Assembly: GCA_030447745.1 (NCBI GenBank)
Contig: JAUJOH010000005.1
Span: 84,337 to 148,336, forward strand
Direction of reading: 5' to 3'
Length of the DNA: 64,000 nucleotides
Source: Chloroflexota bacterium
GTDB taxonomy: Bacteria > Chloroflexota > Limnocylindria > Limnocylindrales > CSP1-4
Shown here: piece by piece, positions 1 through 64,000 of the stretch
How the letters are laid out: the number at the start of each line of letters is the position of its first letter
Numbering within the stretch: the first letter of the stretch is position 1
The notes under the pieces: generated by a model
The model's input: only the letters and a program-made list of their open reading frames with translations
The model's database searches: none
What the model was told of the DNA's origin: nothing
Position numbers and translations under genes: made by a program

Positions 1-28
1 AATCCGTCCGATTGGCGGGCCGTGCGGC

Positions 29-871
29 GTGAGCCAGGGTCCACCACGCATGCCAAAGCTCGCCCGAACTGTCGTCTCCGCAGCCTTCTCATTGGTCATC
101 GCGATGGCCGCCATCGGCGTTCAACCGCAGACCGCCGCCGCCGCGGACCTGTCGATCAGCCGTGCGGAGCTCCACGCCGTTCGGCTGCTCAATGCCGAGC
201 GCGCCAAGGCCGGTCTCGTCGCCGTCCGGGTCGACTCACGCCTCATGTCGATAGCGCGCCAGCGATCCGCCGACATGGCCAGCCGCCATTACTTCAGCCA
301 CGTCTCGCCGAGCGGCCAGAGCGTCTTCGACATGATCCACGCGTCCGGCATCTCGTGGTACGCCGCCGGCGAGATCATCGCGTGGAACACGTGGCCGGGC
401 CTCGCCGACTCGGCTGTGGCGGCCAAGGACGGCTGGATGGGCTCGCCGAGTCACCGCGACATCGTGATGTCGACCGACTACAACTATGTCGGTCTGGGCC
501 TCGCCATCGACTCCTCAGACGGCAAGAAGATCTGGACCGGCGTCTTCATGAAGGGCCCGGACCGGACCGGCGGCTACGTCAGGCTGGCCCCCCTCCCCAA
601 GACGACGCTCTCGTCGGCGGAGGCGTACAAGGTCATCACCGTTTCGTGGACCGGCGGCGACATCCGGCTCCAGACCCTGACGTCCGGCCTCCGCCACTAC
701 CAGATCCAGGTTCGCACCAACAGCGGCGCGTGGAACTGGTTGTCGGGCGGGACGACGCGGACGTCGCAGGACATCACGGTCTGGCGCGACCCCACCTATG
801 ACGTGCGCATCCGCGCCTGCGACCAGGCCGGCAACTGCGGCTCGTGGGCGAGGCAGCACGTCGACATCTGA
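29..871 (+). CDS. Secreted CAP/SCP-domain protein with C-terminal Ig/Fn3-like extension
   Basis: 280-aa ORF. Signal peptide (SLVIAMAAIGVQPQTAAAA). CAP-family blocks (LLNAERAKAGL, HYFSHVSP, GEIIAWN, GWMGSPSHRDIVM, YVGLGLA). Followed by a strong stem-loop. Confidence 0.8.
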   Translation: MSQGPPRMPKLARTVVSAAFSLVIAMAAIGVQPQTAAAADLSISRAELHAVRLLNAERAKAGLVAVRVDSRLMSIARQRSADMASRHYFSHVSPSGQSVFDMIHASGISWYAAGEIIAWNTWPGLADSAVAAKDGWMGSPSHRDIVMSTDYNYVGLGLAIDSSDGKKIWTGVFMKGPDRTGGYVRLAPLPKTTLSSAEAYKVITVSWTGGDIRLQTLTSGLRHYQIQVRTNSGAWNWLSGGTTRTSQDITVWRDPTYDVRIRACDQAGNCGSWARQHVDI

Positions 872-895
872 CCAGGATCAGCCAGCGCGCACTTC

Positions 896-921
896 GAGGC
901 CGCCGGGCAACCGGCGGCCTC
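896..921 (+). terminator. Stem-loop after the CAP-domain gene
   Basis: gaggccgccgg-gcaa-ccggcggcctc, a perfect 11-bp stem with a GCAA loop, 25 nt after the stop. No U-tract. Confidence 0.5.
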
Positions 922-1126
922 GTCGTGTGTCACGGCCGGCCTCACACGGCCGGCGCGACCCGGCCCCGTGGACGCGCGCCGAGGCGCTCGCGGACCAGGG
1001 CGACGAACAGGAAGGAGCGGACGAACCTGCGATGCTGCTGCAACCCGCCTCCGTTGCGGGCCGGTCGGGGCGTGACGCCCGCGACCCGATGCTGCGGCCA
1101 CACCCCACCACCCCGGAGGAAACGAG

Positions 1127-1753
1127 ATGCCCGACATCTCCCTGCCGGAGGTCCGTCTCAAGGGCAAGCTCCCCGAGGGCCTTCGCGATCTGACCGTGGA
1201 CGACATCCAGCGGGCGATGCCCGACGTCCACCTGCCGAACATCGATCTCGGTCGCGAGACGCGCAAGCTCGGGCGAGACGCCCGCAAGGCCGCCCGGCAG
1301 GCGGAGCGCGCGACGCGCGAAGCGCGGAAGACGGCGGCCAAGGAAGCCGGCAAGGCCGCCCGGGCCGTCGAGAAGGCGCTGCCCCGGCGGTCGGGTCCCA
1401 ACCCGGTCCCGATCGCGATCCTGGCGATGCTCGGCGGCGTGGTGGTGGGCTGGCTGCTCTCGAGGAACCCCGCCACGGGACCGCGGATCAACGCGCTGAT
1501 GAGCGACCTGCGCACCCGTCTCGACCAGTGGCGCGGCCGGGGTAGCGAGCAGTTCGACGACGAGTGGGACACCACGGGTGTTCAGACTCCCGCCGACTCG
1601 GGCGCGGCGCCCGCCGCGTCGGAGCCGTACACCGGGACGCTGAGCACGCCCGACGCGGCCCTCGGGACGACGACGACGCAGTTGCCGGACGTCGCGACGA
1701 CGGATCCCGACCACGTCGCGGCCGGTAACGGCGCGAGCACCACGAACATCTGA
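1127..1753 (+). CDS. Hypothetical membrane-anchored protein (charged N-terminal region, one TM segment, Thr/Ala/Asp-rich tail)
   Basis: 208-aa ORF with ggagga 8 nt upstream of the ATG. TM segment VPIAILAMLGGVVVGWLL. Terminator-like hairpin downstream. No family recognised. Confidence 0.6.
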   Translation: MPDISLPEVRLKGKLPEGLRDLTVDDIQRAMPDVHLPNIDLGRETRKLGRDARKAARQAERATREARKTAAKEAGKAARAVEKALPRRSGPNPVPIAILAMLGGVVVGWLLSRNPATGPRINALMSDLRTRLDQWRGRGSEQFDDEWDTTGVQTPADSGAAPAASEPYTGTLSTPDAALGTTTTQLPDVATTDPDHVAAGNGASTTNI

Positions 1754-1792
1754 CCCGCGGCCGGTCCCCCGGCCGCTGCGATCGCTTCCGAC

Positions 1793-1823
1793 GAACGCCC
1801 CCGGAGTACCGCCGGGGGCGTTC
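1793..1823 (+). terminator. Stem-loop after the 1127-1753 gene
   Basis: gaacgcccccgg-agtaccg-ccgggggcgttc, a perfect 12-bp stem, followed by tgcgtgtg. Confidence 0.55.
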
Positions 1824-1843
1824 TGCGTGTGCGGCGTGGCACG

Positions 1844-3023
1844 ATGGCCGCCGTGAGCCGCAGCCGTCACCCGGTGCTGACCCTCGATCGTCTGAACCGG
1901 GCGACGCTCGCACGCCAGATGCTCCTGAGCCCGCGGGCCTCCCACCGACGGCGGCGATCGAGGCGCTCGGCGCGCTCCAGGCGCAGGAGCCCGCGTCGCC
2001 GTACGTCGCGCTGTGGTCGCGCCTGCGTGCCTTCGACGCCGGCTCGCTGGACGCCGCGTTCCGGCGCCGCGACGTCGTCAAGGCCACGCTGATGCGGGTG
2101 ACCGTCCACGCCGTCTCCCGGGCGGATTACCTTCGCTACCTGCCGGCCGTCCTCCCGATGCTCCGCGGCGTGCGTGGGCAGCGTCCTGGTTCCGCATCGG
2201 CCGACGCGGCGGCTGCGGAGACCGAGCGCCTCGCGTCGGCCGTCCTCGCCTTCGCCGACGTGCCGAGGAAGAACGTCGAGCTGCGCGACCACGCCGCCCG
2301 GCCTGCGCGCGATCCGGGTGATCTCGTCTGGTGGTGGATCCGCCGCCACGCACCCCTGGTCCACGTGCCGGCGGACGTGCCGTGGTCCTTCGGGCGGCGG
2401 CCGACGCTGATCGCGGCCCGGGCTTGGCTCGGCGAGGGGTTCGGGGATGAGGCGGCGGGCGTCCGGCACCTCGCCGGTCGCTACCTGGCCGCCTTCGGGC
2501 CCGCCACGATCGCCGACATGGCCGAGTGGTCCGGGCTGACGGTCGGCCGCCTGCGCCCGGGCATCGAGGGGCTCGACGCCGAGGGCAGGCTGCGCCGCTT
2601 CGGACGAGTCGGGGCGCGAGCTCATCGACCTCGTCGACGCGCCGCTCCCGGAGGCTGCCGTCGCCGGCCCCGCCGCGGCTGCTCCCGATGTGGGACAGCG
2701 TGCTGCTCGCCCACGCGGACCGGACCCGCATCCTGCCCGCGGCCTGGCGTCCCCTCGTCATCGCCCGGAACGGCGACGTGCTCCCGACGTTCCTCGTCGA
2801 CGGGCGTGTGGCCGGGCTGTGGTGGACCGAGGTGGACGGCGACACCGTCCGAGTGGTCCGCGAGCCGTTCGGCCGCGTCGACCGGGGCACGGAGCGCCAG
2901 CTGGACGAGCTGGGCGAGCGGCTGGCGGCCCTTCTCGCGCCGCTCGAGCCGCGTGCCTACGGCCGGTACCGCCGAACTCGCGCCCGCCGAATGGTCGATC
3001 CTCTCGCTCGCGCGGCGCGTTGA
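1844..3023 (+). pseudogene. Winged-helix DNA-binding protein of the YcaQ (crosslink-repair glycosylase-like) family, frameshifted at least twice
   Basis: The family sequence can be followed across three frames: LTLDRLNRATLARQMLL, then IEALGALQAQEPASPYVALWSRL...RRDVVKATLMRVTVH, then LPMWDSVLLAHADRTRILP...VDGRVAGLWW. Breaks lie at ~1940 (C-run) and ~2600-2680. Confidence 0.7.
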
Positions 3024-3133
3024 CGGTCCGGCCCAGCGAGCCGCGCGTTGACGGTGGTGGCCGGAATATGACTCGGAATTACGTTGACTCCCGCGGTGCC
3101 CTGGAGCGCCGCCTGCCCAGTGATCGGAGTGCC

Positions 3134-4533
<1,400 letters not shown>

Positions 4534-4537
<4 letters not shown>

Positions 4538-5997
4538 CGGAGGCCCTGGCCCAACCGGACGTGCCGGCGCCGACCGAGGCCGTTCCCGCCGCCGCGCCAA
4601 ACGCGACGCAGACCCGTCCGAGGGCACCCCGCCGTTCGCCCACGGAGCTCACGTTTCGGCTCGACGAGGCGCTCGTCGAGCGGCGGGCGTCGACCGAGCC
4701 GGCGTGGCTGGTCGACGACCGTCGAGCGGCGCTTGCCCGCTTCCGCTCACTTCCCCTCGAGGCGAACCGGCTGTACACGCCGTATGTCGACCTCCGCGCC
4801 GCGGACCTCGCCGAGGTCACCGCGTACGAGACGACGGCCAGCCATCCGATGCCCGGGGCCACCGACAGCCTTCCACCGGGCGTGGCCGGGCTCGTGGAGC
4901 TCCGGGAGGACACCGTCACCGCGCTCGGGCTCCGCCCCGAGGCGCGCGCAACCGGCGTGACGCTCGAGACGCTCGGCTCGCTGATCGACCGGGATCCGGA
5001 GACCGCGCGGCGCCTGCTGACCGACACGCGCTCGCTGCCGGAGGACGATCGTCTCGCCGCCCTGACCCGTGCCGGCTGGAACCAGGGTCTCGTCCTTCGC
5101 GTGCCGGACGGCGTGCGCCTCGAGCGGCCGATCGTGATCCGCTGGCGGGCGGGGGCTCCGGGTCGCGCGGTCCTGACGCGCACGATCGTCGAGCTCGGCG
5201 CGGGGTCTGCCGCATCCCTCGTCGAGGAGCTCGCGGTGTCCGGCCCGGAGATCGCGTGCGCCGCGGGTGAGACGGTCCCGCAGGCGCTCTACACCGGGAC
5301 GCTCGAGGTGCGGCTCGGCGCCGACGCGGACCTGGCGGTCGCCGCGCTCCAGGAGTTCGGTCCGCGACAGATCACGTTCCAGCACCGGGACGCCTCCCTG
5401 GCGGAGGGCGCCTCGCTGCGCTGGGCGCTCGCCCATCTCGGCTCGCGGCTCGTTCGGTCGCGGGTGGACAACCGCCTGGTCGGCGACCGCAGCATCGTCG
5501 AGCAGGTCGAGATCGTGTTCGGCTCGGACGAGCAGCTGTTCGATCTCACCTCGTACACGCGGCATGTGGGCCGCGACACGACCGGGCAGCTCCTGTCCAA
5601 GGGCGCGCTGCTCGACCGCGCGCGCACGTACATGAAGGGCCTGATCGAGATCGAGCGCTCGGCGATCGGCACGGACAGTTATCTCGGCGAGTTCGGGATG
5701 AACCTCTCGAAGTCCGCGCGTGCCGTGGCGATCCCCTCGCTCGAGATCGACCAGCCGGACTGCCGTCGGGCGGCCCACGCCTCGTCCGTCGGGCCGATCG
5801 ACGAGGCGCAGATCTTCTACCTCCGGTCCCGTGGCATCCCGGAGGACGAGGCCCGCAAGTTCATCGTGCTCGGGTTCCTCGAGCCGGTCGTCGCGCGCGT
5901 CCCGCTGGTCGAGGCACAGGATCGGCTGCGCGACCTTCTCGAGGCCAAGTGGGATGCCGGAACCGCCGCGGCGGCCGACACGGGGGCCGCTGCCTGA
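4534..5997 (+). CDS. sufD: Fe-S cluster assembly protein SufD
   Basis: GTGA start/stop overlap with sufB. The C-terminal half is SufD-like (TRTIVELGAGS, LSKGALLD, YMKGLIEI, PSLEIDQPDCRRAAHASSVGPIDE..FYLRSRGI). Confidence 0.9.
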
Positions 5998-5999
5998 GC

Positions 6000-6335
6000 G
6001 TGCGGCGGATCGACCTGCTGGCAGTCGACGAGGTCCCGGTGGGCACCATGAAGATGGCCTGGGTCGACGGCACGGACATGGTCCTGGTCGTCAACACGGA
6101 TGCGGGCTTCCGCGCCACGCAGGGGATCTGCAGCCACGAGTACTTCGAGCTCGACAAGGGCTTCCTGACGGGCGGCACGCTCACCTGTGCCCTGCACCTG
6201 TCGCGCTTCGACCTCGACGACGGTGAGCCGCTGGACCCGCCGGCCGAGCTGCCGCTGGCGATCTATCCGACCGTGGTCGAGAACGGGCGGGTCCTCATCG
6301 AGGTCCCGAACGGACCGCTCGAGGTGAACGAGTAA
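6000..6335 (+). CDS. Rieske [2Fe-2S] ferredoxin-like protein linked to the suf operon
   Basis: GTG at 6000, 3 nt after the sufD stop. Rieske motifs CSHEY...CALHLSRF. Confidence 0.85.
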   Translation: MRRIDLLAVDEVPVGTMKMAWVDGTDMVLVVNTDAGFRATQGICSHEYFELDKGFLTGGTLTCALHLSRFDLDDGEPLDPPAELPLAIYPTVVENGRVLIEVPNGPLEVNE

Positions 6336-6341
6336 CGCGCG

Positions 6342-7691
6342 TCACGCGTCGAGCGTGGCAAACGGGTGGCCCGCCGACGGCGCGCTGGGCCCGGGCAGCG
6401 GCGTGACGGCCGAGGACTCGTCGATCCAGATGTACTCGTCGAACTGATCCGGCAGCCGGGCCTCGAAGTAGTGGCTCTGGCGCTCGGTCCTCGGCCGGTA
6501 GATCACGCCGATGGCGCGTTCCAGCCGTGGTTCGGCGAGCGCGTCGCGGAGCTCCATCGAGCCGTGTCGCAGCGGGACCAGCGCGCCGGCCAGACCGGAT
6601 TCGTGGGCCACGTGCTCGTAGCTGTCCGGACGCGACGGCCGGACGTTCATGATCTGCACCGGCCCGTCCCACTCGTGGGCCGCGGCGACGGTCCCGGTGT
6701 GCGTCCCGAAGCCGACGAGGTAGGCGTCGTCGGCGAACCTCTGCCGGACCAGCTGCCCGACGTTCAGCTCACCGCGCGCCGACATCTCCGTCGCGGAGGC
6801 GTCGCCGAGATGCGAGTTGTGCGCCCACACCACGGCACCGCCGGTCGGGCCGGCGAGATCGAGCAGTCGCACGAGCGTGTCGAACATGTGCTCGTCCCGA
6901 AGGTTCCAGGAAGCGGCGCCGCCCTGGTACATCGTCCGGTAATATCGCTCCGCGCCGGCCACGACACGCGCGTTTCCGAGGGCCTGGGTCAGCTCCTCGC
7001 CGTCATCCCCGCGGCGAACCAGCTCGACCCGCCGCTCCAGGAGGTCCCGGAGCACGGCGACCGCCTCGTCCTCGCACGAGTCGTGTCGCGACGTCCATGC
7101 GGCGTACCCGTAGAGGGCGGGATCGGTGGCGTACGGCGACAGGCATCCGTAGCGATCGCGCGCCGTCCGCGCCAGCTCCGGGTCGGCCTCCTCGAGGAAG
7201 CTGAGCACGCGCCCCAGCGACTCTCCCAGGCTGTAGAGGTCGAGGCCGCGGACGGCGACGCGGTCCGCCGGGTCCCGATGGCCGTTCCAGTCGCGGAGCC
7301 AGTCGACGAAGGCGAGCACCTCGGCGTTCCGCCACATCCAGGTGGGGAACCGGCTGAACGGTCGCGTCGAGCCCGGCTCGCCGAGCGGCTCGTCGCGGAC
7401 CCAGGCGTCGATCTGGGCGGCGTCGGGCCAGTCCGCCTCGAGCGCCACGAACCGAACGCGACCCCGGACGATGAGCTCCTGCGTGATCCGGGCGCGCATC
7501 CGGTAGAACTCCGAGGTTCCGTGGGACGCCTCTCCGATGAGGACGACACGCGCGCCGCCGATCCGGCCGAGGAGCGGCTCGAGCGCGGCCGACTCGAGGC
7601 CGTCGAACGGCTCCGCCTCTCGGGCGACGAGCGCCGACGCCTCGTGGCTCGCCGGTGCGCCAGCGCGCGACGGAGGACGGCGGAACGGCAT
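6342..7691 (-). CDS. Erythromycin esterase (Ere) family protein
   Basis: 449 aa from the ATG at 7691. Family blocks VVLIGEASHGTSEFY, FVALEADWPD, WMWRN, RGLDLYS, WNLRDEHM, VWAHNSHLGD. Confidence 0.85.
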   Translation of the reverse strand: MPFRRPPSRAGAPASHEASALVAREAEPFDGLESAALEPLLGRIGGARVVLIGEASHGTSEFYRMRARITQELIVRGRVRFVALEADWPDAAQIDAWVRDEPLGEPGSTRPFSRFPTWMWRNAEVLAFVDWLRDWNGHRDPADRVAVRGLDLYSLGESLGRVLSFLEEADPELARTARDRYGCLSPYATDPALYGYAAWTSRHDSCEDEAVAVLRDLLERRVELVRRGDDGEELTQALGNARVVAGAERYYRTMYQGGAASWNLRDEHMFDTLVRLLDLAGPTGGAVVWAHNSHLGDASATEMSARGELNVGQLVRQRFADDAYLVGFGTHTGTVAAAHEWDGPVQIMNVRPSRPDSYEHVAHESGLAGALVPLRHGSMELRDALAEPRLERAIGVIYRPRTERQSHYFEARLPDQFDEYIWIDESSAVTPLPGPSAPSAGHPFATLDA

Positions 7692-7804
7692 GGGGCGACC
7701 GTAGGCTCGCGGTGGCGCAGCCAACACGGGTCGAGGCGCATCGTCGTTGCACCGCGCTTGCACCGGACCACCGCCGCCCCCTGCCGGCGGGCTGGTCGTC
7801 TTCG

Positions 7805-8878
7805 CTAGCGCGGCAGCTCGCGGCCGAGCCCGAGGGACGCCGCGCGCTCGATGACGGCCGCCGCGAAGACGACGTCGGCGAGCCCCACGCCAAGGTGGGT
7901 CACCACGACCCGCCCGCGCTCGGGGCGCGGCGTATCGCGGACGATCGCCTCGCCGAGCATCGCGGTCGGTTCCGGGTAGCCGTCGAACTGCCCCGCCCCG
8001 CGCGCGGCGACGAACTGGTCGCCGTGATCGACGAGGAAGAGCGCGGCGTCGCGCGCCACGTCGGCCGCGCACATCGTCGCGTAGTCGACCGGCACCACGA
8101 GCGCGTCGGGCGCCAGCCACTCGCCGGTCATCGTCTGCCGCCGGGCCGGCTCGGTGAACGAGGCCGCGGTGACGACGACGTCGGCGCCCGCGACGGCATC
8201 GCGCGCGCTTTCCGCCGGGACCGCGTCGAGCCCGTGTTCCGCGCGCGCGGCGGCGCACACGGTCTCCGCCCGGTCGCGGTGCCGGTCGAAGACGCGCAGC
8301 GTGGCGCCGGGAAGGAGATGGGCGAGCACGGGCAGGTGGCTGTGCCCCTGGACGCCCGCGCCGATGAGCCCCACGACGGGCGCGCTTGCTGGCGCCGGCG
8401 GCGAGAACCGCCGAATCGCCACCCCGCTGACGGCCGCTGTCCGGTCAGCCGTGATCGGGCCGCCGTCGAGGATCGCCGTCGGGATCCCCGTCTCGGGGTC
8501 GTTGAGCACGACCACCGCGCTGATGGCGGGCAGGCCGACGTTCCGGTTGCCGCCGAAGCCGGCCACCCACTTCAGCCCGAGCAGGTCTCCGCCGGCATCC
8601 TCGCCCGCCGCCCCCGGCTCCCCACCTGCGCCGCCCGCGCTCGCTCCGCGCAGGTGCGCCGGCATCGCGTGGGCGAAGGAGCCGTCCGGCCGCGGATGAA
8701 CGCCGATCTTGGGTGGCAGGTCCGCGGCGCCCGGTGTCGCCAGCGCGACCAGCGTGCGCTCGGCGAGCACGAGCCGCTCCCCGACGGGCGGCATCGCCGA
8801 CCGGACCTCCTCGGCCGTCAGGTGGCGGAGCGGGGGAGCGGCGCTCGCGCGTGGCACAGGCGGCCATCGGTCGGTCAT
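7805..8878 (-). CDS. Ornithine cyclodeaminase / mu-crystallin family protein
   Basis: 357 aa from the ATG at 8878, the real 3' part of a 1343-aa read-through ORF. Blocks: KWVAGFGGN, ITADRTAAVSG, Rossmann GLIGAGVQG. Carries a Gly/Ala-rich insertion (GASAGGAGGEPGAAGEDAGG). Confidence 0.85.
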   Translation of the reverse strand: MTDRWPPVPRASAAPPLRHLTAEEVRSAMPPVGERLVLAERTLVALATPGAADLPPKIGVHPRPDGSFAHAMPAHLRGASAGGAGGEPGAAGEDAGGDLLGLKWVAGFGGNRNVGLPAISAVVVLNDPETGIPTAILDGGPITADRTAAVSGVAIRRFSPPAPASAPVVGLIGAGVQGHSHLPVLAHLLPGATLRVFDRHRDRAETVCAAARAEHGLDAVPAESARDAVAGADVVVTAASFTEPARRQTMTGEWLAPDALVVPVDYATMCAADVARDAALFLVDHGDQFVAARGAGQFDGYPEPTAMLGEAIVRDTPRPERGRVVVTHLGVGLADVVFAAAVIERAASLGLGRELPR

Positions 8879-8931
8879 CGGCAGAGCGTACGCGCGGCCC
8901 GGCGTCTTGCAGCGACCGCCCGGACGTCGGC

Positions 8932-8937
8932 TACGAT
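8932..8937 (+). promoter_or_regulatory. Candidate -10 hexamer (tacgat) for a leaderless VIT1 transcript
   Basis: A TANNNT hexamer ends 7 nt before the ATG at 8945, and ttgcag lies 19 nt upstream. Motif evidence only. Confidence 0.25.
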
Positions 8938-8944
8938 CCCCTCG

Positions 8945-10126
8945 ATGACGATCGACACCGCGCGCAGCCTCGAGAACCTGAAGCTGGAACGCGACGCCAT
9001 CATCCTGTACGAGTCGCTTGCGCGGATCGAGAAGGACGACCGACGCGCGACCGCCTTCCGCACCATCGCCTCGAACGAGCGGCGGCATGCCGACATCTGG
9101 GCGTCCAGGCTCCGCGATCTCGGGGTGGCGGTTCCCGAGCCGGGCACGCCGAGGCTGCGGATCCGTTTCATCCTGGCCGTGGCGCGGCTCTTCGGAACGC
9201 ACGCGGTGGCCGACCTCGTCCAGGCCCTCGAGGGGGACGAGGAGGCGATCTACGAGGACCAGGCATCGCCGGAGGTGGCCGCCATCGCCGCCGACGAGCG
9301 CGAGCATGCCGAGATCTGGAAGCGGCTCGGTGACGGCAACGGGCGGGCGAAGCGGCCCGGCAACGCCGCTACCGGACGCGACGGCGTGCGCGACGCGGCG
9401 CGCACGGGCAAGCCGGCTGAGATCGGCGACCGCGAGGGGTGGCACCGGTCCGGCCGCTCCGGGACGCTCCGTGCCGTCATCTTCGGCGTCAGCGACGGCC
9501 TCGTCAGCAATCTGTCGCTGGTCATGGGCGTCGCCGGGGCGTCGACGCAGGATCCGCGCGTGATCCTCCTGGCCGGAATCGCCGGCCTCATCGCCGGGTC
9601 GAGCAGCATGGCCGCCGGCGAGTACATCTCGATGCAGTCGCAGCGCGAGCTGTTCGAGCGCCAGATCGAGCTGGAGCGGGCGGAGCTCGAGGCGATGCCC
9701 GAAGAGGAGGAGGCGGAGCTCGCCGCGGTCTACCGCTCGAAGGGGTTCACGCACGAGGAATCGACCCGCATCGCGCACCGACTCTTCGCGGACAAGGAGA
9801 CCGCGCTCGACACGCTCGTGCGGGAGGAGCTCGGGCTCGATCCCGACGAGCTCGGATCCCCGTGGGGCGCCGCCTTCGGGTCGTTCGTCGCGTTCGCGGT
9901 CGGCGCAGCGGTGCCGGTGCTCCCGTACGTGCTCGGCGAAGGCGCGCTGGCGTTCTACGCCGCACTCGTCCTCAGCCTCACGGCGCTCTTCGCGGTCGGC
10001 GCCGGGGTCAGCCTCCTGACCGGGCGCTCGACGCTCTACTCGGGTCTCCGCCAGGTGGCGATCGGCGCGATCGCCGCCGCCGTCACCTACGGCGTGGGCG
10101 CGCTCGTCGGCGTCGCGGTCGCCTGA
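8945..10126 (+). CDS. Ferritin-like domain fused to a VIT1/CCC1-family iron/manganese transporter
   Basis: 393 aa. N-terminal rubrerythrin/ferritin-like motifs (ERRHADIW, EREHAEIW). C-terminal VIT1 membrane domain (VIFGVSDGLVSNLSLVMGVAG, SMAAGEYIS). Confidence 0.85.
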   Translation: MTIDTARSLENLKLERDAIILYESLARIEKDDRRATAFRTIASNERRHADIWASRLRDLGVAVPEPGTPRLRIRFILAVARLFGTHAVADLVQALEGDEEAIYEDQASPEVAAIAADEREHAEIWKRLGDGNGRAKRPGNAATGRDGVRDAARTGKPAEIGDREGWHRSGRSGTLRAVIFGVSDGLVSNLSLVMGVAGASTQDPRVILLAGIAGLIAGSSSMAAGEYISMQSQRELFERQIELERAELEAMPEEEEAELAAVYRSKGFTHEESTRIAHRLFADKETALDTLVREELGLDPDELGSPWGAAFGSFVAFAVGAAVPVLPYVLGEGALAFYAALVLSLTALFAVGAGVSLLTGRSTLYSGLRQVAIGAIAAAVTYGVGALVGVAVA

Positions 10127-10129
10127 CCG

Positions 10130-10435
10130 ATGCCCGGCGCACGGTCCCTCGCGCTGGCGGCCGCAGTCGGGCTCGGGGTCGGCCTCTATTTCGCCCTGTG
10201 GTTCGGCTGGCCGACCTTTGTCGCGGTCGCCATCGGCGCCACGATGGCGGTCGTCCTCCTGCTCATCTCGACGTCGCTGTCTGACGACCCGAGCGCCGCC
10301 GATGCCGCGTGGCGGGCGGCCGCGCCGGACCTGGCCGCCCGCGAGCGGGGCGCCGCGGCGCCCGGAGCGCTCGAGCCGCCCGGCCCGCCGGCGGCCCAGC
10401 ACATACGGCCGGCGGAGCCGCGAGGCGACCCGTGA
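10130..10435 (+). CDS. Small hypothetical membrane protein
   Basis: 101-aa ORF with two hydrophobic segments. Starts 3 nt after the VIT1 stop, and the next gene overlaps its stop. No family recognised. Confidence 0.45.
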   Translation: MPGARSLALAAAVGLGVGLYFALWFGWPTFVAVAIGATMAVVLLLISTSLSDDPSAADAAWRAAAPDLAARERGAAAPGALEPPGPPAAQHIRPAEPRGDP

Positions 10436-10743
10436 CCGAGCTGTCCGACCGCCTCGCGCTCGAAGGGCTCCGCCCGTCGCCGTGGTCGAACGGGCCGGGC
10501 GACCGGTACGGCGCCCATGATCACGACTACGACAAGGTGCTCGTGTGCGCCCGGGGGTCGATCGTCTTCGGCCTCGCCGACCGCGGTGAGCGGATGGCGC
10601 TCGCGGCCGGCGACCGGCTCGACCTCCCGGCCGGCACCCGCCACGACGCGGTGGTCGGCGCGGAGGGCGTGACGTGCGTCGAGGCCCACGCGCCGGCGGG
10701 GACGATCGCCGCGCCCGTGCGGCGCGGGGCGGGCAGCTGGTGA
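10432..10743 (+). CDS. Cupin-domain protein
   Basis: GTGA overlap with the upstream ORF. Cupin motifs (GAHDHDYDKVLVCARGSI, DLPAGTRHDA). Confidence 0.7.
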   Translation: MTELSDRLALEGLRPSPWSNGPGDRYGAHDHDYDKVLVCARGSIVFGLADRGERMALAAGDRLDLPAGTRHDAVVGAEGVTCVEAHAPAGTIAAPVRRGAGSW

Positions 10744-10822
10744 ACCCCGACTGGCAGCGATCCACGCCGGTCCCGTCGCTGGCGCGGCCGCGGGAAACCG
10801 CCGCGCTGCACTCGGCGTACCA

Positions 10823-11518
10823 GTGAGCACGGAGCCCATCCCATCCGCCGAGGACGTCCGCCTCGTTCACGAGATCGCGTCCGGCTCGCAGGACGCGCTC
10901 GTCGCCCTCTACGACCGCTACGCGGACGCGGTCTACGCGGCCGCGCGCCGGCTGACCACCGATCGGCAGATTGCCGAGGAAGTCGTGCAGGAGACCTTTC
11001 TGGCGCTCTGGAACCGCGCTGAGCTCTTCGATCCGTCGGCCGGGTCGCTCGCCGCGTGGCTGCACACGATCGCGCGCAACCGGACGGTGGACCGGTTGCG
11101 GTCCGCCGCCCGCCGTCCGAGCCTCGTCGCGCTCTCGCCGGCCGGAGCCGACGCCGAGGGTGATGCGGCCGCCCTCGAGCGGCTGGCGGCCATCGGCACC
11201 GTCGTCGCGGGCGCCGACGTCGCACCGGGCCCCGAGGCGGCTCTCCAGTCCGCGGAGCTGCGCGTCGCCATCCAGCGCGCCCTGCGCGAGATGCCGGAGC
11301 ACGAGCGCACGGTCATCGTCCTCGCCTACCAGGAGGAGCTGTCGCAGGCCGAGATCGCGGCGCGGCTCGGCTGGCCGCTCGGGACGGTGAAGACGCGCAC
11401 GCGACGCGCCCTCCATCGGCTGCGCGACGCGCTGGCGGCAGAGCTGGGAGCGGACGGCGGGTTCGAGGTCGCGCGCGTCGGGGCGGCCGACGCAGGGGGG
11501 GCCGATGGACCACGCTGA
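10823..11518 (+). CDS. ECF-type RNA polymerase sigma-70 family factor
   Basis: Region 2 (DALVALYDRYADAVY, EEVVQETFLALW, WLHTIARNRTVD) and region 4 (LSQAEIAARLGWPLGTVKTRTRRAL). Confidence 0.9.
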   Translation: MSTEPIPSAEDVRLVHEIASGSQDALVALYDRYADAVYAAARRLTTDRQIAEEVVQETFLALWNRAELFDPSAGSLAAWLHTIARNRTVDRLRSAARRPSLVALSPAGADAEGDAAALERLAAIGTVVAGADVAPGPEAALQSAELRVAIQRALREMPEHERTVIVLAYQEELSQAEIAARLGWPLGTVKTRTRRALHRLRDALAAELGADGGFEVARVGAADAGGADGPR

Positions 11519-12407
11519 CGCGCGCGAGCTGCTCGAGCTCGCCGCGGCCGAGCCGGGTGGTCTCGAGCGGCTCATGGCCGGCGACACGCCGGATGCCGCA
11601 GCGCTCGCGGGACACCTTGCGGGCTGCCGCGACTGCGCCGACGAGATGACGCGCCTGCGACGGGCGTCGGCAGCCATCGGCGCCGTGATTCGGTCGACCC
11701 CGCCACCGGACCTGCGCGCCCGGACCCTGCGGTACGTGGCCGCGGTCGGGCGAGACCGGCCGACCGCGCCGGACCCGGGCGCTGCCGCGACCACGCCGCT
11801 GTCCACGCTGCCGACCGATGCGGTCGACGGGTCCATCCGCGATCGGACCGCTGCCGTGCCGGCCGGGTCGACGCGACGCGGCCATGGTCACGGTCCCACG
11901 GTGGGGTGGCTCACGGCGCTGGCGGCCGCCGTGATCCTCGCGGTCGCCGGCACCGCCCTCGTGGTTGGCCGGCAGCGCGATGCGGAGACCAACCGCCAGG
12001 CGGCGGCCCTCGAGGACCGCGCGCGCGAGGTTGCGGCGCTCGAGCGAGTGACGGGCGAGACGGTCCGGATCGCCGCGGCGCCCGATGCCCGACGGGTGGA
12101 GCTCACGCCGGCCGACGGCGGCGACGCCGCGGGCACGCTCCTCTTCTCACCGGGGTCGCGGGATCTCGTGGTGGTGGGCACGGGTCTCACCGAGCCGGCC
12201 GCTGGTCAGGAGCTCCGGTGCTGGGTGGAGGTGGCGGGTCAGCGTCGGCCGGTGGGCCGCATGTACTTCGCCGATCGGCTCGCGTTCTGGGCCGGCCAGG
12301 TCGACGCCGTGGCCGACCTCGCGGACGGCGCGCGCTTCGGCGTCACGCTCGTCGACGCGGACGGACCCGCGCTGGGTGGTCCCGCGGTGCTCGCGGGCGA
12401 GTTGTAG
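11505..12407 (+). CDS. Anti-sigma factor (zf-HC2 N-terminus, one TM segment, RskA-like extracytoplasmic domain)
   Basis: Overlaps the sigma gene by 14 nt. Contains HLAGCRDCADE, the TM segment WLTALAAAVILAVAGTALVV and a C-terminal RCWVEV..GRMYF block. Confidence 0.75.
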   Translation: MDHADARELLELAAAEPGGLERLMAGDTPDAAALAGHLAGCRDCADEMTRLRRASAAIGAVIRSTPPPDLRARTLRYVAAVGRDRPTAPDPGAAATTPLSTLPTDAVDGSIRDRTAAVPAGSTRRGHGHGPTVGWLTALAAAVILAVAGTALVVGRQRDAETNRQAAALEDRAREVAALERVTGETVRIAAAPDARRVELTPADGGDAAGTLLFSPGSRDLVVVGTGLTEPAAGQELRCWVEVAGQRRPVGRMYFADRLAFWAGQVDAVADLADGARFGVTLVDADGPALGGPAVLAGEL

Positions 12408-12418
12408 GATTCGCGTCG

Positions 12419-13264
12419 ATGGCGGCCGTCGCCCCACCCGATCCGCGCTTGGCGGGGCCCGGGACACCGGGCGAGGCGGACGACCCCTCGGACCTCAAGT
12501 TTCCGGTCGCGGAAGCATTCGCGCGCCACGCAGCCGCATCCGGCGTCCCGCTCGGTCGGTCCGGCAATCCCGTGCCGGAGGCGGCCGTCTCCGCGACGTT
12601 CGACGAGATCGCGCCGGTCTACGACCGTCTCAACACGCTGATGACGCTCGGCGCTGACGCCGGCTGGCGACGCGCGGCGGTCGCGGCGGCCGGCCTCCAC
12701 CCCGGCGACACCGCCGTCGACGTGGCGACCGGAACCGGCAAGCTCGCGGCCGCGCTCGCCGAGCGGGTGGGCCCCTTCGGCCGGATCCTGGCCGTCGACG
12801 CCTCGCGGGGCATGATCGATCGGGGCAAGGCCGCCTTTCCGGATCTCGTCCAGCTCGAGTTCCGCCAGGCGAACGGCCTGCGGCTGCCCGCGCGGGACGG
12901 CGAGTTCGACGCGGCGACGATCGCGTTCGGGCTGCGCAACCTGGCCGACTTCGACGCCGGGTTCCGTGAGCTGCGGCGGGTGGTTCGACCGGGTGGCCGC
13001 GTCGTCTGCCTCGAGCTGACCGTGCCGCAGCCCCGCGTGTGGGGTCACGTCTTCCTGGCGTTCTTCCGACGGATGGCGCCGCTCGGGGGCCGGTTCGCCG
13101 GCTGCTCCCGGGCGTACGCCTACCTGCCGGCCTCGCTCGACGGCTTCCCGGGCACGGAAGCGCTCACGGCGCGCATGCGGGCCGCCGGGCTCGAGGCGGT
13201 CACGGTGCGCCGGCTGGGCCTGGGCTCCGTCGCGCTGCACACGGGGACGGTTCCCGTCGGCTGA
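12419..13264 (+). CDS. ubiE: Demethylmenaquinone/ubiquinone methyltransferase (UbiE/MenG family)
   Basis: Blocks FDEIAPVYDRLN, SAM motif VDVATGTGKLA, FGLRNLADF, RVVRPGGRVVCLE, YLPASL. ATG at 12419, inside a longer read-through ORF. Confidence 0.85.
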   Translation: MAAVAPPDPRLAGPGTPGEADDPSDLKFPVAEAFARHAAASGVPLGRSGNPVPEAAVSATFDEIAPVYDRLNTLMTLGADAGWRRAAVAAAGLHPGDTAVDVATGTGKLAAALAERVGPFGRILAVDASRGMIDRGKAAFPDLVQLEFRQANGLRLPARDGEFDAATIAFGLRNLADFDAGFRELRRVVRPGGRVVCLELTVPQPRVWGHVFLAFFRRMAPLGGRFAGCSRAYAYLPASLDGFPGTEALTARMRAAGLEAVTVRRLGLGSVALHTGTVPVG

Positions 13265-13272
13265 GTCCGGTC

Positions 13273-13611
13273 TCAGCGCAGCTCGTCGACGCGCTCGCCC
13301 GGCCTGACCTGCGCCGGCGCAGCGGTCGCTGCCGTGTCATCGGCGAGCTCGGCGTCCTGCCTCCGGTCGTCGTCGGGCGGCGGCGTGGCGAGGTACTCGC
13401 GGTGCAGACGCAGGACGCGTTCGGCGGTCTCCGGGTCCAGCGCCACGCCCTCCGTGCGCAGCGTCGTCGCGATCCAGGCCGCCTCGAGCGGAAGTTCCTC
13501 GTCCGCGATGTCCGCCTCGCGCCGGCTCGAATCGGCCAGCACCAGGTAGACGAGCCCGGCACCGATCACCAGGCCAACGATCAGCAGCCACCAGTTGAAC
13601 TCCGCGTTCAT
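13273..13611 (-). CDS. Small hypothetical membrane protein
   Basis: 112 aa from the ATG at 13611. N-terminal TM segment NWWLLIVGLVIGAGLVYLVL, acidic tail. Confidence 0.5.
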   Translation of the reverse strand: MNAEFNWWLLIVGLVIGAGLVYLVLADSSRREADIADEELPLEAAWIATTLRTEGVALDPETAERVLRLHREYLATPPPDDDRRQDAELADDTAATAAPAQVRPGERVDELR

Positions 13612-13768
13612 GGCGCGCGTCCGGTCGTGACGGTCTGCGGGCTTCGGGCGAGGCGAGACGGCATGCGGCGGCCAGTATAGGCAGCGCCGCGGGCTGCCCC
13701 GGCAGCCGGTCGAGCACCCGCCGTGTGCGTGGCGTCGGTCGCGGAAGCCGGCGCGGCTACACTCCGGC

Positions 13769-14676
13769 GTGATGTTCGATCTCACCCCGGAGCCGATCGC
13801 GTTCCAGGTCGGCCCGCTCCCGGTCCACTGGTACGGCATCGCCTATGCCGTCGGCCTGTCTGCCGCGTTCGTGCTCCTGACGTGGCTCGCGAAGCGGTCC
13901 GGGCGCAACCACGAGGTGCTCGGCAACGCCTTCCTCGTCGTCGCGATCGCCGCCCTGATCGGCGGCCGCGCCTATCACGTCATCGACGAGTGGGAGCTGT
14001 ACCGGGGGAACCTGGCCGCGATCGTGCTGCCGCCGTACTCCGGTCTCGGCGTCTACGGCGGGATCGCCACGGGCGCCGTCGCTGCGTGGCTGTACGCGCG
14101 GGCGGTCCGGGAACCGTTCTGGCCGTGGGCGGACATCGTTGCCCCGGGGCTGTTCTTGATGCAGGCGATCGGGCGGCTCGGAAACTTCTTCAACCAGGAG
14201 CTCTACGGGGCACCGACCACGCTGCCGTGGGGCATTCCGATCGACTGCGAGCACCGCGTGGTCGCTCCCGGGACCGACTACTCGTGCGCGGCACTCCCCT
14301 CGAGACGACGCGGTTCCACCCGCTGTTCGCGTACGAGTCGCTGTCCGGGCTGCTCGGCGCCGCGTTCCTCGTCTTCCTCTTCTTCCGGTTTCGGCACCGG
14401 CTGGCGTCCGGCAGCCTCCTGTTCATCTTCTTCATCTGGTACGGGGTCGTCCGCTTCAGCCTCGAGAACTTGCGGATCAACAACTGGCTGGTGCTGGGGA
14501 TCCCGACGGCCCAGATCGTGTCCGTCGCGTTCATCCTCGTCGGCGTCACCGGGTTGATCTGGCGGAACACGAGATCGAAGCGCGGCGCGGACGACCCGGG
14601 CGCCGCGCGGACGGCTGTCGAAGACGCGGCCGACCTCGCCCGCGACCCGGATCCGGCGAGACCTGCCTCGACCTGA
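13769..14676 (+). pseudogene. lgt: Prolipoprotein diacylglyceryl transferase with one apparent frameshift (~14290)
   Basis: Lgt blocks VHWYGIAYAVG, GGRAYHV, GRLGNFFNQELYG, then in the +2 frame FHPLFAYESL..YGVVRFSLE. Adding one C to ctcccc|tcgag restores ..LPLETTRFHP... Confidence 0.85.
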
Positions 14677-14733
14677 GGCGCGGGGCCAGGTCGCCTGCGG
14701 TCGCCGGAGAGGCCGCGCCTATACTCGGCCGCG

Positions 14734-16149
14734 ATGCGCTACGCGGAGACGATCCTCGACCTCGTGGGCCGGACCCCGCTCGTGCGGATCACCCGCGTCG
14801 TCCGGGATCTCGGTCCGGTCGCCGACCAGCCGCTCCTCCTCGCGAAGCTCGAGATGCTGAACCCAGGGGGATCGGTCAAGGACCGGATCGGCCTGCCGAT
14901 GATCGAGGCCGCGGAGCGCCAGGGGAACCTCAAGCCCGGTGGCACGATCATCGAGCCGACCTCCGGGAACACCGGCCACGGGCTGGCGATCGCCGCGGCG
15001 CTCAAGGGCTACCGTTGCATCTTCGTCATGGCCGACAAGCAGTCGGCCGAGAAGCAGGCGCTCCTCCGCGCGTACGGTGCGGAGGTCGTTCTCTGCCCGA
15101 CCAACGTGGCGCCGGAGTCCCCGGAGAGCTACTACTCGGTCGCGGCTCGGCTCGCGCGCGACATCCCGGGTGGGTTCAAGCCGGACCAGTACTGGAACAT
15201 GGAGAACCCGGCCGCGCACGAGCGCGCCACGGGTCCCGAGATCTGGGAGCAGACGGAGGGCCGGATCAGCCATCTCGTCGCCAGCGTCGGGACCGGCGGC
15301 ACGATCACCGGCGTGTCGCACATCCTCAAGGCGCACAACCCGGACATCGTCGTGGTCGGTGCGGACCCGGAGGGCAGCATCCTGTCCGGCGACCAGGTGC
15401 GGCCGTATCTCCAGGAGGGGATCGGCGAGGACTTCCTGCCGGGCACGTACGACCCCACGGCCGTCGACCGGTGGGTCCGCGTGTCCGACCGGGACGCCTT
15501 CGCCATGGCGCGCCGCGTCACACGAGAAGAGGGCATCCTCGCCGGCGAGTCGACCGGGACGGCGATGGTCGCCGCACGCGAGGTCGTCCGTGGCCTCGTC
15601 GCCGAGGGCGCGCGGGACGCCGTCGTGGTCGTCATCCTGCCCGACGGCGGCCGGAACTATCTCTCGAAGCTGTACAACGACGAGTGGATGCGGAAGAGCG
15701 GGCTGATGGATACGCCGGGGTCGGTGGTCCGCGTCGCCGAGCTCCTGCGCGACCGCCACCACGGCGCGGAGCTCCCGGACCTCGTTGTGGCCCGGACGAC
15801 GCAGTACGTCGGGGAGGCCATCGGCCTCCTGCAGGAGTACGGGATCAGCCAGATGCCGGTCAGCCAGGACGCGGACGGCGCGGCGCTTGCGTCGATCGTC
15901 GGGTCCGTGTCGGAGAAGGGGCTGCTCGACCGCGCGTTCCGCGACCCTGCGGTCGTCGAACGGACGGTCGGCGAGGTGATGGACCGGCCGCTCCCGCTGG
16001 TGGACGATCGCTCGTCGCTCGACGAGGCGTTCGGGCTGCTGTCGGCCGGCGCAAACGCGCTCGTCGCGACGCGTGGCGACCGCCCGGTCGGCGTCGTCAC
16101 GAAGCTTGACCTGCTCGAGTTCCTGAGCCACCTGCCCAACGGGCGGTGA
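14734..16149 (+). CDS. Cystathionine beta-synthase (PLP domain plus tandem CBS domains)
   Basis: 471 aa. Blocks GGSVKDR, EPTSGNTG, SVGTGGTITG and a C-terminal CBS pair. Confidence 0.9.
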   Translation: MRYAETILDLVGRTPLVRITRVVRDLGPVADQPLLLAKLEMLNPGGSVKDRIGLPMIEAAERQGNLKPGGTIIEPTSGNTGHGLAIAAALKGYRCIFVMADKQSAEKQALLRAYGAEVVLCPTNVAPESPESYYSVAARLARDIPGGFKPDQYWNMENPAAHERATGPEIWEQTEGRISHLVASVGTGGTITGVSHILKAHNPDIVVVGADPEGSILSGDQVRPYLQEGIGEDFLPGTYDPTAVDRWVRVSDRDAFAMARRVTREEGILAGESTGTAMVAAREVVRGLVAEGARDAVVVVILPDGGRNYLSKLYNDEWMRKSGLMDTPGSVVRVAELLRDRHHGAELPDLVVARTTQYVGEAIGLLQEYGISQMPVSQDADGAALASIVGSVSEKGLLDRAFRDPAVVERTVGEVMDRPLPLVDDRSSLDEAFGLLSAGANALVATRGDRPVGVVTKLDLLEFLSHLPNGR

Positions 16150-16385
16150 TGAGAACGGGGTCCGTCGCCGCGCTTCCGTGCAGAGCGCGATGATGCGACG
16201 GCGCGTCGGGTCCGCCAGCAGGGCGATCCCGGTTCCGTTTCGTCGTGGCATGCCGGCCACGGTGGCGCGCAGCCATTCACCCCGACGTATCTGCGAGTTC
16301 TCGGGACGCCGAGCGTGATGTCGGTACATGCACCCGCCCCGCGCGTCGGTTCACCGGCCGGCCCGAACGTGCAGTATTTGACCCG

Positions 16386-17603
16386 ATGTCCGACCACGAC
16401 GCAGCGGAGCTCGCCTTCGACACCGTGGCCGTCCGCGCCGGCGCCGAGCCGGACGAGTTGACCGGCGCCGTCGCACCGCCGATCTACCAGACATCGACGT
16501 ATGCCCAGGTCGGCGTCGGGAAGCCCCGCCGCGGCTACGAGTACAGCCGCTCGCAGAACCCGACCCGGGAACGGCTCGAGCGAGCGGTGGCGGCGCTCGA
16601 GGGCGGGCGACACGGCATCGCGTTCGCGAGCGGCTCGGCCGCCACGGCGGCCATCGCCCAGCTCGCCGCGCCGGGCGAGGAGATCGTCGTCGGCGACGAC
16701 GTGTACGGCGGCACGTTCCGCTATTTCGAGCGGGTCCACCGGCCGACGGGTGTCGACGCGAGGTACGTCGACCTCGACGGCGGGCCGGACGTGCTGTGGG
16801 AGGCGCTGACCGACCGAACGCGCCTCGTCTGGTTCGAGTCCCCGACCAACCCGCATCTCCGGCTGGTCGACATCTCGGCCTCCGCTGAGATCGCAGCGCG
16901 CCGGGCCCGCGATTCAGGTCGACCGGGTCCGCTCGTGGTCGTCGACAACACGTTCGCCTCGCCTGCGGTCCAGCGCCCGCTCGAGCACGGCGCGGACATC
17001 GTGTTCCACTCGGCGACCAAGTACCTCGCCGGCCACTCCGACACCGTCAGCGGTGTTGCCGTGACGAGCGATCATGCCGTCGCGGAGCGGCTGCGGTTCC
17101 TCCAGAACGCGATGGGCGGTGTGCCCGGGCCATTCGACTGCTTCCTCGTCCTGCGCGGCATCCGGACGCTGCACCTGCGGATCGAGCGGCACGCTGCCAA
17201 CGCGCTCGCGGTCGCGCGCTCGCTGGCAGCTCGAGACGACGTCGCGACGGTCCGCTACCCGGGCCTCGTCGACGGCCCGCACGCCCATCCCCAGGCCGAG
17301 CTCGCGGCGCGCCAGATGCGGCTCGGCGGCGGCATGGTCTCGTTCGTCCCGCGCGGCGGTGGGCGGCACGACCGGAGTTCGAGCGACCGGGCGAGAGCGG
17401 TCGCCGAGTCCACCCGCCTGTTCACGCTCGCCGAGTCGCTCGGCGGCGTGGAGTCGCTGATCGAGGTCCCGGCGGTGATGACCCACCTGTCGGTCGCCGA
17501 ATCGCCGCTCGCCGTGGACCCCGCGCTGATCCGGCTGTCGGTCGGGATCGAAGCTGCGGCCGACCTGATCGCTGACCTCGGGCGAGCGCTCGACGAGGCC
17601 TGA
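16386..17603 (+). CDS. Cystathionine gamma-lyase/synthase family PLP enzyme
   Basis: Blocks YSRSQNPT, DNTFASP, PLP-lysine block HSATKYLAGHSD, LAESLGGVESL. ATG at 16386. Confidence 0.9.
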   Translation: MSDHDAAELAFDTVAVRAGAEPDELTGAVAPPIYQTSTYAQVGVGKPRRGYEYSRSQNPTRERLERAVAALEGGRHGIAFASGSAATAAIAQLAAPGEEIVVGDDVYGGTFRYFERVHRPTGVDARYVDLDGGPDVLWEALTDRTRLVWFESPTNPHLRLVDISASAEIAARRARDSGRPGPLVVVDNTFASPAVQRPLEHGADIVFHSATKYLAGHSDTVSGVAVTSDHAVAERLRFLQNAMGGVPGPFDCFLVLRGIRTLHLRIERHAANALAVARSLAARDDVATVRYPGLVDGPHAHPQAELAARQMRLGGGMVSFVPRGGGRHDRSSSDRARAVAESTRLFTLAESLGGVESLIEVPAVMTHLSVAESPLAVDPALIRLSVGIEAAADLIADLGRALDEA

Positions 17604-17782
17604 GGCCGGCGGCGCCGCGGGTCACGGATGGCCCGCGATCCCGGGGCCGATACCGCCCGCAACCGTGACGCAACATTGGCTACAATCCCGGGGACTGCGA
17701 AAGCCGACTCCTCGCGGACACGCGAGGCACGCGCGGCCGGTCGACTGAACCTGCGGGCGCCGCGCCCGGAGAGGAGCAGGCC

Positions 17783-21004
<3,222 letters not shown>

Positions 21005-21060
21005 TGAGGTGTTCCAGCCGGACGGGCGCGCCGGCGCCGTCCCGATTGCGAGGTCAGAAC

Positions 21061-22614
<1,554 letters not shown>

Positions 22615-22664
22615 CGGCCGAGCCTGCCTGAGGGCGCCGGCACGACGCGGACCGCGCGGCCCGA

Positions 22665-23639
22665 TCAACTGGCGGCGGGCGCCGCCTTCTCCCGGATCGG
22701 CCGTGGCGGCGACTCGACGATGAGCGCGAGCCCCGGTCCCATGGCCTCGAGCCACGGTCGCACCAGCGAATGCGCCCGATCGAGCCACGCGTCGGCGCCG
22801 GCGAGGTCAGTCGCCAGGATGATCCGAAGGCCGCCGTCGGCCTCCTCGACGAGCTGATCGGACCCGCGCAGTCCGGTCCTGAGGGCGGCCGCCGTCGCCC
22901 GAACGACCCGCGGCGGTGCGCTGGCACCCAGCGACAGGACCAGCTCGGTCACGCGGACATCGCCGACCGCGGCCTGCGCGCCCCGCTGCCGTCTTCGAGG
23001 CGGCCGGGACCCGCCGCCGCCGGGCTCGCCGAGGAAGGTTGCGATGGCCCGTCCCGTCCGTTCCGGATCGTCGTCCTGTCGCGGCATCGTGAAGCGACGC
23101 GGGCGGCCGTCGGAGCCGGCTCGGTCGAGAGGCGCTGGTCGGTCCCCGCCGGGCGGCTCGTGCGCGGTCGCGTCGAGGACTTCCCCGAGCGGCACCCGAG
23201 GCACCGCCGCAGATGGCGAGGAACGAGGTGCTTCGGGGGTCCGGCGGGTGGTCAGCGGAGCGGACCCGGCGGCGTCTTGCAGCGGCCGATCTGCATCGTC
23301 CACGTCCGGCGTGCGCACCGGCTCGCCGGGTGCCGCAACCGCGCCGGAGTCCGTGGGTGCGGACAACCCGGCTGCCTCCGCGAACCGCCGCTGGGCCGCC
23401 AGCACACGCTCGTCGGGAACGATCGGCGGCCGCTTGCGCCGTGGCGCTGGCTCACGCGGTCCACCGGCGCCTCGCCCCGACGCCGCGGATGCTCGGACAT
23501 GTCCGATCGCCACGACGAGCCCCAGCAGGCTCAGGTTCAGGAGCACGCCGGACACCAGCAGCAGAAGGAGACTGTCGCGTGGCACTCGAACGTCCGTACG
23601 GGAGGAGGGCGAGGCGGTTCCCGCCCGCGTCGGCTGCAT
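22665..23639 (-). CDS. Hypothetical membrane-anchored protein; the C-terminal domain faintly resembles a degenerate GGDEF fold
   Basis: 324 aa from the ATG at 23639. TM segment LLLLLVSGVLLNLSLLGLVVAI, long Pro/Arg-rich linker, C-terminal LRGSDQLVEEADGGLRIILATDLAGADAWLDRA. The function call is tentative. Confidence 0.5.
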   Translation of the reverse strand: MQPTRAGTASPSSRTDVRVPRDSLLLLLVSGVLLNLSLLGLVVAIGHVRASAASGRGAGGPREPAPRRKRPPIVPDERVLAAQRRFAEAAGLSAPTDSGAVAAPGEPVRTPDVDDADRPLQDAAGSAPLTTRRTPEAPRSSPSAAVPRVPLGEVLDATAHEPPGGDRPAPLDRAGSDGRPRRFTMPRQDDDPERTGRAIATFLGEPGGGGSRPPRRRQRGAQAAVGDVRVTELVLSLGASAPPRVVRATAAALRTGLRGSDQLVEEADGGLRIILATDLAGADAWLDRAHSLVRPWLEAMGPGLALIVESPPRPIREKAAPAAS

Positions 23640-23664
23640 TGTACGGGGACCGTCGCGGGCGGAC

Positions 23665-24175
23665 GGCGGCGCGCTCGCGGTCAGCTGATCCGCGCGAAGT
23701 CCGCCGTTCCGCGCTTGACGAAACGGCCGTGGCCCTTCCGCCCGGTGAACTCGCCGTCCCTCACGATCACGGAGCCGCGCGACAGCACGACCTGTGACGC
23801 GCCTCGGACCTCGCGACCCTCGTAGCACGAGTAGTCGACGTCCATGTGGTGCGTCGTCGCGGAGATGGTGCGCGTTCGGTTTGGGTCGTAGATGACGAGG
23901 TCCGCGTCCGCGCCGACCGCGACCACACCCTTGCGCGGGTACATCCCGAACAGCTTCGCCGGCGCCGTCGAGACGACCTCCACCCACCGCTCGCGACTCA
24001 TCCGGCCGGCGACGACGCCGCCGTCGTGGAGGAGGTCGACCCGATCCTCGACGCCCGGCAGGCCGTTAGGGACCTTGCGGAAGTCGCCACGCCCGAGCTC
24101 CTTCTGACCCTCGAAGTCGAACGGGCAGTGATCCGTCGAGACGACCTGCAGGTCGTCCTTGATGAGGCCCCGCCA
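23665..24175. repeat. Copy 1 of a ~0.5 kb direct duplication (dihydropyrimidinase 3' end plus 16 nt downstream)
   Basis: Both copies start ggcggcgcgctcgcggtcagct and end gaggccccgcca. Copy 1 keeps a clean reading frame. Confidence 0.9.
23681..24175 (-). pseudogene. Dihydropyrimidinase/D-hydantoinase, 3' fragment (last ~165 codons), copy 1
   Basis: WRGLIKDDLQVVSTDHCPFDFEGQKELGRGDFRKVPNGLPGVEDRVDLL...STAPAKLFGMYPRKG..VGADADLVIYDP..ISATTHHMDVDYSCYEG. No N-terminal two-thirds. Confidence 0.8.
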
Positions 24176-24316
24176 CCCTCAGCATCTTCCTGCTGAGCCT
24201 GCTCGTCGGCCTCGGGCGGGACGCCGCGGCCGGCGGGGATGCGGCGCGCCGTCGCGGGATCATCGACGCGTTCCGTCGCGGGCGGGACAGGTGCGCTCAG
24301 CGGGTTCCTGGTCTGG

Positions 24317-24850
24317 GGCGGCGCGCTCGCGGTCAGCTCGGATCCGCGCGAAGTCCGCGGTTCCGCGCTTGACGAAACGGCCGTGGCCCTTCCGCCCGGT
24401 GAACTCGCCGTCCCTGGCGCGCGCACGGGAGATCACGGAGCCGCGCGACAGCACGACCTGGGACGCGCCTCGGACCTCGCGACCCTCGTAGCACGAGTAG
24501 TCGACGTCCATGTGGTGCGTCGTCGCGGAGATGGTGCGCGTTCGGTTCGCGGTCGTAGATGACGAGGTCCGCGTCCGCGCCGACCGCGACCACACCCTTG
24601 CGCGGGTACATCCCGAACAGCTTCGCCGGCGCGGTCGAGATCACATCCACCCACCGTCCCCCGCGACTCATCCGGCCGGCGACGACGCCGCCGTCGTGGA
24701 GGAGGTCGACCCGATCCTCGACGCCCGGCAGGCCGTTCGGGACCTTGCGGAAGTCGCCGCGCCCGAGCTCCTTCGATGAGCACCCTCGAAGTCGAACGGG
24801 CAGTGATCCGTCGAGACGACCTGCAGGTCGTCCTTGAGGAGGCCCCGCCA
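24317..24850. repeat. Copy 2 of the duplication, carrying several small indels relative to copy 1
   Basis: Same end sequences as copy 1. Differences include cagctCgGatcc, a 12-nt insertion (ggcgcgcgcacg), ttcgcggtc versus tttgggtc, and cttcgatgagcaccctc versus cttctgaccctc. A 141-bp unique spacer (24176-24316) separates the copies. Confidence 0.9.
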
Positions 24851-24880
24851 GGCCGCCGCGAACTGCCGGAGGTCGACGCC
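24333..24880 (-). pseudogene. Dihydropyrimidinase 3' fragment, copy 2, multiply frameshifted; extends ~10 codons further 5' than copy 1
   Basis: The same protein blocks are spread over three frames (VDLRQFAAAWRGLLKDDLQVVSTDHCPF / KELGRGDFRKVPNGLPGVEDRV / ISATTHHMDVDYSCYEG). The stop codon is lost through indels. Confidence 0.7.
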
Positions 24881-24917
24881 GTCGAGCCGGCCGTGGCACG
24901 TGCCGGAGGTGTGGAAC

Positions 24918-25388
24918 GCGCTCGAGCGCAATCGCGGCCGGGCCTACTGCGTTGCCTTCACCGCGATGGTCGGGATGAACCTGTTCCGCCAGGCGGTCGA
25001 CCTGACGAAGTCCGGCCAGACCGCCGCGAGCACGAAGTTCGAGGTGCCGAAGAAGGGCACGCGCCTCGGCGTCGGGTTCTGGGGGGCGGGTCGCGGCTAC
25101 CTGTCCCACCACCTCGTGCTGGACGACGGCGTCGTCACGAACTACCAGATCATCACGCCGTCGACGATCAACGCGTCCCCCCGCGATCCGTGGGGAAGGC
25201 CCGGCAAGTACGAGGAGGCGGTGATGAACACGCCGATCCTCGAGTCGAGCGGGGACGGCAAGTTCGTGGGCATCGACGTCCTCCGGGCGATCCGCTCGTT
25301 CGATCCGTGCATGCCGTGCACGACCCACATTCACAGCGACCAGGGCGTCGTGACCCGAGAGGTCAACACCTGCGCCTGCGGCGTCTGA
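24918..25388 (+). pseudogene. [NiFe]-hydrogenase large subunit, C-terminal ~155 codons only
   Basis: ALERNRGRAYCVAF...GVGFWGAGRGYLSHHLV..NYQIITPSTINASPRD...LRAIRSFDPCMPCTTH plus a 19-aa tail. No start, no N-terminal metal-binding motif and no small-subunit gene upstream. Confidence 0.8.
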
Positions 25389-25391
25389 CAG

Positions 25392-25922
25392 GTGATCCTG
25401 CTGGCGGGTGTTGGCTACTCAGATCTGCGGGACCTCTCGTTCGGGCCGCGTCTCGTCGACCGCATGCGCCGGGAGACGTGGCCGCCGGGCGTCGAGGTCC
25501 AGGACCTGAGCTACGGTCCGCTCGCCGTCGTCCAGTGGCTGCAGGACGAGCCGGGCCGGTTCAGCCGCGTGATCCTGGCCGGCGCGGTCGAGCGCGGGCG
25601 GACCCCGGGCGCCCTCGCCCCCTACGCCTGGGTCCCGCGCGAGCTGACGCCCGACGCCGTCCAGGAGCGCGTGGCCGAGGCGGTCACCGGGGTGATCGGG
25701 CTCGAGAACCTGCTGATCATCGGGCAGTGGTTCGGTGTCCTGCCGGCGGACACGTGGGTCATCGAGCTCGAGCCGGTCGAGACCGACTGGGGATCGGATC
25801 CCAGCGCGACCGGTGCCGCCCGCATGGACGAAGCGATGGCATGGATTCGCGAGACGCTCCACACCGACGCGTCCGGCGGACGGAACGGCCGCGGCGCGCA
25901 TCCCGTCGAAGCCGGCGGATGA
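25392..25922 (+). CDS. Divergent paralogue of the hydrogenase maturation endopeptidase; probable loss of metal ligands
   Basis: 176 aa, starting 4 nt after the large-subunit stop. Begins ILLAGVGYSDLRDLSFG, where the canonical form is GVGNxLxxDDGxG. In my alignment VILAGAV stands where the canonical protein has LIILDAA. Confidence 0.6.
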   Translation: MILLAGVGYSDLRDLSFGPRLVDRMRRETWPPGVEVQDLSYGPLAVVQWLQDEPGRFSRVILAGAVERGRTPGALAPYAWVPRELTPDAVQERVAEAVTGVIGLENLLIIGQWFGVLPADTWVIELEPVETDWGSDPSATGAARMDEAMAWIRETLHTDASGGRNGRGAHPVEAGG

Positions 25923-26359
25923 CGGTCGACGCCATCAGCGACCGCGCGGCGGCCGGGCCCGGCCGGTCGTCCCCGGCCGCCCTCCGTCCGGACTCTGACA
26001 CCGCCCTGGCCGCGCTTCGTTGCCGTGACGACATCCTGCAGGCCCTGTTCTGGCTCCGCGGCGAGGGGTTCGGCGACGATGCGGACGAGGCCGCGATCGC
26101 ACGCCTGGTGATCGTCGATTCGGCCGTCGTTCGCGCGCAGCTCGAGGCGCTCGTGGCCGAGGGCCTGCTCGAATCGGCGGGTTCGCGCTACCGGCTGACG
26201 GCCCGCGGCGCTCACGAGGGCGGTCGTCGCTTCGCCGACGACTTCGCTGACCTCCAGCTGACAGCCCACGGCGAGTGCCCGCCCGACTGCCCGCACTGCG
26301 AGGCGGTCGAGCGCGACGGCTGCTCGCATTGCCTGACCGGCCGAATCGACGAGCCGTGA
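25919..26359 (+). CDS. Hydrogenase-cluster protein: winged-helix-like region plus C-terminal Cys/His cluster
   Basis: 146 aa with an ATGA overlap upstream. Contains ILQALFWLRGEGFG, LVAEGLLESAGSRYRLTARG and HGECPPDCPHCEAVERDGCSHC. Paralogue at 29390-29857. Confidence 0.6.
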   Translation: MTVDAISDRAAAGPGRSSPAALRPDSDTALAALRCRDDILQALFWLRGEGFGDDADEAAIARLVIVDSAVVRAQLEALVAEGLLESAGSRYRLTARGAHEGGRRFADDFADLQLTAHGECPPDCPHCEAVERDGCSHCLTGRIDEP

Positions 26360-27396
26360 CCGCCGTCGGCCAGCCGCTTCCGGTCCTCGGCGCGGTACGC
26401 ACGCGAGCGCCGGCAGCCGCGCCACGGCCCGGGGAGTCGGCGCCGGCGGAGACGCATCCTGACCCCCATGGCCACGCTGACGCCGGAATGTCGCCGGGCG
26501 CCGGAGCACCGGGCGACGCCGTCATCGCGGAGTACGAGGCGCTCCAGCGGGCCGTGGCCGCGGGGCTCGAGCGGCTGGAGGGGCTGTCCACGCACCACGG
26601 GCGGGACGAGGCCTTCGCGCTGCTCGACGCCGTCGACGGCCTGCATCGCCACGCCCTCCAACGCCTCCTCGGCGTGCTCGACACCGTGGGTGGAGCCGGC
26701 CTCATCGGTCGCGTCGCGGGCGACCCGATCGTGCGCTCCCTGCTCGACCTGTACGACCTGCTGCCGGCCGACCCGCGGGCCGAGGTCGACGCCGCGCTTC
26801 GCGAGGCCCATCCGTACCTCGAGTCGCACGGGGGGCACCTCGAGGTCGTCGGGATCGACGACGGCCGAGTGAGGGTCCATCTGTCGGGCTCGTGCGAAAC
26901 CTGCCCCGGGTCGTCGGTCACGCTGCGGCGGGTCGTGGAGCGCGCCCTGCAGGAGCAGGTCCCCTGGTTCCGGGAGCTGCTCGTGGAGGATCCGCCGCCG
27001 CCCTTCACTCCCGAGACGCCGGCCGCCGAGGCCGATGCAGCGGCGCCCGGTCGCCGGCCGCTGCGACGCCCGCGCTGGGTCTCGGTTGCGCGTCTCGGGG
27101 AGCTGGCGCCCGAGGCGGTAAGGGTGGTCCGACCGGAGGGCGTGGCGCTCGTCCTCGTCGCCCACGGCGGCGAGATCCTCGCGTACGCCGACGGGTGTCC
27201 CCCCGCGACCCCGCTCACGCTGGCGCTCGCGACCCTCGACGGATCCGACCTGGTGTGCCCGTGGCACGGCTGTCGCTACGACGTGCGGACGGGCCGTCGC
27301 TCTACCGGTGACGGCCGCCTGGCGGTCTACCCTGTCGCCGTGCGCGGCGACGACGTGCTGATCGCTCTGGGCACCGAGGAGGTCCCGGTCGGATGA
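26356..27396 (+). CDS. NifU-like domain fused to a Rieske-type domain (resembles the HucE/HhyE-type putative Fe-S proteins of actinobacterial uptake hydrogenases)
   Basis: GTGA overlap at 26356 (alternative ATG at 26488). NifU C-terminal block HGGHLEVVGIDDGRVRVHLSGSCETCPGS. Rieske second box CPWHGCRYDVRTG. The first box is atypical. Confidence 0.7.
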   Translation: MTAVGQPLPVLGAVRTRAPAAAPRPGESAPAETHPDPHGHADAGMSPGAGAPGDAVIAEYEALQRAVAAGLERLEGLSTHHGRDEAFALLDAVDGLHRHALQRLLGVLDTVGGAGLIGRVAGDPIVRSLLDLYDLLPADPRAEVDAALREAHPYLESHGGHLEVVGIDDGRVRVHLSGSCETCPGSSVTLRRVVERALQEQVPWFRELLVEDPPPPFTPETPAAEADAAAPGRRPLRRPRWVSVARLGELAPEAVRVVRPEGVALVLVAHGGEILAYADGCPPATPLTLALATLDGSDLVCPWHGCRYDVRTGRRSTGDGRLAVYPVAVRGDDVLIALGTEEVPVG

Positions 27397-27917
27397 CGGT
27401 CCGAATTCTCGTCGCCGGCGTCGGGAACGACCTGCTGCGCGACGACGGGTTCGGCATCGTGGCGCTCCGTCGGCTGGCGGAGTGCGGCGTGCCGCCGGGC
27501 GTCGACCTCGTCGAATCGGGGATCGCCGGGATCGCCCTCGTCCAGGAGCTGGTCGCAGGCTACGACGCGCTGATCATCCTCGACGCGGCGGAGCTCGGAG
27601 CGGCGCCCGGAACCCGCCGCCTCTTGGCCGTCGAGGTCCCGGACCCGGCCGCGCTGGCCGAGGAAGATCGACGGGCGCTGCTGGCGGACATGCACCTCGC
27701 GGTCCCGTCGCTGGCGCTCATCCTCGCTTGCGCGCTCGACGCCCTGCCGCCCCGCGTGTTCATCCTCGGCTGTCAGCCGGGCGACACCGGGCTCGGCCTC
27801 GGCCTCACGCCACCGGTCGCCACCGCGGCGCAGGCAGCGGTCGAGCAGGTGCTCGACCTGGTCGGGTCGCTCGCGGCGTCGGGCCGGCCGGCCACGGCCG
27901 CCGAGGCGGTGGCCTGA
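27393..27917 (+). CDS. Hydrogenase maturation endopeptidase (HupD/HybD/HoxM family)
   Basis: 174 aa with an ATGA overlap. Contains VAGVGNDLLRDDGFG, LIILDAA and DMHLAVP. Confidence 0.85.
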   Translation: MTVRILVAGVGNDLLRDDGFGIVALRRLAECGVPPGVDLVESGIAGIALVQELVAGYDALIILDAAELGAAPGTRRLLAVEVPDPAALAEEDRRALLADMHLAVPSLALILACALDALPPRVFILGCQPGDTGLGLGLTPPVATAAQAAVEQVLDLVGSLAASGRPATAAEAVA

Positions 27918-27918
27918 C

Positions 27919-28152
27919 ATGTGCCGCGCGGAACCGCGCCGCGTCCTCGCGGTCGACGGCGGGCGCCTCCAGGTGCTGTTCGACGGCTCGCCGACGTGGG
28001 TCGGAGACGGCGGAATGGACGGGCTCGCGGAGGGTGACTACGTCGTGGTCTACGCCGGCCATGCGGTGGAGCGGATGGACGGCGACGAGGCCGAGGACAT
28101 CATCCGCTTCAACGACGAGCTCGAGGCAATGCTGGAGTCGGCCAGCAGGTGA
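27919..28152 (+). CDS. hypC: HypC/HupF-family hydrogenase assembly chaperone
   Basis: 77 aa starting MC.., with GDYVVVYAGHAV typical of HypC. Confidence 0.75.
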   Translation: MCRAEPRRVLAVDGGRLQVLFDGSPTWVGDGGMDGLAEGDYVVVYAGHAVERMDGDEAEDIIRFNDELEAMLESASR

Positions 28153-28898
28153 CGCTCGTTGCGCCGACCGGCCGGGCCTTCGCCGGTTCCCTTCGCTTCA
28201 TCCGCTACGGGTTCATGCCCAACCGCCTCCGGTACTGCGGCCCGGACGACAACCGGACGCTGTTCGAGTACGCCGTCGCGCGAACCGTGGATCCCGGCGT
28301 GATCCCGCTGCTCCGGCAGTTCAGCGGCGCGATGCCCTATCTCACGCTGATCGCCCGCGCCAACGGCATCGCCGACCCCTTCGACGAGCGCGTCGTCGAG
28401 GCGTACTGGATCGGGAACGACCTGCTCGACGCGGTCGAGGTCCGCCAGCTTTACGACCACCTGGCTGAGCGATTCGGGGGTCAGCTTCGTGGCCGCGCTC
28501 GCGACTGGGTCCTGAGCAAGGCACCGGCGGGCGCACTCCCGCACCACAGCTTCCACGTCCTGGACGTGTACCGCGTCGTCGGCGAGCGTGGTGACTCGCT
28601 CGAGACGATGGACAGCTGCCGGGTCAGTTGGGGCCGGGTCGCGGCGGTCGAGGGTCCCACGCTTCGCGTCGAGCGCCAGCCCGTCGCGCTCGTCGCGGGC
28701 AAGCTGTCGCTGATGCCGGCGGTCGACGTCCAGGTTGCCCGGCAGGTCGACGGGCGTGGTTTCGCGGACGCCGCCGATGTCGGGGACTGGGTGTCGATCC
28801 ACTGGGGATGGGCGTGCGAGCGGTTGCGGGACGACCAGCGCGCCGCCCTTGCGCGGTACACGGCGCACCACCTCGCGATCGCCAACCAGACGCTTTGA
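28149..28898 (+). CDS. Conserved hydrogenase-cluster protein of unknown function; the C-terminal ~75 aa look HypC-like
   Basis: 249 aa with a GTGA overlap on hypC. C-terminal region CRVSWGRVAAVEGPTLRVE...VGDWVSIHWGWA. I recall this family being labelled DUF6390 but cannot verify that here. Confidence 0.6.
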   Translation: MTLVAPTGRAFAGSLRFIRYGFMPNRLRYCGPDDNRTLFEYAVARTVDPGVIPLLRQFSGAMPYLTLIARANGIADPFDERVVEAYWIGNDLLDAVEVRQLYDHLAERFGGQLRGRARDWVLSKAPAGALPHHSFHVLDVYRVVGERGDSLETMDSCRVSWGRVAAVEGPTLRVERQPVALVAGKLSLMPAVDVQVARQVDGRGFADAADVGDWVSIHWGWACERLRDDQRAALARYTAHHLAIANQTL

Positions 28899-28909
28899 CC
28901 AGGCGGGGG

Positions 28910-29389
28910 TCAGGCGTCGAGCGGGTTGGCCTCCGACGGGAACCCGTCCTCCGGCAGGAGCACGTCACGCGCGGGGCGACGCCGCGGTTCCGACGGTCGC
29001 CCGGCGGACGCCGTCGCGTCGATCGCGGATCCTTCCTGCAGCACCTCGTAGCGCTCGAGGTAGGCCGACACGACGTTGCGCGTCTCGCTCAGCCCGGCCG
29101 CCGCTTCGTGGAGCGACTGCCGGCCGCCGGGCGTCAGCCGGTAGACGCGACGAGCCGGTCCGGCTCGCGAGGTCTCCCAGTGCGAGGCGACAAGTCGCTC
29201 GCGCTCCATCTGACGAAGGCCCGGTAGAGCCCGCCGGGATCGCTGACGAACAATCCGAGACGCGACAGCCGCTCGAGGAGGTCGTAGCCGTGACTCGGCT
29301 GCTCCCCGATCAGGAGCAGCAGGCAGAACCTCGGGAACTGCCGGGGCAGGGCGGCCGCGCTCTCGATTCCGCGACCGGCGTCCGATCGC
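28910..29389 (-). pseudogene. PadR-family transcriptional regulator with one apparent frameshift (~29220); start unresolved
   Basis: FCLLLLIGEQPSHGYDLLERLSRLGLFVSDPGGLYRA, then in another frame MERERLVASHWETSRAGPARRVYRLTPGG. One extra C in gggcc|tt restores ..YRALRQMERE... There is no canonical start between 29349 and 29389. The nearest in-frame ATG is at 29481, inside the upstream gene. Confidence 0.65.
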
Positions 29390-29857
29390 TCACGACAGCG
29401 TCGCTCGCGAGCGCCCGGCGAGGCACGCCTCCGCCTCGCGCCGGGAGGCGGCGCACCAGCAGGAGACGCCGCACGCACCATGAGCAGGTCTCGTCCAGTC
29501 CTCGAACTCCTCCGCGAAGATCCGGCCACCCTCGGCGCGACCCCGAATGGAGAGCCGGTAGGCAAACGCGGAACGCTCGAGATAGCCGTCGTCCACCAGC
29601 TCCTCGAGATGCGCGGCCGCAACCGCCGGAGCGACGCCCATGAACCGGACGAGCGTCGAGATGCCGACGAGCTCGCCGAAGCCCTCGCCCTCGATCCAGA
29701 AGGCGAGCTGAAGGATCTCGTCGCGCCAGAACAGGCGGCGCAGCTCCTCGCTGCGCGGCTCATCCACGTCGCTCACGGCAGGACCTCGAGCAGCAGCAGG
29801 GCCGGGTTGGTCGCCGGATCCCGCCCCGAGCGTACCGGGAGCCGCTGGCGCGGACAA
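29390..29857 (-). CDS. Paralogue of the 25919-26359 protein (winged-helix-like region plus Cys cluster)
   Basis: 155 aa. Contains ILQLAFWIEGEGFG, LVDDGYLERSAFAYRLSIRG and HGACGVSCWC. Divergent from the iron-type ABC operon, directly upstream of PadR. Confidence 0.6.
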   Translation of the reverse strand: MSAPAAPGTLGAGSGDQPGPAAARGPAVSDVDEPRSEELRRLFWRDEILQLAFWIEGEGFGELVGISTLVRFMGVAPAVAAAHLEELVDDGYLERSAFAYRLSIRGRAEGGRIFAEEFEDWTRPAHGACGVSCWCAASRREAEACLAGRSRATLS

Positions 29858-29870
29858 GGCGTCGGCACGG

Positions 29871-30938
29871 GTGCGACCGACGAGGGGACTGCGGCGCCCC
29901 GGTCCGGCCGCCCGAGGTCGAGCAGGGCCGGCGCGGACCGGTCCACGAGGCGCGTTGCCCGGTGGCTGGCCGCCGCCCTGGTCGTTGCGGTCGCGCTCGG
30001 CGCCTGCTCCGGCGCGGGTGTGCCGGGGGTTCGATCGGCTGCTCCCGCGACCACCATTCGCCTCTATACGACCGTCCAGGCGCCGACGGTGGATGCCGTC
30101 GTGGCGGCGCTGGCTCGGTCGAACCCGGAGATCGGCGTCGACGTCTTCCGGGCGCCGACCGGTGAGGTCGCGGCCCGCATCGCGGCCGAGGAGCGCGAGG
30201 GCGGCATCCGCGCCGACGTCCTGTGGCTGAGCGATCCGCTCTCGATGGAGTCGTACGCCTCCCGGGACCTGCTGCGCGCCTGGTCCCCATCCGGCGCCGC
30301 CGCCATCGACCCAGCATACGTCGCGGACACGTACTGGGGCACGCGGATCCTCAACATGGTCATCGTGACCGGAAGCGACGTCGAACCGCGACCGTCGTCG
30401 TGGGAGGACCTGACGAACGAGCGGTACCGGGACATGGTCGCCATCCCAGACCCGGCGTTCGCCGGATCCGCGTTCGGCGCGCTCGGCTACTTCGCCCTGG
30501 AGCCGGACTACGGGTTCGACTTCTTTCGGCGCCTGAAGGCCAACGGCGCCGTCCAGGTCAAGGCGCCGGACGAGGTGACGACGGGTGTCGCCGAGGGGCG
30601 GTTCAAGGCGGGCATGACGCTCGACTTCTCGGCCCGCCAGGCGGCCGGCAAGGGCTCGCCCGTGGAGCTCGTCTGGCCGGAGTCGGGGTCGATCGCGATC
30701 TTCAGCCCGATCGCCGTCGTCGCCGCCACCCAGCGCGCAGGGGCGGCCGAAGCCTTCGTCGAGCTGGTCCTGTCGCCCGAGGGCCAGGCCGCGATCACCG
30801 CCACGGGCTGGCAGCCGGTCCTCGAGGGCGCCGGCGGCCCTGGCACCCGAGGGTCGGCAGGTCCGCCCCGACTGGTCCGCGGCCGTCGGCCGGCAGGAGG
30901 AACTGCTTGCGGACTACCGCTCGATCTTCGGTCCCTGA
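29871..30938 (+). pseudogene. ABC transporter substrate-binding lipoprotein (iron(III)/FbpA-like PBP2 fold), frameshifted
   Basis: Lipobox AVALGAC, then IRLYTT...ADVLWLSDP...VAIPDPAFAGSA...AGMTLDF. The last 30 codons (PEGRQVRPDWSAAVGRQEELLADYRSIFGP) are in another frame (break ~30845). The only canonical start (GTG at 29871) is in a third frame, which implies another break near 29945. Confidence 0.65.
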
Positions 30939-30947
30939 GCAGGGCCC

Positions 30948-32570
30948 GTGACGGATCGGCGCGCGACCGCCGTCCTCGTCGCGGCGACAGCCGCCGTGGC
31001 CGCAGCGCTGATCGGGCTCCCGCTCGCCCGCCTGGCGCTCGTGGCCACGGACGGCGGACCGGTGGCCATCGTCGGCGCCCTCGGCGGACCCGCGGCCGTG
31101 ACGGCCGTCGTGAACACGCTCTGGACGTCCGGCCTGGTATCCGCGATCGCCGTCCTGGCGGGGACGGGCGCGGCGATCTTCACCGAGCGCGCCGCGGGGT
31201 CGCGACGGCATGCCCTCCGTGCCGCGGTCCTCGCCCCCCTCCTCCTGCCGCCGTTCGTGCTCGCCCAGGCGTGGGCGCGCGCGTGGGGGCCGCGCGGTCT
31301 GTCGGATCAGCTGCTCGGCGTCGACCTTCCTGGCTCTACGGTCCGGGCGGCGTCGTCGTCGTGCTCGCAGTCGCGGCCACGCCGCTCACCTATCTCGTGA
31401 TCGCAGCGGCGCTCGCCAGCCGGGTGGAGCCGGAGCTTGAGCTGGCCGCCCGGGCGAGCGGCGCCGGGCGCTGGACCGTGCTCGCCACGGTCACCCTGCC
31501 GCTCCTGCGGCGCGCGGTCCTCGCCGCGACGATTGTCGCCTTCGTGTTCGCCGCCAACGCGTTCGGCGTTCCCGCGGTGCTCGGGACGCCCGTCGGATCC
31601 TCACGATCACGACCCGTCTCTACCAGGACCTCGCCTTCTCGGCGGAGCCCTCGCCTTCGCTCGCGCGGCCGTCCTGGCGGCGGCGCTCGTGCTCCTCGCT
31701 TTGGTCGTCGTCGCCGCCGCGGATGCGCTGGGACACCGGGCGGGGGCGACTCGGTCCGGGCTGCCGTCGACGGGCCGCGTCGGCGCGCGGGGCGGCGGCG
31801 TCGGGGTTGCGTTGCTCGTCGGGGTCGTGACGCTCACCACCGTCGTCCCGTTCGTCGCGCTCCTGCTCACCGCGCTGACCCGGGCCGTCGGCCTGCCCCC
31901 CGTGCCGGAGCACTGGACGCTGGCGAACTTCGCGATGGCGGTCGATGGCCCGTTCGGCGAGGCGCTCGCCCGGACCGTCGTGCTGGGGACAGTGACGGCA
32001 TCGCTGGTCCTCGTCCTGGGCGCGGTTGCTGCGGTTGCGGCGCGCTCCCGCGCCCGGGCGCTCGGCACGGCGATCACGCTGGGGTTTGCTGTCCCGGGGT
32101 CCGCGCTCGCCGTGGCCGTCCTGCTGGCGTACGGGGGTCCACTCCGCGATACCCTGGCGCTCATCCTCGTCGCGTACCTTGCGAAGTTCTGGGCGCTCGG
32201 GCACCGCCAGCTCAGCGGTTCGCTCGACCGTCTGGCACCGGACCTCGTGCGGGCTGCGCGGGCGAGCGGGGCCGGCCCGGTCGACGCGCTCGCCACCGTC
32301 GTCGCGCCGATCCTTGCGCCGTCGGTCGTGGCCGCCTGGGCGATCGTGTTCGTCTTCGCGCTCCACGAGCTGACGATGTCGAGCCTCCTGTACGGGCCCG
32401 GCACCGCCACGCTGGCCGTCGTGGTCCTGGGCGTGCAGCAGCTCGGCGACCCGACGGTCAGCGCTGCGCTCTCGGTCCTCCTGACGGCGATCGTGGTGGC
32501 CGGGACGATCCCGCTGCTGCTGGTGCGGCGCGCCGCGGTCCGGCCCGGCCCTGTGACCCCGGCGGGATGA
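30948..32570 (+). pseudogene. Two-domain ABC permease (FbpB/ThiP-like) with at least 3 frameshifts
   Basis: Permease sequence can be followed across frames: ..LSDQLLGVDL | WLYGPGGVVVVLAVAATPLTYLV..ELAARASGAG..VLGTPVG | ILTITTRLYQDLAF | ALAFARAAVL...RAARASGAGP..LHELTMSSLLYGPG. Breaks at ~31328, ~31595 and ~31640. Confidence 0.75.
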
Positions 32571-33676
32571 CCGCCGGCGGCGAGCCCGACCCGGGGCGCG
32601 CGCCCGCGGTCGCGGTCGACGGGCTGACGGTGCGCTACGACGGCGCGCCGGTCGTCGATGGCGTCAGCCTGACGGTCGCTCACGGCCAGGTCGTTGCGCT
32701 GCTCGGGCCGTCGGGATCGGGCAAGACGACGCTGCTGTCGGCGATTGCCGGCTTCCTCGCGGTGGACGCGGGCGAGATCCGGATCGGCGGCGAACTCGTC
32801 GCGGGGGCGGGGGTGCACCGGCCGCCGGAGCGTCGGGCGTGCGGCGTCGTGTTCCAGAGCTATGCGCTCTGGCCGCATCTGCGCGTCGCCGAGATCGTCG
32901 CCTACCCGTTACGCCGCGCGGGCATCGGTCGCGACCAGGCCGCCGCCCGAGCGATGGAGCTGCTGGGGCGGCTCGGGATCGCGCACCTCGCCGCACGGCG
33001 GCCGACCGAGCTATCCGGCGGCGAGCAGCAGCGCGTCGCCCTCGGCCGGGCGCTCGCCCGGGACCCGCGTCTCTACCTGTTCGACGAGCCGACGGCGCAC
33101 CTCGACGCGCCGCTCCGTGCCCGGCTCCAGGCGGAGCTCGCCGAGCACCGCCGGAGGAGCGGTGCCGCGGCCCTCTACGCGACCCACGACACCGCCGAGG
33201 CGCTTGCGCTGGCCGACCGGGTCGCGCTCCTCCGCGCCGGCCGGATCGTGCAGGTCGGCACGCCGCAGGCCGTGTACGAACGCCCCGTCGATCGCCGGGC
33301 GGCGGAGCTGACTGGACCCGCGGCGGTCGTCGATCTCGCCGTCGTCGCCCCGGCCACCGACCGCTCGATCCTCGCGCTGGGCGGAGTCCGGGTCGACGTT
33401 GCGCTCGGAGGCGAACGGCCGCCGGCCGCCGGGCCAGTCCAGGTGCTCGTGCGGCCGGACTGGGTGTCGCTCGGCGGTCCGCTGCGCGGCCAGGTCGAGC
33501 TCGTCGCGTTTCGCGGTCCGCATACCGACGTCCACCTCGCGACCGCCGGGGGGACCATCGGAATCCGGATCCCCGGTCCACCGACCGTCGCGCCGGGCGC
33601 GTGGGTCGGCTGGTCGCTCGAGCGGGCGTGGCTCCTCCCCGCGGCGGGGCCGCCCAGCGCCGGCTCCGCCCGGTGA
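32567..33676 (+). CDS. ABC transporter ATP-binding protein with a C-terminal TOBE-like domain
   Basis: 369 aa. Walker A GPSGSGKTT, signature LSGGEQQRV, Walker B LYLFDEP. ATGA overlap with the permease. Confidence 0.9.
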   Translation: MTAGGEPDPGRAPAVAVDGLTVRYDGAPVVDGVSLTVAHGQVVALLGPSGSGKTTLLSAIAGFLAVDAGEIRIGGELVAGAGVHRPPERRACGVVFQSYALWPHLRVAEIVAYPLRRAGIGRDQAAARAMELLGRLGIAHLAARRPTELSGGEQQRVALGRALARDPRLYLFDEPTAHLDAPLRARLQAELAEHRRRSGAAALYATHDTAEALALADRVALLRAGRIVQVGTPQAVYERPVDRRAAELTGPAAVVDLAVVAPATDRSILALGGVRVDVALGGERPPAAGPVQVLVRPDWVSLGGPLRGQVELVAFRGPHTDVHLATAGGTIGIRIPGPPTVAPGAWVGWSLERAWLLPAAGPPSAGSAR

Positions 33677-33691
33677 TACGGGGTCTGTCCC

Positions 33692-34699
33692 CTACCGCCC
33701 GGCGGCCACGTCCGCGAGCGCCGGGATGATCTCCCGACCGTAGGCCTCGAGGACCTGCTCCTCGTCGCCGTTCATCAGGTAGATGTTGAACTGGTCGACC
33801 CCCGCGTCGGCGAGCTCGCGGAGCTTCGCCACGTGGTCCTCCACGGATCCGAGCACGCAGAACCGGTCGGTCACCTCGTCGCCGACGAACTCGGCATTCG
33901 AGGAGCCGACCTCGGCGTGATGCAGGTAGTCGTAGCCGGTGCGATCGCGGATGTAGCCCGTCAGCGACTCGGGCAGCTGGTCCCGCGGGTACCTGTTCAC
34001 CAGATCGACGACGTGGTTGCTGACCAGGGCCGGGAACCAGCGCGTGCGCTCGCGGCACGGCTCGAGGTCGCCGACGTGCGCCGGCGCCGCGGCCTGGACC
34101 TTGACCGTCCCCGCCGGCCGCCCGGCGGAGGCCTCGGCGTCGCGGACTTGGCCCACGAACCACCGGATCAGGTCCGGGTCGGCCAGCTGGAGGATCACCC
34201 CGTCGGCCACCCGCCCGGTCATCGCGAGCGCCATCGGTCCGTAGCCCGCCACCCAGACCGGCAGCGTCCAGCTCCCCGTCCACGGCAGGCTCAGGTCGGC
34301 GCCATCGTACGCCACCGTCCGGCCCTCGACGAGGCCCTTGATCGCGATGATCGCCTCCTCGAGCGTGGTGAGCGTCGTGGGCGGCTTGCCCAGCACCCGC
34401 CGCGCCGAGTCCCCGCGCCCGATGCCGAGGTCCATGCGGCCGCCGGACAGCTCGTCAAGCACGGCCAGGAGCGAAGCGGTGACGGACGGTTCCCTCGTGG
34501 CGGGGTTCGTCACGCAGGTGCCGAGGCGCATCCGCTCGGTCGCCTGCGCCATCAGCGTCAGCAGCGGGTACGGATCGCGCCAGAGCACGTGGGAGTCGAA
34601 CACCCAGCCGTAGTCGAACCCCGCCGCCTCGGCCCGGCGCGTCAGGTCGAGCGTCCGCTCGACCGTGTGGTCCGGCTTCAGCGTGAACCCGAACTGCAT
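33692..34699 (-). CDS. Luciferase-like monooxygenase (LLM) family oxidoreductase, F420/flavin-dependent type
   Basis: 335 aa from the ATG at 34699. LLM fold blocks (FGFTL, FDYGWVFDSH, LGTCVTNP, GRMDLGIGRGDS, VWVAGYGP). Confidence 0.8.
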   Translation of the reverse strand: MQFGFTLKPDHTVERTLDLTRRAEAAGFDYGWVFDSHVLWRDPYPLLTLMAQATERMRLGTCVTNPATREPSVTASLLAVLDELSGGRMDLGIGRGDSARRVLGKPPTTLTTLEEAIIAIKGLVEGRTVAYDGADLSLPWTGSWTLPVWVAGYGPMALAMTGRVADGVILQLADPDLIRWFVGQVRDAEASAGRPAGTVKVQAAAPAHVGDLEPCRERTRWFPALVSNHVVDLVNRYPRDQLPESLTGYIRDRTGYDYLHHAEVGSSNAEFVGDEVTDRFCVLGSVEDHVAKLRELADAGVDQFNIYLMNGDEEQVLEAYGREIIPALADVAAGR

Positions 34700-34813
34700 C
34701 CCGCGCGACCCCTCCCAGAGCGGACGAAGCAGAGAGGGTACACCGCCTCGCGGCCGTCGGGCCGCGCGGCGGCCAGGAAGGCGGCCGCGGTTCTCGGCGC
34801 TCGTCACGCGCGG

Positions 34814-35290
34814 TCAAACCGAATCCGATGCAGCGGCGTCAACGGGTGCCGGCCCCGGCGCGCCCGGCCGACTGATCGCTACAGCGGCCTGATCCCCGTC
34901 GTCCTGGAGCGATGCCGCGAGGACGATCTCCGCGGCGGTGCAGCCGACGAGGAGCTTGATCTCCACGTCTCGCTTCACGCCGTCGACACAACACAGCACG
35001 GCAGTGACGACCGCATCGGGCAGCGTTCCGCGCCACACATCGATGCCCGCGCCGTCGCCTGATGTCGTCCCGTCGAGGTACCCGTAGTCGAGCGGATATG
35101 TGAAGTCCGGATAGCGCGGGTGCGCGCTGCCTCGCGGTCGGTCGACGACGATCGCGTGCCTGCGAACGAGGTCGTCCAGCGTCTGCCAGAAGCGCGCGTC
35201 CTGCCTCCGACGTCCCCGCCCTGCGATGGCCGCGCTGTGCCGACGCGGCCCAGGAACGTCGCCGCGGCGCGGCACCGCAGTGCGCCGCAT
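34814..35290 (-). CDS. Small protein with an inorganic-pyrophosphatase-like motif
   Basis: 158 aa from the ATG at 35290. YPLDYGYLDGTTSGDGAGIDVW resembles the PPase block YPxNYGFIPxTxxxDGDPxDV. Function uncertain. Confidence 0.45.
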   Translation of the reverse strand: MRRTAVPRRGDVPGPRRHSAAIAGRGRRRQDARFWQTLDDLVRRHAIVVDRPRGSAHPRYPDFTYPLDYGYLDGTTSGDGAGIDVWRGTLPDAVVTAVLCCVDGVKRDVEIKLLVGCTAAEIVLAASLQDDGDQAAVAISRPGAPGPAPVDAAASDSV

Positions 35291-35322
35291 CGGCCCCTGC
35301 TCCGGGCCTGCTCGGGCTGTGC

Positions 35323-36174
35323 TCAGGGCCTGACGAGATCGTCGTACGCGTCCGGGCGCCGGTCCCGGTAGAACTGCCACGTCTGGCGGACCTCCGTCAC
35401 CTTGTCGAGGTCCATGTCCCGCACGATCAGCTCCTCGTCGTAGGCGCTGCCCAGGTCACCGACGAACTGGCCGCGCGGGTCGACGAAGTACGACTGCCCG
35501 TAGAAGTCGTCGTCGCCCAGCTCCTTCTCGATCCCGACCCGGTTGATCGTGCCGACGAAGTACCCGTTCGCCACCGCATGGCTGACCTGCTCGACCCGCC
35601 ACAGGTATTCCGACAGGCCGCGTGACGTGGCGCTCGGGATGAACACCATCTCCGCGCCGTTGAGCCCGAGCGCTCGGGCGCCCTCCGGGAAGTGCCGGTC
35701 GTAGCAGATGTACACGCCGACCTTGCCGACCGCGGTATCGAACACGGGATAGCCCAGGTTCCCGGGACGGAAGTAGAACTTCTCCCAGAAGCCCTTGACC
35801 TGCGGGATGTGGGTCTTGCGGTACTTGCCGAGGTACTGACCGTCGGCGTCGATCACGGCGGCCGTGTTGTAGTAGAGCCCCGACGCCCGGCCGTCCTCCT
35901 CGTACATCGGCACGACGAGCACCATCCCGGTCTGCTTCGCCAGGTCCTGCATCCGCCTCGTGGTCGGTCCGTCCGGGATCAGCTCCGTGTAGCTGTAGTA
36001 CTTCGGGTCCTGGACCTGGCAGAAGTAGGGGCCGTAGAACAGCTCCTGGAAGAGCATCACCTGCGCACCCTGCTTCGCCGCCTCGTGCGCATACCGCTCG
36101 TGCTTCTGGATCATCGTTTCCTTGTCGCCGGTCCAGGTGGCCTGGAGGAGCGCGCCTCGGACGATGCGCGGCAT
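35323..36174 (-). CDS. Nitrilase-superfamily C-N hydrolase, beta-ureidopropionase / N-carbamoyl-amino-acid amidohydrolase type
   Basis: 283 aa. Glu-Lys-Cys triad context: MLFQELF, YRKTHIP, VYICYDRHFPE. Confidence 0.85.
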   Translation of the reverse strand: MPRIVRGALLQATWTGDKETMIQKHERYAHEAAKQGAQVMLFQELFYGPYFCQVQDPKYYSYTELIPDGPTTRRMQDLAKQTGMVLVVPMYEEDGRASGLYYNTAAVIDADGQYLGKYRKTHIPQVKGFWEKFYFRPGNLGYPVFDTAVGKVGVYICYDRHFPEGARALGLNGAEMVFIPSATSRGLSEYLWRVEQVSHAVANGYFVGTINRVGIEKELGDDDFYGQSYFVDPRGQFVGDLGSAYDEELIVRDMDLDKVTEVRQTWQFYRDRRPDAYDDLVRP

Positions 36175-36366
36175 GTTGCGGCCCTCCTCGAGTGCGTCGG
36201 GTGCCTGCGGAGAGCGAGAGGGTACACCGAGGCTTGTCCGGTTCGCGGACCCGGCATAGCCCGGGCGGACGTCCACGTCCGTCCGGCCCGCATTGCAAGG
36301 GGACTGGCAGCCACGCCGCCGGTCCGTGCGTTCCCGGCGCCGACGCCGAGAATCGAGACTCCGGGC

Positions 36367-37119
36367 GTGTCCACCCCGAGCCTTCCGCCTGCCGTTGCGC
36401 AGGCGAGTGACGCAGCCGCGCGCGTCGCGGACCAGAGCACCGTCGCGGAGCCCGTCGCGCAGGAGCGCGGACGCGTCGCGAACACCGTGATCCTCGCCGG
36501 CCTGGTGGGCTTCGGCGGGATCTTCCTGCTCGTCAAAGCCGGGCGGAGCGCGGCCATCGACCTGGCACTGATGGTCAGGCTCCAGCGGCTCTCGAACCCG
36601 GTGTTCGACCGGCTGATGGCGCTCGCGTCGTGGCCCGGCTTCCCGCCGCAGAGCCGGATCTTTCCCCCGCTGCTCATCGCCGGGATGTGGTTCGCGCGAC
36701 TCCGGACCGAGGCCTTCTTCCAGCTTCTCGGCTGGTGCACCGGCGGCATCTCGACCGTCCTGAAGGGGGCCATGAGGCGGCCTCGGCCGGCGGGCGTCGA
36801 TCTCCGCATCGTGACCGCGCCACTCGGCGGGTCGAGCTTTCCCAGCGGCCACGTCATCACCTACGTCGGGACCTACGGGTACCTGGCCTACCTGGCGCAC
36901 ACGAAGCTGCGGCGGCGCGCCGGACGGCGCCCGATCGTTGCCGGGCTCGTCGCGCTCCTGGCACTGGTCGGCCCGAGCCGGATCTACCAGGGTCACCACT
37001 GGCCGAGCGACGTCACGGCTTCGTACCTCCTCGGGACCAGCTACCTCATCGGGCTCACGACCCTGTACCGCCGGGTGAAGGCGCGGCAACGGCGCCCGCC
37101 GGAGTCAGCTGTCGGATGA
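36367..37119 (+). CDS. PAP2-superfamily membrane phosphatase
   Basis: Motifs KGAMRRPRP, PSGH and SRIYQGHHWPSD. The GTG at 36367 is a chosen start and is uncertain. Confidence 0.7.
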   Translation: MSTPSLPPAVAQASDAAARVADQSTVAEPVAQERGRVANTVILAGLVGFGGIFLLVKAGRSAAIDLALMVRLQRLSNPVFDRLMALASWPGFPPQSRIFPPLLIAGMWFARLRTEAFFQLLGWCTGGISTVLKGAMRRPRPAGVDLRIVTAPLGGSSFPSGHVITYVGTYGYLAYLAHTKLRRRAGRRPIVAGLVALLALVGPSRIYQGHHWPSDVTASYLLGTSYLIGLTTLYRRVKARQRRPPESAVG

Positions 37120-38132
37120 CGCCGCCGGAGGACGCGCGGGACGTCACCACCGCCCCGTCCGCGACCGCTGCTCCCGGCCGTCCGGCGGCCGGCCGGTGGA
37201 CCCGCGTGCGGGTCATCTGGAACGCGAACGCGGGGTCGAAGGGCGGCATCTCGACGAACAGCGCGACCGAGGATGAGCTGCGCGACCTGCTCGGTCGGCA
37301 CGGCCTTGGCGGCGAAGTCCACGCCACGGCCTCCGCCGGCGAGGCGCGCGAGCTCGCCGCGCACGCCGCCCGTGACGGCTACGACCTCGTGATCGCGGCC
37401 GGTGGTGACGGCACGATCGGCCTCGTCGCGGGCGAGCTGCTCGGCAGCCCGACCGCCCTCGGGATGCTTCCGCTCGGGAGCGTCATGAACATCGCCCGGA
37501 GCCTCGGTGTGCCCCGGGAGCGCGAGGCGGCGGCGGAGGTGATCCGGGACGGGGAGGTGCGGGCCATCGACGTCGGTCAGGCGCGCGCCCGGCCCTTCTA
37601 CGAGGCCGGCTCGGTCGGGATGAACGCCGCGATGTTCCGGGAGGCCCAGCGCTTCGACCGGGGCGACTGGCTGTCCATCGTCCGGACGCTGTGGGTCGCC
37701 CTCCGCTATCGGCCGGCGCGCATGGAGATCCGGCTCGACGATCGCGTCGTGCGGACCCGTGCGCTCATGGTCACCGTTGCCTACGGTCCGTACACCGGCA
37801 TGGCGATGACGGTTGCGCCCGACGCCCAGCTGGACGACGGACGCTTCGACGTCGTCGTCTTCCGTCGGTTCTCGAAGCTGCGCCTGTTTCGCCACCTTGC
37901 GGCGATCGCCTTCGGACGCCGCCGCCCGACACCGGAGGTCGCGACGTACCGTTCGCGCACCGTCCGCGTCACGAGCCGGCGTCCACTGCCGTGCCGCGCC
38001 GATGCGCATGACCTGGGCACGACGCCGGTGCAGTTCAGCGTGCGGCCGGGGGCACTGCGCGTCGTGCTTCCGCGGGGCGCAGAGCAGGCTGCGCTGGCGC
38101 GGTCGGCTCCATCGGGGGACCTAGTTTCGTAA
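37116..38132 (+). CDS. Diacylglycerol/lipid kinase (LCB5/YegS-like)
   Basis: 338 aa with an ATGA overlap on the PAP2 gene. Contains AAGGDGTIG and LPLGSVMNIARSLG. Confidence 0.85.
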   Translation: MTPPEDARDVTTAPSATAAPGRPAAGRWTRVRVIWNANAGSKGGISTNSATEDELRDLLGRHGLGGEVHATASAGEARELAAHAARDGYDLVIAAGGDGTIGLVAGELLGSPTALGMLPLGSVMNIARSLGVPREREAAAEVIRDGEVRAIDVGQARARPFYEAGSVGMNAAMFREAQRFDRGDWLSIVRTLWVALRYRPARMEIRLDDRVVRTRALMVTVAYGPYTGMAMTVAPDAQLDDGRFDVVVFRRFSKLRLFRHLAAIAFGRRRPTPEVATYRSRTVRVTSRRPLPCRADAHDLGTTPVQFSVRPGALRVVLPRGAEQAALARSAPSGDLVS

Positions 38133-38361
38133 CCGAAACGCGGCATGAGACGGTTACTGGTCGGCCTTCTGCCCACGGGCCGTTGCCCCGTGGCCTCGCT
38201 GTAATGGGCATGTCAGGGCCGCGGTACAAGGCCGCGTGCTGGTGTGACCGAGCAGGCACCACGATCAGGGCCTGTCCTCGTGTGCCGTGCGAGGGACGCC
38301 ACATCGCAATCGCGAACCGGCCGGGCCACGGCACCGGCGTGACACAGCCAGGAGGCGACGA

Positions 38362-39210
38362 ATGACGACGGCCATGGGAGGCGACGCGAGCCAGGAGCTC
38401 AACGGCGGCACCCAACAGGGTGAGCGTCTGCAGGGCGCGGCCAGCGGTCTGGTCGACCAGGCGACGCGGACCGCCGAGGCGCAGGCGTCGACCACGATGA
38501 CGAAGGCGGGCGACGCGCTCGAGCAGGTCGCCCAGGCGATTCGTGATGCCGGCAACGGACTGCGAGAGCAGCAGCCTCAGATCGCCGGCGTCGCCGACAC
38601 TGCCGCGCAGCAGGTCGAAGGCGTCTCCTCGTACCTCCGCGAGCATGACGCCCGGGAAGTCGTGAACAGTGCGCAGCAGTGGGCACGGCAGCAGCCGGCG
38701 CTCGTGGTCGGTGGCGGCCTGGCCCTCGGGCTTCTCGTCGGGCGGTTCCTGAAGAGCGGCGCAAGCCAGGGCGGCCAGGGCGGCGGCACGACGGATGCCT
38801 ATGGCACGGCGGGCTACGCCAGCGCCTACGGAACCGGCTACGGCGACACCGGCTACGGAACCGCCACCGGCGGCTACGCCGACGCGACCGGGTACGCCTC
38901 GACCGGCGGGACGGGCGCCTACGGCAGCACGGGCTACGGAGCTGACGCGACGCTCGGCACCGCGGGTGTCGGTGTCGCAGCGACCAGCACGCTCGGCGAC
39001 ACCGGGAGCGCCTACGACACGGGCGGCACCGGCCTGGCAGACGATGACTTCGGCGCCGGAGGCAGCACGCTCACCGGCGACATGGCGGGCACCGCCAGGG
39101 AGTCGGACATCGGCGACGAGCTCGGTACGACCGACAGTCTCGCGGGTCGGACAGACGACGTTCTCGGCGACGAGGGCCTGAGCGGCTCCGACGCCGACCG
39201 CCGGGGCTGA
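38362..39210 (+). CDS. Stress-type protein: coiled N-terminal region, one TM segment, long Gly/Tyr/Thr/Asp-rich disordered tail
   Basis: aggagg lies 7 nt upstream of the ATG. Contains QQWARQQPALVVGGGLALGLLVGRFLKSG, then GYASAYGTGYGDTGYGTATGGYADATGYASTGGTGAYGSTGYG.... Confidence 0.65.
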   Translation: MTTAMGGDASQELNGGTQQGERLQGAASGLVDQATRTAEAQASTTMTKAGDALEQVAQAIRDAGNGLREQQPQIAGVADTAAQQVEGVSSYLREHDAREVVNSAQQWARQQPALVVGGGLALGLLVGRFLKSGASQGGQGGGTTDAYGTAGYASAYGTGYGDTGYGTATGGYADATGYASTGGTGAYGSTGYGADATLGTAGVGVAATSTLGDTGSAYDTGGTGLADDDFGAGGSTLTGDMAGTARESDIGDELGTTDSLAGRTDDVLGDEGLSGSDADRRG

Positions 39211-39213
39211 TCG

Positions 39214-39609
39214 ATGGACGACCAGCGGGACGACCGGTCGCTCGGGCAGCTGTTCGGCGACCTGTCGCGTCAGTTCGGCACGCTCGTGAACAAGGAGATC
39301 GAGCTCGCCAAGACCGAGATGACGACGCGCATCACGACGGTCGGCCGTGATGCCGTGCAGATCGGCGCCGGCGGCGCGCTGGCCTATGCGGCGCTGCTGA
39401 CGGCGCTCATCGCCGTGGGCCTGCTGCTGATCGAGCTCGGCATCGCGCCGTGGCTCGCCTTCCTGCTGGTCGCGATCATCGTCGGCGCCATTGCCGCGGT
39501 GCTGATCCAGCGCGGGCGGGCCGAGCTCCAGAAGACCAACCTGGCGCCCACCAAGACGATCGAAACCTTGAAGGAGGACGCCGAATGGGCGAAGGAGCAG
39601 GTCAAGTGA
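39214..39609 (+). CDS. Holin-X / phage-holin-superfamily-III-like membrane protein (common actinobacterial stress-cluster member)
   Basis: 131 aa. LGQLFGDLSRQFGTLVNKEIELAKTE plus two TM segments. Confidence 0.75.
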   Translation: MDDQRDDRSLGQLFGDLSRQFGTLVNKEIELAKTEMTTRITTVGRDAVQIGAGGALAYAALLTALIAVGLLLIELGIAPWLAFLLVAIIVGAIAAVLIQRGRAELQKTNLAPTKTIETLKEDAEWAKEQVK

Positions 39610-40619
39610 CCAGCTGGGAGGATCGCCCGACCGGCGACGAGCTCACGGCTGCCGAGACTCCCACGGGTGACGCCGACGTCGATCAGCTCGTGACCGAGAT
39701 CGAGGTCACGCGCGTGGAGATGAGCTCCACCGTGGAGCAGATCGGCGACCGGCTCGACCCGAAGAACATCATGGCGGACGCGAAGGAGACGGTGCGTGAG
39801 GCAACGGTAGGAAAGGTGGAACAGATGGCCAACACCGCCGGAGAGATGGTCAGCAACGCGGGCCAGACGGCCCAGGAGGCCGGCACCGGGCTGGTCCAGA
39901 CGATCAAGAAGAACCCGCTCCCGGCCGCCATGGCCGGGATCGGCCTCGGCTGGCTGGCGATGTCCGCACGCTCCAACCAGAGCAAGGGCGGCTCGGGCGC
40001 GCGGGTGACGCAGGCTCACTACGCCGGCGATCAGTACGCGACCGGCCAGTACGCCGGCGATCAGTACGCGACCGGCCAGTACGGCGGCGGCCAGTACGGT
40101 GGCGCATGGGACACGAGCAGCATGGGCAGCTCGGGCGGCCAGGGCGCCGGCCAGCAGGTCGGCGACAAGCTCGGCCAGGTGGGTGACACGGCAGGCCAGG
40201 TGGTCGGCAATGTCCAGCAGACGGCGGGCCAGGTGGTTGGCCAGGTCGGTGACACGGCCGGTCAGGTCGTCGGCACCGTCGGCCAGACCGCCGGCCAGGT
40301 CGCGAACCAGGTCGGCCAGACGGCGACCCAGGGTGCGCAGCAGGTCCAGTCGGTCGCGCGCCAGGTCGGCGACAATGCCGGACGGATGTTCCAGGAGAAC
40401 CCGATCGCAGTCGGCGCGGTCGCGGTCGCTCTCGGGACGGCCGTCGGCATGGCCCTCCCGGCGACCCGTGCCGAGCGGAACGTCCTCGGACAGGCCAGCG
40501 GACAGGTGCTCCAGAAGGCGGAGACCGCCGCCTCGGACGCCCTGAGCCAGGTCGAGGACCAGGCACGCGAGGTCGAGGACCAGGCACGCCAGCAGGATAT
40601 GGAGAGCCAGAGCCGGTAA
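39606..40619 (+). CDS. DUF3618-like protein with Tyr/Gln-rich and 11-mer repeat regions
   Basis: GTGA overlap. Contains VDQLVTEIEVTRVEMSSTVEQIGDRLDPK, a TM-like segment (PLPAAMAGIGLGWLAM) and internal repeats. Confidence 0.7.
   Translation: MTSWEDRPTGDELTAAETPTGDADVDQLVTEIEVTRVEMSSTVEQIGDRLDPKNIMADAKETVREATVGKVEQMANTAGEMVSNAGQTAQEAGTGLVQTIKKNPLPAAMAGIGLGWLAMSARSNQSKGGSGARVTQAHYAGDQYATGQYAGDQYATGQYGGGQYGGAWDTSSMGSSGGQGAGQQVGDKLGQVGDTAGQVVGNVQQTAGQVVGQVGDTAGQVVGTVGQTAGQVANQVGQTATQGAQQVQSVARQVGDNAGRMFQENPIAVGAVAVALGTAVGMALPATRAERNVLGQASGQVLQKAETAASDALSQVEDQAREVEDQARQQDMESQSR
40021..40080 (+). repeat. Perfect 30-bp tandem duplication inside the DUF3618-like gene
   Basis: acgccggcgatcagtacgcgaccggccagt occurs twice, encoding (Y)AGDQYATGQ twice, followed by a degenerate third unit. 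Confidence 0.9.
40158..40388 (+). repeat. Seven tandem 33-bp (11-codon) coding repeats
   Basis: VGDKLGQVGDT / AGQVVGNVQQT / AGQVVGQVGDT / AGQVVGTVGQT / AGQVANQVGQT / ATQGAQQVQSV / ARQVGDNAGRM. Confidence 0.85.
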
Positions 40620-40643
40620 GCTCACGCGATCCACGAAACCGAC

Positions 40644-40672
40644 GAACGCGGCCGGGCGTCCCGGCCGCGTTC
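40644..40672 (+). terminator. Stem-loop after the stress-gene triad
   Basis: gaacgcggccggg-cgt-cccggccgcgttc, a perfect 13-bp stem, followed by tcgtgtct. Confidence 0.6.
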
Positions 40673-40801
40673 TCGTGTCTCCGCCGCGTCCGGCCGCGGG
40701 TCTGCCGCGGCGGGCGTGGCGGTGTGCTGTAATGGCGCCTCGAGGTTGGGACGACCGGGGCGGCCGCGACTCCGGTCCGTCGGCCGCGTGAGACGAGGTG
40801 G

Positions 40802-42136
40802 TTGATGGTCAGCACGGCTCCGGGAGCGATGACGAGCGAGGAGATCGTCGCGCTCAACCGCGACCACACGTTCTTCTCCTGGTCCATCCAGGGGCAGATC
40901 GACCCCATCGCCATCGATCGCGCGGAGGGCGTCTATCTCTACACGCCGGAGGGCCGGCGCATCCTCGACTTCAACAGTCAGCTGATGTCCGTCAACATCG
41001 GGCACGGCGACCGGCGCGTGATCGCGGCCATCACCGAGCAGGCCAGCAAGCTCCAGTTCGTCCAGCCCGCGTTCGCGACCGAGGTCCGCGGCCGCCTCGG
41101 CAAGAAGCTCGCGCAGATCCTGCCGGGGGACCTGGACAAGGTCTTCTTCACGCTCGGCGGCGCCGAGGCGATCGAGAACGCCATCAAGCTGGCGCGGCAC
41201 TACACCGGTCGGTACAAGGTCCTCGCGCGATACCGGGCGTACCACGGCGCGACGATGGGGGCCATGACGCTGACCGGTGACCCGCGCCGCTGGGCCAACG
41301 AGCCTGGGCTGGTCGGCGTCGTCCGGTACCCGGACACCCACCGCTGGGGCGAGAAGGAGCCGCGGCCGGTCGACGAGCCTCCAGGGTCTGGAGGACGTGA
41401 TCCGGTACGAGGGTCCGCACACGATCGCGGCTGTGTTCCTCGAGACGATCGTGGGCACGAACGGGATCCTGATCCCCCGGACGGGTACATCGAGGGCGTG
41501 CGCGAGATCTGCGACCGCCACGGGATCCTCATGGTGGCCGACGAGGTGATGGCCGGCTTCGGGCGGACCGGGCGCTGGTTCGCGGTCGACCACTGGGACA
41601 CGGTCCCGGATCTGATGGCCATGGCCAAGGGACTGACCAGCAGCTACCTGCCGCTCGGGGGCGTCGCGATGCGCCGCCACATCGCCGACTTCTTCGAGTC
41701 GAAGATGTTCTACGGCGGGCTGACCTACTCGAGCCACGCCGTCAGCTGTGCCGCCGCTCTCGCGACGCTCGACGTGTACGAGGAGGACGGCCTGATCCGA
41801 AACGCCGCGCGGCTGGACGGCGTCATGCGCCAGCACCACCGCCGGCTGGAGGCGAAGCACCCGTCGGTGGGCGCGGTCCGGAACCTCGGTCTCTTCGGAA
41901 TCATCGACCTCGTCCGGTCCCGTGACCCGTGGACGCCGATGACGCCGTTCAACGGCTCGAGCGACGAGATGAAGGCGGTCGGGGCGGCGCTCCGCGACGG
42001 CGGGCTGTACACGATGCTCGCCAACAACTCGATCCACACGAATCCGCCGCTGTGCATCACCGAAGAGCAATTGGCGGAGGGCTTCGAGATCATCGACCGC
42101 GCCCTCGACGTCGCGGATCGAGTGGTGACGTCCTAG
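40802..42136 (+). pseudogene. Class-III (omega/beta-alanine-type) aminotransferase; the ORF stays open but ~35 codons are out of frame
   Basis: Blocks SQLMSVNIGHG, GGAEAIENAIKLAR, VADEVMAGFGRTG and the PLP-lysine block MAKGL. The conserved LQGLEDVIRYEGPHTIAAVFLETIVGTNGILIP is encoded in the +1 frame between ~41375 and ~41480. Confidence 0.85.
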
Positions 42137-42139
42137 GCG

Positions 42140-43066
42140 ATGGCGACCGCGGTCGCCGCCAGGGGCCGCCCGGTCGCGGCCGCCACGGATCGCGCTCGCG
42201 GGCGTGGTTGGTCAGCGCTCACGTTCGCGGGGATCCTCCTGCTCCTGCTCGCGGTGTGGGAGGGCGTCAAGTTCCTCGGCGGCGTCCCGTGGCGCACCCC
42301 TGGGGCGGTACCCGGCGATCCGGTGCTCTGGAACCCGCCGTTTCGCTGGCCCTTCGCCAACGACCTCAACCTCCCGCACGTCTGGAACATCGTGCTTGCC
42401 TTCACGCAGCCGTTCCAGCGCGGCGCAGAGGCGACGCTCGCGGAGTACCTGCTGGGGGCCGCCCTCTACACCTGGCGAGAGGCGGCCATCGGGTTCATGC
42501 TGGGGGGCTTCCTCGGGCTGGCGCTCGCCACGGTGTTCGTCCACTCGCGCCTGCTCGAGCGCGCGCTGGTCCCGTACGTCATCGCGAGCCAGACCGTACC
42601 GATCATCGCGCTTGCCCCGCTGATCGCCTTCGTCATGGGTCAGAGCGTCCTGACCGTCGTCCTGATCGCGACCTACCTGACCTTCTTCCCCGTGACCATC
42701 GCGATGATCCGCGGGCTCCGATCGTTCGACCCGCGGGCGATGGAGCTGATGCGCTCGTACGCGGCGTCGCGATGGCAGATCTACCGGAAGCTGCGGCTCC
42801 CGGCCTCGCTGCCGTACCTGTTCACGGCGCTCAGGATCTCGGCCACGGCCAGCATCGTCGGCGCGATCATCGGCGAGGATGCGGGTGGCATCCAGGCCGG
42901 TCTGGGACGCGTGATCACGACGTTCAACCAGTACTACATCACTGGTCCCGAGAAGCTCTGGGCGGCGATCATCGCCGCAGCGCTGCTGGGGATCGCCTTC
43001 TTCCTTGTGATCCGCGCCATCGAGATCGCCGTCCTCCGTGGACAGCCCGGGGCGGAGGGGGGCTGA
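42140..43066 (+). CDS. ABC transporter permease (NitT/TauT-like)
   Basis: 308 aa, multi-TM, with the EAA-like loop MELMRSYAASRWQIYRKLRLPASLPYLF. Confidence 0.85.
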   Translation: MATAVAARGRPVAAATDRARGRGWSALTFAGILLLLLAVWEGVKFLGGVPWRTPGAVPGDPVLWNPPFRWPFANDLNLPHVWNIVLAFTQPFQRGAEATLAEYLLGAALYTWREAAIGFMLGGFLGLALATVFVHSRLLERALVPYVIASQTVPIIALAPLIAFVMGQSVLTVVLIATYLTFFPVTIAMIRGLRSFDPRAMELMRSYAASRWQIYRKLRLPASLPYLFTALRISATASIVGAIIGEDAGGIQAGLGRVITTFNQYYITGPEKLWAAIIAAALLGIAFFLVIRAIEIAVLRGQPGAEGG

Positions 43067-43091
43067 TCCACTGAGAGGAGCGGACCCGCGC

Positions 43092-43952
43092 ATGGCGAGC
43101 CAGGTCGAGGCACCGGTGGTCCGGCTGTCGGACGTCGAGAAGGTCTTCACGCGCGGCGACGAGGCGGCGACGACCGCGCTCGAGGCGATCGACCTCGACA
43201 TCCGGCGCGGCGAGTTCGTGTCGCTCATCGGGCCGTCGGGCTGCGGCAAGTCGACGCTCCTGCGCGTCATCGGCGACCTGATCCAGCCGACCCGCGGCGA
43301 GGTCGTGGTCAACGGCAAGCCGGCCAGCCAGGCGCGCCGCGAGCGTGACTACGGGATGGTCTTCCAGGCGCCCGTGCTGATGGACTGGCGGACCGTGCAG
43401 GACAACGTGCGGCTGCCGCTCGAGATCCTCGGCCGGCCGACCGCGCAGCGGACGGCGCGGGCGCGCGAGATGCTCGAGCTGGTGGAGCTCGGTGACTTCC
43501 TCGAGCACTACCCGTACCAGCTCTCCGGCGGGATGCAGCAGCGGGTGGCGATCGCGCGGGCCCTCTCGTTCGAGCCGGCGATCCTGCTGATGGACGAGCC
43601 GTTCGGCGCGCTCGACGAGATGACCCGCGAGCGGATGAACTCCGAGGTGCTCCGGATCTGGGAGCGGACGGGCACGACGATCGTCTTCGTCACCCACTCG
43701 ATCCCGGAGGCGGTCTTCCTGAGCTCGCGGGTCGTGGTCATGAGCCCCCGGCCCGGGCGGATCACGCGCGTCGTCGAGATCGACCTGCCGCGACCCCGGA
43801 ACGAGGACTCGCGCGAAACGCCGCGCTACTTCCAGCTCGTGACCGAGGTTCGCGAGGCGCTCCGGATGCGCGGCGACCGCCCGGCGGACGATGAGGCCAT
43901 CGGCGACGTCCCGTCGGTCGACCGGACCATGGCCGAGGGCGCGGTCGGGTGA
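43092..43952 (+). CDS. ABC transporter ATP-binding protein
   Basis: Walker A GPSGCGKST, signature LSGGMQQRV, Walker B LLMDEP. ATG at 43092. Confidence 0.9.
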   Translation: MASQVEAPVVRLSDVEKVFTRGDEAATTALEAIDLDIRRGEFVSLIGPSGCGKSTLLRVIGDLIQPTRGEVVVNGKPASQARRERDYGMVFQAPVLMDWRTVQDNVRLPLEILGRPTAQRTARAREMLELVELGDFLEHYPYQLSGGMQQRVAIARALSFEPAILLMDEPFGALDEMTRERMNSEVLRIWERTGTTIVFVTHSIPEAVFLSSRVVVMSPRPGRITRVVEIDLPRPRNEDSRETPRYFQLVTEVREALRMRGDRPADDEAIGDVPSVDRTMAEGAVG

Positions 43953-44806
43953 GCCTGGTCAGCGGCGCTGGCGCGGCCCGGACGCGGCGTCGCGGTCCGG
44001 CGGCCGGCTTCGCACGTCGCGGCCGCCGGCTCCTGTTCTACCTGCCCGCCGTCGTCGTGTTCGTGGCCGCGATCGTCGCCTGGGAGGTGGTCGTCACCGC
44101 GCTCGGGCTGCGCACCTTCGTGCTCCCGAAGCCCTCCGCGATCGTGGCCGCGCTCGTCGCGAACTGGAGCGACCCGCGCTTCGGGCTCGCCACCTCGGCA
44201 CGGGCGACGCTCGTCGAGGCGGTCGGCGGGCTCGCGATCGGGACCCTGGCCGGCGTCCTGGTCGCCTTCGCGACGTCGCGCTGGGTGACGGCGCGGGGCG
44301 TCCTGCTGCCGATCGCCGTCGCCGCCAACGCGGTGCCGATCGTCGCGTTTGCACCGCTCATGAACAACTGGTTCGGCGTGCTCAGCCCGCTGTCGAAGAT
44401 GATGATGGCCGCGGTCCTCGTCTTCTTCCCGGTCATGGCAAACGTCACCCGTGGCCTGGTGCAGGTCGAGCCTGCCGCGCTCGAGCTGATGCGCTCGTAC
44501 GGCGCGAGCGAGTGGACCGTCGTCCGGAAGGTGCGGATCCCGAACGCGCTGCCGTACTTCTTCACGGCCCTCAAGCTGGCGACGACGCTGAGCCTGATCG
44601 GTGCCATCGTCGGCGAGTACTTCGGCGGCTCGTCGCTCGTGCTCGGCCGGATCATCGTCCAGAGCGCGAGCGCGCTCCGGTTCGACGTCACGTGGGCCGC
44701 GATCCTGCTCGGCGCCGCAGCCGGGATCGTCCTCTACCTCGCGGTGGTCGGGCTGGAGCGCGTGTTCATCCCGTGGCACGCCTCCGTCCGGAGCAGCGAG
44801 CCGTAG
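43949..44806 (+). CDS. ABC transporter permease (second, paralogous)
   Basis: 285 aa with a GTGA overlap. Contains LELMRSYGASEWTVVRKVRIPNALPYFF. Confidence 0.85.
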   Translation: MSLVSGAGAARTRRRGPAAGFARRGRRLLFYLPAVVVFVAAIVAWEVVVTALGLRTFVLPKPSAIVAALVANWSDPRFGLATSARATLVEAVGGLAIGTLAGVLVAFATSRWVTARGVLLPIAVAANAVPIVAFAPLMNNWFGVLSPLSKMMMAAVLVFFPVMANVTRGLVQVEPAALELMRSYGASEWTVVRKVRIPNALPYFFTALKLATTLSLIGAIVGEYFGGSSLVLGRIIVQSASALRFDVTWAAILLGAAAGIVLYLAVVGLERVFIPWHASVRSSEP

Positions 44807-44850
44807 CCGTCGACGAGCGGAGCACCGTCCGGGATCGAGGCGCGGGCGCC

Positions 44851-44903
44851 CCCGATTGGCGGTATCGTTCCGCCGATTCGGGTCGTGCTCCGGGATCGAG
44901 CAC
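44851..44903 (+). promoter_or_regulatory. Two adjacent stem-loops in the 142-nt leader of the binding-protein gene
   Basis: cccgattggcgg-tatcgtt-ccgccgattcggg (bulged) and gtgctc-cgggatc-gagcac. tccgggatcgag is also directly repeated at 44828 and 44889. Confidence 0.35.
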
Positions 44904-44948
44904 GCGCAACGGGCGGGCCGGCCGCAGCGAGGCAGGAGGAGAGAGCAC

Positions 44949-46151
44949 ATGAAGACCAGGCAGGCCATGGCGCTCGTCGCGTCGGCGCTGTTTGCCGTGA
45001 CGGCGTGTACCCCGGCCGCCAGCCAGCGGCCGTCGGCGTCCGCGGCGGCGTCGGACGCCGCTTCCGAGGCGCCGTCGGGCAGCGGCGACACGTCCGGCTC
45101 GCCAGCGGCGTCCGGTTCGGCCGCGGCGGGCGGCGGCGAGGCGGCGAGCGTGCGGCTCCAGCTCCAGTGGGCGCCGCAGGCCCAGTTCGCCGGCTACTTC
45201 GCGGCCCAGGAGCAGGGGTACTACGAGGCGGAGAACCTGACGGTCGACATCCTCGAGGGCGGTCCGACCGTCGTCCCGCAGCAGGTCGGCTCGGCGCAGG
45301 GCGGCCCCGAGTTCACGATCTCGTGGGTGCCCAAGGTGCTCGAGGCGCGCGAGGCCGGCTCGGACCTCGTGAACATCGCCCAGGTCTTCCAGCGATCCGG
45401 CACGCTGTCCGTCGCGTGGAAGGACAGCGGGATCGACGATCCGTGCGACTTCGAGGGCAAGAAGGTCGGCGTCTGGGACTTCGGCAACGAGTTCGAGGTG
45501 ACGGCGGCGGCCAGCCTCAACTGCGGCCTGGTCGCCGGCGAGGACTACGAGAAGGTCACCCAGCCGTTCGACATGACGCTGCTCCTGTCGCGCCAGATCG
45601 ACGTGGCGGAGGCGATGATCTACAACGAGTACGCCCAGGTCCTCGAGGCGACGAACCCCGAGACGGGCGAGCTCTACAAGGCCGAGGACCTCAACGTCAT
45701 CAACTACAACGACCAGCGCACGGCGATGCTCCAGGACGCCATCTTCGCCCGCAAGTCGTGGCTGGGCGAGGGCAACAACCGCGACGTCGCCGTCCGGTTC
45801 GTGCGCGCCTCGCTGAAGGGCTGGATCTACTGCCGTGACAACCCGGACGACTGCGTCGAGTACACGACGGCAGCCGGCAGCCAGCTCGGGCCGGGCCACC
45901 AGCGCTGGATGATGAACGAGGTCAATCCGCTCATCTGGCCGTCTCCGCTGGGCGTGGGTGTCGTCGACCCGGTCCAGTGGGTCCAGACGGTCCGGGTCGC
46001 GAAGCAGGCCGGCGTCATCAAGGCCGACCCGTCGTTCGACGCCTACGACCCGACCATCGCCGTCGAGGCACTGGCCGGCATGACGGACATGGATGCCATC
46101 GGCGCCGACTTCGAGAGGGGCACCGTCGAGGTCACCCCGGGCGGGAACTGA
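44949..46151 (+). CDS. ABC substrate-binding lipoprotein (NMT1/THI5-like fold)
   Basis: 400 aa. Lipobox LFAVTAC, Ser/Ala-rich linker, LQLQWAPQAQFAGYFAA. aggaggagag upstream of the ATG. Confidence 0.85.
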   Translation: MKTRQAMALVASALFAVTACTPAASQRPSASAAASDAASEAPSGSGDTSGSPAASGSAAAGGGEAASVRLQLQWAPQAQFAGYFAAQEQGYYEAENLTVDILEGGPTVVPQQVGSAQGGPEFTISWVPKVLEAREAGSDLVNIAQVFQRSGTLSVAWKDSGIDDPCDFEGKKVGVWDFGNEFEVTAAASLNCGLVAGEDYEKVTQPFDMTLLLSRQIDVAEAMIYNEYAQVLEATNPETGELYKAEDLNVINYNDQRTAMLQDAIFARKSWLGEGNNRDVAVRFVRASLKGWIYCRDNPDDCVEYTTAAGSQLGPGHQRWMMNEVNPLIWPSPLGVGVVDPVQWVQTVRVAKQAGVIKADPSFDAYDPTIAVEALAGMTDMDAIGADFERGTVEVTPGGN

Positions 46152-46170
46152 TCGCGGGTTGTCGCCGTGC

Positions 46171-46195
46171 GGGCCGGCCCTCGGTGGGCCGGCCC
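46171..46195 (+). terminator. Stem-loop after the ABC operon
   Basis: gggccggccc-tcggt-gggccggccc (10-bp self-complementary arms), 20 nt after the stop. Confidence 0.55.
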
Positions 46196-46385
46196 GTTGC
46201 GTTGCGCGCGCGGCCGCGCGGCGCGCGCGGCGAGCGCGGCCGTGGCCGCCCCGGCGGAGGCCCGCGCAGGGCCCCGCGCGGCGATCGCGGCCGCCCCCGG
46301 CGGCGATCGCGGCCCGCGCGGCGCGCGCTCGGCCCGCGCAATCGCGGCCTCTCATCCGGATCGCGCGCGAGGCCCGCGCGATCCG
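46196..46385. repeat. Almost pure G/C low-complexity tract with reiterated ggcccgcgc and (g/a)atcgcggcc motifs
   Basis: ggcccgcgc starts near 46259, 46311, 46331 and 46370. gatcgcggcc or aatcgcggcc starts near 46283, 46304 and 46339. No credible ORF. Confidence 0.5.
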
Positions 46386-46566
46386 ACCGGGCGTATTCGT
46401 GACAGCGCTATTCCTGGCACATCGAGGGCGACATCGCACCGGCCGCTACGACCCATGGTGCCTCGATGCGCGTCGTCACGCTCAGCGACGCCCCATGGCG
46501 CGGCGCTCGGCCGGATGACGACCGGTTGAGCGCCGGCGAAGTGCTCCGGATAACACTCCCGGCACT

Positions 46567-47109
46567 ATGCGAGTTGCGAAGCGAAGCCGGAGCGCCATCC
46601 AGGGGGACCGAGAGTCCACGCGCCTGGCCGCGACCCTGGGACGGGATGTCAACGGCTCCCGGGAGCGTCTTGGCCTGACGCAGGACGAGCTGGGTAGGCG
46701 CGTCGGCCTTTCGCAGGCGCGCACGAGCGCGGTCGAACGCGGTCTGGGCGGCACGCTGCCGCTGGCATCGTGGGTAGCACTCGGCCTCGCGCTGGAGCGT
46801 CCCCTTGCCGTGTCACTCTCGCGACCGCTGGCCGACGAGCCAGCGCTCGCCGACGCGGGGCACCTTGACATGCAGGAAGCGGTACTCCGGCTGCTCCGCC
46901 CCCACGGCTGGAGCGTCCGCGTGGAGCTCGCGACGCGCCGCGCCGGCCCCGCACACTCGGTGGACGTCGCGGCGAGGACTCGTGACGGGCGGTACCTGCT
47001 CCTCGAGATCTGGAATCGGATCTGGACCGGTCAACCGGGAGGCGGCAGTCTCTCGCGGTCTGGCGGCGTCGTGGCTGGTGCGACCGACCGCTGCGAACCG
47101 CATCCGTGA
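46567..47109 (+). CDS. XRE-family HTH protein; the C-terminal part is probably frameshifted
   Basis: HTH LGLTQDELGRRVGLSQARTSAVERG. A C-terminal nuclease-like block (HSVDVAARTRDGRYLLLEIWNRI) then seems to continue in another frame (SWLVRPTAANR..YPNVF). Sits in a locally lower-GC stretch. Confidence 0.5.
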   Translation: MRVAKRSRSAIQGDRESTRLAATLGRDVNGSRERLGLTQDELGRRVGLSQARTSAVERGLGGTLPLASWVALGLALERPLAVSLSRPLADEPALADAGHLDMQEAVLRLLRPHGWSVRVELATRRAGPAHSVDVAARTRDGRYLLLEIWNRIWTGQPGGGSLSRSGGVVAGATDRCEPHP

Positions 47110-47348
47110 TCGTGCCGGCTACCCGAACGTCTTCCAGGGCCGAAGTAGAACAGCGCGAGGCGGAACGGCCTGGCGACGCATCCGCGCGGGACGAGGTCGA
47201 GAGCGTGTGGGTGCGCGGTCGACGAGCGCCGGGCGACCCAGCCGACACTGTGCCGCCGAGCCGAACCGGCGTGGTGCGTGCTCTCGGCGTGGAGTGCCTC
47301 CACCTCCGCGCTGGCGAACGGACCTCGCCACTCGTACGTCACGTCCAT
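47031..47348 (-). pseudogene. Possible remnant of a GNAT acetyltransferase
   Basis: The N-terminus MDVTYEWRGPFASAEVEALHAE and SVGWVARR look GNAT-like, but the remainder is too short and scrambled. It overlaps the 3' end of the XRE call, so at most one reading is real. Confidence 0.3.
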
Positions 47349-47375
47349 GCCTTCTCCCGTGTCACACGGCAGCGC

Positions 47376-48353
47376 CTACCCGGTCGACGCGGAGGAGACG
47401 GGGACGGGGATCGGTCGGGGATCCGCGGTCGGCCCGTCCGTCCGGGGTCCGTCGACCGTCCACGTCACCCGGTCGAGGCACATCCGGCGCGCCGTCCGTT
47501 CGGGATCCCAGGCGTGGTAGGCGATCCAGTCCTCGCCGTCCGGGCCTGAGACGATCGAGTTGTGTCCGGGGCCCACCAAGCGACCGGGCAGCGAGCGCAG
47601 GAGCGCCGGTCCGGGCCCCGGAGCGTCGACCCACGGGCCGAACACGCCGTCGGCGACGGCCCACGACACCCCGTAGTCCGGCCCCTCCCAGCGCCCGCCG
47701 GAGTAGAGGCACCACAGGCGACCGTGCCGGCGCACCACGAACGGCCCCTCGAGCGTGTGCCAGTCGTAGACCGCGCCGTACATCGGGCGGGCCCGTAGGA
47801 AGACCTGCCACTCCGCGCTCGGCACGAGGACCGGGCGCGGTTCGCCGGCCAGTGTCACGGGGTCGACGAGGCGGTCGACGGCGACCGACGTGCCCACGCG
47901 CGGGCCCTCGAGCACGTCGCGCGCGTAGAACAGGTACCACTGCCCGTCGTCGTCGCGGAACGGGTGCGGATCGATCGCGAAACGCTCGCCCGGCGTGAGC
48001 ACGACGCCGGCATCGGTGAACGGTCCGCCCGGCGCTTCCGCGATGGCCACCCGCAGCACGTGGCCGCGATCCTCGACACCAACCGAGTAGTACATGAAGA
48101 ACCGACCTTCTCGCTCGGTGACCTCGGGTGCCCAGTACCAGTCGGTCGCCCGCGGCTCACGCAGCCGGTCGAGGGCAGGCCCGAGCGAGGTCCAGGTCAC
48201 GAAGTCGGTCGACCGAAGCACCTCGAACACGCGGCGCTCGAGGCTGGCCGTGTTGGTGCCGTACGCGTACCACGCGTCGTCGCGGCGGAGCACGAACGGG
48301 TCGCCGAAGTAGCCATCATGGACCGGGTTCCGGAATGTCTGGCGCTCGCTCAC
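47376..48353 (-). CDS. Glycoside hydrolase family 43-like protein
   Basis: 325 aa from the GTG at 48353. Blocks DPFVLRRDDAWYAYGT, WAPEV, FAIDPHPFRDDDGQWYL, LEGPFVVR, GPGHNS. Confidence 0.8.
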   Translation of the reverse strand: MSERQTFRNPVHDGYFGDPFVLRRDDAWYAYGTNTASLERRVFEVLRSTDFVTWTSLGPALDRLREPRATDWYWAPEVTEREGRFFMYYSVGVEDRGHVLRVAIAEAPGGPFTDAGVVLTPGERFAIDPHPFRDDDGQWYLFYARDVLEGPRVGTSVAVDRLVDPVTLAGEPRPVLVPSAEWQVFLRARPMYGAVYDWHTLEGPFVVRRHGRLWCLYSGGRWEGPDYGVSWAVADGVFGPWVDAPGPGPALLRSLPGRLVGPGHNSIVSGPDGEDWIAYHAWDPERTARRMCLDRVTWTVDGPRTDGPTADPRPIPVPVSSASTG

Positions 48354-48539
48354 GCCGGCCGAGGATAGCCGGGCCGACCGAGCGCCGCCGGACCGCCCGC
48401 GCGACCGCGCACGGAGCGCCCGTTTCGATACCCCTGCAAGGCAGGCCCCGCCACGGGCGCACCGATGGATGGCGGGAACAGCGACGCTTGACGCGCGATG
48501 AGTGCGGCCGGATCCGGCCGTGAACGGGGGGAGCGACGC

Positions 48540-48734
48540 ATGACGGACGATCGAAAACCCGCGGACGCCGCCGAGCGGCGCCCGAACGTCGCCGACGAGC
48601 CGCTCGAGACGGGCCCGCACGGCGCTCCCCAGGCAGCGGACCCGCAGGCGGGCCTGCTCACGGATGATCCGACCCACGACCCCGATGCCGCTCAGCCGCT
48701 CCGGCCGCGGACCGGGGAGCCGTTCGGGCCGTAG
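48540..48734 (+). CDS. Small acidic Pro-rich hypothetical protein (64 aa)
   Basis: ggggggag lies 7 nt upstream of the ATG. Starts MTDD. No family recognised, so coding status is uncertain. Confidence 0.3.
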   Translation: MTDDRKPADAAERRPNVADEPLETGPHGAPQAADPQAGLLTDDPTHDPDAAQPLRPRTGEPFGP

Positions 48735-48793
48735 CACCGGCCTGACCGGAAGAGGCCGAAACGAGGCAACCGCCGCACACCAGGAGAGACACC

Positions 48794-49009
48794 ATGACCG
48801 ACGACCAGGACCCGTCCGCGCCGCAGCCCGGCACGGACGCGGTGACGACCGGGGCGATCGCGGGCACCGGAACAGGTGGCCTCGGGTCCGCCGGCGGGAC
48901 CGACAGCACGCCGCACGTCGGATCGACGCCGACCGCGCTCGAGCTTCCGGACTCGAGCGGCTCGCCGCTCGACGAGGCGGTCGAGCGCGAGGGCGGACCG
49001 CCCGAGTGA
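48794..49009 (+). CDS. Small acidic Gly/Thr/Pro-rich hypothetical protein (71 aa)
   Basis: aggagag lies 6 nt upstream of the ATG. Starts MTDD. Its stop overlaps the sppA GTG (GTGA). Confidence 0.4.
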   Translation: MTDDQDPSAPQPGTDAVTTGAIAGTGTGGLGSAGGTDSTPHVGSTPTALELPDSSGSPLDEAVEREGGPPE

Positions 49010-49863
49010 AGGTCCCCGGTCCCGCGACCGCGTTGTGGCTGGCCCGCCTGGATCGATTGCGCCGGCTGGTGCCCGGCATCCGCAAACCGATCCCGCGCGG
49101 CCGCGTCGCGGTCCTGCGCCTGTACGGGCCGATCGGTGGCGCCGCGCGCACCGCCGAATGGATCGAGCTCGCCAGGCGACTCCGCGAATCGAAACGCGTT
49201 CCGGCCGTCGTCGTCGACATCGATTCGCCGGGCGGCTCCGCCACCGGATCGGACGACCTGTTCCTCGCGCTCGAGCGCCTGGCGGCCAAGAAGCCGCTCG
49301 TCGCGGCGATCCGCGGAACCGGCGCGTCGGGTGCCTACCTGGCGGCGCTCGCCGCGCGCCGCATCGTCGCCAACCCCACGGCGATCGTCGGATCCATCGG
49401 CGTCATCAACGTGGCGCCTCGGCTGCCGGGCCTCCTCGAGCGGGCGGGGGTGACGGTCTCGGAGCACACCGCGGGCCACCTGAAGGGGCTTGGCGCGCCG
49501 TGGCGCGACGAATCGGCGTCCGAGGCCGCGAAGCAGCAGGCGATCGTCGACGGCATCTACGACGCGTTCGTGGCGCGCGTCGCGCGAGGCCGGGGTCTCA
49601 GCCCGGACCAGGCGCGCAAGCTCGCGACCGGCGAGATCTGGCTGGGCAGCGAGGCGCTGGAGCTCGGCCTGATCGACGAGATCGGGGACACGGAGCGGGC
49701 GATCGAGGTTGCGGCGGAGCTGGCCGGCGTCCCGGCCAGGGGAGCGCCGGTCAGGATCCGGCGGCCGCTGCTCGGCCGCCTGCTCGATCGGTTCGCTGCG
49801 CGCGTCGCGACTTCCTTGGCCGACGAGATCGAGATCCGCCTCGGAGATCGCCTCCGGATGTGA
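49006..49863 (+). CDS. sppA: Signal peptide peptidase SppA (36K type, S49 family)
   Basis: 285 aa. Blocks VVVDIDSPGG, GASGAYLAA, GSIGV, GEIWLG.EA.ELGLID. Confidence 0.85.
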   Translation: MKVPGPATALWLARLDRLRRLVPGIRKPIPRGRVAVLRLYGPIGGAARTAEWIELARRLRESKRVPAVVVDIDSPGGSATGSDDLFLALERLAAKKPLVAAIRGTGASGAYLAALAARRIVANPTAIVGSIGVINVAPRLPGLLERAGVTVSEHTAGHLKGLGAPWRDESASEAAKQQAIVDGIYDAFVARVARGRGLSPDQARKLATGEIWLGSEALELGLIDEIGDTERAIEVAAELAGVPARGAPVRIRRPLLGRLLDRFAARVATSLADEIEIRLGDRLRM

Positions 49864-49873
49864 CCGCACGTCC

Positions 49874-50923
49874 TCAGTCGCGCGACCGCGCGTCCACGAC
49901 GGCGAAACCGCGACCGCGGACGAGTGCTGCGAACCCGAGGGCGAGCGCGCCGACAGTCGCAAGCGCCGCGACGCGCGACGCCGTGGCCAGCGACCGTTGG
50001 CGCTGGCTCCAGCCGCCGTGGACGTCCGTCCCGTACGGAACCGGTTCGAAGATGTTGCCCGGGCCGGGCGGTGCCGGCTCCTGGAGGAAGTGATCGCGCT
50101 CGACCATCGCGGAGTACGCGCGCTCGAACAAGCCCGGCATGAGCGTCCGCATGAGCGAGGACGGTGCCGCCATGTCGCCGGCGAACACCTCGCCGCGGGG
50201 ACGTTCCAGCAGGCCGACGATCAGATCGGCGACCAGCTCCGGCTGGTAGAACGGGCGGATCGGCTTGAACGGTCGGCCTGCGTAGTTGCCCGAGTGCTGG
50301 AAGAAGGGCGTGTCGATGGCGGCGGGCATCACGGTGCACACGTGGATGCCGGGTGTCCCGCGCAGCTCCATCCGGAGCGACTGGGAGAAGCCGACGACGG
50401 CGTGCTTCGCCGATGCGTAGGCGGAGTAGTACGGCGCGCCGATCCGACCGGCGAGCGAGGCGACGTTCACGATCGTGCCGCTTCCGGTCCGACGGAACAG
50501 CTCGAGCGCGACGCGCGAGCCGTGGACGACGCCGAAGAAGTTGACGTCGAGCGTGCGGCGGAACGCGTCCGGCGGGAGGTCCTCGAACCGGCCGATCAAC
50601 GAGACCGACGCGTTGTTGACCCAGCCGTCAATCCGGCCGAAGCGGGCGACGGCCGCCTCGGCGAGGGTACGGACCGACGCCTCGTCGGCCACGTCGACGC
50701 CGACCCCGAGCGCCTCGCCTCCGCGCGACCGGCACGCTTCCACGAGGGTCGCGAGCGGCTCCTCGCGGCGGGCCGCGACGACGACGTTCGCGCCGCGCGC
50801 CGCCAGCCGGAGCGCGGTCTCGCGCCCGATCCCGCTCGATGCTCCGGTGACGACGATGGTGGCTCCGGCCAGCTCCAATGGTCGCTCCTCGTGATCCCGG
50901 CGGACTCCGGCCGGGCGTGCCAC
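49874..50923 (-). CDS. Short-chain dehydrogenase/reductase with a C-terminal membrane anchor
   Basis: TGASSGIG, NNAS, YxxxK (YASAK), and a C-terminal TM segment VAALATVGALALGFAAL. Confidence 0.85.
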   Translation of the reverse strand: MARPAGVRRDHEERPLELAGATIVVTGASSGIGRETALRLAARGANVVVAARREEPLATLVEACRSRGGEALGVGVDVADEASVRTLAEAAVARFGRIDGWVNNASVSLIGRFEDLPPDAFRRTLDVNFFGVVHGSRVALELFRRTGSGTIVNVASLAGRIGAPYYSAYASAKHAVVGFSQSLRMELRGTPGIHVCTVMPAAIDTPFFQHSGNYAGRPFKPIRPFYQPELVADLIVGLLERPRGEVFAGDMAAPSSLMRTLMPGLFERAYSAMVERDHFLQEPAPPGPGNIFEPVPYGTDVHGGWSQRQRSLATASRVAALATVGALALGFAALVRGRGFAVVDARSRD

Positions 50924-51040
50924 CGGATCATTCGGTGGGCGGCTCGCGACGCATGCCGACCGGTCCCGACGGAGTCTTGCGGCTGGATTGCACGACGGGC
51001 ACCTCGCGGTCAGCGGCCGCGTCGGCGTGCTGACGCCCGC

Positions 51041-51685
51041 CTACTCCGCCTTCCCCGTCCCGAACTGGCGGTCGCCGGCGTCGCCGAGTCCCGGCATGAT
51101 GTAGCCGCGGTCGTTGAGCTGACGATCCAGCGCCGCACAGTGGATGTGGACGTCCGGGTGCGCGTCGGACACCGCGGCGACGCCCTCGGGTGCCGCGATC
51201 AGGTTGACGAGCTTGATCCGGACGGCGCCCCAGCGCTTGAGGACCTCGATGGCGGCGGTTGCCGAGCCGCCCGTCGCGAGCATCGGGTCGAGGATCAGGC
51301 ACAGGTCGACGGTCGCGGAATCGGGCAGCTTGTTGTAGTACTCGACCGGTCGAAGCGTGCGCTCGTCGCGGAACAGGCCGAGGTGCCAGACCTGGGCCGT
51401 GGGCATCAGCTCGAGCATCGCGTCGACCATGCCGAGACCGGCGCGCAGGATGGGCACCAGCCCGATCCGATCGCCCAGCTCGTGCGCCTCCGTCTCCTCG
51501 AGCGGCGTGCGGACGGTCAGCGGACGGACGCGGGCGTCCCGGAGCGCCTCGTACCCGAGCAGCCACGACAGCTCGCGCACGATCTCGCGGAACTTCTTTG
51601 GCTCCACGCGCTCGTCGCGCAGGATGGCGAGCTTGTGCAGCACGGCCGGGTGCTGCGACACGTGGAGCGTCGGCGGCGCGGACAC
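51041..51685 (-). CDS. upp: Uracil phosphoribosyltransferase
   Basis: [25 protein letters not shown] motif [27 protein letters not shown] at 51685; alternative starts at 51661 and 51757. Confidence 0.9.
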
Positions 51686-51954
51686 GCGACCTCCCGGGTG
51701 CGTCGATCGGGGCGACGCGAGCGCGTCGCGGGGCGGGGAGCCGCCGCCGGGCGACATCGTAGCCGCCGCATTGACGAGCCGTCGCCCGGTCGGTAGCGTC
51801 CGCGGCACGGCCCGGTCGGCCGGTCCTGGAGGGGTGCCGGGTGCCACCGTGGCGTCACCTTGATCGGGTGCTTCGGCCGTGTCTGCTCCCCGGCCCGCGT
51901 CCCGCGGCGCTGGTGCCTCCGACCCCCGATCTCGAGTTCGCCAATGAGTCGCCA

Positions 51955-53118
51955 ATGACAGTACCCGCGCCGCGGCGCCGGACGACGGCCAATGCTCCTC
52001 GCGCCACGGACTCCGCTCGTCGCCCCGTGCGGCGCCGGACCGCCCCACCCGTGCTCGTGCGCCAGGTGCGGAACGGGATCGAGGAGAGCGTCCACCGCGG
52101 GGACATCGTCGAGGTCGACGCCTCCGGCGCCGTACTTCGCGCGCTCGGCGACGCGGACCGCGTCGTCACGCTCCGGAGCAGCGCCAAGCCCTTCGGCGCC
52201 GTCCCGCTCCTGGAGGCGGGTGGGGTCGCGGCGTTCGACCTGTCGCCCGCCGAGATCGCGGTGATGGCCGGCTCGCACTCCGGCGAGGACCTCCACGTCC
52301 GCACCGTGCAGGGGATGCTTCGACGGGCCAACGTCAGCCAGTCGCTGCTTGCCACCGGAACCCACGGCATGCCGCTCGACGAGCTGACGGCGGCCCGGCT
52401 GGCGCGTGACGGCGAGCATCCCAGCACCATCCGCCACATGTGCTCCGGGCAGCACGCCGTCTTCCTCCTGCTGTCCCGGCTTCGCGGGTGGGACCCGACG
52501 GAGTATTGGCGCGAGGCGCACCCCTCGCAGGTCGCGTACCGCGAGGCGATCGCGCGCGCCTTCGGCACGACGCCGGCGCGGCTGGTGACGGCGACCGACG
52601 GCTGCGGCATCGCGACCTTCGCCTTTCCGCTCCGGGAGGTCGCACGGGCGTACGCGATCCTCGCGGACCCGGACAGCTTGTCCGAGACCGACCCCCGGAG
52701 CTCGCTTGCCGGGCCACTCAGGACGATCCGCGACGCGATGCTCGCGCACCCGAACATGGTCGGCGGTACGCGCGACCGTCTCGACACGGCCTTGATGAAG
52801 GCCGCCACGGGGCGGGTGGTGAGCAAGTCGGGCGCAGAGGGACTGCGCGGGCTGGCCATCATCGCGGCGCCCGGCAACGGCGGCCCGGCGCGGGGTCCCT
52901 CGGGGATGGCCATCAAGATCGAGGATGGCGACGGGTACGACCGGGCGGGCTGGGCGGCGGCGACCGAGGCGCTTCGGCAGGCCGGGATGCTCGACGACCA
53001 GTCGCTTCGGGCGCTCGGCCGGTATCACCGCCCGCCGGCGGACGATCCGCACGGCCGTCAGGCCGCCGAGGCGATCCCGGACTTCGAGCTGGCGCCGGTC
53101 CGCGAGCTGATCCGCTAG
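51955..53118 (+). CDS. Asparaginase-II (Rhizobium-type, PF06089-like) family protein
   Basis: Blocks [38 protein letters not shown] and KSGAEG. ATG at 51955. Confidence 0.8.
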
Positions 53119-53180
53119 GGTTCGATGAGGGCCCTCCTTGCCGGCGGGATGGACCCGCAGGACAGGAGACTGCGCCACCG

Positions 53181-54639
53181 ATGCCCTCGACGGGCGACCC
53201 GTATCGCACCCTTGGTCTGCCGCCCGGAGCGCCGCTCGGCGAGATCAAGCGAGCCTACCGGCGACTGGCCAAGGAGAACCACCCGGACACCGCCGGCGAG
53301 GCGGCGATCCCCCGCTTCCTCGCGATCCGCGCCGCCTACGACGAGCTGACCGGAGGGCCGAACGTTCGCCGGCGATCCGCCCCGCCGCAGCGCCAGCCGT
53401 GGGAGGCGGATCCAGACCGCGCTCGCGCGACACGCGGCGCGTGGCGGAGCCGGGCCGGCCGGTCACCGGGCAGCGGCCACGGCGCCGGCACGGGCACGGA
53501 GCCGGGCGGAGCGGACGCTCGTGCGGGCGGCGGTGCCCCACGTCGTCCAGGGTCAGAGGGCCATGCTGGCAATGGGCCGCGGTCGACGGCGGCCGAGCCC
53601 GGTGCGCCGCGTGCGGGCGAGGCCGGCCCGGGCGCTCCCGGCGGCGGGCCGGGTGCCTCCAGAGCCGGTAGCCGAGCAGGATCGGCGCGGCACGGGTCCC
53701 GCCGCGGTCCCGATCGGCCGCCCGACCGCGCGACACCCGGTTCCACCAGCTACGACTTCGCGGAGCACGAGCCGTTCGATCCCGAGTGGACCGGGGCGTC
53801 GTGGTACGGGCAGTCGAGCGGCACGTACTGGACGATCAATCCGAGGGAGTACGCCGACCCGCGCAAGCACGGTCCGGAGTACCAGGCACGCGCGCGACGC
53901 GGCGCTCCCGGTGCGCATACGGACGGCATGGTCGACGTAGAGTGGGAGACCGTCACGCCCGATCCGGGGCCGTCGGTCGGCGAGACGACCGCCGGCACGG
54001 CTACTGGAGCGGCGCGGGCAGAGCCTGCACCGCCGGCCGCCGACGCCGGTCGCGCGTCGCGCCCGGGAGCCCGGGGCACCCCGTCGAGTGACGACCGTGT
54101 GGACCCGGGCGCGTCGACCGGGACGGCGGCCGCCGACATCGGCGCCCCGTGGGTCCGGTCGCCACGGTTCGGAGCTCGGCATCCGTCGCCCCCGCCCGCG
54201 CCAGCGGCGACGGCCGCGGGCGGGGAGGACGATCCGCTGGCGGTCCTGCCGCTCCCCGCCCCGGCTGCGCAGCCGGTTCGCTCGCGCACTCCTCGGCTGG
54301 CCGCCGATCGGTCTCGGCCTCGCGCTGGTCATCGGCGAGCTGACTGGCTGCGGCCGCTTCTCCGCTACCTGCGTCGAGACGTTTGCGCTCGGGACGTGGG
54401 TCGCACAGGTCTTCGTCCTCGGGCTGCTCGTGGCGGTGCCGGCCCTGGCGGCGATCGCGGCCGTTGGCAGCCTGAGCTTCCTTGCCGCTGCGGTCCCGGC
54501 AGCCGTCCTCCTGAGCGCGGTGGGTGGATCCCGCGACCCCGCCGCGGCAGGCAGCGCGCTGGCCGTCGTGCTGGCGGTCGCGTGGGCGGGCGGGGTGGCG
54601 TTGGCGGTCGCGCGTCGGTCGCGTACAGTCACGACGTGA
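53181..54639 (+). pseudogene. J-domain (DnaJ-like) protein with a C-terminal multi-TM domain; frameshift near 54285
   Basis: J domain DPYRTLGLPPGAPLGEIKRAYRRLAKENHPD. Conserved WYGQSSGTYWTINPREYADPRKHGPEY. The TM domain (LLGWPPIGLGLALVIGELTGCG...) is in the +1 frame. Confidence 0.7.
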
Positions 54640-55410
54640 GGCGAACCGACTCGACCACGCTGTCATCGGCGGCGCAGGAATACCTGCTCGCACTCCGCGT
54701 CATGGCCGGCGACGGATCGCGCGTCACCGCGGCGCAGGTGGGCCGGCACCTCGGGGTCAGCACGCAGGCCGCGAGCGAGATGTTCCGCCGCCTCGCCGCC
54801 GACGGCCTGGTCAGCCAGCCGGACCGTCGGGAGCTCGTCCTGACGCCCGCCGGTCGCGCCGCCGCGGACGGGATCTTCCGGCGCCACGCACTGTGCGAAT
54901 GGCTCCTCAGCGCGGTGGTGGGGCTGGGCTGGGCCGAGTCGGACGAGTGAGGCGGCCCGGCTCCAGGGCGCCATCTCGCCAAGGGTCGAGGCACGACTCG
55001 ACGAGATGCTGGGGCATCCCGAGACGTGCCCGCACGGCAACCCGATCGACGCCGAGGTCGCCCGGCGTCGCCCCGCCGGCGTACCGCTCAGCTCGCTCGA
55101 GGCCGGGCAGGCGGCGACGATCCTGCGGATCACGGAAGAGGCGGAGGAGGACAAGGGACTCCTGTCGTACCTCGAGGCGCGCGGCCTCCGGCCGGGCACG
55201 TCGATCACGATCCTCGCCAGATCGGAATCCCTCGACTCGCTCACGCTGGACGGGCCGCTCGGCCGGGCAACCCTCGGCCTGCGACCCGCCTCTCTCGTGC
55301 GCGTCATCACGGGCGACGTCGACCGCGGCCTGTTCCATCGCGTCCCGGAACGCGTCGGCGCCGGACTCTCCGAGCCGAGGTCGACGAGGGCCTACACGCC
55401 GGAACGGTGA
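54636..55410 (+). pseudogene. DtxR/IdeR/MntR-family metal-dependent regulator with an FeoA/SH3-like C-terminal domain; one inserted base creates a stop at 54948-54950
   Basis: AQEYLLAL, VSTQAASEMFRRLAADGLV, RRHALCEWLL..LGWAESDE | EAARLQGAISPRVEARLDEMLGHPETCPHGNPI. Removing the T in gacgag-t-gaggcg restores the frame. Confidence 0.8.
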
Positions 55411-55413
55411 GCA

Positions 55414-55463
55414 CCGGCCCGGCCGGGAGCCAACCCGGCCCGGCCGGGAGCCAACCCGGCCCG
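55414..55463. repeat. 21-bp tandem repeat (2.4 copies) between the dtxR-family gene and gltX
   Basis: ccggcccggccgggagccaac occurs twice, plus ccggcccg. Each unit contains the palindrome cccggccggg. Confidence 0.85.
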
Positions 55464-55477
55464 TAGAATTCGCCTCC

Positions 55478-57001
55478 ATGCCCGACGTCCGCGTCCGCTT
55501 CGCGCCCAGCCCGACCGGTCCGCTGCACATCGGCGGGGTCAGGACGGCGCTCTTCAACTACCTGTACGCGCGCCGGCATGGCGGCCGGTTCATCCTCCGG
55601 ATCGAGGACACGGACGTCGCGCGGTCCATGCCGGAGCACGAGCAGGACATCCTGAGCGGCCTCGCCTGGACCGGCATGACCTGGGACGAGGGCCCGGAGC
55701 CGGGCGGCGGCGACCGTGGTCCGTTCGGCCCGTACCGGCAGATGCAGCGGCGCGATCGCTACCGCGCGGCGGCCGACCGGCTGCTCGCCGCCGATGCCGC
55801 GTATCCCTGCTTCTGCACGCCGGAGGAGCTGGACGCCGAGCGGCGGCGCCAGGAGGCGGCCCGCCAGGCGCCGCGCTACAGCGGGCGCTGCGCGCGGCTG
55901 ACCCCCGCCGACCGTCTGGCGTTCGAGCGCGAGGGGCGGCCGGCCGCCGTCCGCTTCCGGGTCGCCGAGCGAGTGGTCGCGTTCGACGATCTGGTCCGCG
56001 GACACGTGGAGATCGACGCTGCGAACCTCGGCGGTGACTTCGTCATCCTGCGCGCGGACGGTACGCCGCTCTACCACTTCACGGTCGTCGTGGACGACGC
56101 CGACATGGCGATCAGCGACGTCATCCGGGGCGAGGAGCACCTGTCGAACACGCCGAAGCACATCCTGCTGTTCGAGGCGCTCGGCCACCACGTCCCTCGC
56201 TTCGCCCACCTGCCGCTGATCCTCAACGCCGATCGGACGAAGATGAGCAAGCGCAGGAGCCAGACGGCGCTCTCGGCGTACATGTCCGAGGGGTTCGTCC
56301 GCGAGGCGATGGTGAACTACCTCGCGCTGCTCGGCTGGTCGACGGGGACCGAGGAGGAGATCCTGTCGCTCGACGAGCTGGCGAGCCGGTTCGACCTCGA
56401 CCACGTCCAGAAGGGCGGTGCGGTCTTCGACCGTGAGCGGCTCGAGTGGGTGAACGGCCAGTGGATCCGGCGGCTGCCGGTGGACGAGTTCGTGGAGCGG
56501 TTGCGGCCCTTCCTCGTCCGCGATCGCGAGCAAGGGCGGATCGACCGCCTCCCGACGGACGACGAGCTCCGTTCGCTCGCGCCGGTCATCCAGGAGCGGT
56601 TGCCGCGCCTCGGCGCGGTCGGCGACCTGATCGGGTTCCTCTTCGTCGATCGTGTCGCGGCCGATCCCGCCCAGCTGGTCCCGAAGCGGTGGGACGCCGC
56701 CACGACGCTCGAGGCGCTGTGCGGCGTCCGCGAGGCGGTCGCCCGGCACGACGAGGTGACCTGGGAGGCCGATGAGCTCGAGCCGCCGCTGCGCGAGCTG
56801 GTCGCCGCCCGCGGCTGGAAGGCCGGCGACCTGTTCATGGCGATCCGCGTCGCCGTCACCGGTCAGACCTCGGCGCCGCCGCTGTTCGACACGCTCGTCG
56901 CGCTCGGTCGCGCGCGGACGCTGGCGCGGCTCGACGCGGCGATCGTGGCGCTGGCCGACCGCCGGGAAGGCGAGGCCGTCGAGCCGGTGGGGCACGGCTG
57001 A
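55478..57001 (+). CDS. gltX: Glutamate--tRNA ligase
   Basis: 507 aa. Contains the HIGH motif (PLHIGG) and KMSKR. Confidence 0.95.
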   Translation: MPDVRVRFAPSPTGPLHIGGVRTALFNYLYARRHGGRFILRIEDTDVARSMPEHEQDILSGLAWTGMTWDEGPEPGGGDRGPFGPYRQMQRRDRYRAAADRLLAADAAYPCFCTPEELDAERRRQEAARQAPRYSGRCARLTPADRLAFEREGRPAAVRFRVAERVVAFDDLVRGHVEIDAANLGGDFVILRADGTPLYHFTVVVDDADMAISDVIRGEEHLSNTPKHILLFEALGHHVPRFAHLPLILNADRTKMSKRRSQTALSAYMSEGFVREAMVNYLALLGWSTGTEEEILSLDELASRFDLDHVQKGGAVFDRERLEWVNGQWIRRLPVDEFVERLRPFLVRDREQGRIDRLPTDDELRSLAPVIQERLPRLGAVGDLIGFLFVDRVAADPAQLVPKRWDAATTLEALCGVREAVARHDEVTWEADELEPPLRELVAARGWKAGDLFMAIRVAVTGQTSAPPLFDTLVALGRARTLARLDAAIVALADRREGEAVEPVGHG

Positions 57002-57072
57002 CCCATACCTGTCCGAGAGCGTCAGGTTCGGCCGGGACCGTTCGGGACGTTCACCCGGAGTGGAGGAGACCG

Positions 57073-57480
57073 ATGGATCACGCGGACGTGCAGCACTGGC
57101 TCGACCGATACGTCGAGGCGTGGACGACGTATGACCCGACCGCGATCGGCGAGCTCTTCAGCGACGACGCCGAGTACCGCTACCACCCGGCGGACGAGCC
57201 GGTCGTCGGGCGGGAGGCGATCGTGCGCGCGTGGCTGGAGCCGGAGGGTGACGCATCGACGCGCGACGAGCCCGGCACGTACGACGCGCACTACGAGCCG
57301 TACGCCGTCGAGGGGACGCGGGCCGTCGCGGTCGGCTGGAGCCACTACTACACTGACGGCTCCAGGACCGAGGTCGCGCGCATCTACGACAACTGCTATC
57401 TCCTCGAGTTCAACGGCGACGGCCGGTGCGGATCCTTCACCGAGTTCTACCGGAAGCGCCCTTCGGCCGACGACGCCTGA
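57073..57480 (+). CDS. NTF2/SnoaL-like fold protein
   Basis: 135 aa. Starts WLDRYVEAWTTYDPTAIGELFSDDAEY. ggaggag lies upstream. Confidence 0.7.
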   Translation: MDHADVQHWLDRYVEAWTTYDPTAIGELFSDDAEYRYHPADEPVVGREAIVRAWLEPEGDASTRDEPGTYDAHYEPYAVEGTRAVAVGWSHYYTDGSRTEVARIYDNCYLLEFNGDGRCGSFTEFYRKRPSADDA

Positions 57481-57553
57481 CCGTGCCTCCGGGCGCACCG
57501 AGCGCCGACCGTGGCCGGGTGTTGGCAGCGCGTCGCCGGACGAGCCGGAAATG

Positions 57554-57565
57554 TCCCGTTAACGG
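57554..57565. promoter_or_regulatory. Perfect 12-bp palindrome cccgttaacggg, 22 nt upstream of the response-regulator start
   Basis: An AT-centred palindrome in a very GC-rich background. Candidate operator; no experimental support. Confidence 0.25.
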
Positions 57566-57586
57566 GCGCGGCTATCCTCGCGGGAG

Positions 57587-58279
57587 ATGGCACGCACGAT
57601 CCTCGTCGTCGACGACGAGTCGACCCTGCGCGAGACCCTGGTCGACGCGCTGGAGGTCGAGGGGTTCCGAGTGGTGGCCGCAGCCAACGGCCGCGAGGCG
57701 CTCCTCCAGTTCCGGGCGGAGCGACCCGATCTCGTCCTGCTCGACCTGATGCTCCCGGAGCTCTCCGGGATCGAGGTGTGCCGGATCATCCGCGCCGAGT
57801 CCGGCGTCCCAATCGTGATGCTTACGGCCAAGGACAGCGAGCTGGACAAGGTGGTCGGGCTCGAGCTCGGTGCGGACGACTACGTCACGAAGCCGTTCTC
57901 GGTGCGCGAGCTGTCGGCCCGCATCCGGGCCCTGTTTCGGCGCAGCGAGCAGCAGGCCGCCGAGTCGCCATCGCCGATCGTCGATCTCGGGGGGGTCCAG
58001 GCGGACCTTGCGGGCCATCGCCTCCTCCGCGACGGTCAGACGGTGCCGATGAAGCCCAAGGCGTTCGAGCTGCTCGCATTTCTCCTGCGTCACCCGGGCC
58101 AGGTCTTCACGCGAGACCAGCTGCTGGAGCACGTCTGGGGCTACGACTACGCCGGCGAGACGCGAACGGTCGACGTCCACATCCACTGGCTGCGCAGCCA
58201 GATCGAGCCGGATCCGTCGACCCCGCAGCTGATCCACACCGTTCGCGGCGTCGGCTACGTGTTCCGCCGGCCCACGTGA
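57587..58279 (+). CDS. OmpR-family response regulator (RegX3/PhoP/MtrA-like)
   Basis: Receiver domain (ILVVDDE, LVLLDLMLPE, LTAKD). wHTH domain (LTRDQLLEHVWGYD..RTVDVHIHWLRSQIE..TVRGVGY). Confidence 0.9.
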   Translation: MARTILVVDDESTLRETLVDALEVEGFRVVAAANGREALLQFRAERPDLVLLDLMLPELSGIEVCRIIRAESGVPIVMLTAKDSELDKVVGLELGADDYVTKPFSVRELSARIRALFRRSEQQAAESPSPIVDLGGVQADLAGHRLLRDGQTVPMKPKAFELLAFLLRHPGQVFTRDQLLEHVWGYDYAGETRTVDVHIHWLRSQIEPDPSTPQLIHTVRGVGYVFRRPT

Positions 58280-58572
58280 GCGGATCGCCGCGGGACCGGG
58301 GCCGCAGGTTTCGTGTCGTTTGCCATCCACTTTGGCGGACGGGCGGTACCGGCGAGGTCCGGCGGCCACGGCGGCGCGCCGCCACGCTCGCCGGCGGTCG
58401 AACGCGCGGCGGTGTGGCCCGTGCGGTGGCCGAAAACCATCGCTGTGCCACCCCGGTGGCGGCTGGTCGGAAGCCCGTGCGGCGCACCGTGGGTGTCGCC
58501 GTCCCGGGGCGGGCCACCGCGATCGGGCCCGGATCGACGGGCGCGGCGACTTAACGGTCCATTAGCGAGGCG

Positions 58573-59130
58573 TTGACGGATGTGCCCCACGCTCCGGACA
58601 TGCCGTTCGTCGGTCGTGTGCGCGACGTCCCACTGTCGGTCCACGCGATGGACGATGGCGCTCCCTCCTCAGGGCCACCCGGCGTGCTCCTCCATCCGGG
58701 TGGCCCGACATCACGCCTCGCGACGCCGGCGACGACCGATCCGGCGAGCTCGACGCCCGGTGCGCCCGGCACCGCTGGCTCAGCCACGGTCGTGCCGCCG
58801 GCTCGGGCGGCACTCTCGCCCGACGAGGCGCTGACCCTCGACGCCCTCCTGCTGACGCGACTCGTCGAGCGCCCCGTCGGCCGGCCGCCGCGCTGGACCG
58901 CACCGGCCTTCGTTCGCGAGGTCGACCTGGTCCGGTCACATCTGCGGCCGATCCGCAGCCCCGCGTTGCTGGCGGCGTCGTTCGGTCGGGAAGCCTTCCA
59001 CGGGCGGGCGATGCCCGGCACTCCGCGGGCGCTGGCCGGCAGCGCCGTCCGGGTCGCCTATGCGCTGCGCTGGCTGGAGTTGAGCGACGGCGCCCCGCGA
59101 CCGACGTGGCGGGAGTTGATCGCGACCTGA
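58573..59130 (+). CDS. Hypothetical protein
   Basis: 185-aa ORF with mostly G/C third positions. No family recognised. The N-terminal third is Pro/Ala/Thr-rich and may not be coding. Confidence 0.35.
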   Translation: MTDVPHAPDMPFVGRVRDVPLSVHAMDDGAPSSGPPGVLLHPGGPTSRLATPATTDPASSTPGAPGTAGSATVVPPARAALSPDEALTLDALLLTRLVERPVGRPPRWTAPAFVREVDLVRSHLRPIRSPALLAASFGREAFHGRAMPGTPRALAGSAVRVAYALRWLELSDGAPRPTWRELIAT

Positions 59131-59172
59131 CCTTCGCTCGCTGGCGGCGCTGGCGCGGCTATTCTCTCCGCC

Positions 59173-60885
59173 ATGCGCTTGAGCCGGCTCTTCTTCACCA
59201 GCCTGCGCGACGATCCCTCCGATGCCGAGATGCCATCGCACCGGCTCCTCGTCCGGGCCGGCTACGTGCGTCAGCTCGGCAGCGGGATCTACTCGCTCCT
59301 GCCGCTCGGCTTCCGGGCGACGAGGCGCGTGGAGCAGGTCATCCGCGAGGAGATCGACGGCATCGGCGGCCAGGAGATGGAGATGCCCGTCGTCCACCCG
59401 GCCGAGCTGTGGCGGGAGAGCGGGCGCTACCAGAAGATCGGCCCGGAGCTGGTGCGGTTCCACGACCGCGGCGGGCGCGACATGGTGCTCGCGATGACCC
59501 ACGAGGAAGTCGTCGCCGACCTCACCCGCGACCTGATCCGGAGCTACCGCCAGCTGCCCGTCATCGTCTACCACTTCCAGACCAAGTTCCGGGACGAGCC
59601 GCGGGCTCGGGGCGGCCTCATCCGCGTCCGCGAGTTCGTGATGAAGGACAGCTATTCCATCGACGTCGACGAGGCCGGGCTGGACCGCAGCTACCGGCTG
59701 CACTACGAGGCCTACGAGCGGATCTTCCGACGCCTTGGCCTGGAGACCGTCGCCGTCGGCGCCGACGTCGGGATCATGGGCGGCAGCCTCGCGCACGAGT
59801 TCATGGTCCTGAACGAGTACGGCGAGGACACGCTCGTGCTGTGCGAGACCGGCGACTACGCGGCGAACCAGCAGATCGCGCAGGTCCGGAAGCCCGAGCC
59901 GCCGGCGGAGGCGGTGCTGCCGATCGAGGAGGTCGCGACCCCGGGCACCGACACGATCGCGGCGCTCGCGGGGTTCCTCGGCGTCGGCACGGACCGGACC
60001 GCGAAGGCCGCCTTCTTCACGACCGCGAACGGCCGGCTCGTCACCGCGATCGTCCGCGGCGACTTCGAGGTCAACGAGACGAAGCTCGTCAACGCCGTCA
60101 AGGCGGTCGGCGGGATCCGCCCGGCGCACCGCGAGGAGATCAAGGCCGCGGGCATGGAACCCGGCTACGGATCGCCGGTCGGGGCGCGCGACACGGTGGT
60201 CGTCGTCGACGACCTGGTGGCACGTTCGCCGAACCTCGTGGCCGGCGCGAACCGTGCGGGCTTCCACCTCCGGAACGTCAACGTCGGCCGCGACTTCCAG
60301 CCCGACGTCCTTGCCGACATCACGAACGCCCGCGCCGGCGACCCGTGCCCGAGGTGCGGAGCGGCGGTCGAGCTTCGCAACGGCATCGAGGTCGGCAACA
60401 TCTTCAAGCTGGGTCGTGACTTCACGACGGCGCTCGGTGCAACCTTGCTCGCCGAGGACGGCAGCCGCGTCCACCCGATCATGGGGTCCTACGGGATCGG
60501 TCTCGGTCGCAACCTCGCCTGCATCGTCGAGGCGCACCACGACGAGAAGGGGATCGTGTGGCCGGCCGAGGTGGCGCCGTATGCCGCCCATCTCGTGGAG
60601 CTCGGTGGCGACCGCGATCCGTCGGTCCGCGAGACCGCTGAGCGGCTCCACGACGCGGCGGCCGAGGCGGGGCGCGAGATCCTGTGGGACGACCGGCCGG
60701 AGTCGCCCGGCGTCAAGTTCACCGACGCGGAGCTGCTCGGGATGCCCTGGATCCTGACCGTGAGCCCGCGCTCGCTCAAGGCCGGCGGCGTCGAGGTCCG
60801 GGAACGGGCCGGTGGCGAGTCGCGGATCGTCCCGGTCGAGGAGGCCGAGGGGCTGCTCACCGGACGCCAGGCTGTCCCGGCCTGA
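59173..60885 (+). CDS. proS: Proline--tRNA ligase (bacterial type with editing insertion)
   Basis: 570 aa. Blocks MRLSRLFF.SLRDDP..AE..SH.LL.RAGY, FRDE.R.R.GL.R.REF.M.D.YS, GCYGIG-like SYGIGLGR. Confidence 0.95.
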   Translation: MRLSRLFFTSLRDDPSDAEMPSHRLLVRAGYVRQLGSGIYSLLPLGFRATRRVEQVIREEIDGIGGQEMEMPVVHPAELWRESGRYQKIGPELVRFHDRGGRDMVLAMTHEEVVADLTRDLIRSYRQLPVIVYHFQTKFRDEPRARGGLIRVREFVMKDSYSIDVDEAGLDRSYRLHYEAYERIFRRLGLETVAVGADVGIMGGSLAHEFMVLNEYGEDTLVLCETGDYAANQQIAQVRKPEPPAEAVLPIEEVATPGTDTIAALAGFLGVGTDRTAKAAFFTTANGRLVTAIVRGDFEVNETKLVNAVKAVGGIRPAHREEIKAAGMEPGYGSPVGARDTVVVVDDLVARSPNLVAGANRAGFHLRNVNVGRDFQPDVLADITNARAGDPCPRCGAAVELRNGIEVGNIFKLGRDFTTALGATLLAEDGSRVHPIMGSYGIGLGRNLACIVEAHHDEKGIVWPAEVAPYAAHLVELGGDRDPSVRETAERLHDAAAEAGREILWDDRPESPGVKFTDAELLGMPWILTVSPRSLKAGGVEVRERAGGESRIVPVEEAEGLLTGRQAVPA

Positions 60886-60950
60886 CCCGCACGCGACGCA
60901 GGGATCGCTCGTGTCGCCTCGCCGGACCCTTCCGGCTCACGGCCGGCGCG

Positions 60951-61235
60951 CTAGGAGTCGATCGGCGTCTCGTCCGGCGTCTCGAGCCGTCGCCGCCGGT
61001 CGCGCGCTCGCGCCTCGCGCATCGCGCGCCGACGAGCCCGCGAGGCCTCGATCCGCTCGAGGCGGGTGAGCAGCGCGGCAAGTGGCACGAGCGGACAGTC
61101 CTCGAGCTGGATCGCGTCGAGCTGGCGGCGATGGATCCAGCGGAGGATTCGTCCCGGACGGCAGCCGGTGATCGCGGCCACCTCGGTGACCGAGTAGAAC
61201 ACCTTGCGGTTGAACCCCGGTGTCTCGTCGAGCAC
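60951..61235 (-). CDS. Small helix-turn-helix (excisionase/MerR-like HTH_17) DNA-binding protein
   Basis: 94 aa. YSVTEVAAITGCRPGRILRWIHRRQLDAIQ followed by an Arg-rich tail. Confidence 0.6.
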   Translation of the reverse strand: MLDETPGFNRKVFYSVTEVAAITGCRPGRILRWIHRRQLDAIQLEDCPLVPLAALLTRLERIEASRARRRAMREARARDRRRRLETPDETPIDS

Positions 61236-61414
61236 GGTCGCGACATGATGCCAGCCGCGCCGGCCCGCGCGTGCGGCTCACCGGCCGGGAACGGGCCGTC
61301 CCCGGCTCCTTGCCCGCCCGGGCCGCGGGGTCGGCCTCTTCGCCGGATCCTGCCGGTGGCCCACACTGACGACATGCGCGCCCCGCCAGCCCGCGCCTCC
61401 TCCTCGGCCGCCCG

Positions 61415-62659
61415 ATGGAGCTGATCATCCTGGGCGTGGCGCTCGCGTGTCTGGTGATCGGCGCCGAGTTCGGCCGGCGCCGGGCGGCCGTGGACGTCGA
61501 CCGCCTCCGCCGGATCGGCAACGTCGACGCGCCGGCGGCCGGCCCGGAAGAGGTCGTGCGTCGCGTCGTCGAGCGCGCGGAGGCGGCCGAGCGGTCCGTG
61601 GAGCTGCGGGCGCGTGACCTGGTCTACCTCGCCGACCTGACCGGCGTCGGGATCCTTCTCGTGGACGAGGACGGGCGGGTCGCGCTCGCGAACACCGCGG
61701 CGCACGTGTTCCTCGACCGTGCGCCCGGCGGGCTCGTCGGGCGGACGCCGATCGAGGCGTTCGTCGACCGACGAGTCGAGGAGATCGTGGCCGAGGCGCG
61801 CGCCGGCGGTGCTGCCTCCGGCGAGATCGCGCTCAACGACACGGACGGGCCGGTGCTCGTGCTTCGCGCGCGCCGATCGCCGGTCCGTGGCGTGTGGCTC
61901 GTCCTGGAGGACGTCACGGAGCTGCGCCGCCTCCAGCAGATCCGTGCCGAGTTCATCGACAACCTGAGCCACGAGCTCCGGACGCCGCTGTCGACCGTCA
62001 GCCTCCTTGCCGAGACGCTCGCCCGCGAGGCAGACGCGGGCGGAAGCGCGGTACCGCCCCGCATGCGCGACCGGATCGCCAAGATCGAGGTCGAGACCGG
62101 CCACCTCGTCCAGATGGTCAACGAGCTCCTCGACCTCAGCCGGATCGAGAGCGGCGCGGCCGTCGTGCACCTCGACGAGGTCGACCTCGGGGGGCTCGCG
62201 AGGGCATCCGCGGACCGCCTCCGGCTGTTCGCCGAGCGGCAGGGAGTGCCGCTGCGCGTCGACGTGGCGCCGGGGCTTCCGCCCGTGCGCGGCGACGACG
62301 CGCGCCTCGGCCAGGTGCTCGTCAATCTGCTCCACAATGCCGTCAAGTTCAGCCCCAACGGCGGCGAGGTCGTCGTCCGCGTCCGCGCCGAGGGCGACGA
62401 GGTCATCGCGTCCGTCCAGGATCACGGCCTCGGCGTTCCGCGCTCCGCGATCGGCCGGATCTTCGAGCGCTTCTACAAGGTGGACCGGGCGCGCGTGCGC
62501 GGCGGTGGGACGGGGCTCGGGCTGGCGATCGCGCGCCACGTCGTGGAGCAGCACGGCGGCCGGATCTGGGTGGAGTCGGAGGCGGGGAGGGGCTCCACAT
62601 TCTCGTTCGCGGTGCCGGTCCACGATGCCGGGGGCGCCTCGGAGCATGCCGCAGGCTGA
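61415..62659 (+). CDS. Sensor histidine kinase (TM, PAS, HisKA and HATPase domains; SenX3/PhoR-like)
   Basis: 414 aa. H-box FIDNLSHELRTPL, N-box LLHNAVKFSP, G1 DHGLGV, G2 GTGLGLAI. Confidence 0.9.
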   Translation: MELIILGVALACLVIGAEFGRRRAAVDVDRLRRIGNVDAPAAGPEEVVRRVVERAEAAERSVELRARDLVYLADLTGVGILLVDEDGRVALANTAAHVFLDRAPGGLVGRTPIEAFVDRRVEEIVAEARAGGAASGEIALNDTDGPVLVLRARRSPVRGVWLVLEDVTELRRLQQIRAEFIDNLSHELRTPLSTVSLLAETLAREADAGGSAVPPRMRDRIAKIEVETGHLVQMVNELLDLSRIESGAAVVHLDEVDLGGLARASADRLRLFAERQGVPLRVDVAPGLPPVRGDDARLGQVLVNLLHNAVKFSPNGGEVVVRVRAEGDEVIASVQDHGLGVPRSAIGRIFERFYKVDRARVRGGGTGLGLAIARHVVEQHGGRIWVESEAGRGSTFSFAVPVHDAGGASEHAAG

Positions 62660-62675
62660 CGCCCGGAACGTGCCG

Positions 62676-63019
62676 GGCCGGCACGTCCGCAGCACCTACC
62701 GACGACCGAGTCGCTCGTGGATGCGAGCCGCCGGTCCGGAGGCCCTCCCGCCGGGACGGCGCGAGGACCTGCCAGCGAACCAGTCGCTCGTGGATGCGAG
62801 CGGCCGGTCCGGATTGCCGCCGGCCGGGACGGTCCGAGGTCGCGCCAGCGAACCAGTCGCTCGTGGATGCGAGTCGGACGCCGGGAAGCCGGTAGGCCGG
62901 CACGTCCGCAGCGCCTACCGACGATCGAGTCGCTCGTGGATGCGAGCGGCCGGTCCGGGGGACCGCCCGCCGTGACGGGCCGGGGACGTGCCAGCGAACC
63001 AGTCGCTCGTGGATGCGAG
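62676..63019. repeat. Tandem repeat array with an exact 73-bp period (five conserved cores, two unit types, 219-bp higher-order period)
   Basis: The core agtcgctcgtggatgcgag starts at 62709, 62782, 62855, 62928 and 63001. Details are in the findings. Confidence 0.9.
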
Positions 63020-63107
63020 CCTGATCGGGGACCTTGGGTGGGTCGATCCGCGGGCTGGCGCGTCGGCGATGGATTCGGGCGCTCGCGTCTCCAGACGATG
63101 CCCCACT

Positions 63108-63815
63108 TCACCGTCCGCTCCCCGAATCGGGCGTTCGCGCCTCCGCGTGATGCGGCTCGTGGCGGAGGTATCGATAGACCAGCGCACCGAGAGCAGCGCC
63201 GCTGACGGGACCGGCGACGTAGATCCGCAGATCCGCCAGCTCGCCCGAGACGAGGGCGGGCCCCAGCGAGCGAGCCGGGTTCAGCGAGGCGCCCGTGACC
63301 GGCCCGCCGGCCAGCGCCGCGACCGCGACGGTGCCGCCGATCGCCAGCGCGGCGCCATGGCCGACGGCCCGGGTGTCGGTCGCGACCGCGGTGATGACCA
63401 GCATCAGGAGCGCGGTCAGGATCGCCTCTCAGGCCAGCGCCGACGAAAGCGCGATCGCCGGCCGCGTGACGCCCAGCCCGACGTCGCCGAGCGTGATCCG
63501 GAGCAGCGCCGCGCCCGTGACGGCCCCGGCGACCTGCGCGAGGGCGTAGGTCAGGACCCGACGCCACGGGAAGTGGCGGCCCACGGCAAAGCCGACGGAC
63601 ACGGCGGGGTTGAAGTGGGCGCCGGAGATGTGTCCCAGGCCGTAGACCATCACGGCGATGACGAGACCGAACGTGACGGCGACGGCCGGCGCGCTCACGC
63701 TCCCGACGGCGATCGCTCCGCAGCCGACGAAGACGAGCGCGAAGGTCCCGATGAACTCCGCGGCGTGCGCGCGGAGCTGCGACCGACGCCCGTCCGGCGT
63801 CGCGTCGAGCGTCAG
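63108..63815 (-). pseudogene. MIP-family channel (aquaporin/aquaglyceroporin) interrupted by an in-frame TGA; no canonical start
   Basis: AEFIGTFALVFVGCG, HISGAHFNPAVS, then TGA (63429-63431), then EAILTALLMLVITAVATD, SLNPARS. Upstream of the GTG at 63698 the family sequence continues, with only a CTG (63813-63815) available as a start. Confidence 0.8.
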
Positions 63816-64000
63816 GCGAGCGCCGGCCGGCGACCGCGCCCCGCGGCGCGCAGCGCGACCTCGATGAACGGCCGGAGCCGTGCCGAGACCTCGACCTGCG
63901 TCCGTCGGAAGGCGGCCAGCTTCTCTTCGTCCGTGCCCTCGACCTCGGACGGGTCGTCGAGTCCCCAGTGGAGCGTGTTGTCTGACCCGGGGAAGACCGG
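63812..64000 (-). CDS. arsC: Arsenate reductase (LMW-phosphatase-type ArsC), C-terminal 62 codons; 5' end lies outside the window
   Basis: PVFPGSDNTLHWGLDDPSEVEGTDEEKLAAFRRTQVEVSARL matches the CPxxPG..HWxxxDP..G.....F..R..I block of thioredoxin/mycoredoxin-type ArsC. Confidence 0.7.
   Translation of the reverse strand, partial: PVFPGSDNTLHWGLDDPSEVEGTDEEKLAAFRRTQVEVSARLRPFIEVALRAAGRGRRPALA

Follow-up and report, generated by a model that had tools for sequence, protein, structure and literature searches.

Distal remnant of a putative group 1l [NiFe]-hydrogenase locus within a hydantoin/pyrimidine-utilisation cluster of a Chloroflexota bacterium

The stretch of Chloroflexota DNA analysed here (64 kb; hereafter the window) carries the distal part of a [NiFe]-hydrogenase locus, and this remnant is unable to make a hydrogenase. 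The explanation we prefer, to which we give about an even chance, is that a recent rearrangement left a hydrogenase-dead piece of a group 1l (Hyl) locus, of the Limnocylindria-type Chloroflexota kind, inside a hydantoin/pyrimidine-utilisation cluster (Table 1). The locus is an ordinary genomic scar of a known cluster type and not a new system; neither its component families nor the type of cluster is new to the literature, and no long-standing question is opened by it. If real, the structure shows an atmospheric-H2 hydrogenase cluster of soil Chloroflexota caught in the act of gain or loss. It also bears on metabolic calls made from marker genes, since matches to the C-terminal hylL fragment or to the accessory genes would wrongly score the genome as an H2 oxidiser.

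Table 1. Features of the hyl block and its junctions (window positions)
Feature	Position	Strand	Basis or remark
Dihydropyrimidinase 3' fragment, copy 1	23681..24175	-	TIGR02033 positions 300-454 of 454, E 3e-65
141-nt filler between dihydropyrimidinase copies	24176..24316		No convincing match within the window or 48 loci
Dihydropyrimidinase 3' fragment, copy 2, with 22 nt of 3' flank	24317..24850	-	93.6% identity to copy 1
Scrambled hylL 5' edge	24851..24893	+	Homologous to the 10 codons preceding WHVP in L046; insertions +2, +1, +2, +7
hylL 3' fragment	24894..25388	+	Pfam NiFeSe_Hases; alignments to L001, L002, L046; dN/dS 0.074 (vs L001)
HupD-like pseudo-protease	25392..25922	+	TIGR00072 E 2e-11, under family cutoff; alignments to 5TTX, 1CFZ, orthologues
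HTH + Cys-cluster protein, conserved in hyl loci	25919..26359	+	Weak HTH Pfam matches; orthologues in nearly all related loci
HylE-type NifU-like + Rieske-like iron-sulfur protein	26356..27396	+	Pfam NifU E 2e-19, Rieske E 1e-7
HupD/HybD-type maturation endopeptidase (HycI/HupD)	27393..27917	+	TIGR00072 E 2e-30; alignments to 1CFZ, 5TTX
HypC/HupF chaperone	27919..28152	+	PF01455 E 1e-10
DUF6390 protein with HypC-like C-terminal stretch	28149..28898	+	PF19927 E 4e-68; local HypC similarity E 1e-4
PadR-family regulator, frameshift near 29205	28910..29370	-	Pfam profile positions 41-75 only; N-terminal part in another frame
Second HTH/Cys-cluster protein	29390..29857	-	74% identical to L001 neighbour in the same position
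ABC transporter of the block	29954..33676	+	Pfam; frames compared with intact L001 ORFs
Right junction, 15-nt spacer	33677..33691		ATPase stop to convergent luciferase-like gene stop; L047/L048 synteny resumes

The truncated large subunit and its accessory genes

Only the last 164 codons of the large-subunit gene (hylL) remain. The ORF that contains them (24834-25388) matches positions 371-508 of the 508 in the Pfam NiFeSe_Hases profile (E 2e-28), and clean in-frame homology runs from a W (24894) to the motif DPCMPCTTH and a 19-aa tail; an earlier note on this DNA had recognised the truncation and this ending, with a count of ~155 codons. The fragment aligns with residues 467-630 of the intact large subunit of the related locus L002 (given as 625 aa), with 173-336 of that of L001 and with the equivalent portion of that of L046, and relative to these three the break is exact. 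Its alignment with related large subunits displays no unique substitutions at conserved sites. In the deposited record (a 186,451-nt NCBI contig), the same fragment is annotated as a 162-aa protein (P0001).

Neither HylS nor a complete HylL with its N-terminal CxxC motif was found in the 64 kb. Searches of the window by tblastn with L002 queries gave no further match to the small subunit, to the transmembrane (TM) ORFs TM1-5 or to the large-subunit N-terminus, tblastn with the ORFs of 45 related loci found no other hydrogenase part in it, and Pfam scans of a subset of ~45 further window ORFs contained no hyp genes. These results agree, among the ORFs scanned, with the earlier note's statement that the window lacks the small subunit, the large-subunit N-terminus and hypA/B/D/E/F. 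The missing hyp genes are probably no sign of loss: L001 and L021, the two relatives with visible downstream context, likewise have no hypABDEF after the block; because DUF6390 is followed in both by PadR and not by hyp genes, this absence is probably the normal layout of such loci.

Directly downstream of the hylL fragment lie six intact and tightly coupled accessory genes (25392-28898). Their junctions (TGA at 25386-25388 then GTG at 25392; ATGA at 25919; GTGA at 26356; ATGA at 27393; a TGA ending at 27917 then ATG at 27919; GTGA at 28149) are exactly as first read, and the family originally proposed for each gene was upheld by profile searches and by alignments to structures and orthologues. 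Throughout 24894-28898 (4.0 kb) there are no frame-breaking indels and no premature stops, and the accessory genes keep their family motifs and have dN/dS values of 0.16-0.31. The HTH/Cys-cluster protein has a paralogue farther along the block, at 29390-29857.

Placement of the block and its junctions

The remnant belongs to an 8.8-kb block (24851-~33691) inside the hydantoin/pyrimidine-utilisation cluster. Either side of the block, the window is collinear with two related loci, L047 and L048: on the left in the genes for PEPCK, MDH, methylmalonate-semialdehyde dehydrogenase and the dihydropyrimidinase 3' end, and on the right in the luciferase-like and CN-hydrolase genes. For L047 the collinearity includes the aminotransferase and ABC genes as well. 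In both the cluster is uninterrupted, with a full dihydropyrimidinase gene and a 418-aa gene in place of the 8.8-kb hyl block; thus, part of the event was the insertion of the block into, or its substitution at, a foreign site, and in-place decay alone does not account for it. A comparison with the syntenic locus had been proposed in the earlier note; the flanks prove collinear, and the absence of the block from the relatives means that more than in-place loss took place. The internal order of the block is that of L001, including the PadR, second HTH-Cys and ABC genes, and its tetranucleotide composition shows no anomaly and falls inside the window's own range. At the right junction, which is clean, neither of the two convergent genes is truncated. 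Of the block's ABC genes, the solute-binding protein gene has a frameshift near 30843 and the permease gene is shifted by -1 at three places (near 31334, 31603 and 31645), whereas the gene for the ATPase (32567-33676) is intact. The clustering of frameshifts in the PadR and ABC genes reflects either a longer decay than the accessory genes suggest or poor local sequence quality.

The left junction is more complicated. Copy 1 of the dihydropyrimidinase fragment consists of 165 codons in frame, keeps its stop codon and is 85% identical in nucleotide sequence to the intact gene of L048 and L047. Copies 1 and 2 break off at one and the same Trp codon; compared with copy 1, copy 2 has insertions of +2, +12, +1, +3 and +5 nt, two frameshifts and a lost stop codon, and its isolated point differences (alignment read by eye) comprise five synonymous changes and one conservative change. 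The scrambled hylL edge that follows has a local alignment score of 28, compared with 13.8 +/- 2.5 for shuffled sequences (0 of 2000 shuffles reach 28). Nine small indels, all of them insertions, lie in 24317-24893, and the boundary at 24894 is sharp. The earlier note had the dihydropyrimidinase reaching ~24900 and the junction at ~24880-24918; the opposite-strand neighbour was correctly identified, but its homology ends at 24850, and 24851-24893 is scrambled hylL. The region 24176-24893 is odd in itself, in that copy 2 differs mostly synonymously, like an allele from another strain, a pattern that a strain-mixed or poorly polished assembly could yield. Neither junction sequence was found among JGI metagenome contigs, an uninformative result.

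In the history that we prefer, a hyl island would first have integrated cleanly beside the luciferase-like gene, and a later deletion or rearrangement would have taken out hylS, the five TM genes and hylL up to about codon 460, together with the promoter region upstream of hylS, the 5' two-thirds of the dihydropyrimidinase gene and the neighbouring 418-aa gene. For this order of the two steps, the clean right junction is the one indication. Like the filler and the nine insertions, the doubling of the dihydropyrimidinase 3' end would be a by-product of the rearrangement, of repair or of a poor consensus. The accessory genes would be intact because the event is recent relative to the divergence from known relatives and, left so by a recent event, they would be idle or redundant in the present remnant. 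A very recent loss was among the readings first offered for this locus, and it agrees with the undamaged state of the fragment and the accessory genes.

An alternative that we judge unlikely is that the contig merges co-existing strains, or low-coverage long reads, into one consensus. In that case a mis-join or false duplication would have produced the left junction (24176-24893) and perhaps also the position of the block, and the true genome would have an intact hyl locus or none here. The near-duplication of the dihydropyrimidinase 3' end, with its allele-like and mostly synonymous differences, would fit such an origin, as would the limitation of insertion-only indels to the left junction followed by none for 4 kb, and the clusters of single-base frameshifts in the permease gene and copy 2, each of which sums to a length change divisible by three. 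The L047/L048 contigs contain many split genes, which suggests error-prone assemblies in the same lineage, and there are further broken genes elsewhere in the window. However, the contig rejoins the same syntenic locus after 8.8 kb, so that two coordinated mis-joins would be needed, no shared repeats coincide with the break points, most window genes are long intact ORFs, and several indels measure 5-12 nt, a size atypical of long-read sequencing error. The chimeric assembly that had been suggested is improbable in its simple form, since both flanks return to one syntenic locus; the doubt about the assembly was justified for the left junction region, which looks unreliable.

A single illegitimate-recombination event, in which ~2.2 kb (the dihydropyrimidinase 5' part and the 418-aa gene) was swapped for an 8.8-kb fragment starting in the middle of hylL, is doubtful to a like degree. 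The source would be the same genome or a close relative, and the structural genes would never have been at the site. The dihydropyrimidinase and hylL genes are both cut at one junction, no related hyl locus has a dihydropyrimidinase gene nearby, the composition of the block is indistinguishable from that of the host, copy 2 resembles a foreign allele, and group 1l genes are reported to be frequently transferred horizontally (PMC13554262). On the other hand, the right junction lies within 15 nt of two stop codons with both genes whole, which would be rare for two random break points, and neither mobile-element genes nor target duplications were found.

Retention of the accessory genes

With either structural history, the accessory set could be under selection, maturing or wiring a [NiFe]-hydrogenase whose genes lie at another place in the genome, which we consider quite unlikely. 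The 4.0 kb from 24894 to 28898 has no frameshifts, compared with ~5 in the adjacent 2.5 kb and the nine indels in the 0.58 kb to its left, and the accessory-gene dN/dS values given above are compatible with selection. In addition, both the small and the large subunit find a second match in L019, ~10 kb away from the first; a second hyl locus may thus exist in some relatives. However, because the relatives used for comparison are distant, the dN/dS values are mostly a record of the period preceding the event. The hylL fragment, which can serve no purpose, is in as good a condition as the accessory genes, and recency therefore accounts for the pattern with no need of selection. The region upstream of the operon is gone, and a promoter consensus scan for 25392-28898 found no sites (a weak result at the 72% G+C of this genome, with a consensus that may not suit this phylum). 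A second hydrogenase locus, moreover, would normally have its own HupD, HylE and HypC. That the set has been retained by selection since the loss of the structural genes, either for a hydrogenase elsewhere or for a cognate-independent role, seems to us very doubtful; if it were true, the undamaged 4 kb beside frameshifted neighbours would be the signature of selection and not of recency.

Relationship to known hydrogenase systems

By pairwise identity and the gene layout of orthologous loci, the locus is best classified as a remnant of group 1l (Hyl). The hylL fragment shares 61-93% identity with the large subunits of 27 orthologous loci from several phyla and 49% with the group 1h structure 5AA5, so that by pairwise identity it is nearer to the large subunits of these loci than to group 1h. 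The small and large subunit genes are 1.2-2.5 kb apart in every orthologous locus that could be scored (19 of 19; 27 loci in total), and in L002 and L046 the gap holds five single-TM ORFs. The gene order of these loci is small subunit, five TM ORFs, large subunit, pseudo-protease, HTH-Cys, HylE and HupD.

The published description of group 1l Hyl draws on Hymenobacter roseosalivarius and on genomes from Antarctic soil (Ortiz et al., bioRxiv 10.1101/2020.08.06.239558; PMC13554262), and five small TM ORFs between HylS and HylL are its published hallmark (bioRxiv 10.1101/2020.08.06.239558). The window's orthologous loci share with the published cluster HylS, the five TM ORFs, HylL, the Rieske-type HylE and the HupD endopeptidase. 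The window itself has the downstream HylE and HupD genes but is without HylS, HylTM1-5 and the first ~460 HylL codons, and its block stands at a foreign site; since the five TM ORFs are absent, it is a remnant and not a member locus.

Group 1h (Hhy/Hof) provides the closest solved structure to the intact orthologue, Cupriavidus necator HofG (5AA5; E 3e-159). The two have in common the oxygen-tolerant uptake type and a C-terminal DPCxxCxxH motif, which is DPCLPCGVH in 5AA5 and DPCMPCTTH in the window. The small and large subunit genes of group 1h are generally adjacent, whereas those of the window's orthologous loci are separated as described above. The earlier note had favoured a group 1h/2a-like locus, which this 1l-type spacing and the modest identity to 5AA5 contradict; for group 2a, the Huc structures 7UTD and 7UUS score far below 5AA5 with the intact orthologue. 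Its broader view of the locus as the remnant of an aerobic, probably high-affinity, uptake hydrogenase has held up.

HucE/HhyE of Mycobacterium smegmatis, encoded in a hydrogenase operon, has an N-terminal NifU-like domain with CxxC and a C-terminal iron-sulfur domain (Islam et al. 2019, PMC6883350), and HucE carries a Rieske-type motif with a CxH...CxxC signature (PMC6883350). The window's HylE is likewise a putative iron-sulfur protein with these two domains and, as first thought, a NifU-Rieske fusion of the HucE/HylE kind. Its motifs in the orthologue alignment are SGSCxxCPGS and GCPP...CPWHGC; the latter takes the place of CxH...CxxC in the window protein and all 21 orthologues, and the context is group 1l.

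The endopeptidase encoded at 27393-27917 aligns over its full length with HybD/HupD (1CFZ, 5TTX). Its acidic, Asp and His metal ligands are preserved, with Asp, Asp and His where E. coli HybD has Glu16, Asp62 and His93. Its paralogue at 25392-25922, rightly described from the start as degenerate, carries Leu and Gly there and lacks the His, so that all three Ni ligands are missing, as they are in every orthologue; judged by these residues, it should not be named a protease. The substrate gene of the window's endopeptidase within the window is the truncated hylL alone.

The large-subunit fragment and its accessory genes

The hyl block is what is left of a group 1l [NiFe]-hydrogenase (Hyl) locus and can no longer yield a hydrogenase. 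In the window (G+C content ~72%), the ORF ending at bp 25388 matches positions 371–508 of the 508 in the Pfam [NiFe]-hydrogenase large-subunit model (the last 138; E = 2e-28), and this hylL fragment (hylL') gives a gap-free alignment with the last 164 residues of intact 625-aa large subunits from related loci. The same fragment is annotated as a 162-aa protein (P0001) on a 186,451-nt contig in the deposited NCBI record, so the truncation is present in the public sequence. Every ORF of 45 related loci was used as a query, and no other hydrogenase sequence was found in the window; likewise the small subunit, five transmembrane (TM) ORFs and large-subunit N-terminus of the related locus L002 gave no further hydrogenase match there. 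The earlier note had described just this, a truncated large subunit with no other hydrogenase parts in the window, and the observation stands; its description of the six downstream genes is exact down to the start/stop overlaps, and the families it assigned to them are upheld. Exact-protein look-ups with P0001 and the window's DUF6390 protein found no second assembly carrying either. Recurrent truncation of the large subunit and dihydropyrimidinase, as many short matches on long contigs might suggest, was set aside; the 164–165-aa queries returned nothing above ~290 aa, apparently a property of the search.

The C-terminal extension of the fragment ends in TREVNTCACG, which is near-invariant in the large subunits of 27 loci spanning Chloroflexota, Actinomycetota, Acidobacteriota, Bacteroidota and Proteobacteria. 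Such conservation, two cysteines included, is unusual for a peptide that the endopeptidase should remove and that is discarded.

Judged from their sequences, the accessory genes are typical of their families rather than degenerate. None of the three HybD nickel ligands is present in the first protease-like protein or in any of its orthologues; the "degenerate paralogue" proposed for it is borne out, and the protein is a conserved pseudo-protease. The second protease keeps its Asp, Asp and His ligands. HylE (the NifU–Rieske protein) has the NifU CxxC motif and the GCPP...CPWHGC motif common to all 21 orthologues. In its C-terminal domain and the orthologues from L001–L020 (22 of 22 sequences), GCPP and CPWHGC are separated by 19 residues and do not form the canonical Rieske CxH...CxxH; throughout the group 1l HylE family another residue stands in place of the first Rieske His ligand, which suggests non-canonical cluster ligation. 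The block also contains two paralogous HTH proteins with Cys clusters (~35–45% identical), neither of which received a family assignment from profile searches; they are similarly paired in the related loci L001 and L021. A second HylE/HupD set in L004 was considered as a further orphan accessory set and rejected, as it lies on a scaffold with Ns and a duplicated HypF.

Coordinates of features in and around the hyl block
Feature	Position (bp)	Observation
Malate dehydrogenase (MDH) gene	20355–20910	Last ~10 codons and stop missing; fused directly to C-terminal half of an Lgt-like gene; ~430 nt missing relative to L048 (MDH end, spacer, Lgt N-terminus)
Hydantoin/pyrimidine-utilisation cluster (flanks)	20878–24175, 33695–46148	Methylmalonate-semialdehyde dehydrogenase, dihydropyrimidinase, luciferase-like monooxygenase, CN-hydrolase, class III aminotransferase, NMT1-type ABC transporter
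Dihydropyrimidinase 3' end, copy 1	23681–24175	
Dihydropyrimidinase 3' end, copy 2	24317–24850	93.6% identical to copy 1
hyl block	24851–~33691	
Interrupted hylL codons	24851–24893	Four small insertions
Clean hylL fragment	24894–25388	
C-terminal extension	25330–25385	
Six accessory genes	25392–28898	
First HTH-Cys gene	25919–26359	Within hyl operon
HylE C-terminal domain	27100–27260	
PadR frameshift	~29205	Relative to intact L001 gene
Second HTH-Cys gene	29390–29857	Beside PadR, opposite strand
Solute-binding protein frameshift	~30843	Relative to intact L001 gene
Permease frameshifts	~31334, ~31603, ~31645	Three successive -1 shifts, net in frame, relative to intact L001 gene
Tandem repeat	62709–63021	Intergenic (histidine kinase gene/aquaporin gene); 73-nt unit, 4.3 copies, 71% matches
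MIP/aquaporin gene	63108–63998 (-)	Split by in-frame stop at 63429–63431; adjacent ORFs match Pfam MIP positions 6–112 and 136–222

The insertion site and its junctions

Two long contigs, L047 and L048, were reached through dihydropyrimidinase homologues (the named matches are Candidatus Limnocylindrales), and each is collinear with the window to the left and to the right of the block. They share the PEPCK, MDH and methylmalonate-semialdehyde dehydrogenase genes and the dihydropyrimidinase 3' end on the left, and the luciferase-like monooxygenase and CN-hydrolase genes on the right, with the aminotransferase and ABC genes in addition in L047. In both, a full-length dihydropyrimidinase gene is followed by a gene for a 418-aa protein and then the luciferase-like gene, and hyl genes are absent from the corresponding site; the site of the remnant is thus occupied by other genes in relatives. 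In the window the hyl block replaces the 5' two-thirds of the dihydropyrimidinase gene and the 418-aa gene. It consists of hylL', the six accessory genes, PadR, the second HTH-Cys gene and an iron-type ABC transporter, in an internal order identical to that of the hyl locus L001. No functional dihydropyrimidinase remains in the window for the hydantoin/pyrimidine cluster.

At the right junction, two complete convergent genes are separated by a 15-nt spacer. Neither a target-site duplication nor an inverted repeat was found at the block ends, and tetranucleotide composition does not distinguish the block from the rest of the window.

At the left junction the dihydropyrimidinase 3' end is doubled; both copies break at the identical Trp codon, and a 141-nt filler with no convincing homologue separates them (a weak collinear match, score 37, to the left flank of copy 1 falls within a genome-wide background with scores up to 55). 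Relative to copy 1, copy 2 has lost its stop codon and has five insertions, two of them frame-breaking; by our reading of the alignment its isolated point differences are five synonymous and one conservative, a pattern that would fit two alleles better than a decaying duplication. Immediately before clean hylL, 43 nt show homology to the codons just ahead of this point in the hylL gene of L046, another related locus (none of 2000 shuffles reaches the score). Nine insertion-type indels thus lie in 24317–24893, versus none over the following 4 kb.

Age and origin of the remnant

The truncation is recent relative to divergence from known relatives, as the earlier note's option of a recent loss would have it. 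There are no frame-breaking indels or premature stops in 24894–28898 relative to relatives, and at sites conserved among 27 orthologues the hylL fragment carries no substitution of its own; in comparison with L001, the accessory genes have dN/dS values of 0.16–0.31 and the fragment has 0.074. That the right junction is clean suggests a complete hyl island as the former occupant. Such an island would have integrated at this site, and a later deletion or rearrangement would have removed hylS through the 5' part of hylL, as well as the dihydropyrimidinase 5' part and the gene next to it.

The main structural rival to integration followed by deletion is the arrival of a partial fragment in a single step. 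An assembly problem, for example strain mixing or a low-coverage consensus, is also in play: the left junction is scarred and duplicated, and frameshifts are clustered. Measured against their intact L001 counterparts, the genes for PadR, the solute-binding protein and the permease contain about five frameshifts of one base each; this cluster (29200–31650) reflects genuine pseudogenes or else insufficient polishing of the sequence there. Patterns spanning the left and right junctions had no match in JGI metagenome contigs. Broken genes make up about one in eight in the window (aquaporin, MDH/Lgt, dihydropyrimidinase, PadR, solute-binding protein and permease; Lgt is prolipoprotein diacylglyceryl transferase). 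The accessory set may serve another hydrogenase in trans, but this need not be invoked: the large-subunit fragment, though useless, shows no more damage than the accessory genes do, which a recent event is enough to explain. A simple chimeric join is unlikely, since on the far side of the 8.8-kb block the contig resumes the syntenic locus it had left.

Comparison with known hydrogenase loci

A genome scan and exact-protein look-up gave a gene order common to the related loci: large subunit, protease-like protein, HTH-Cys protein, NifU–Rieske protein and endopeptidase, followed in the closest Chloroflexota loci by HypC and DUF6390. L002 and L046 have five single-TM ORFs between the small- and large-subunit genes, and the gap between these genes is 1.2–2.5 kb in all 19 scorable loci. 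TM ORFs between the subunit genes, with a Rieske-type HylE and HupD, are described as the hallmark of group 1l (Ortiz et al., bioRxiv 10.1101/2020.08.06.239558). The best solved structure for an intact orthologue is 5AA5, of group 1h (Cupriavidus necator HofG); its identity to the window fragment is only 49%, compared with 61–93% between the fragment and the large subunits of the 1l-type loci, so the group 1h/2a label of the earlier note fails and should be replaced by group 1l. Pfam scans of ~45 further ORFs, a subset of those in the window, identified Suf, sigma/anti-sigma, PEPCK, tRNA synthetase and similar genes and no hyp genes, in agreement with that note; however, hypABDEF do not flank the block in L001 and L021 either (the two relatives whose contigs extend past DUF6390), so their absence is probably the normal layout and not a sign of loss. 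On the whole the original observation is sound and its interpretation partly supported. The locus is an ordinary rearrangement remnant, of some value as a warning for marker-gene calls of H2 oxidation; every component belongs to a described family, and the cluster type is a published one.
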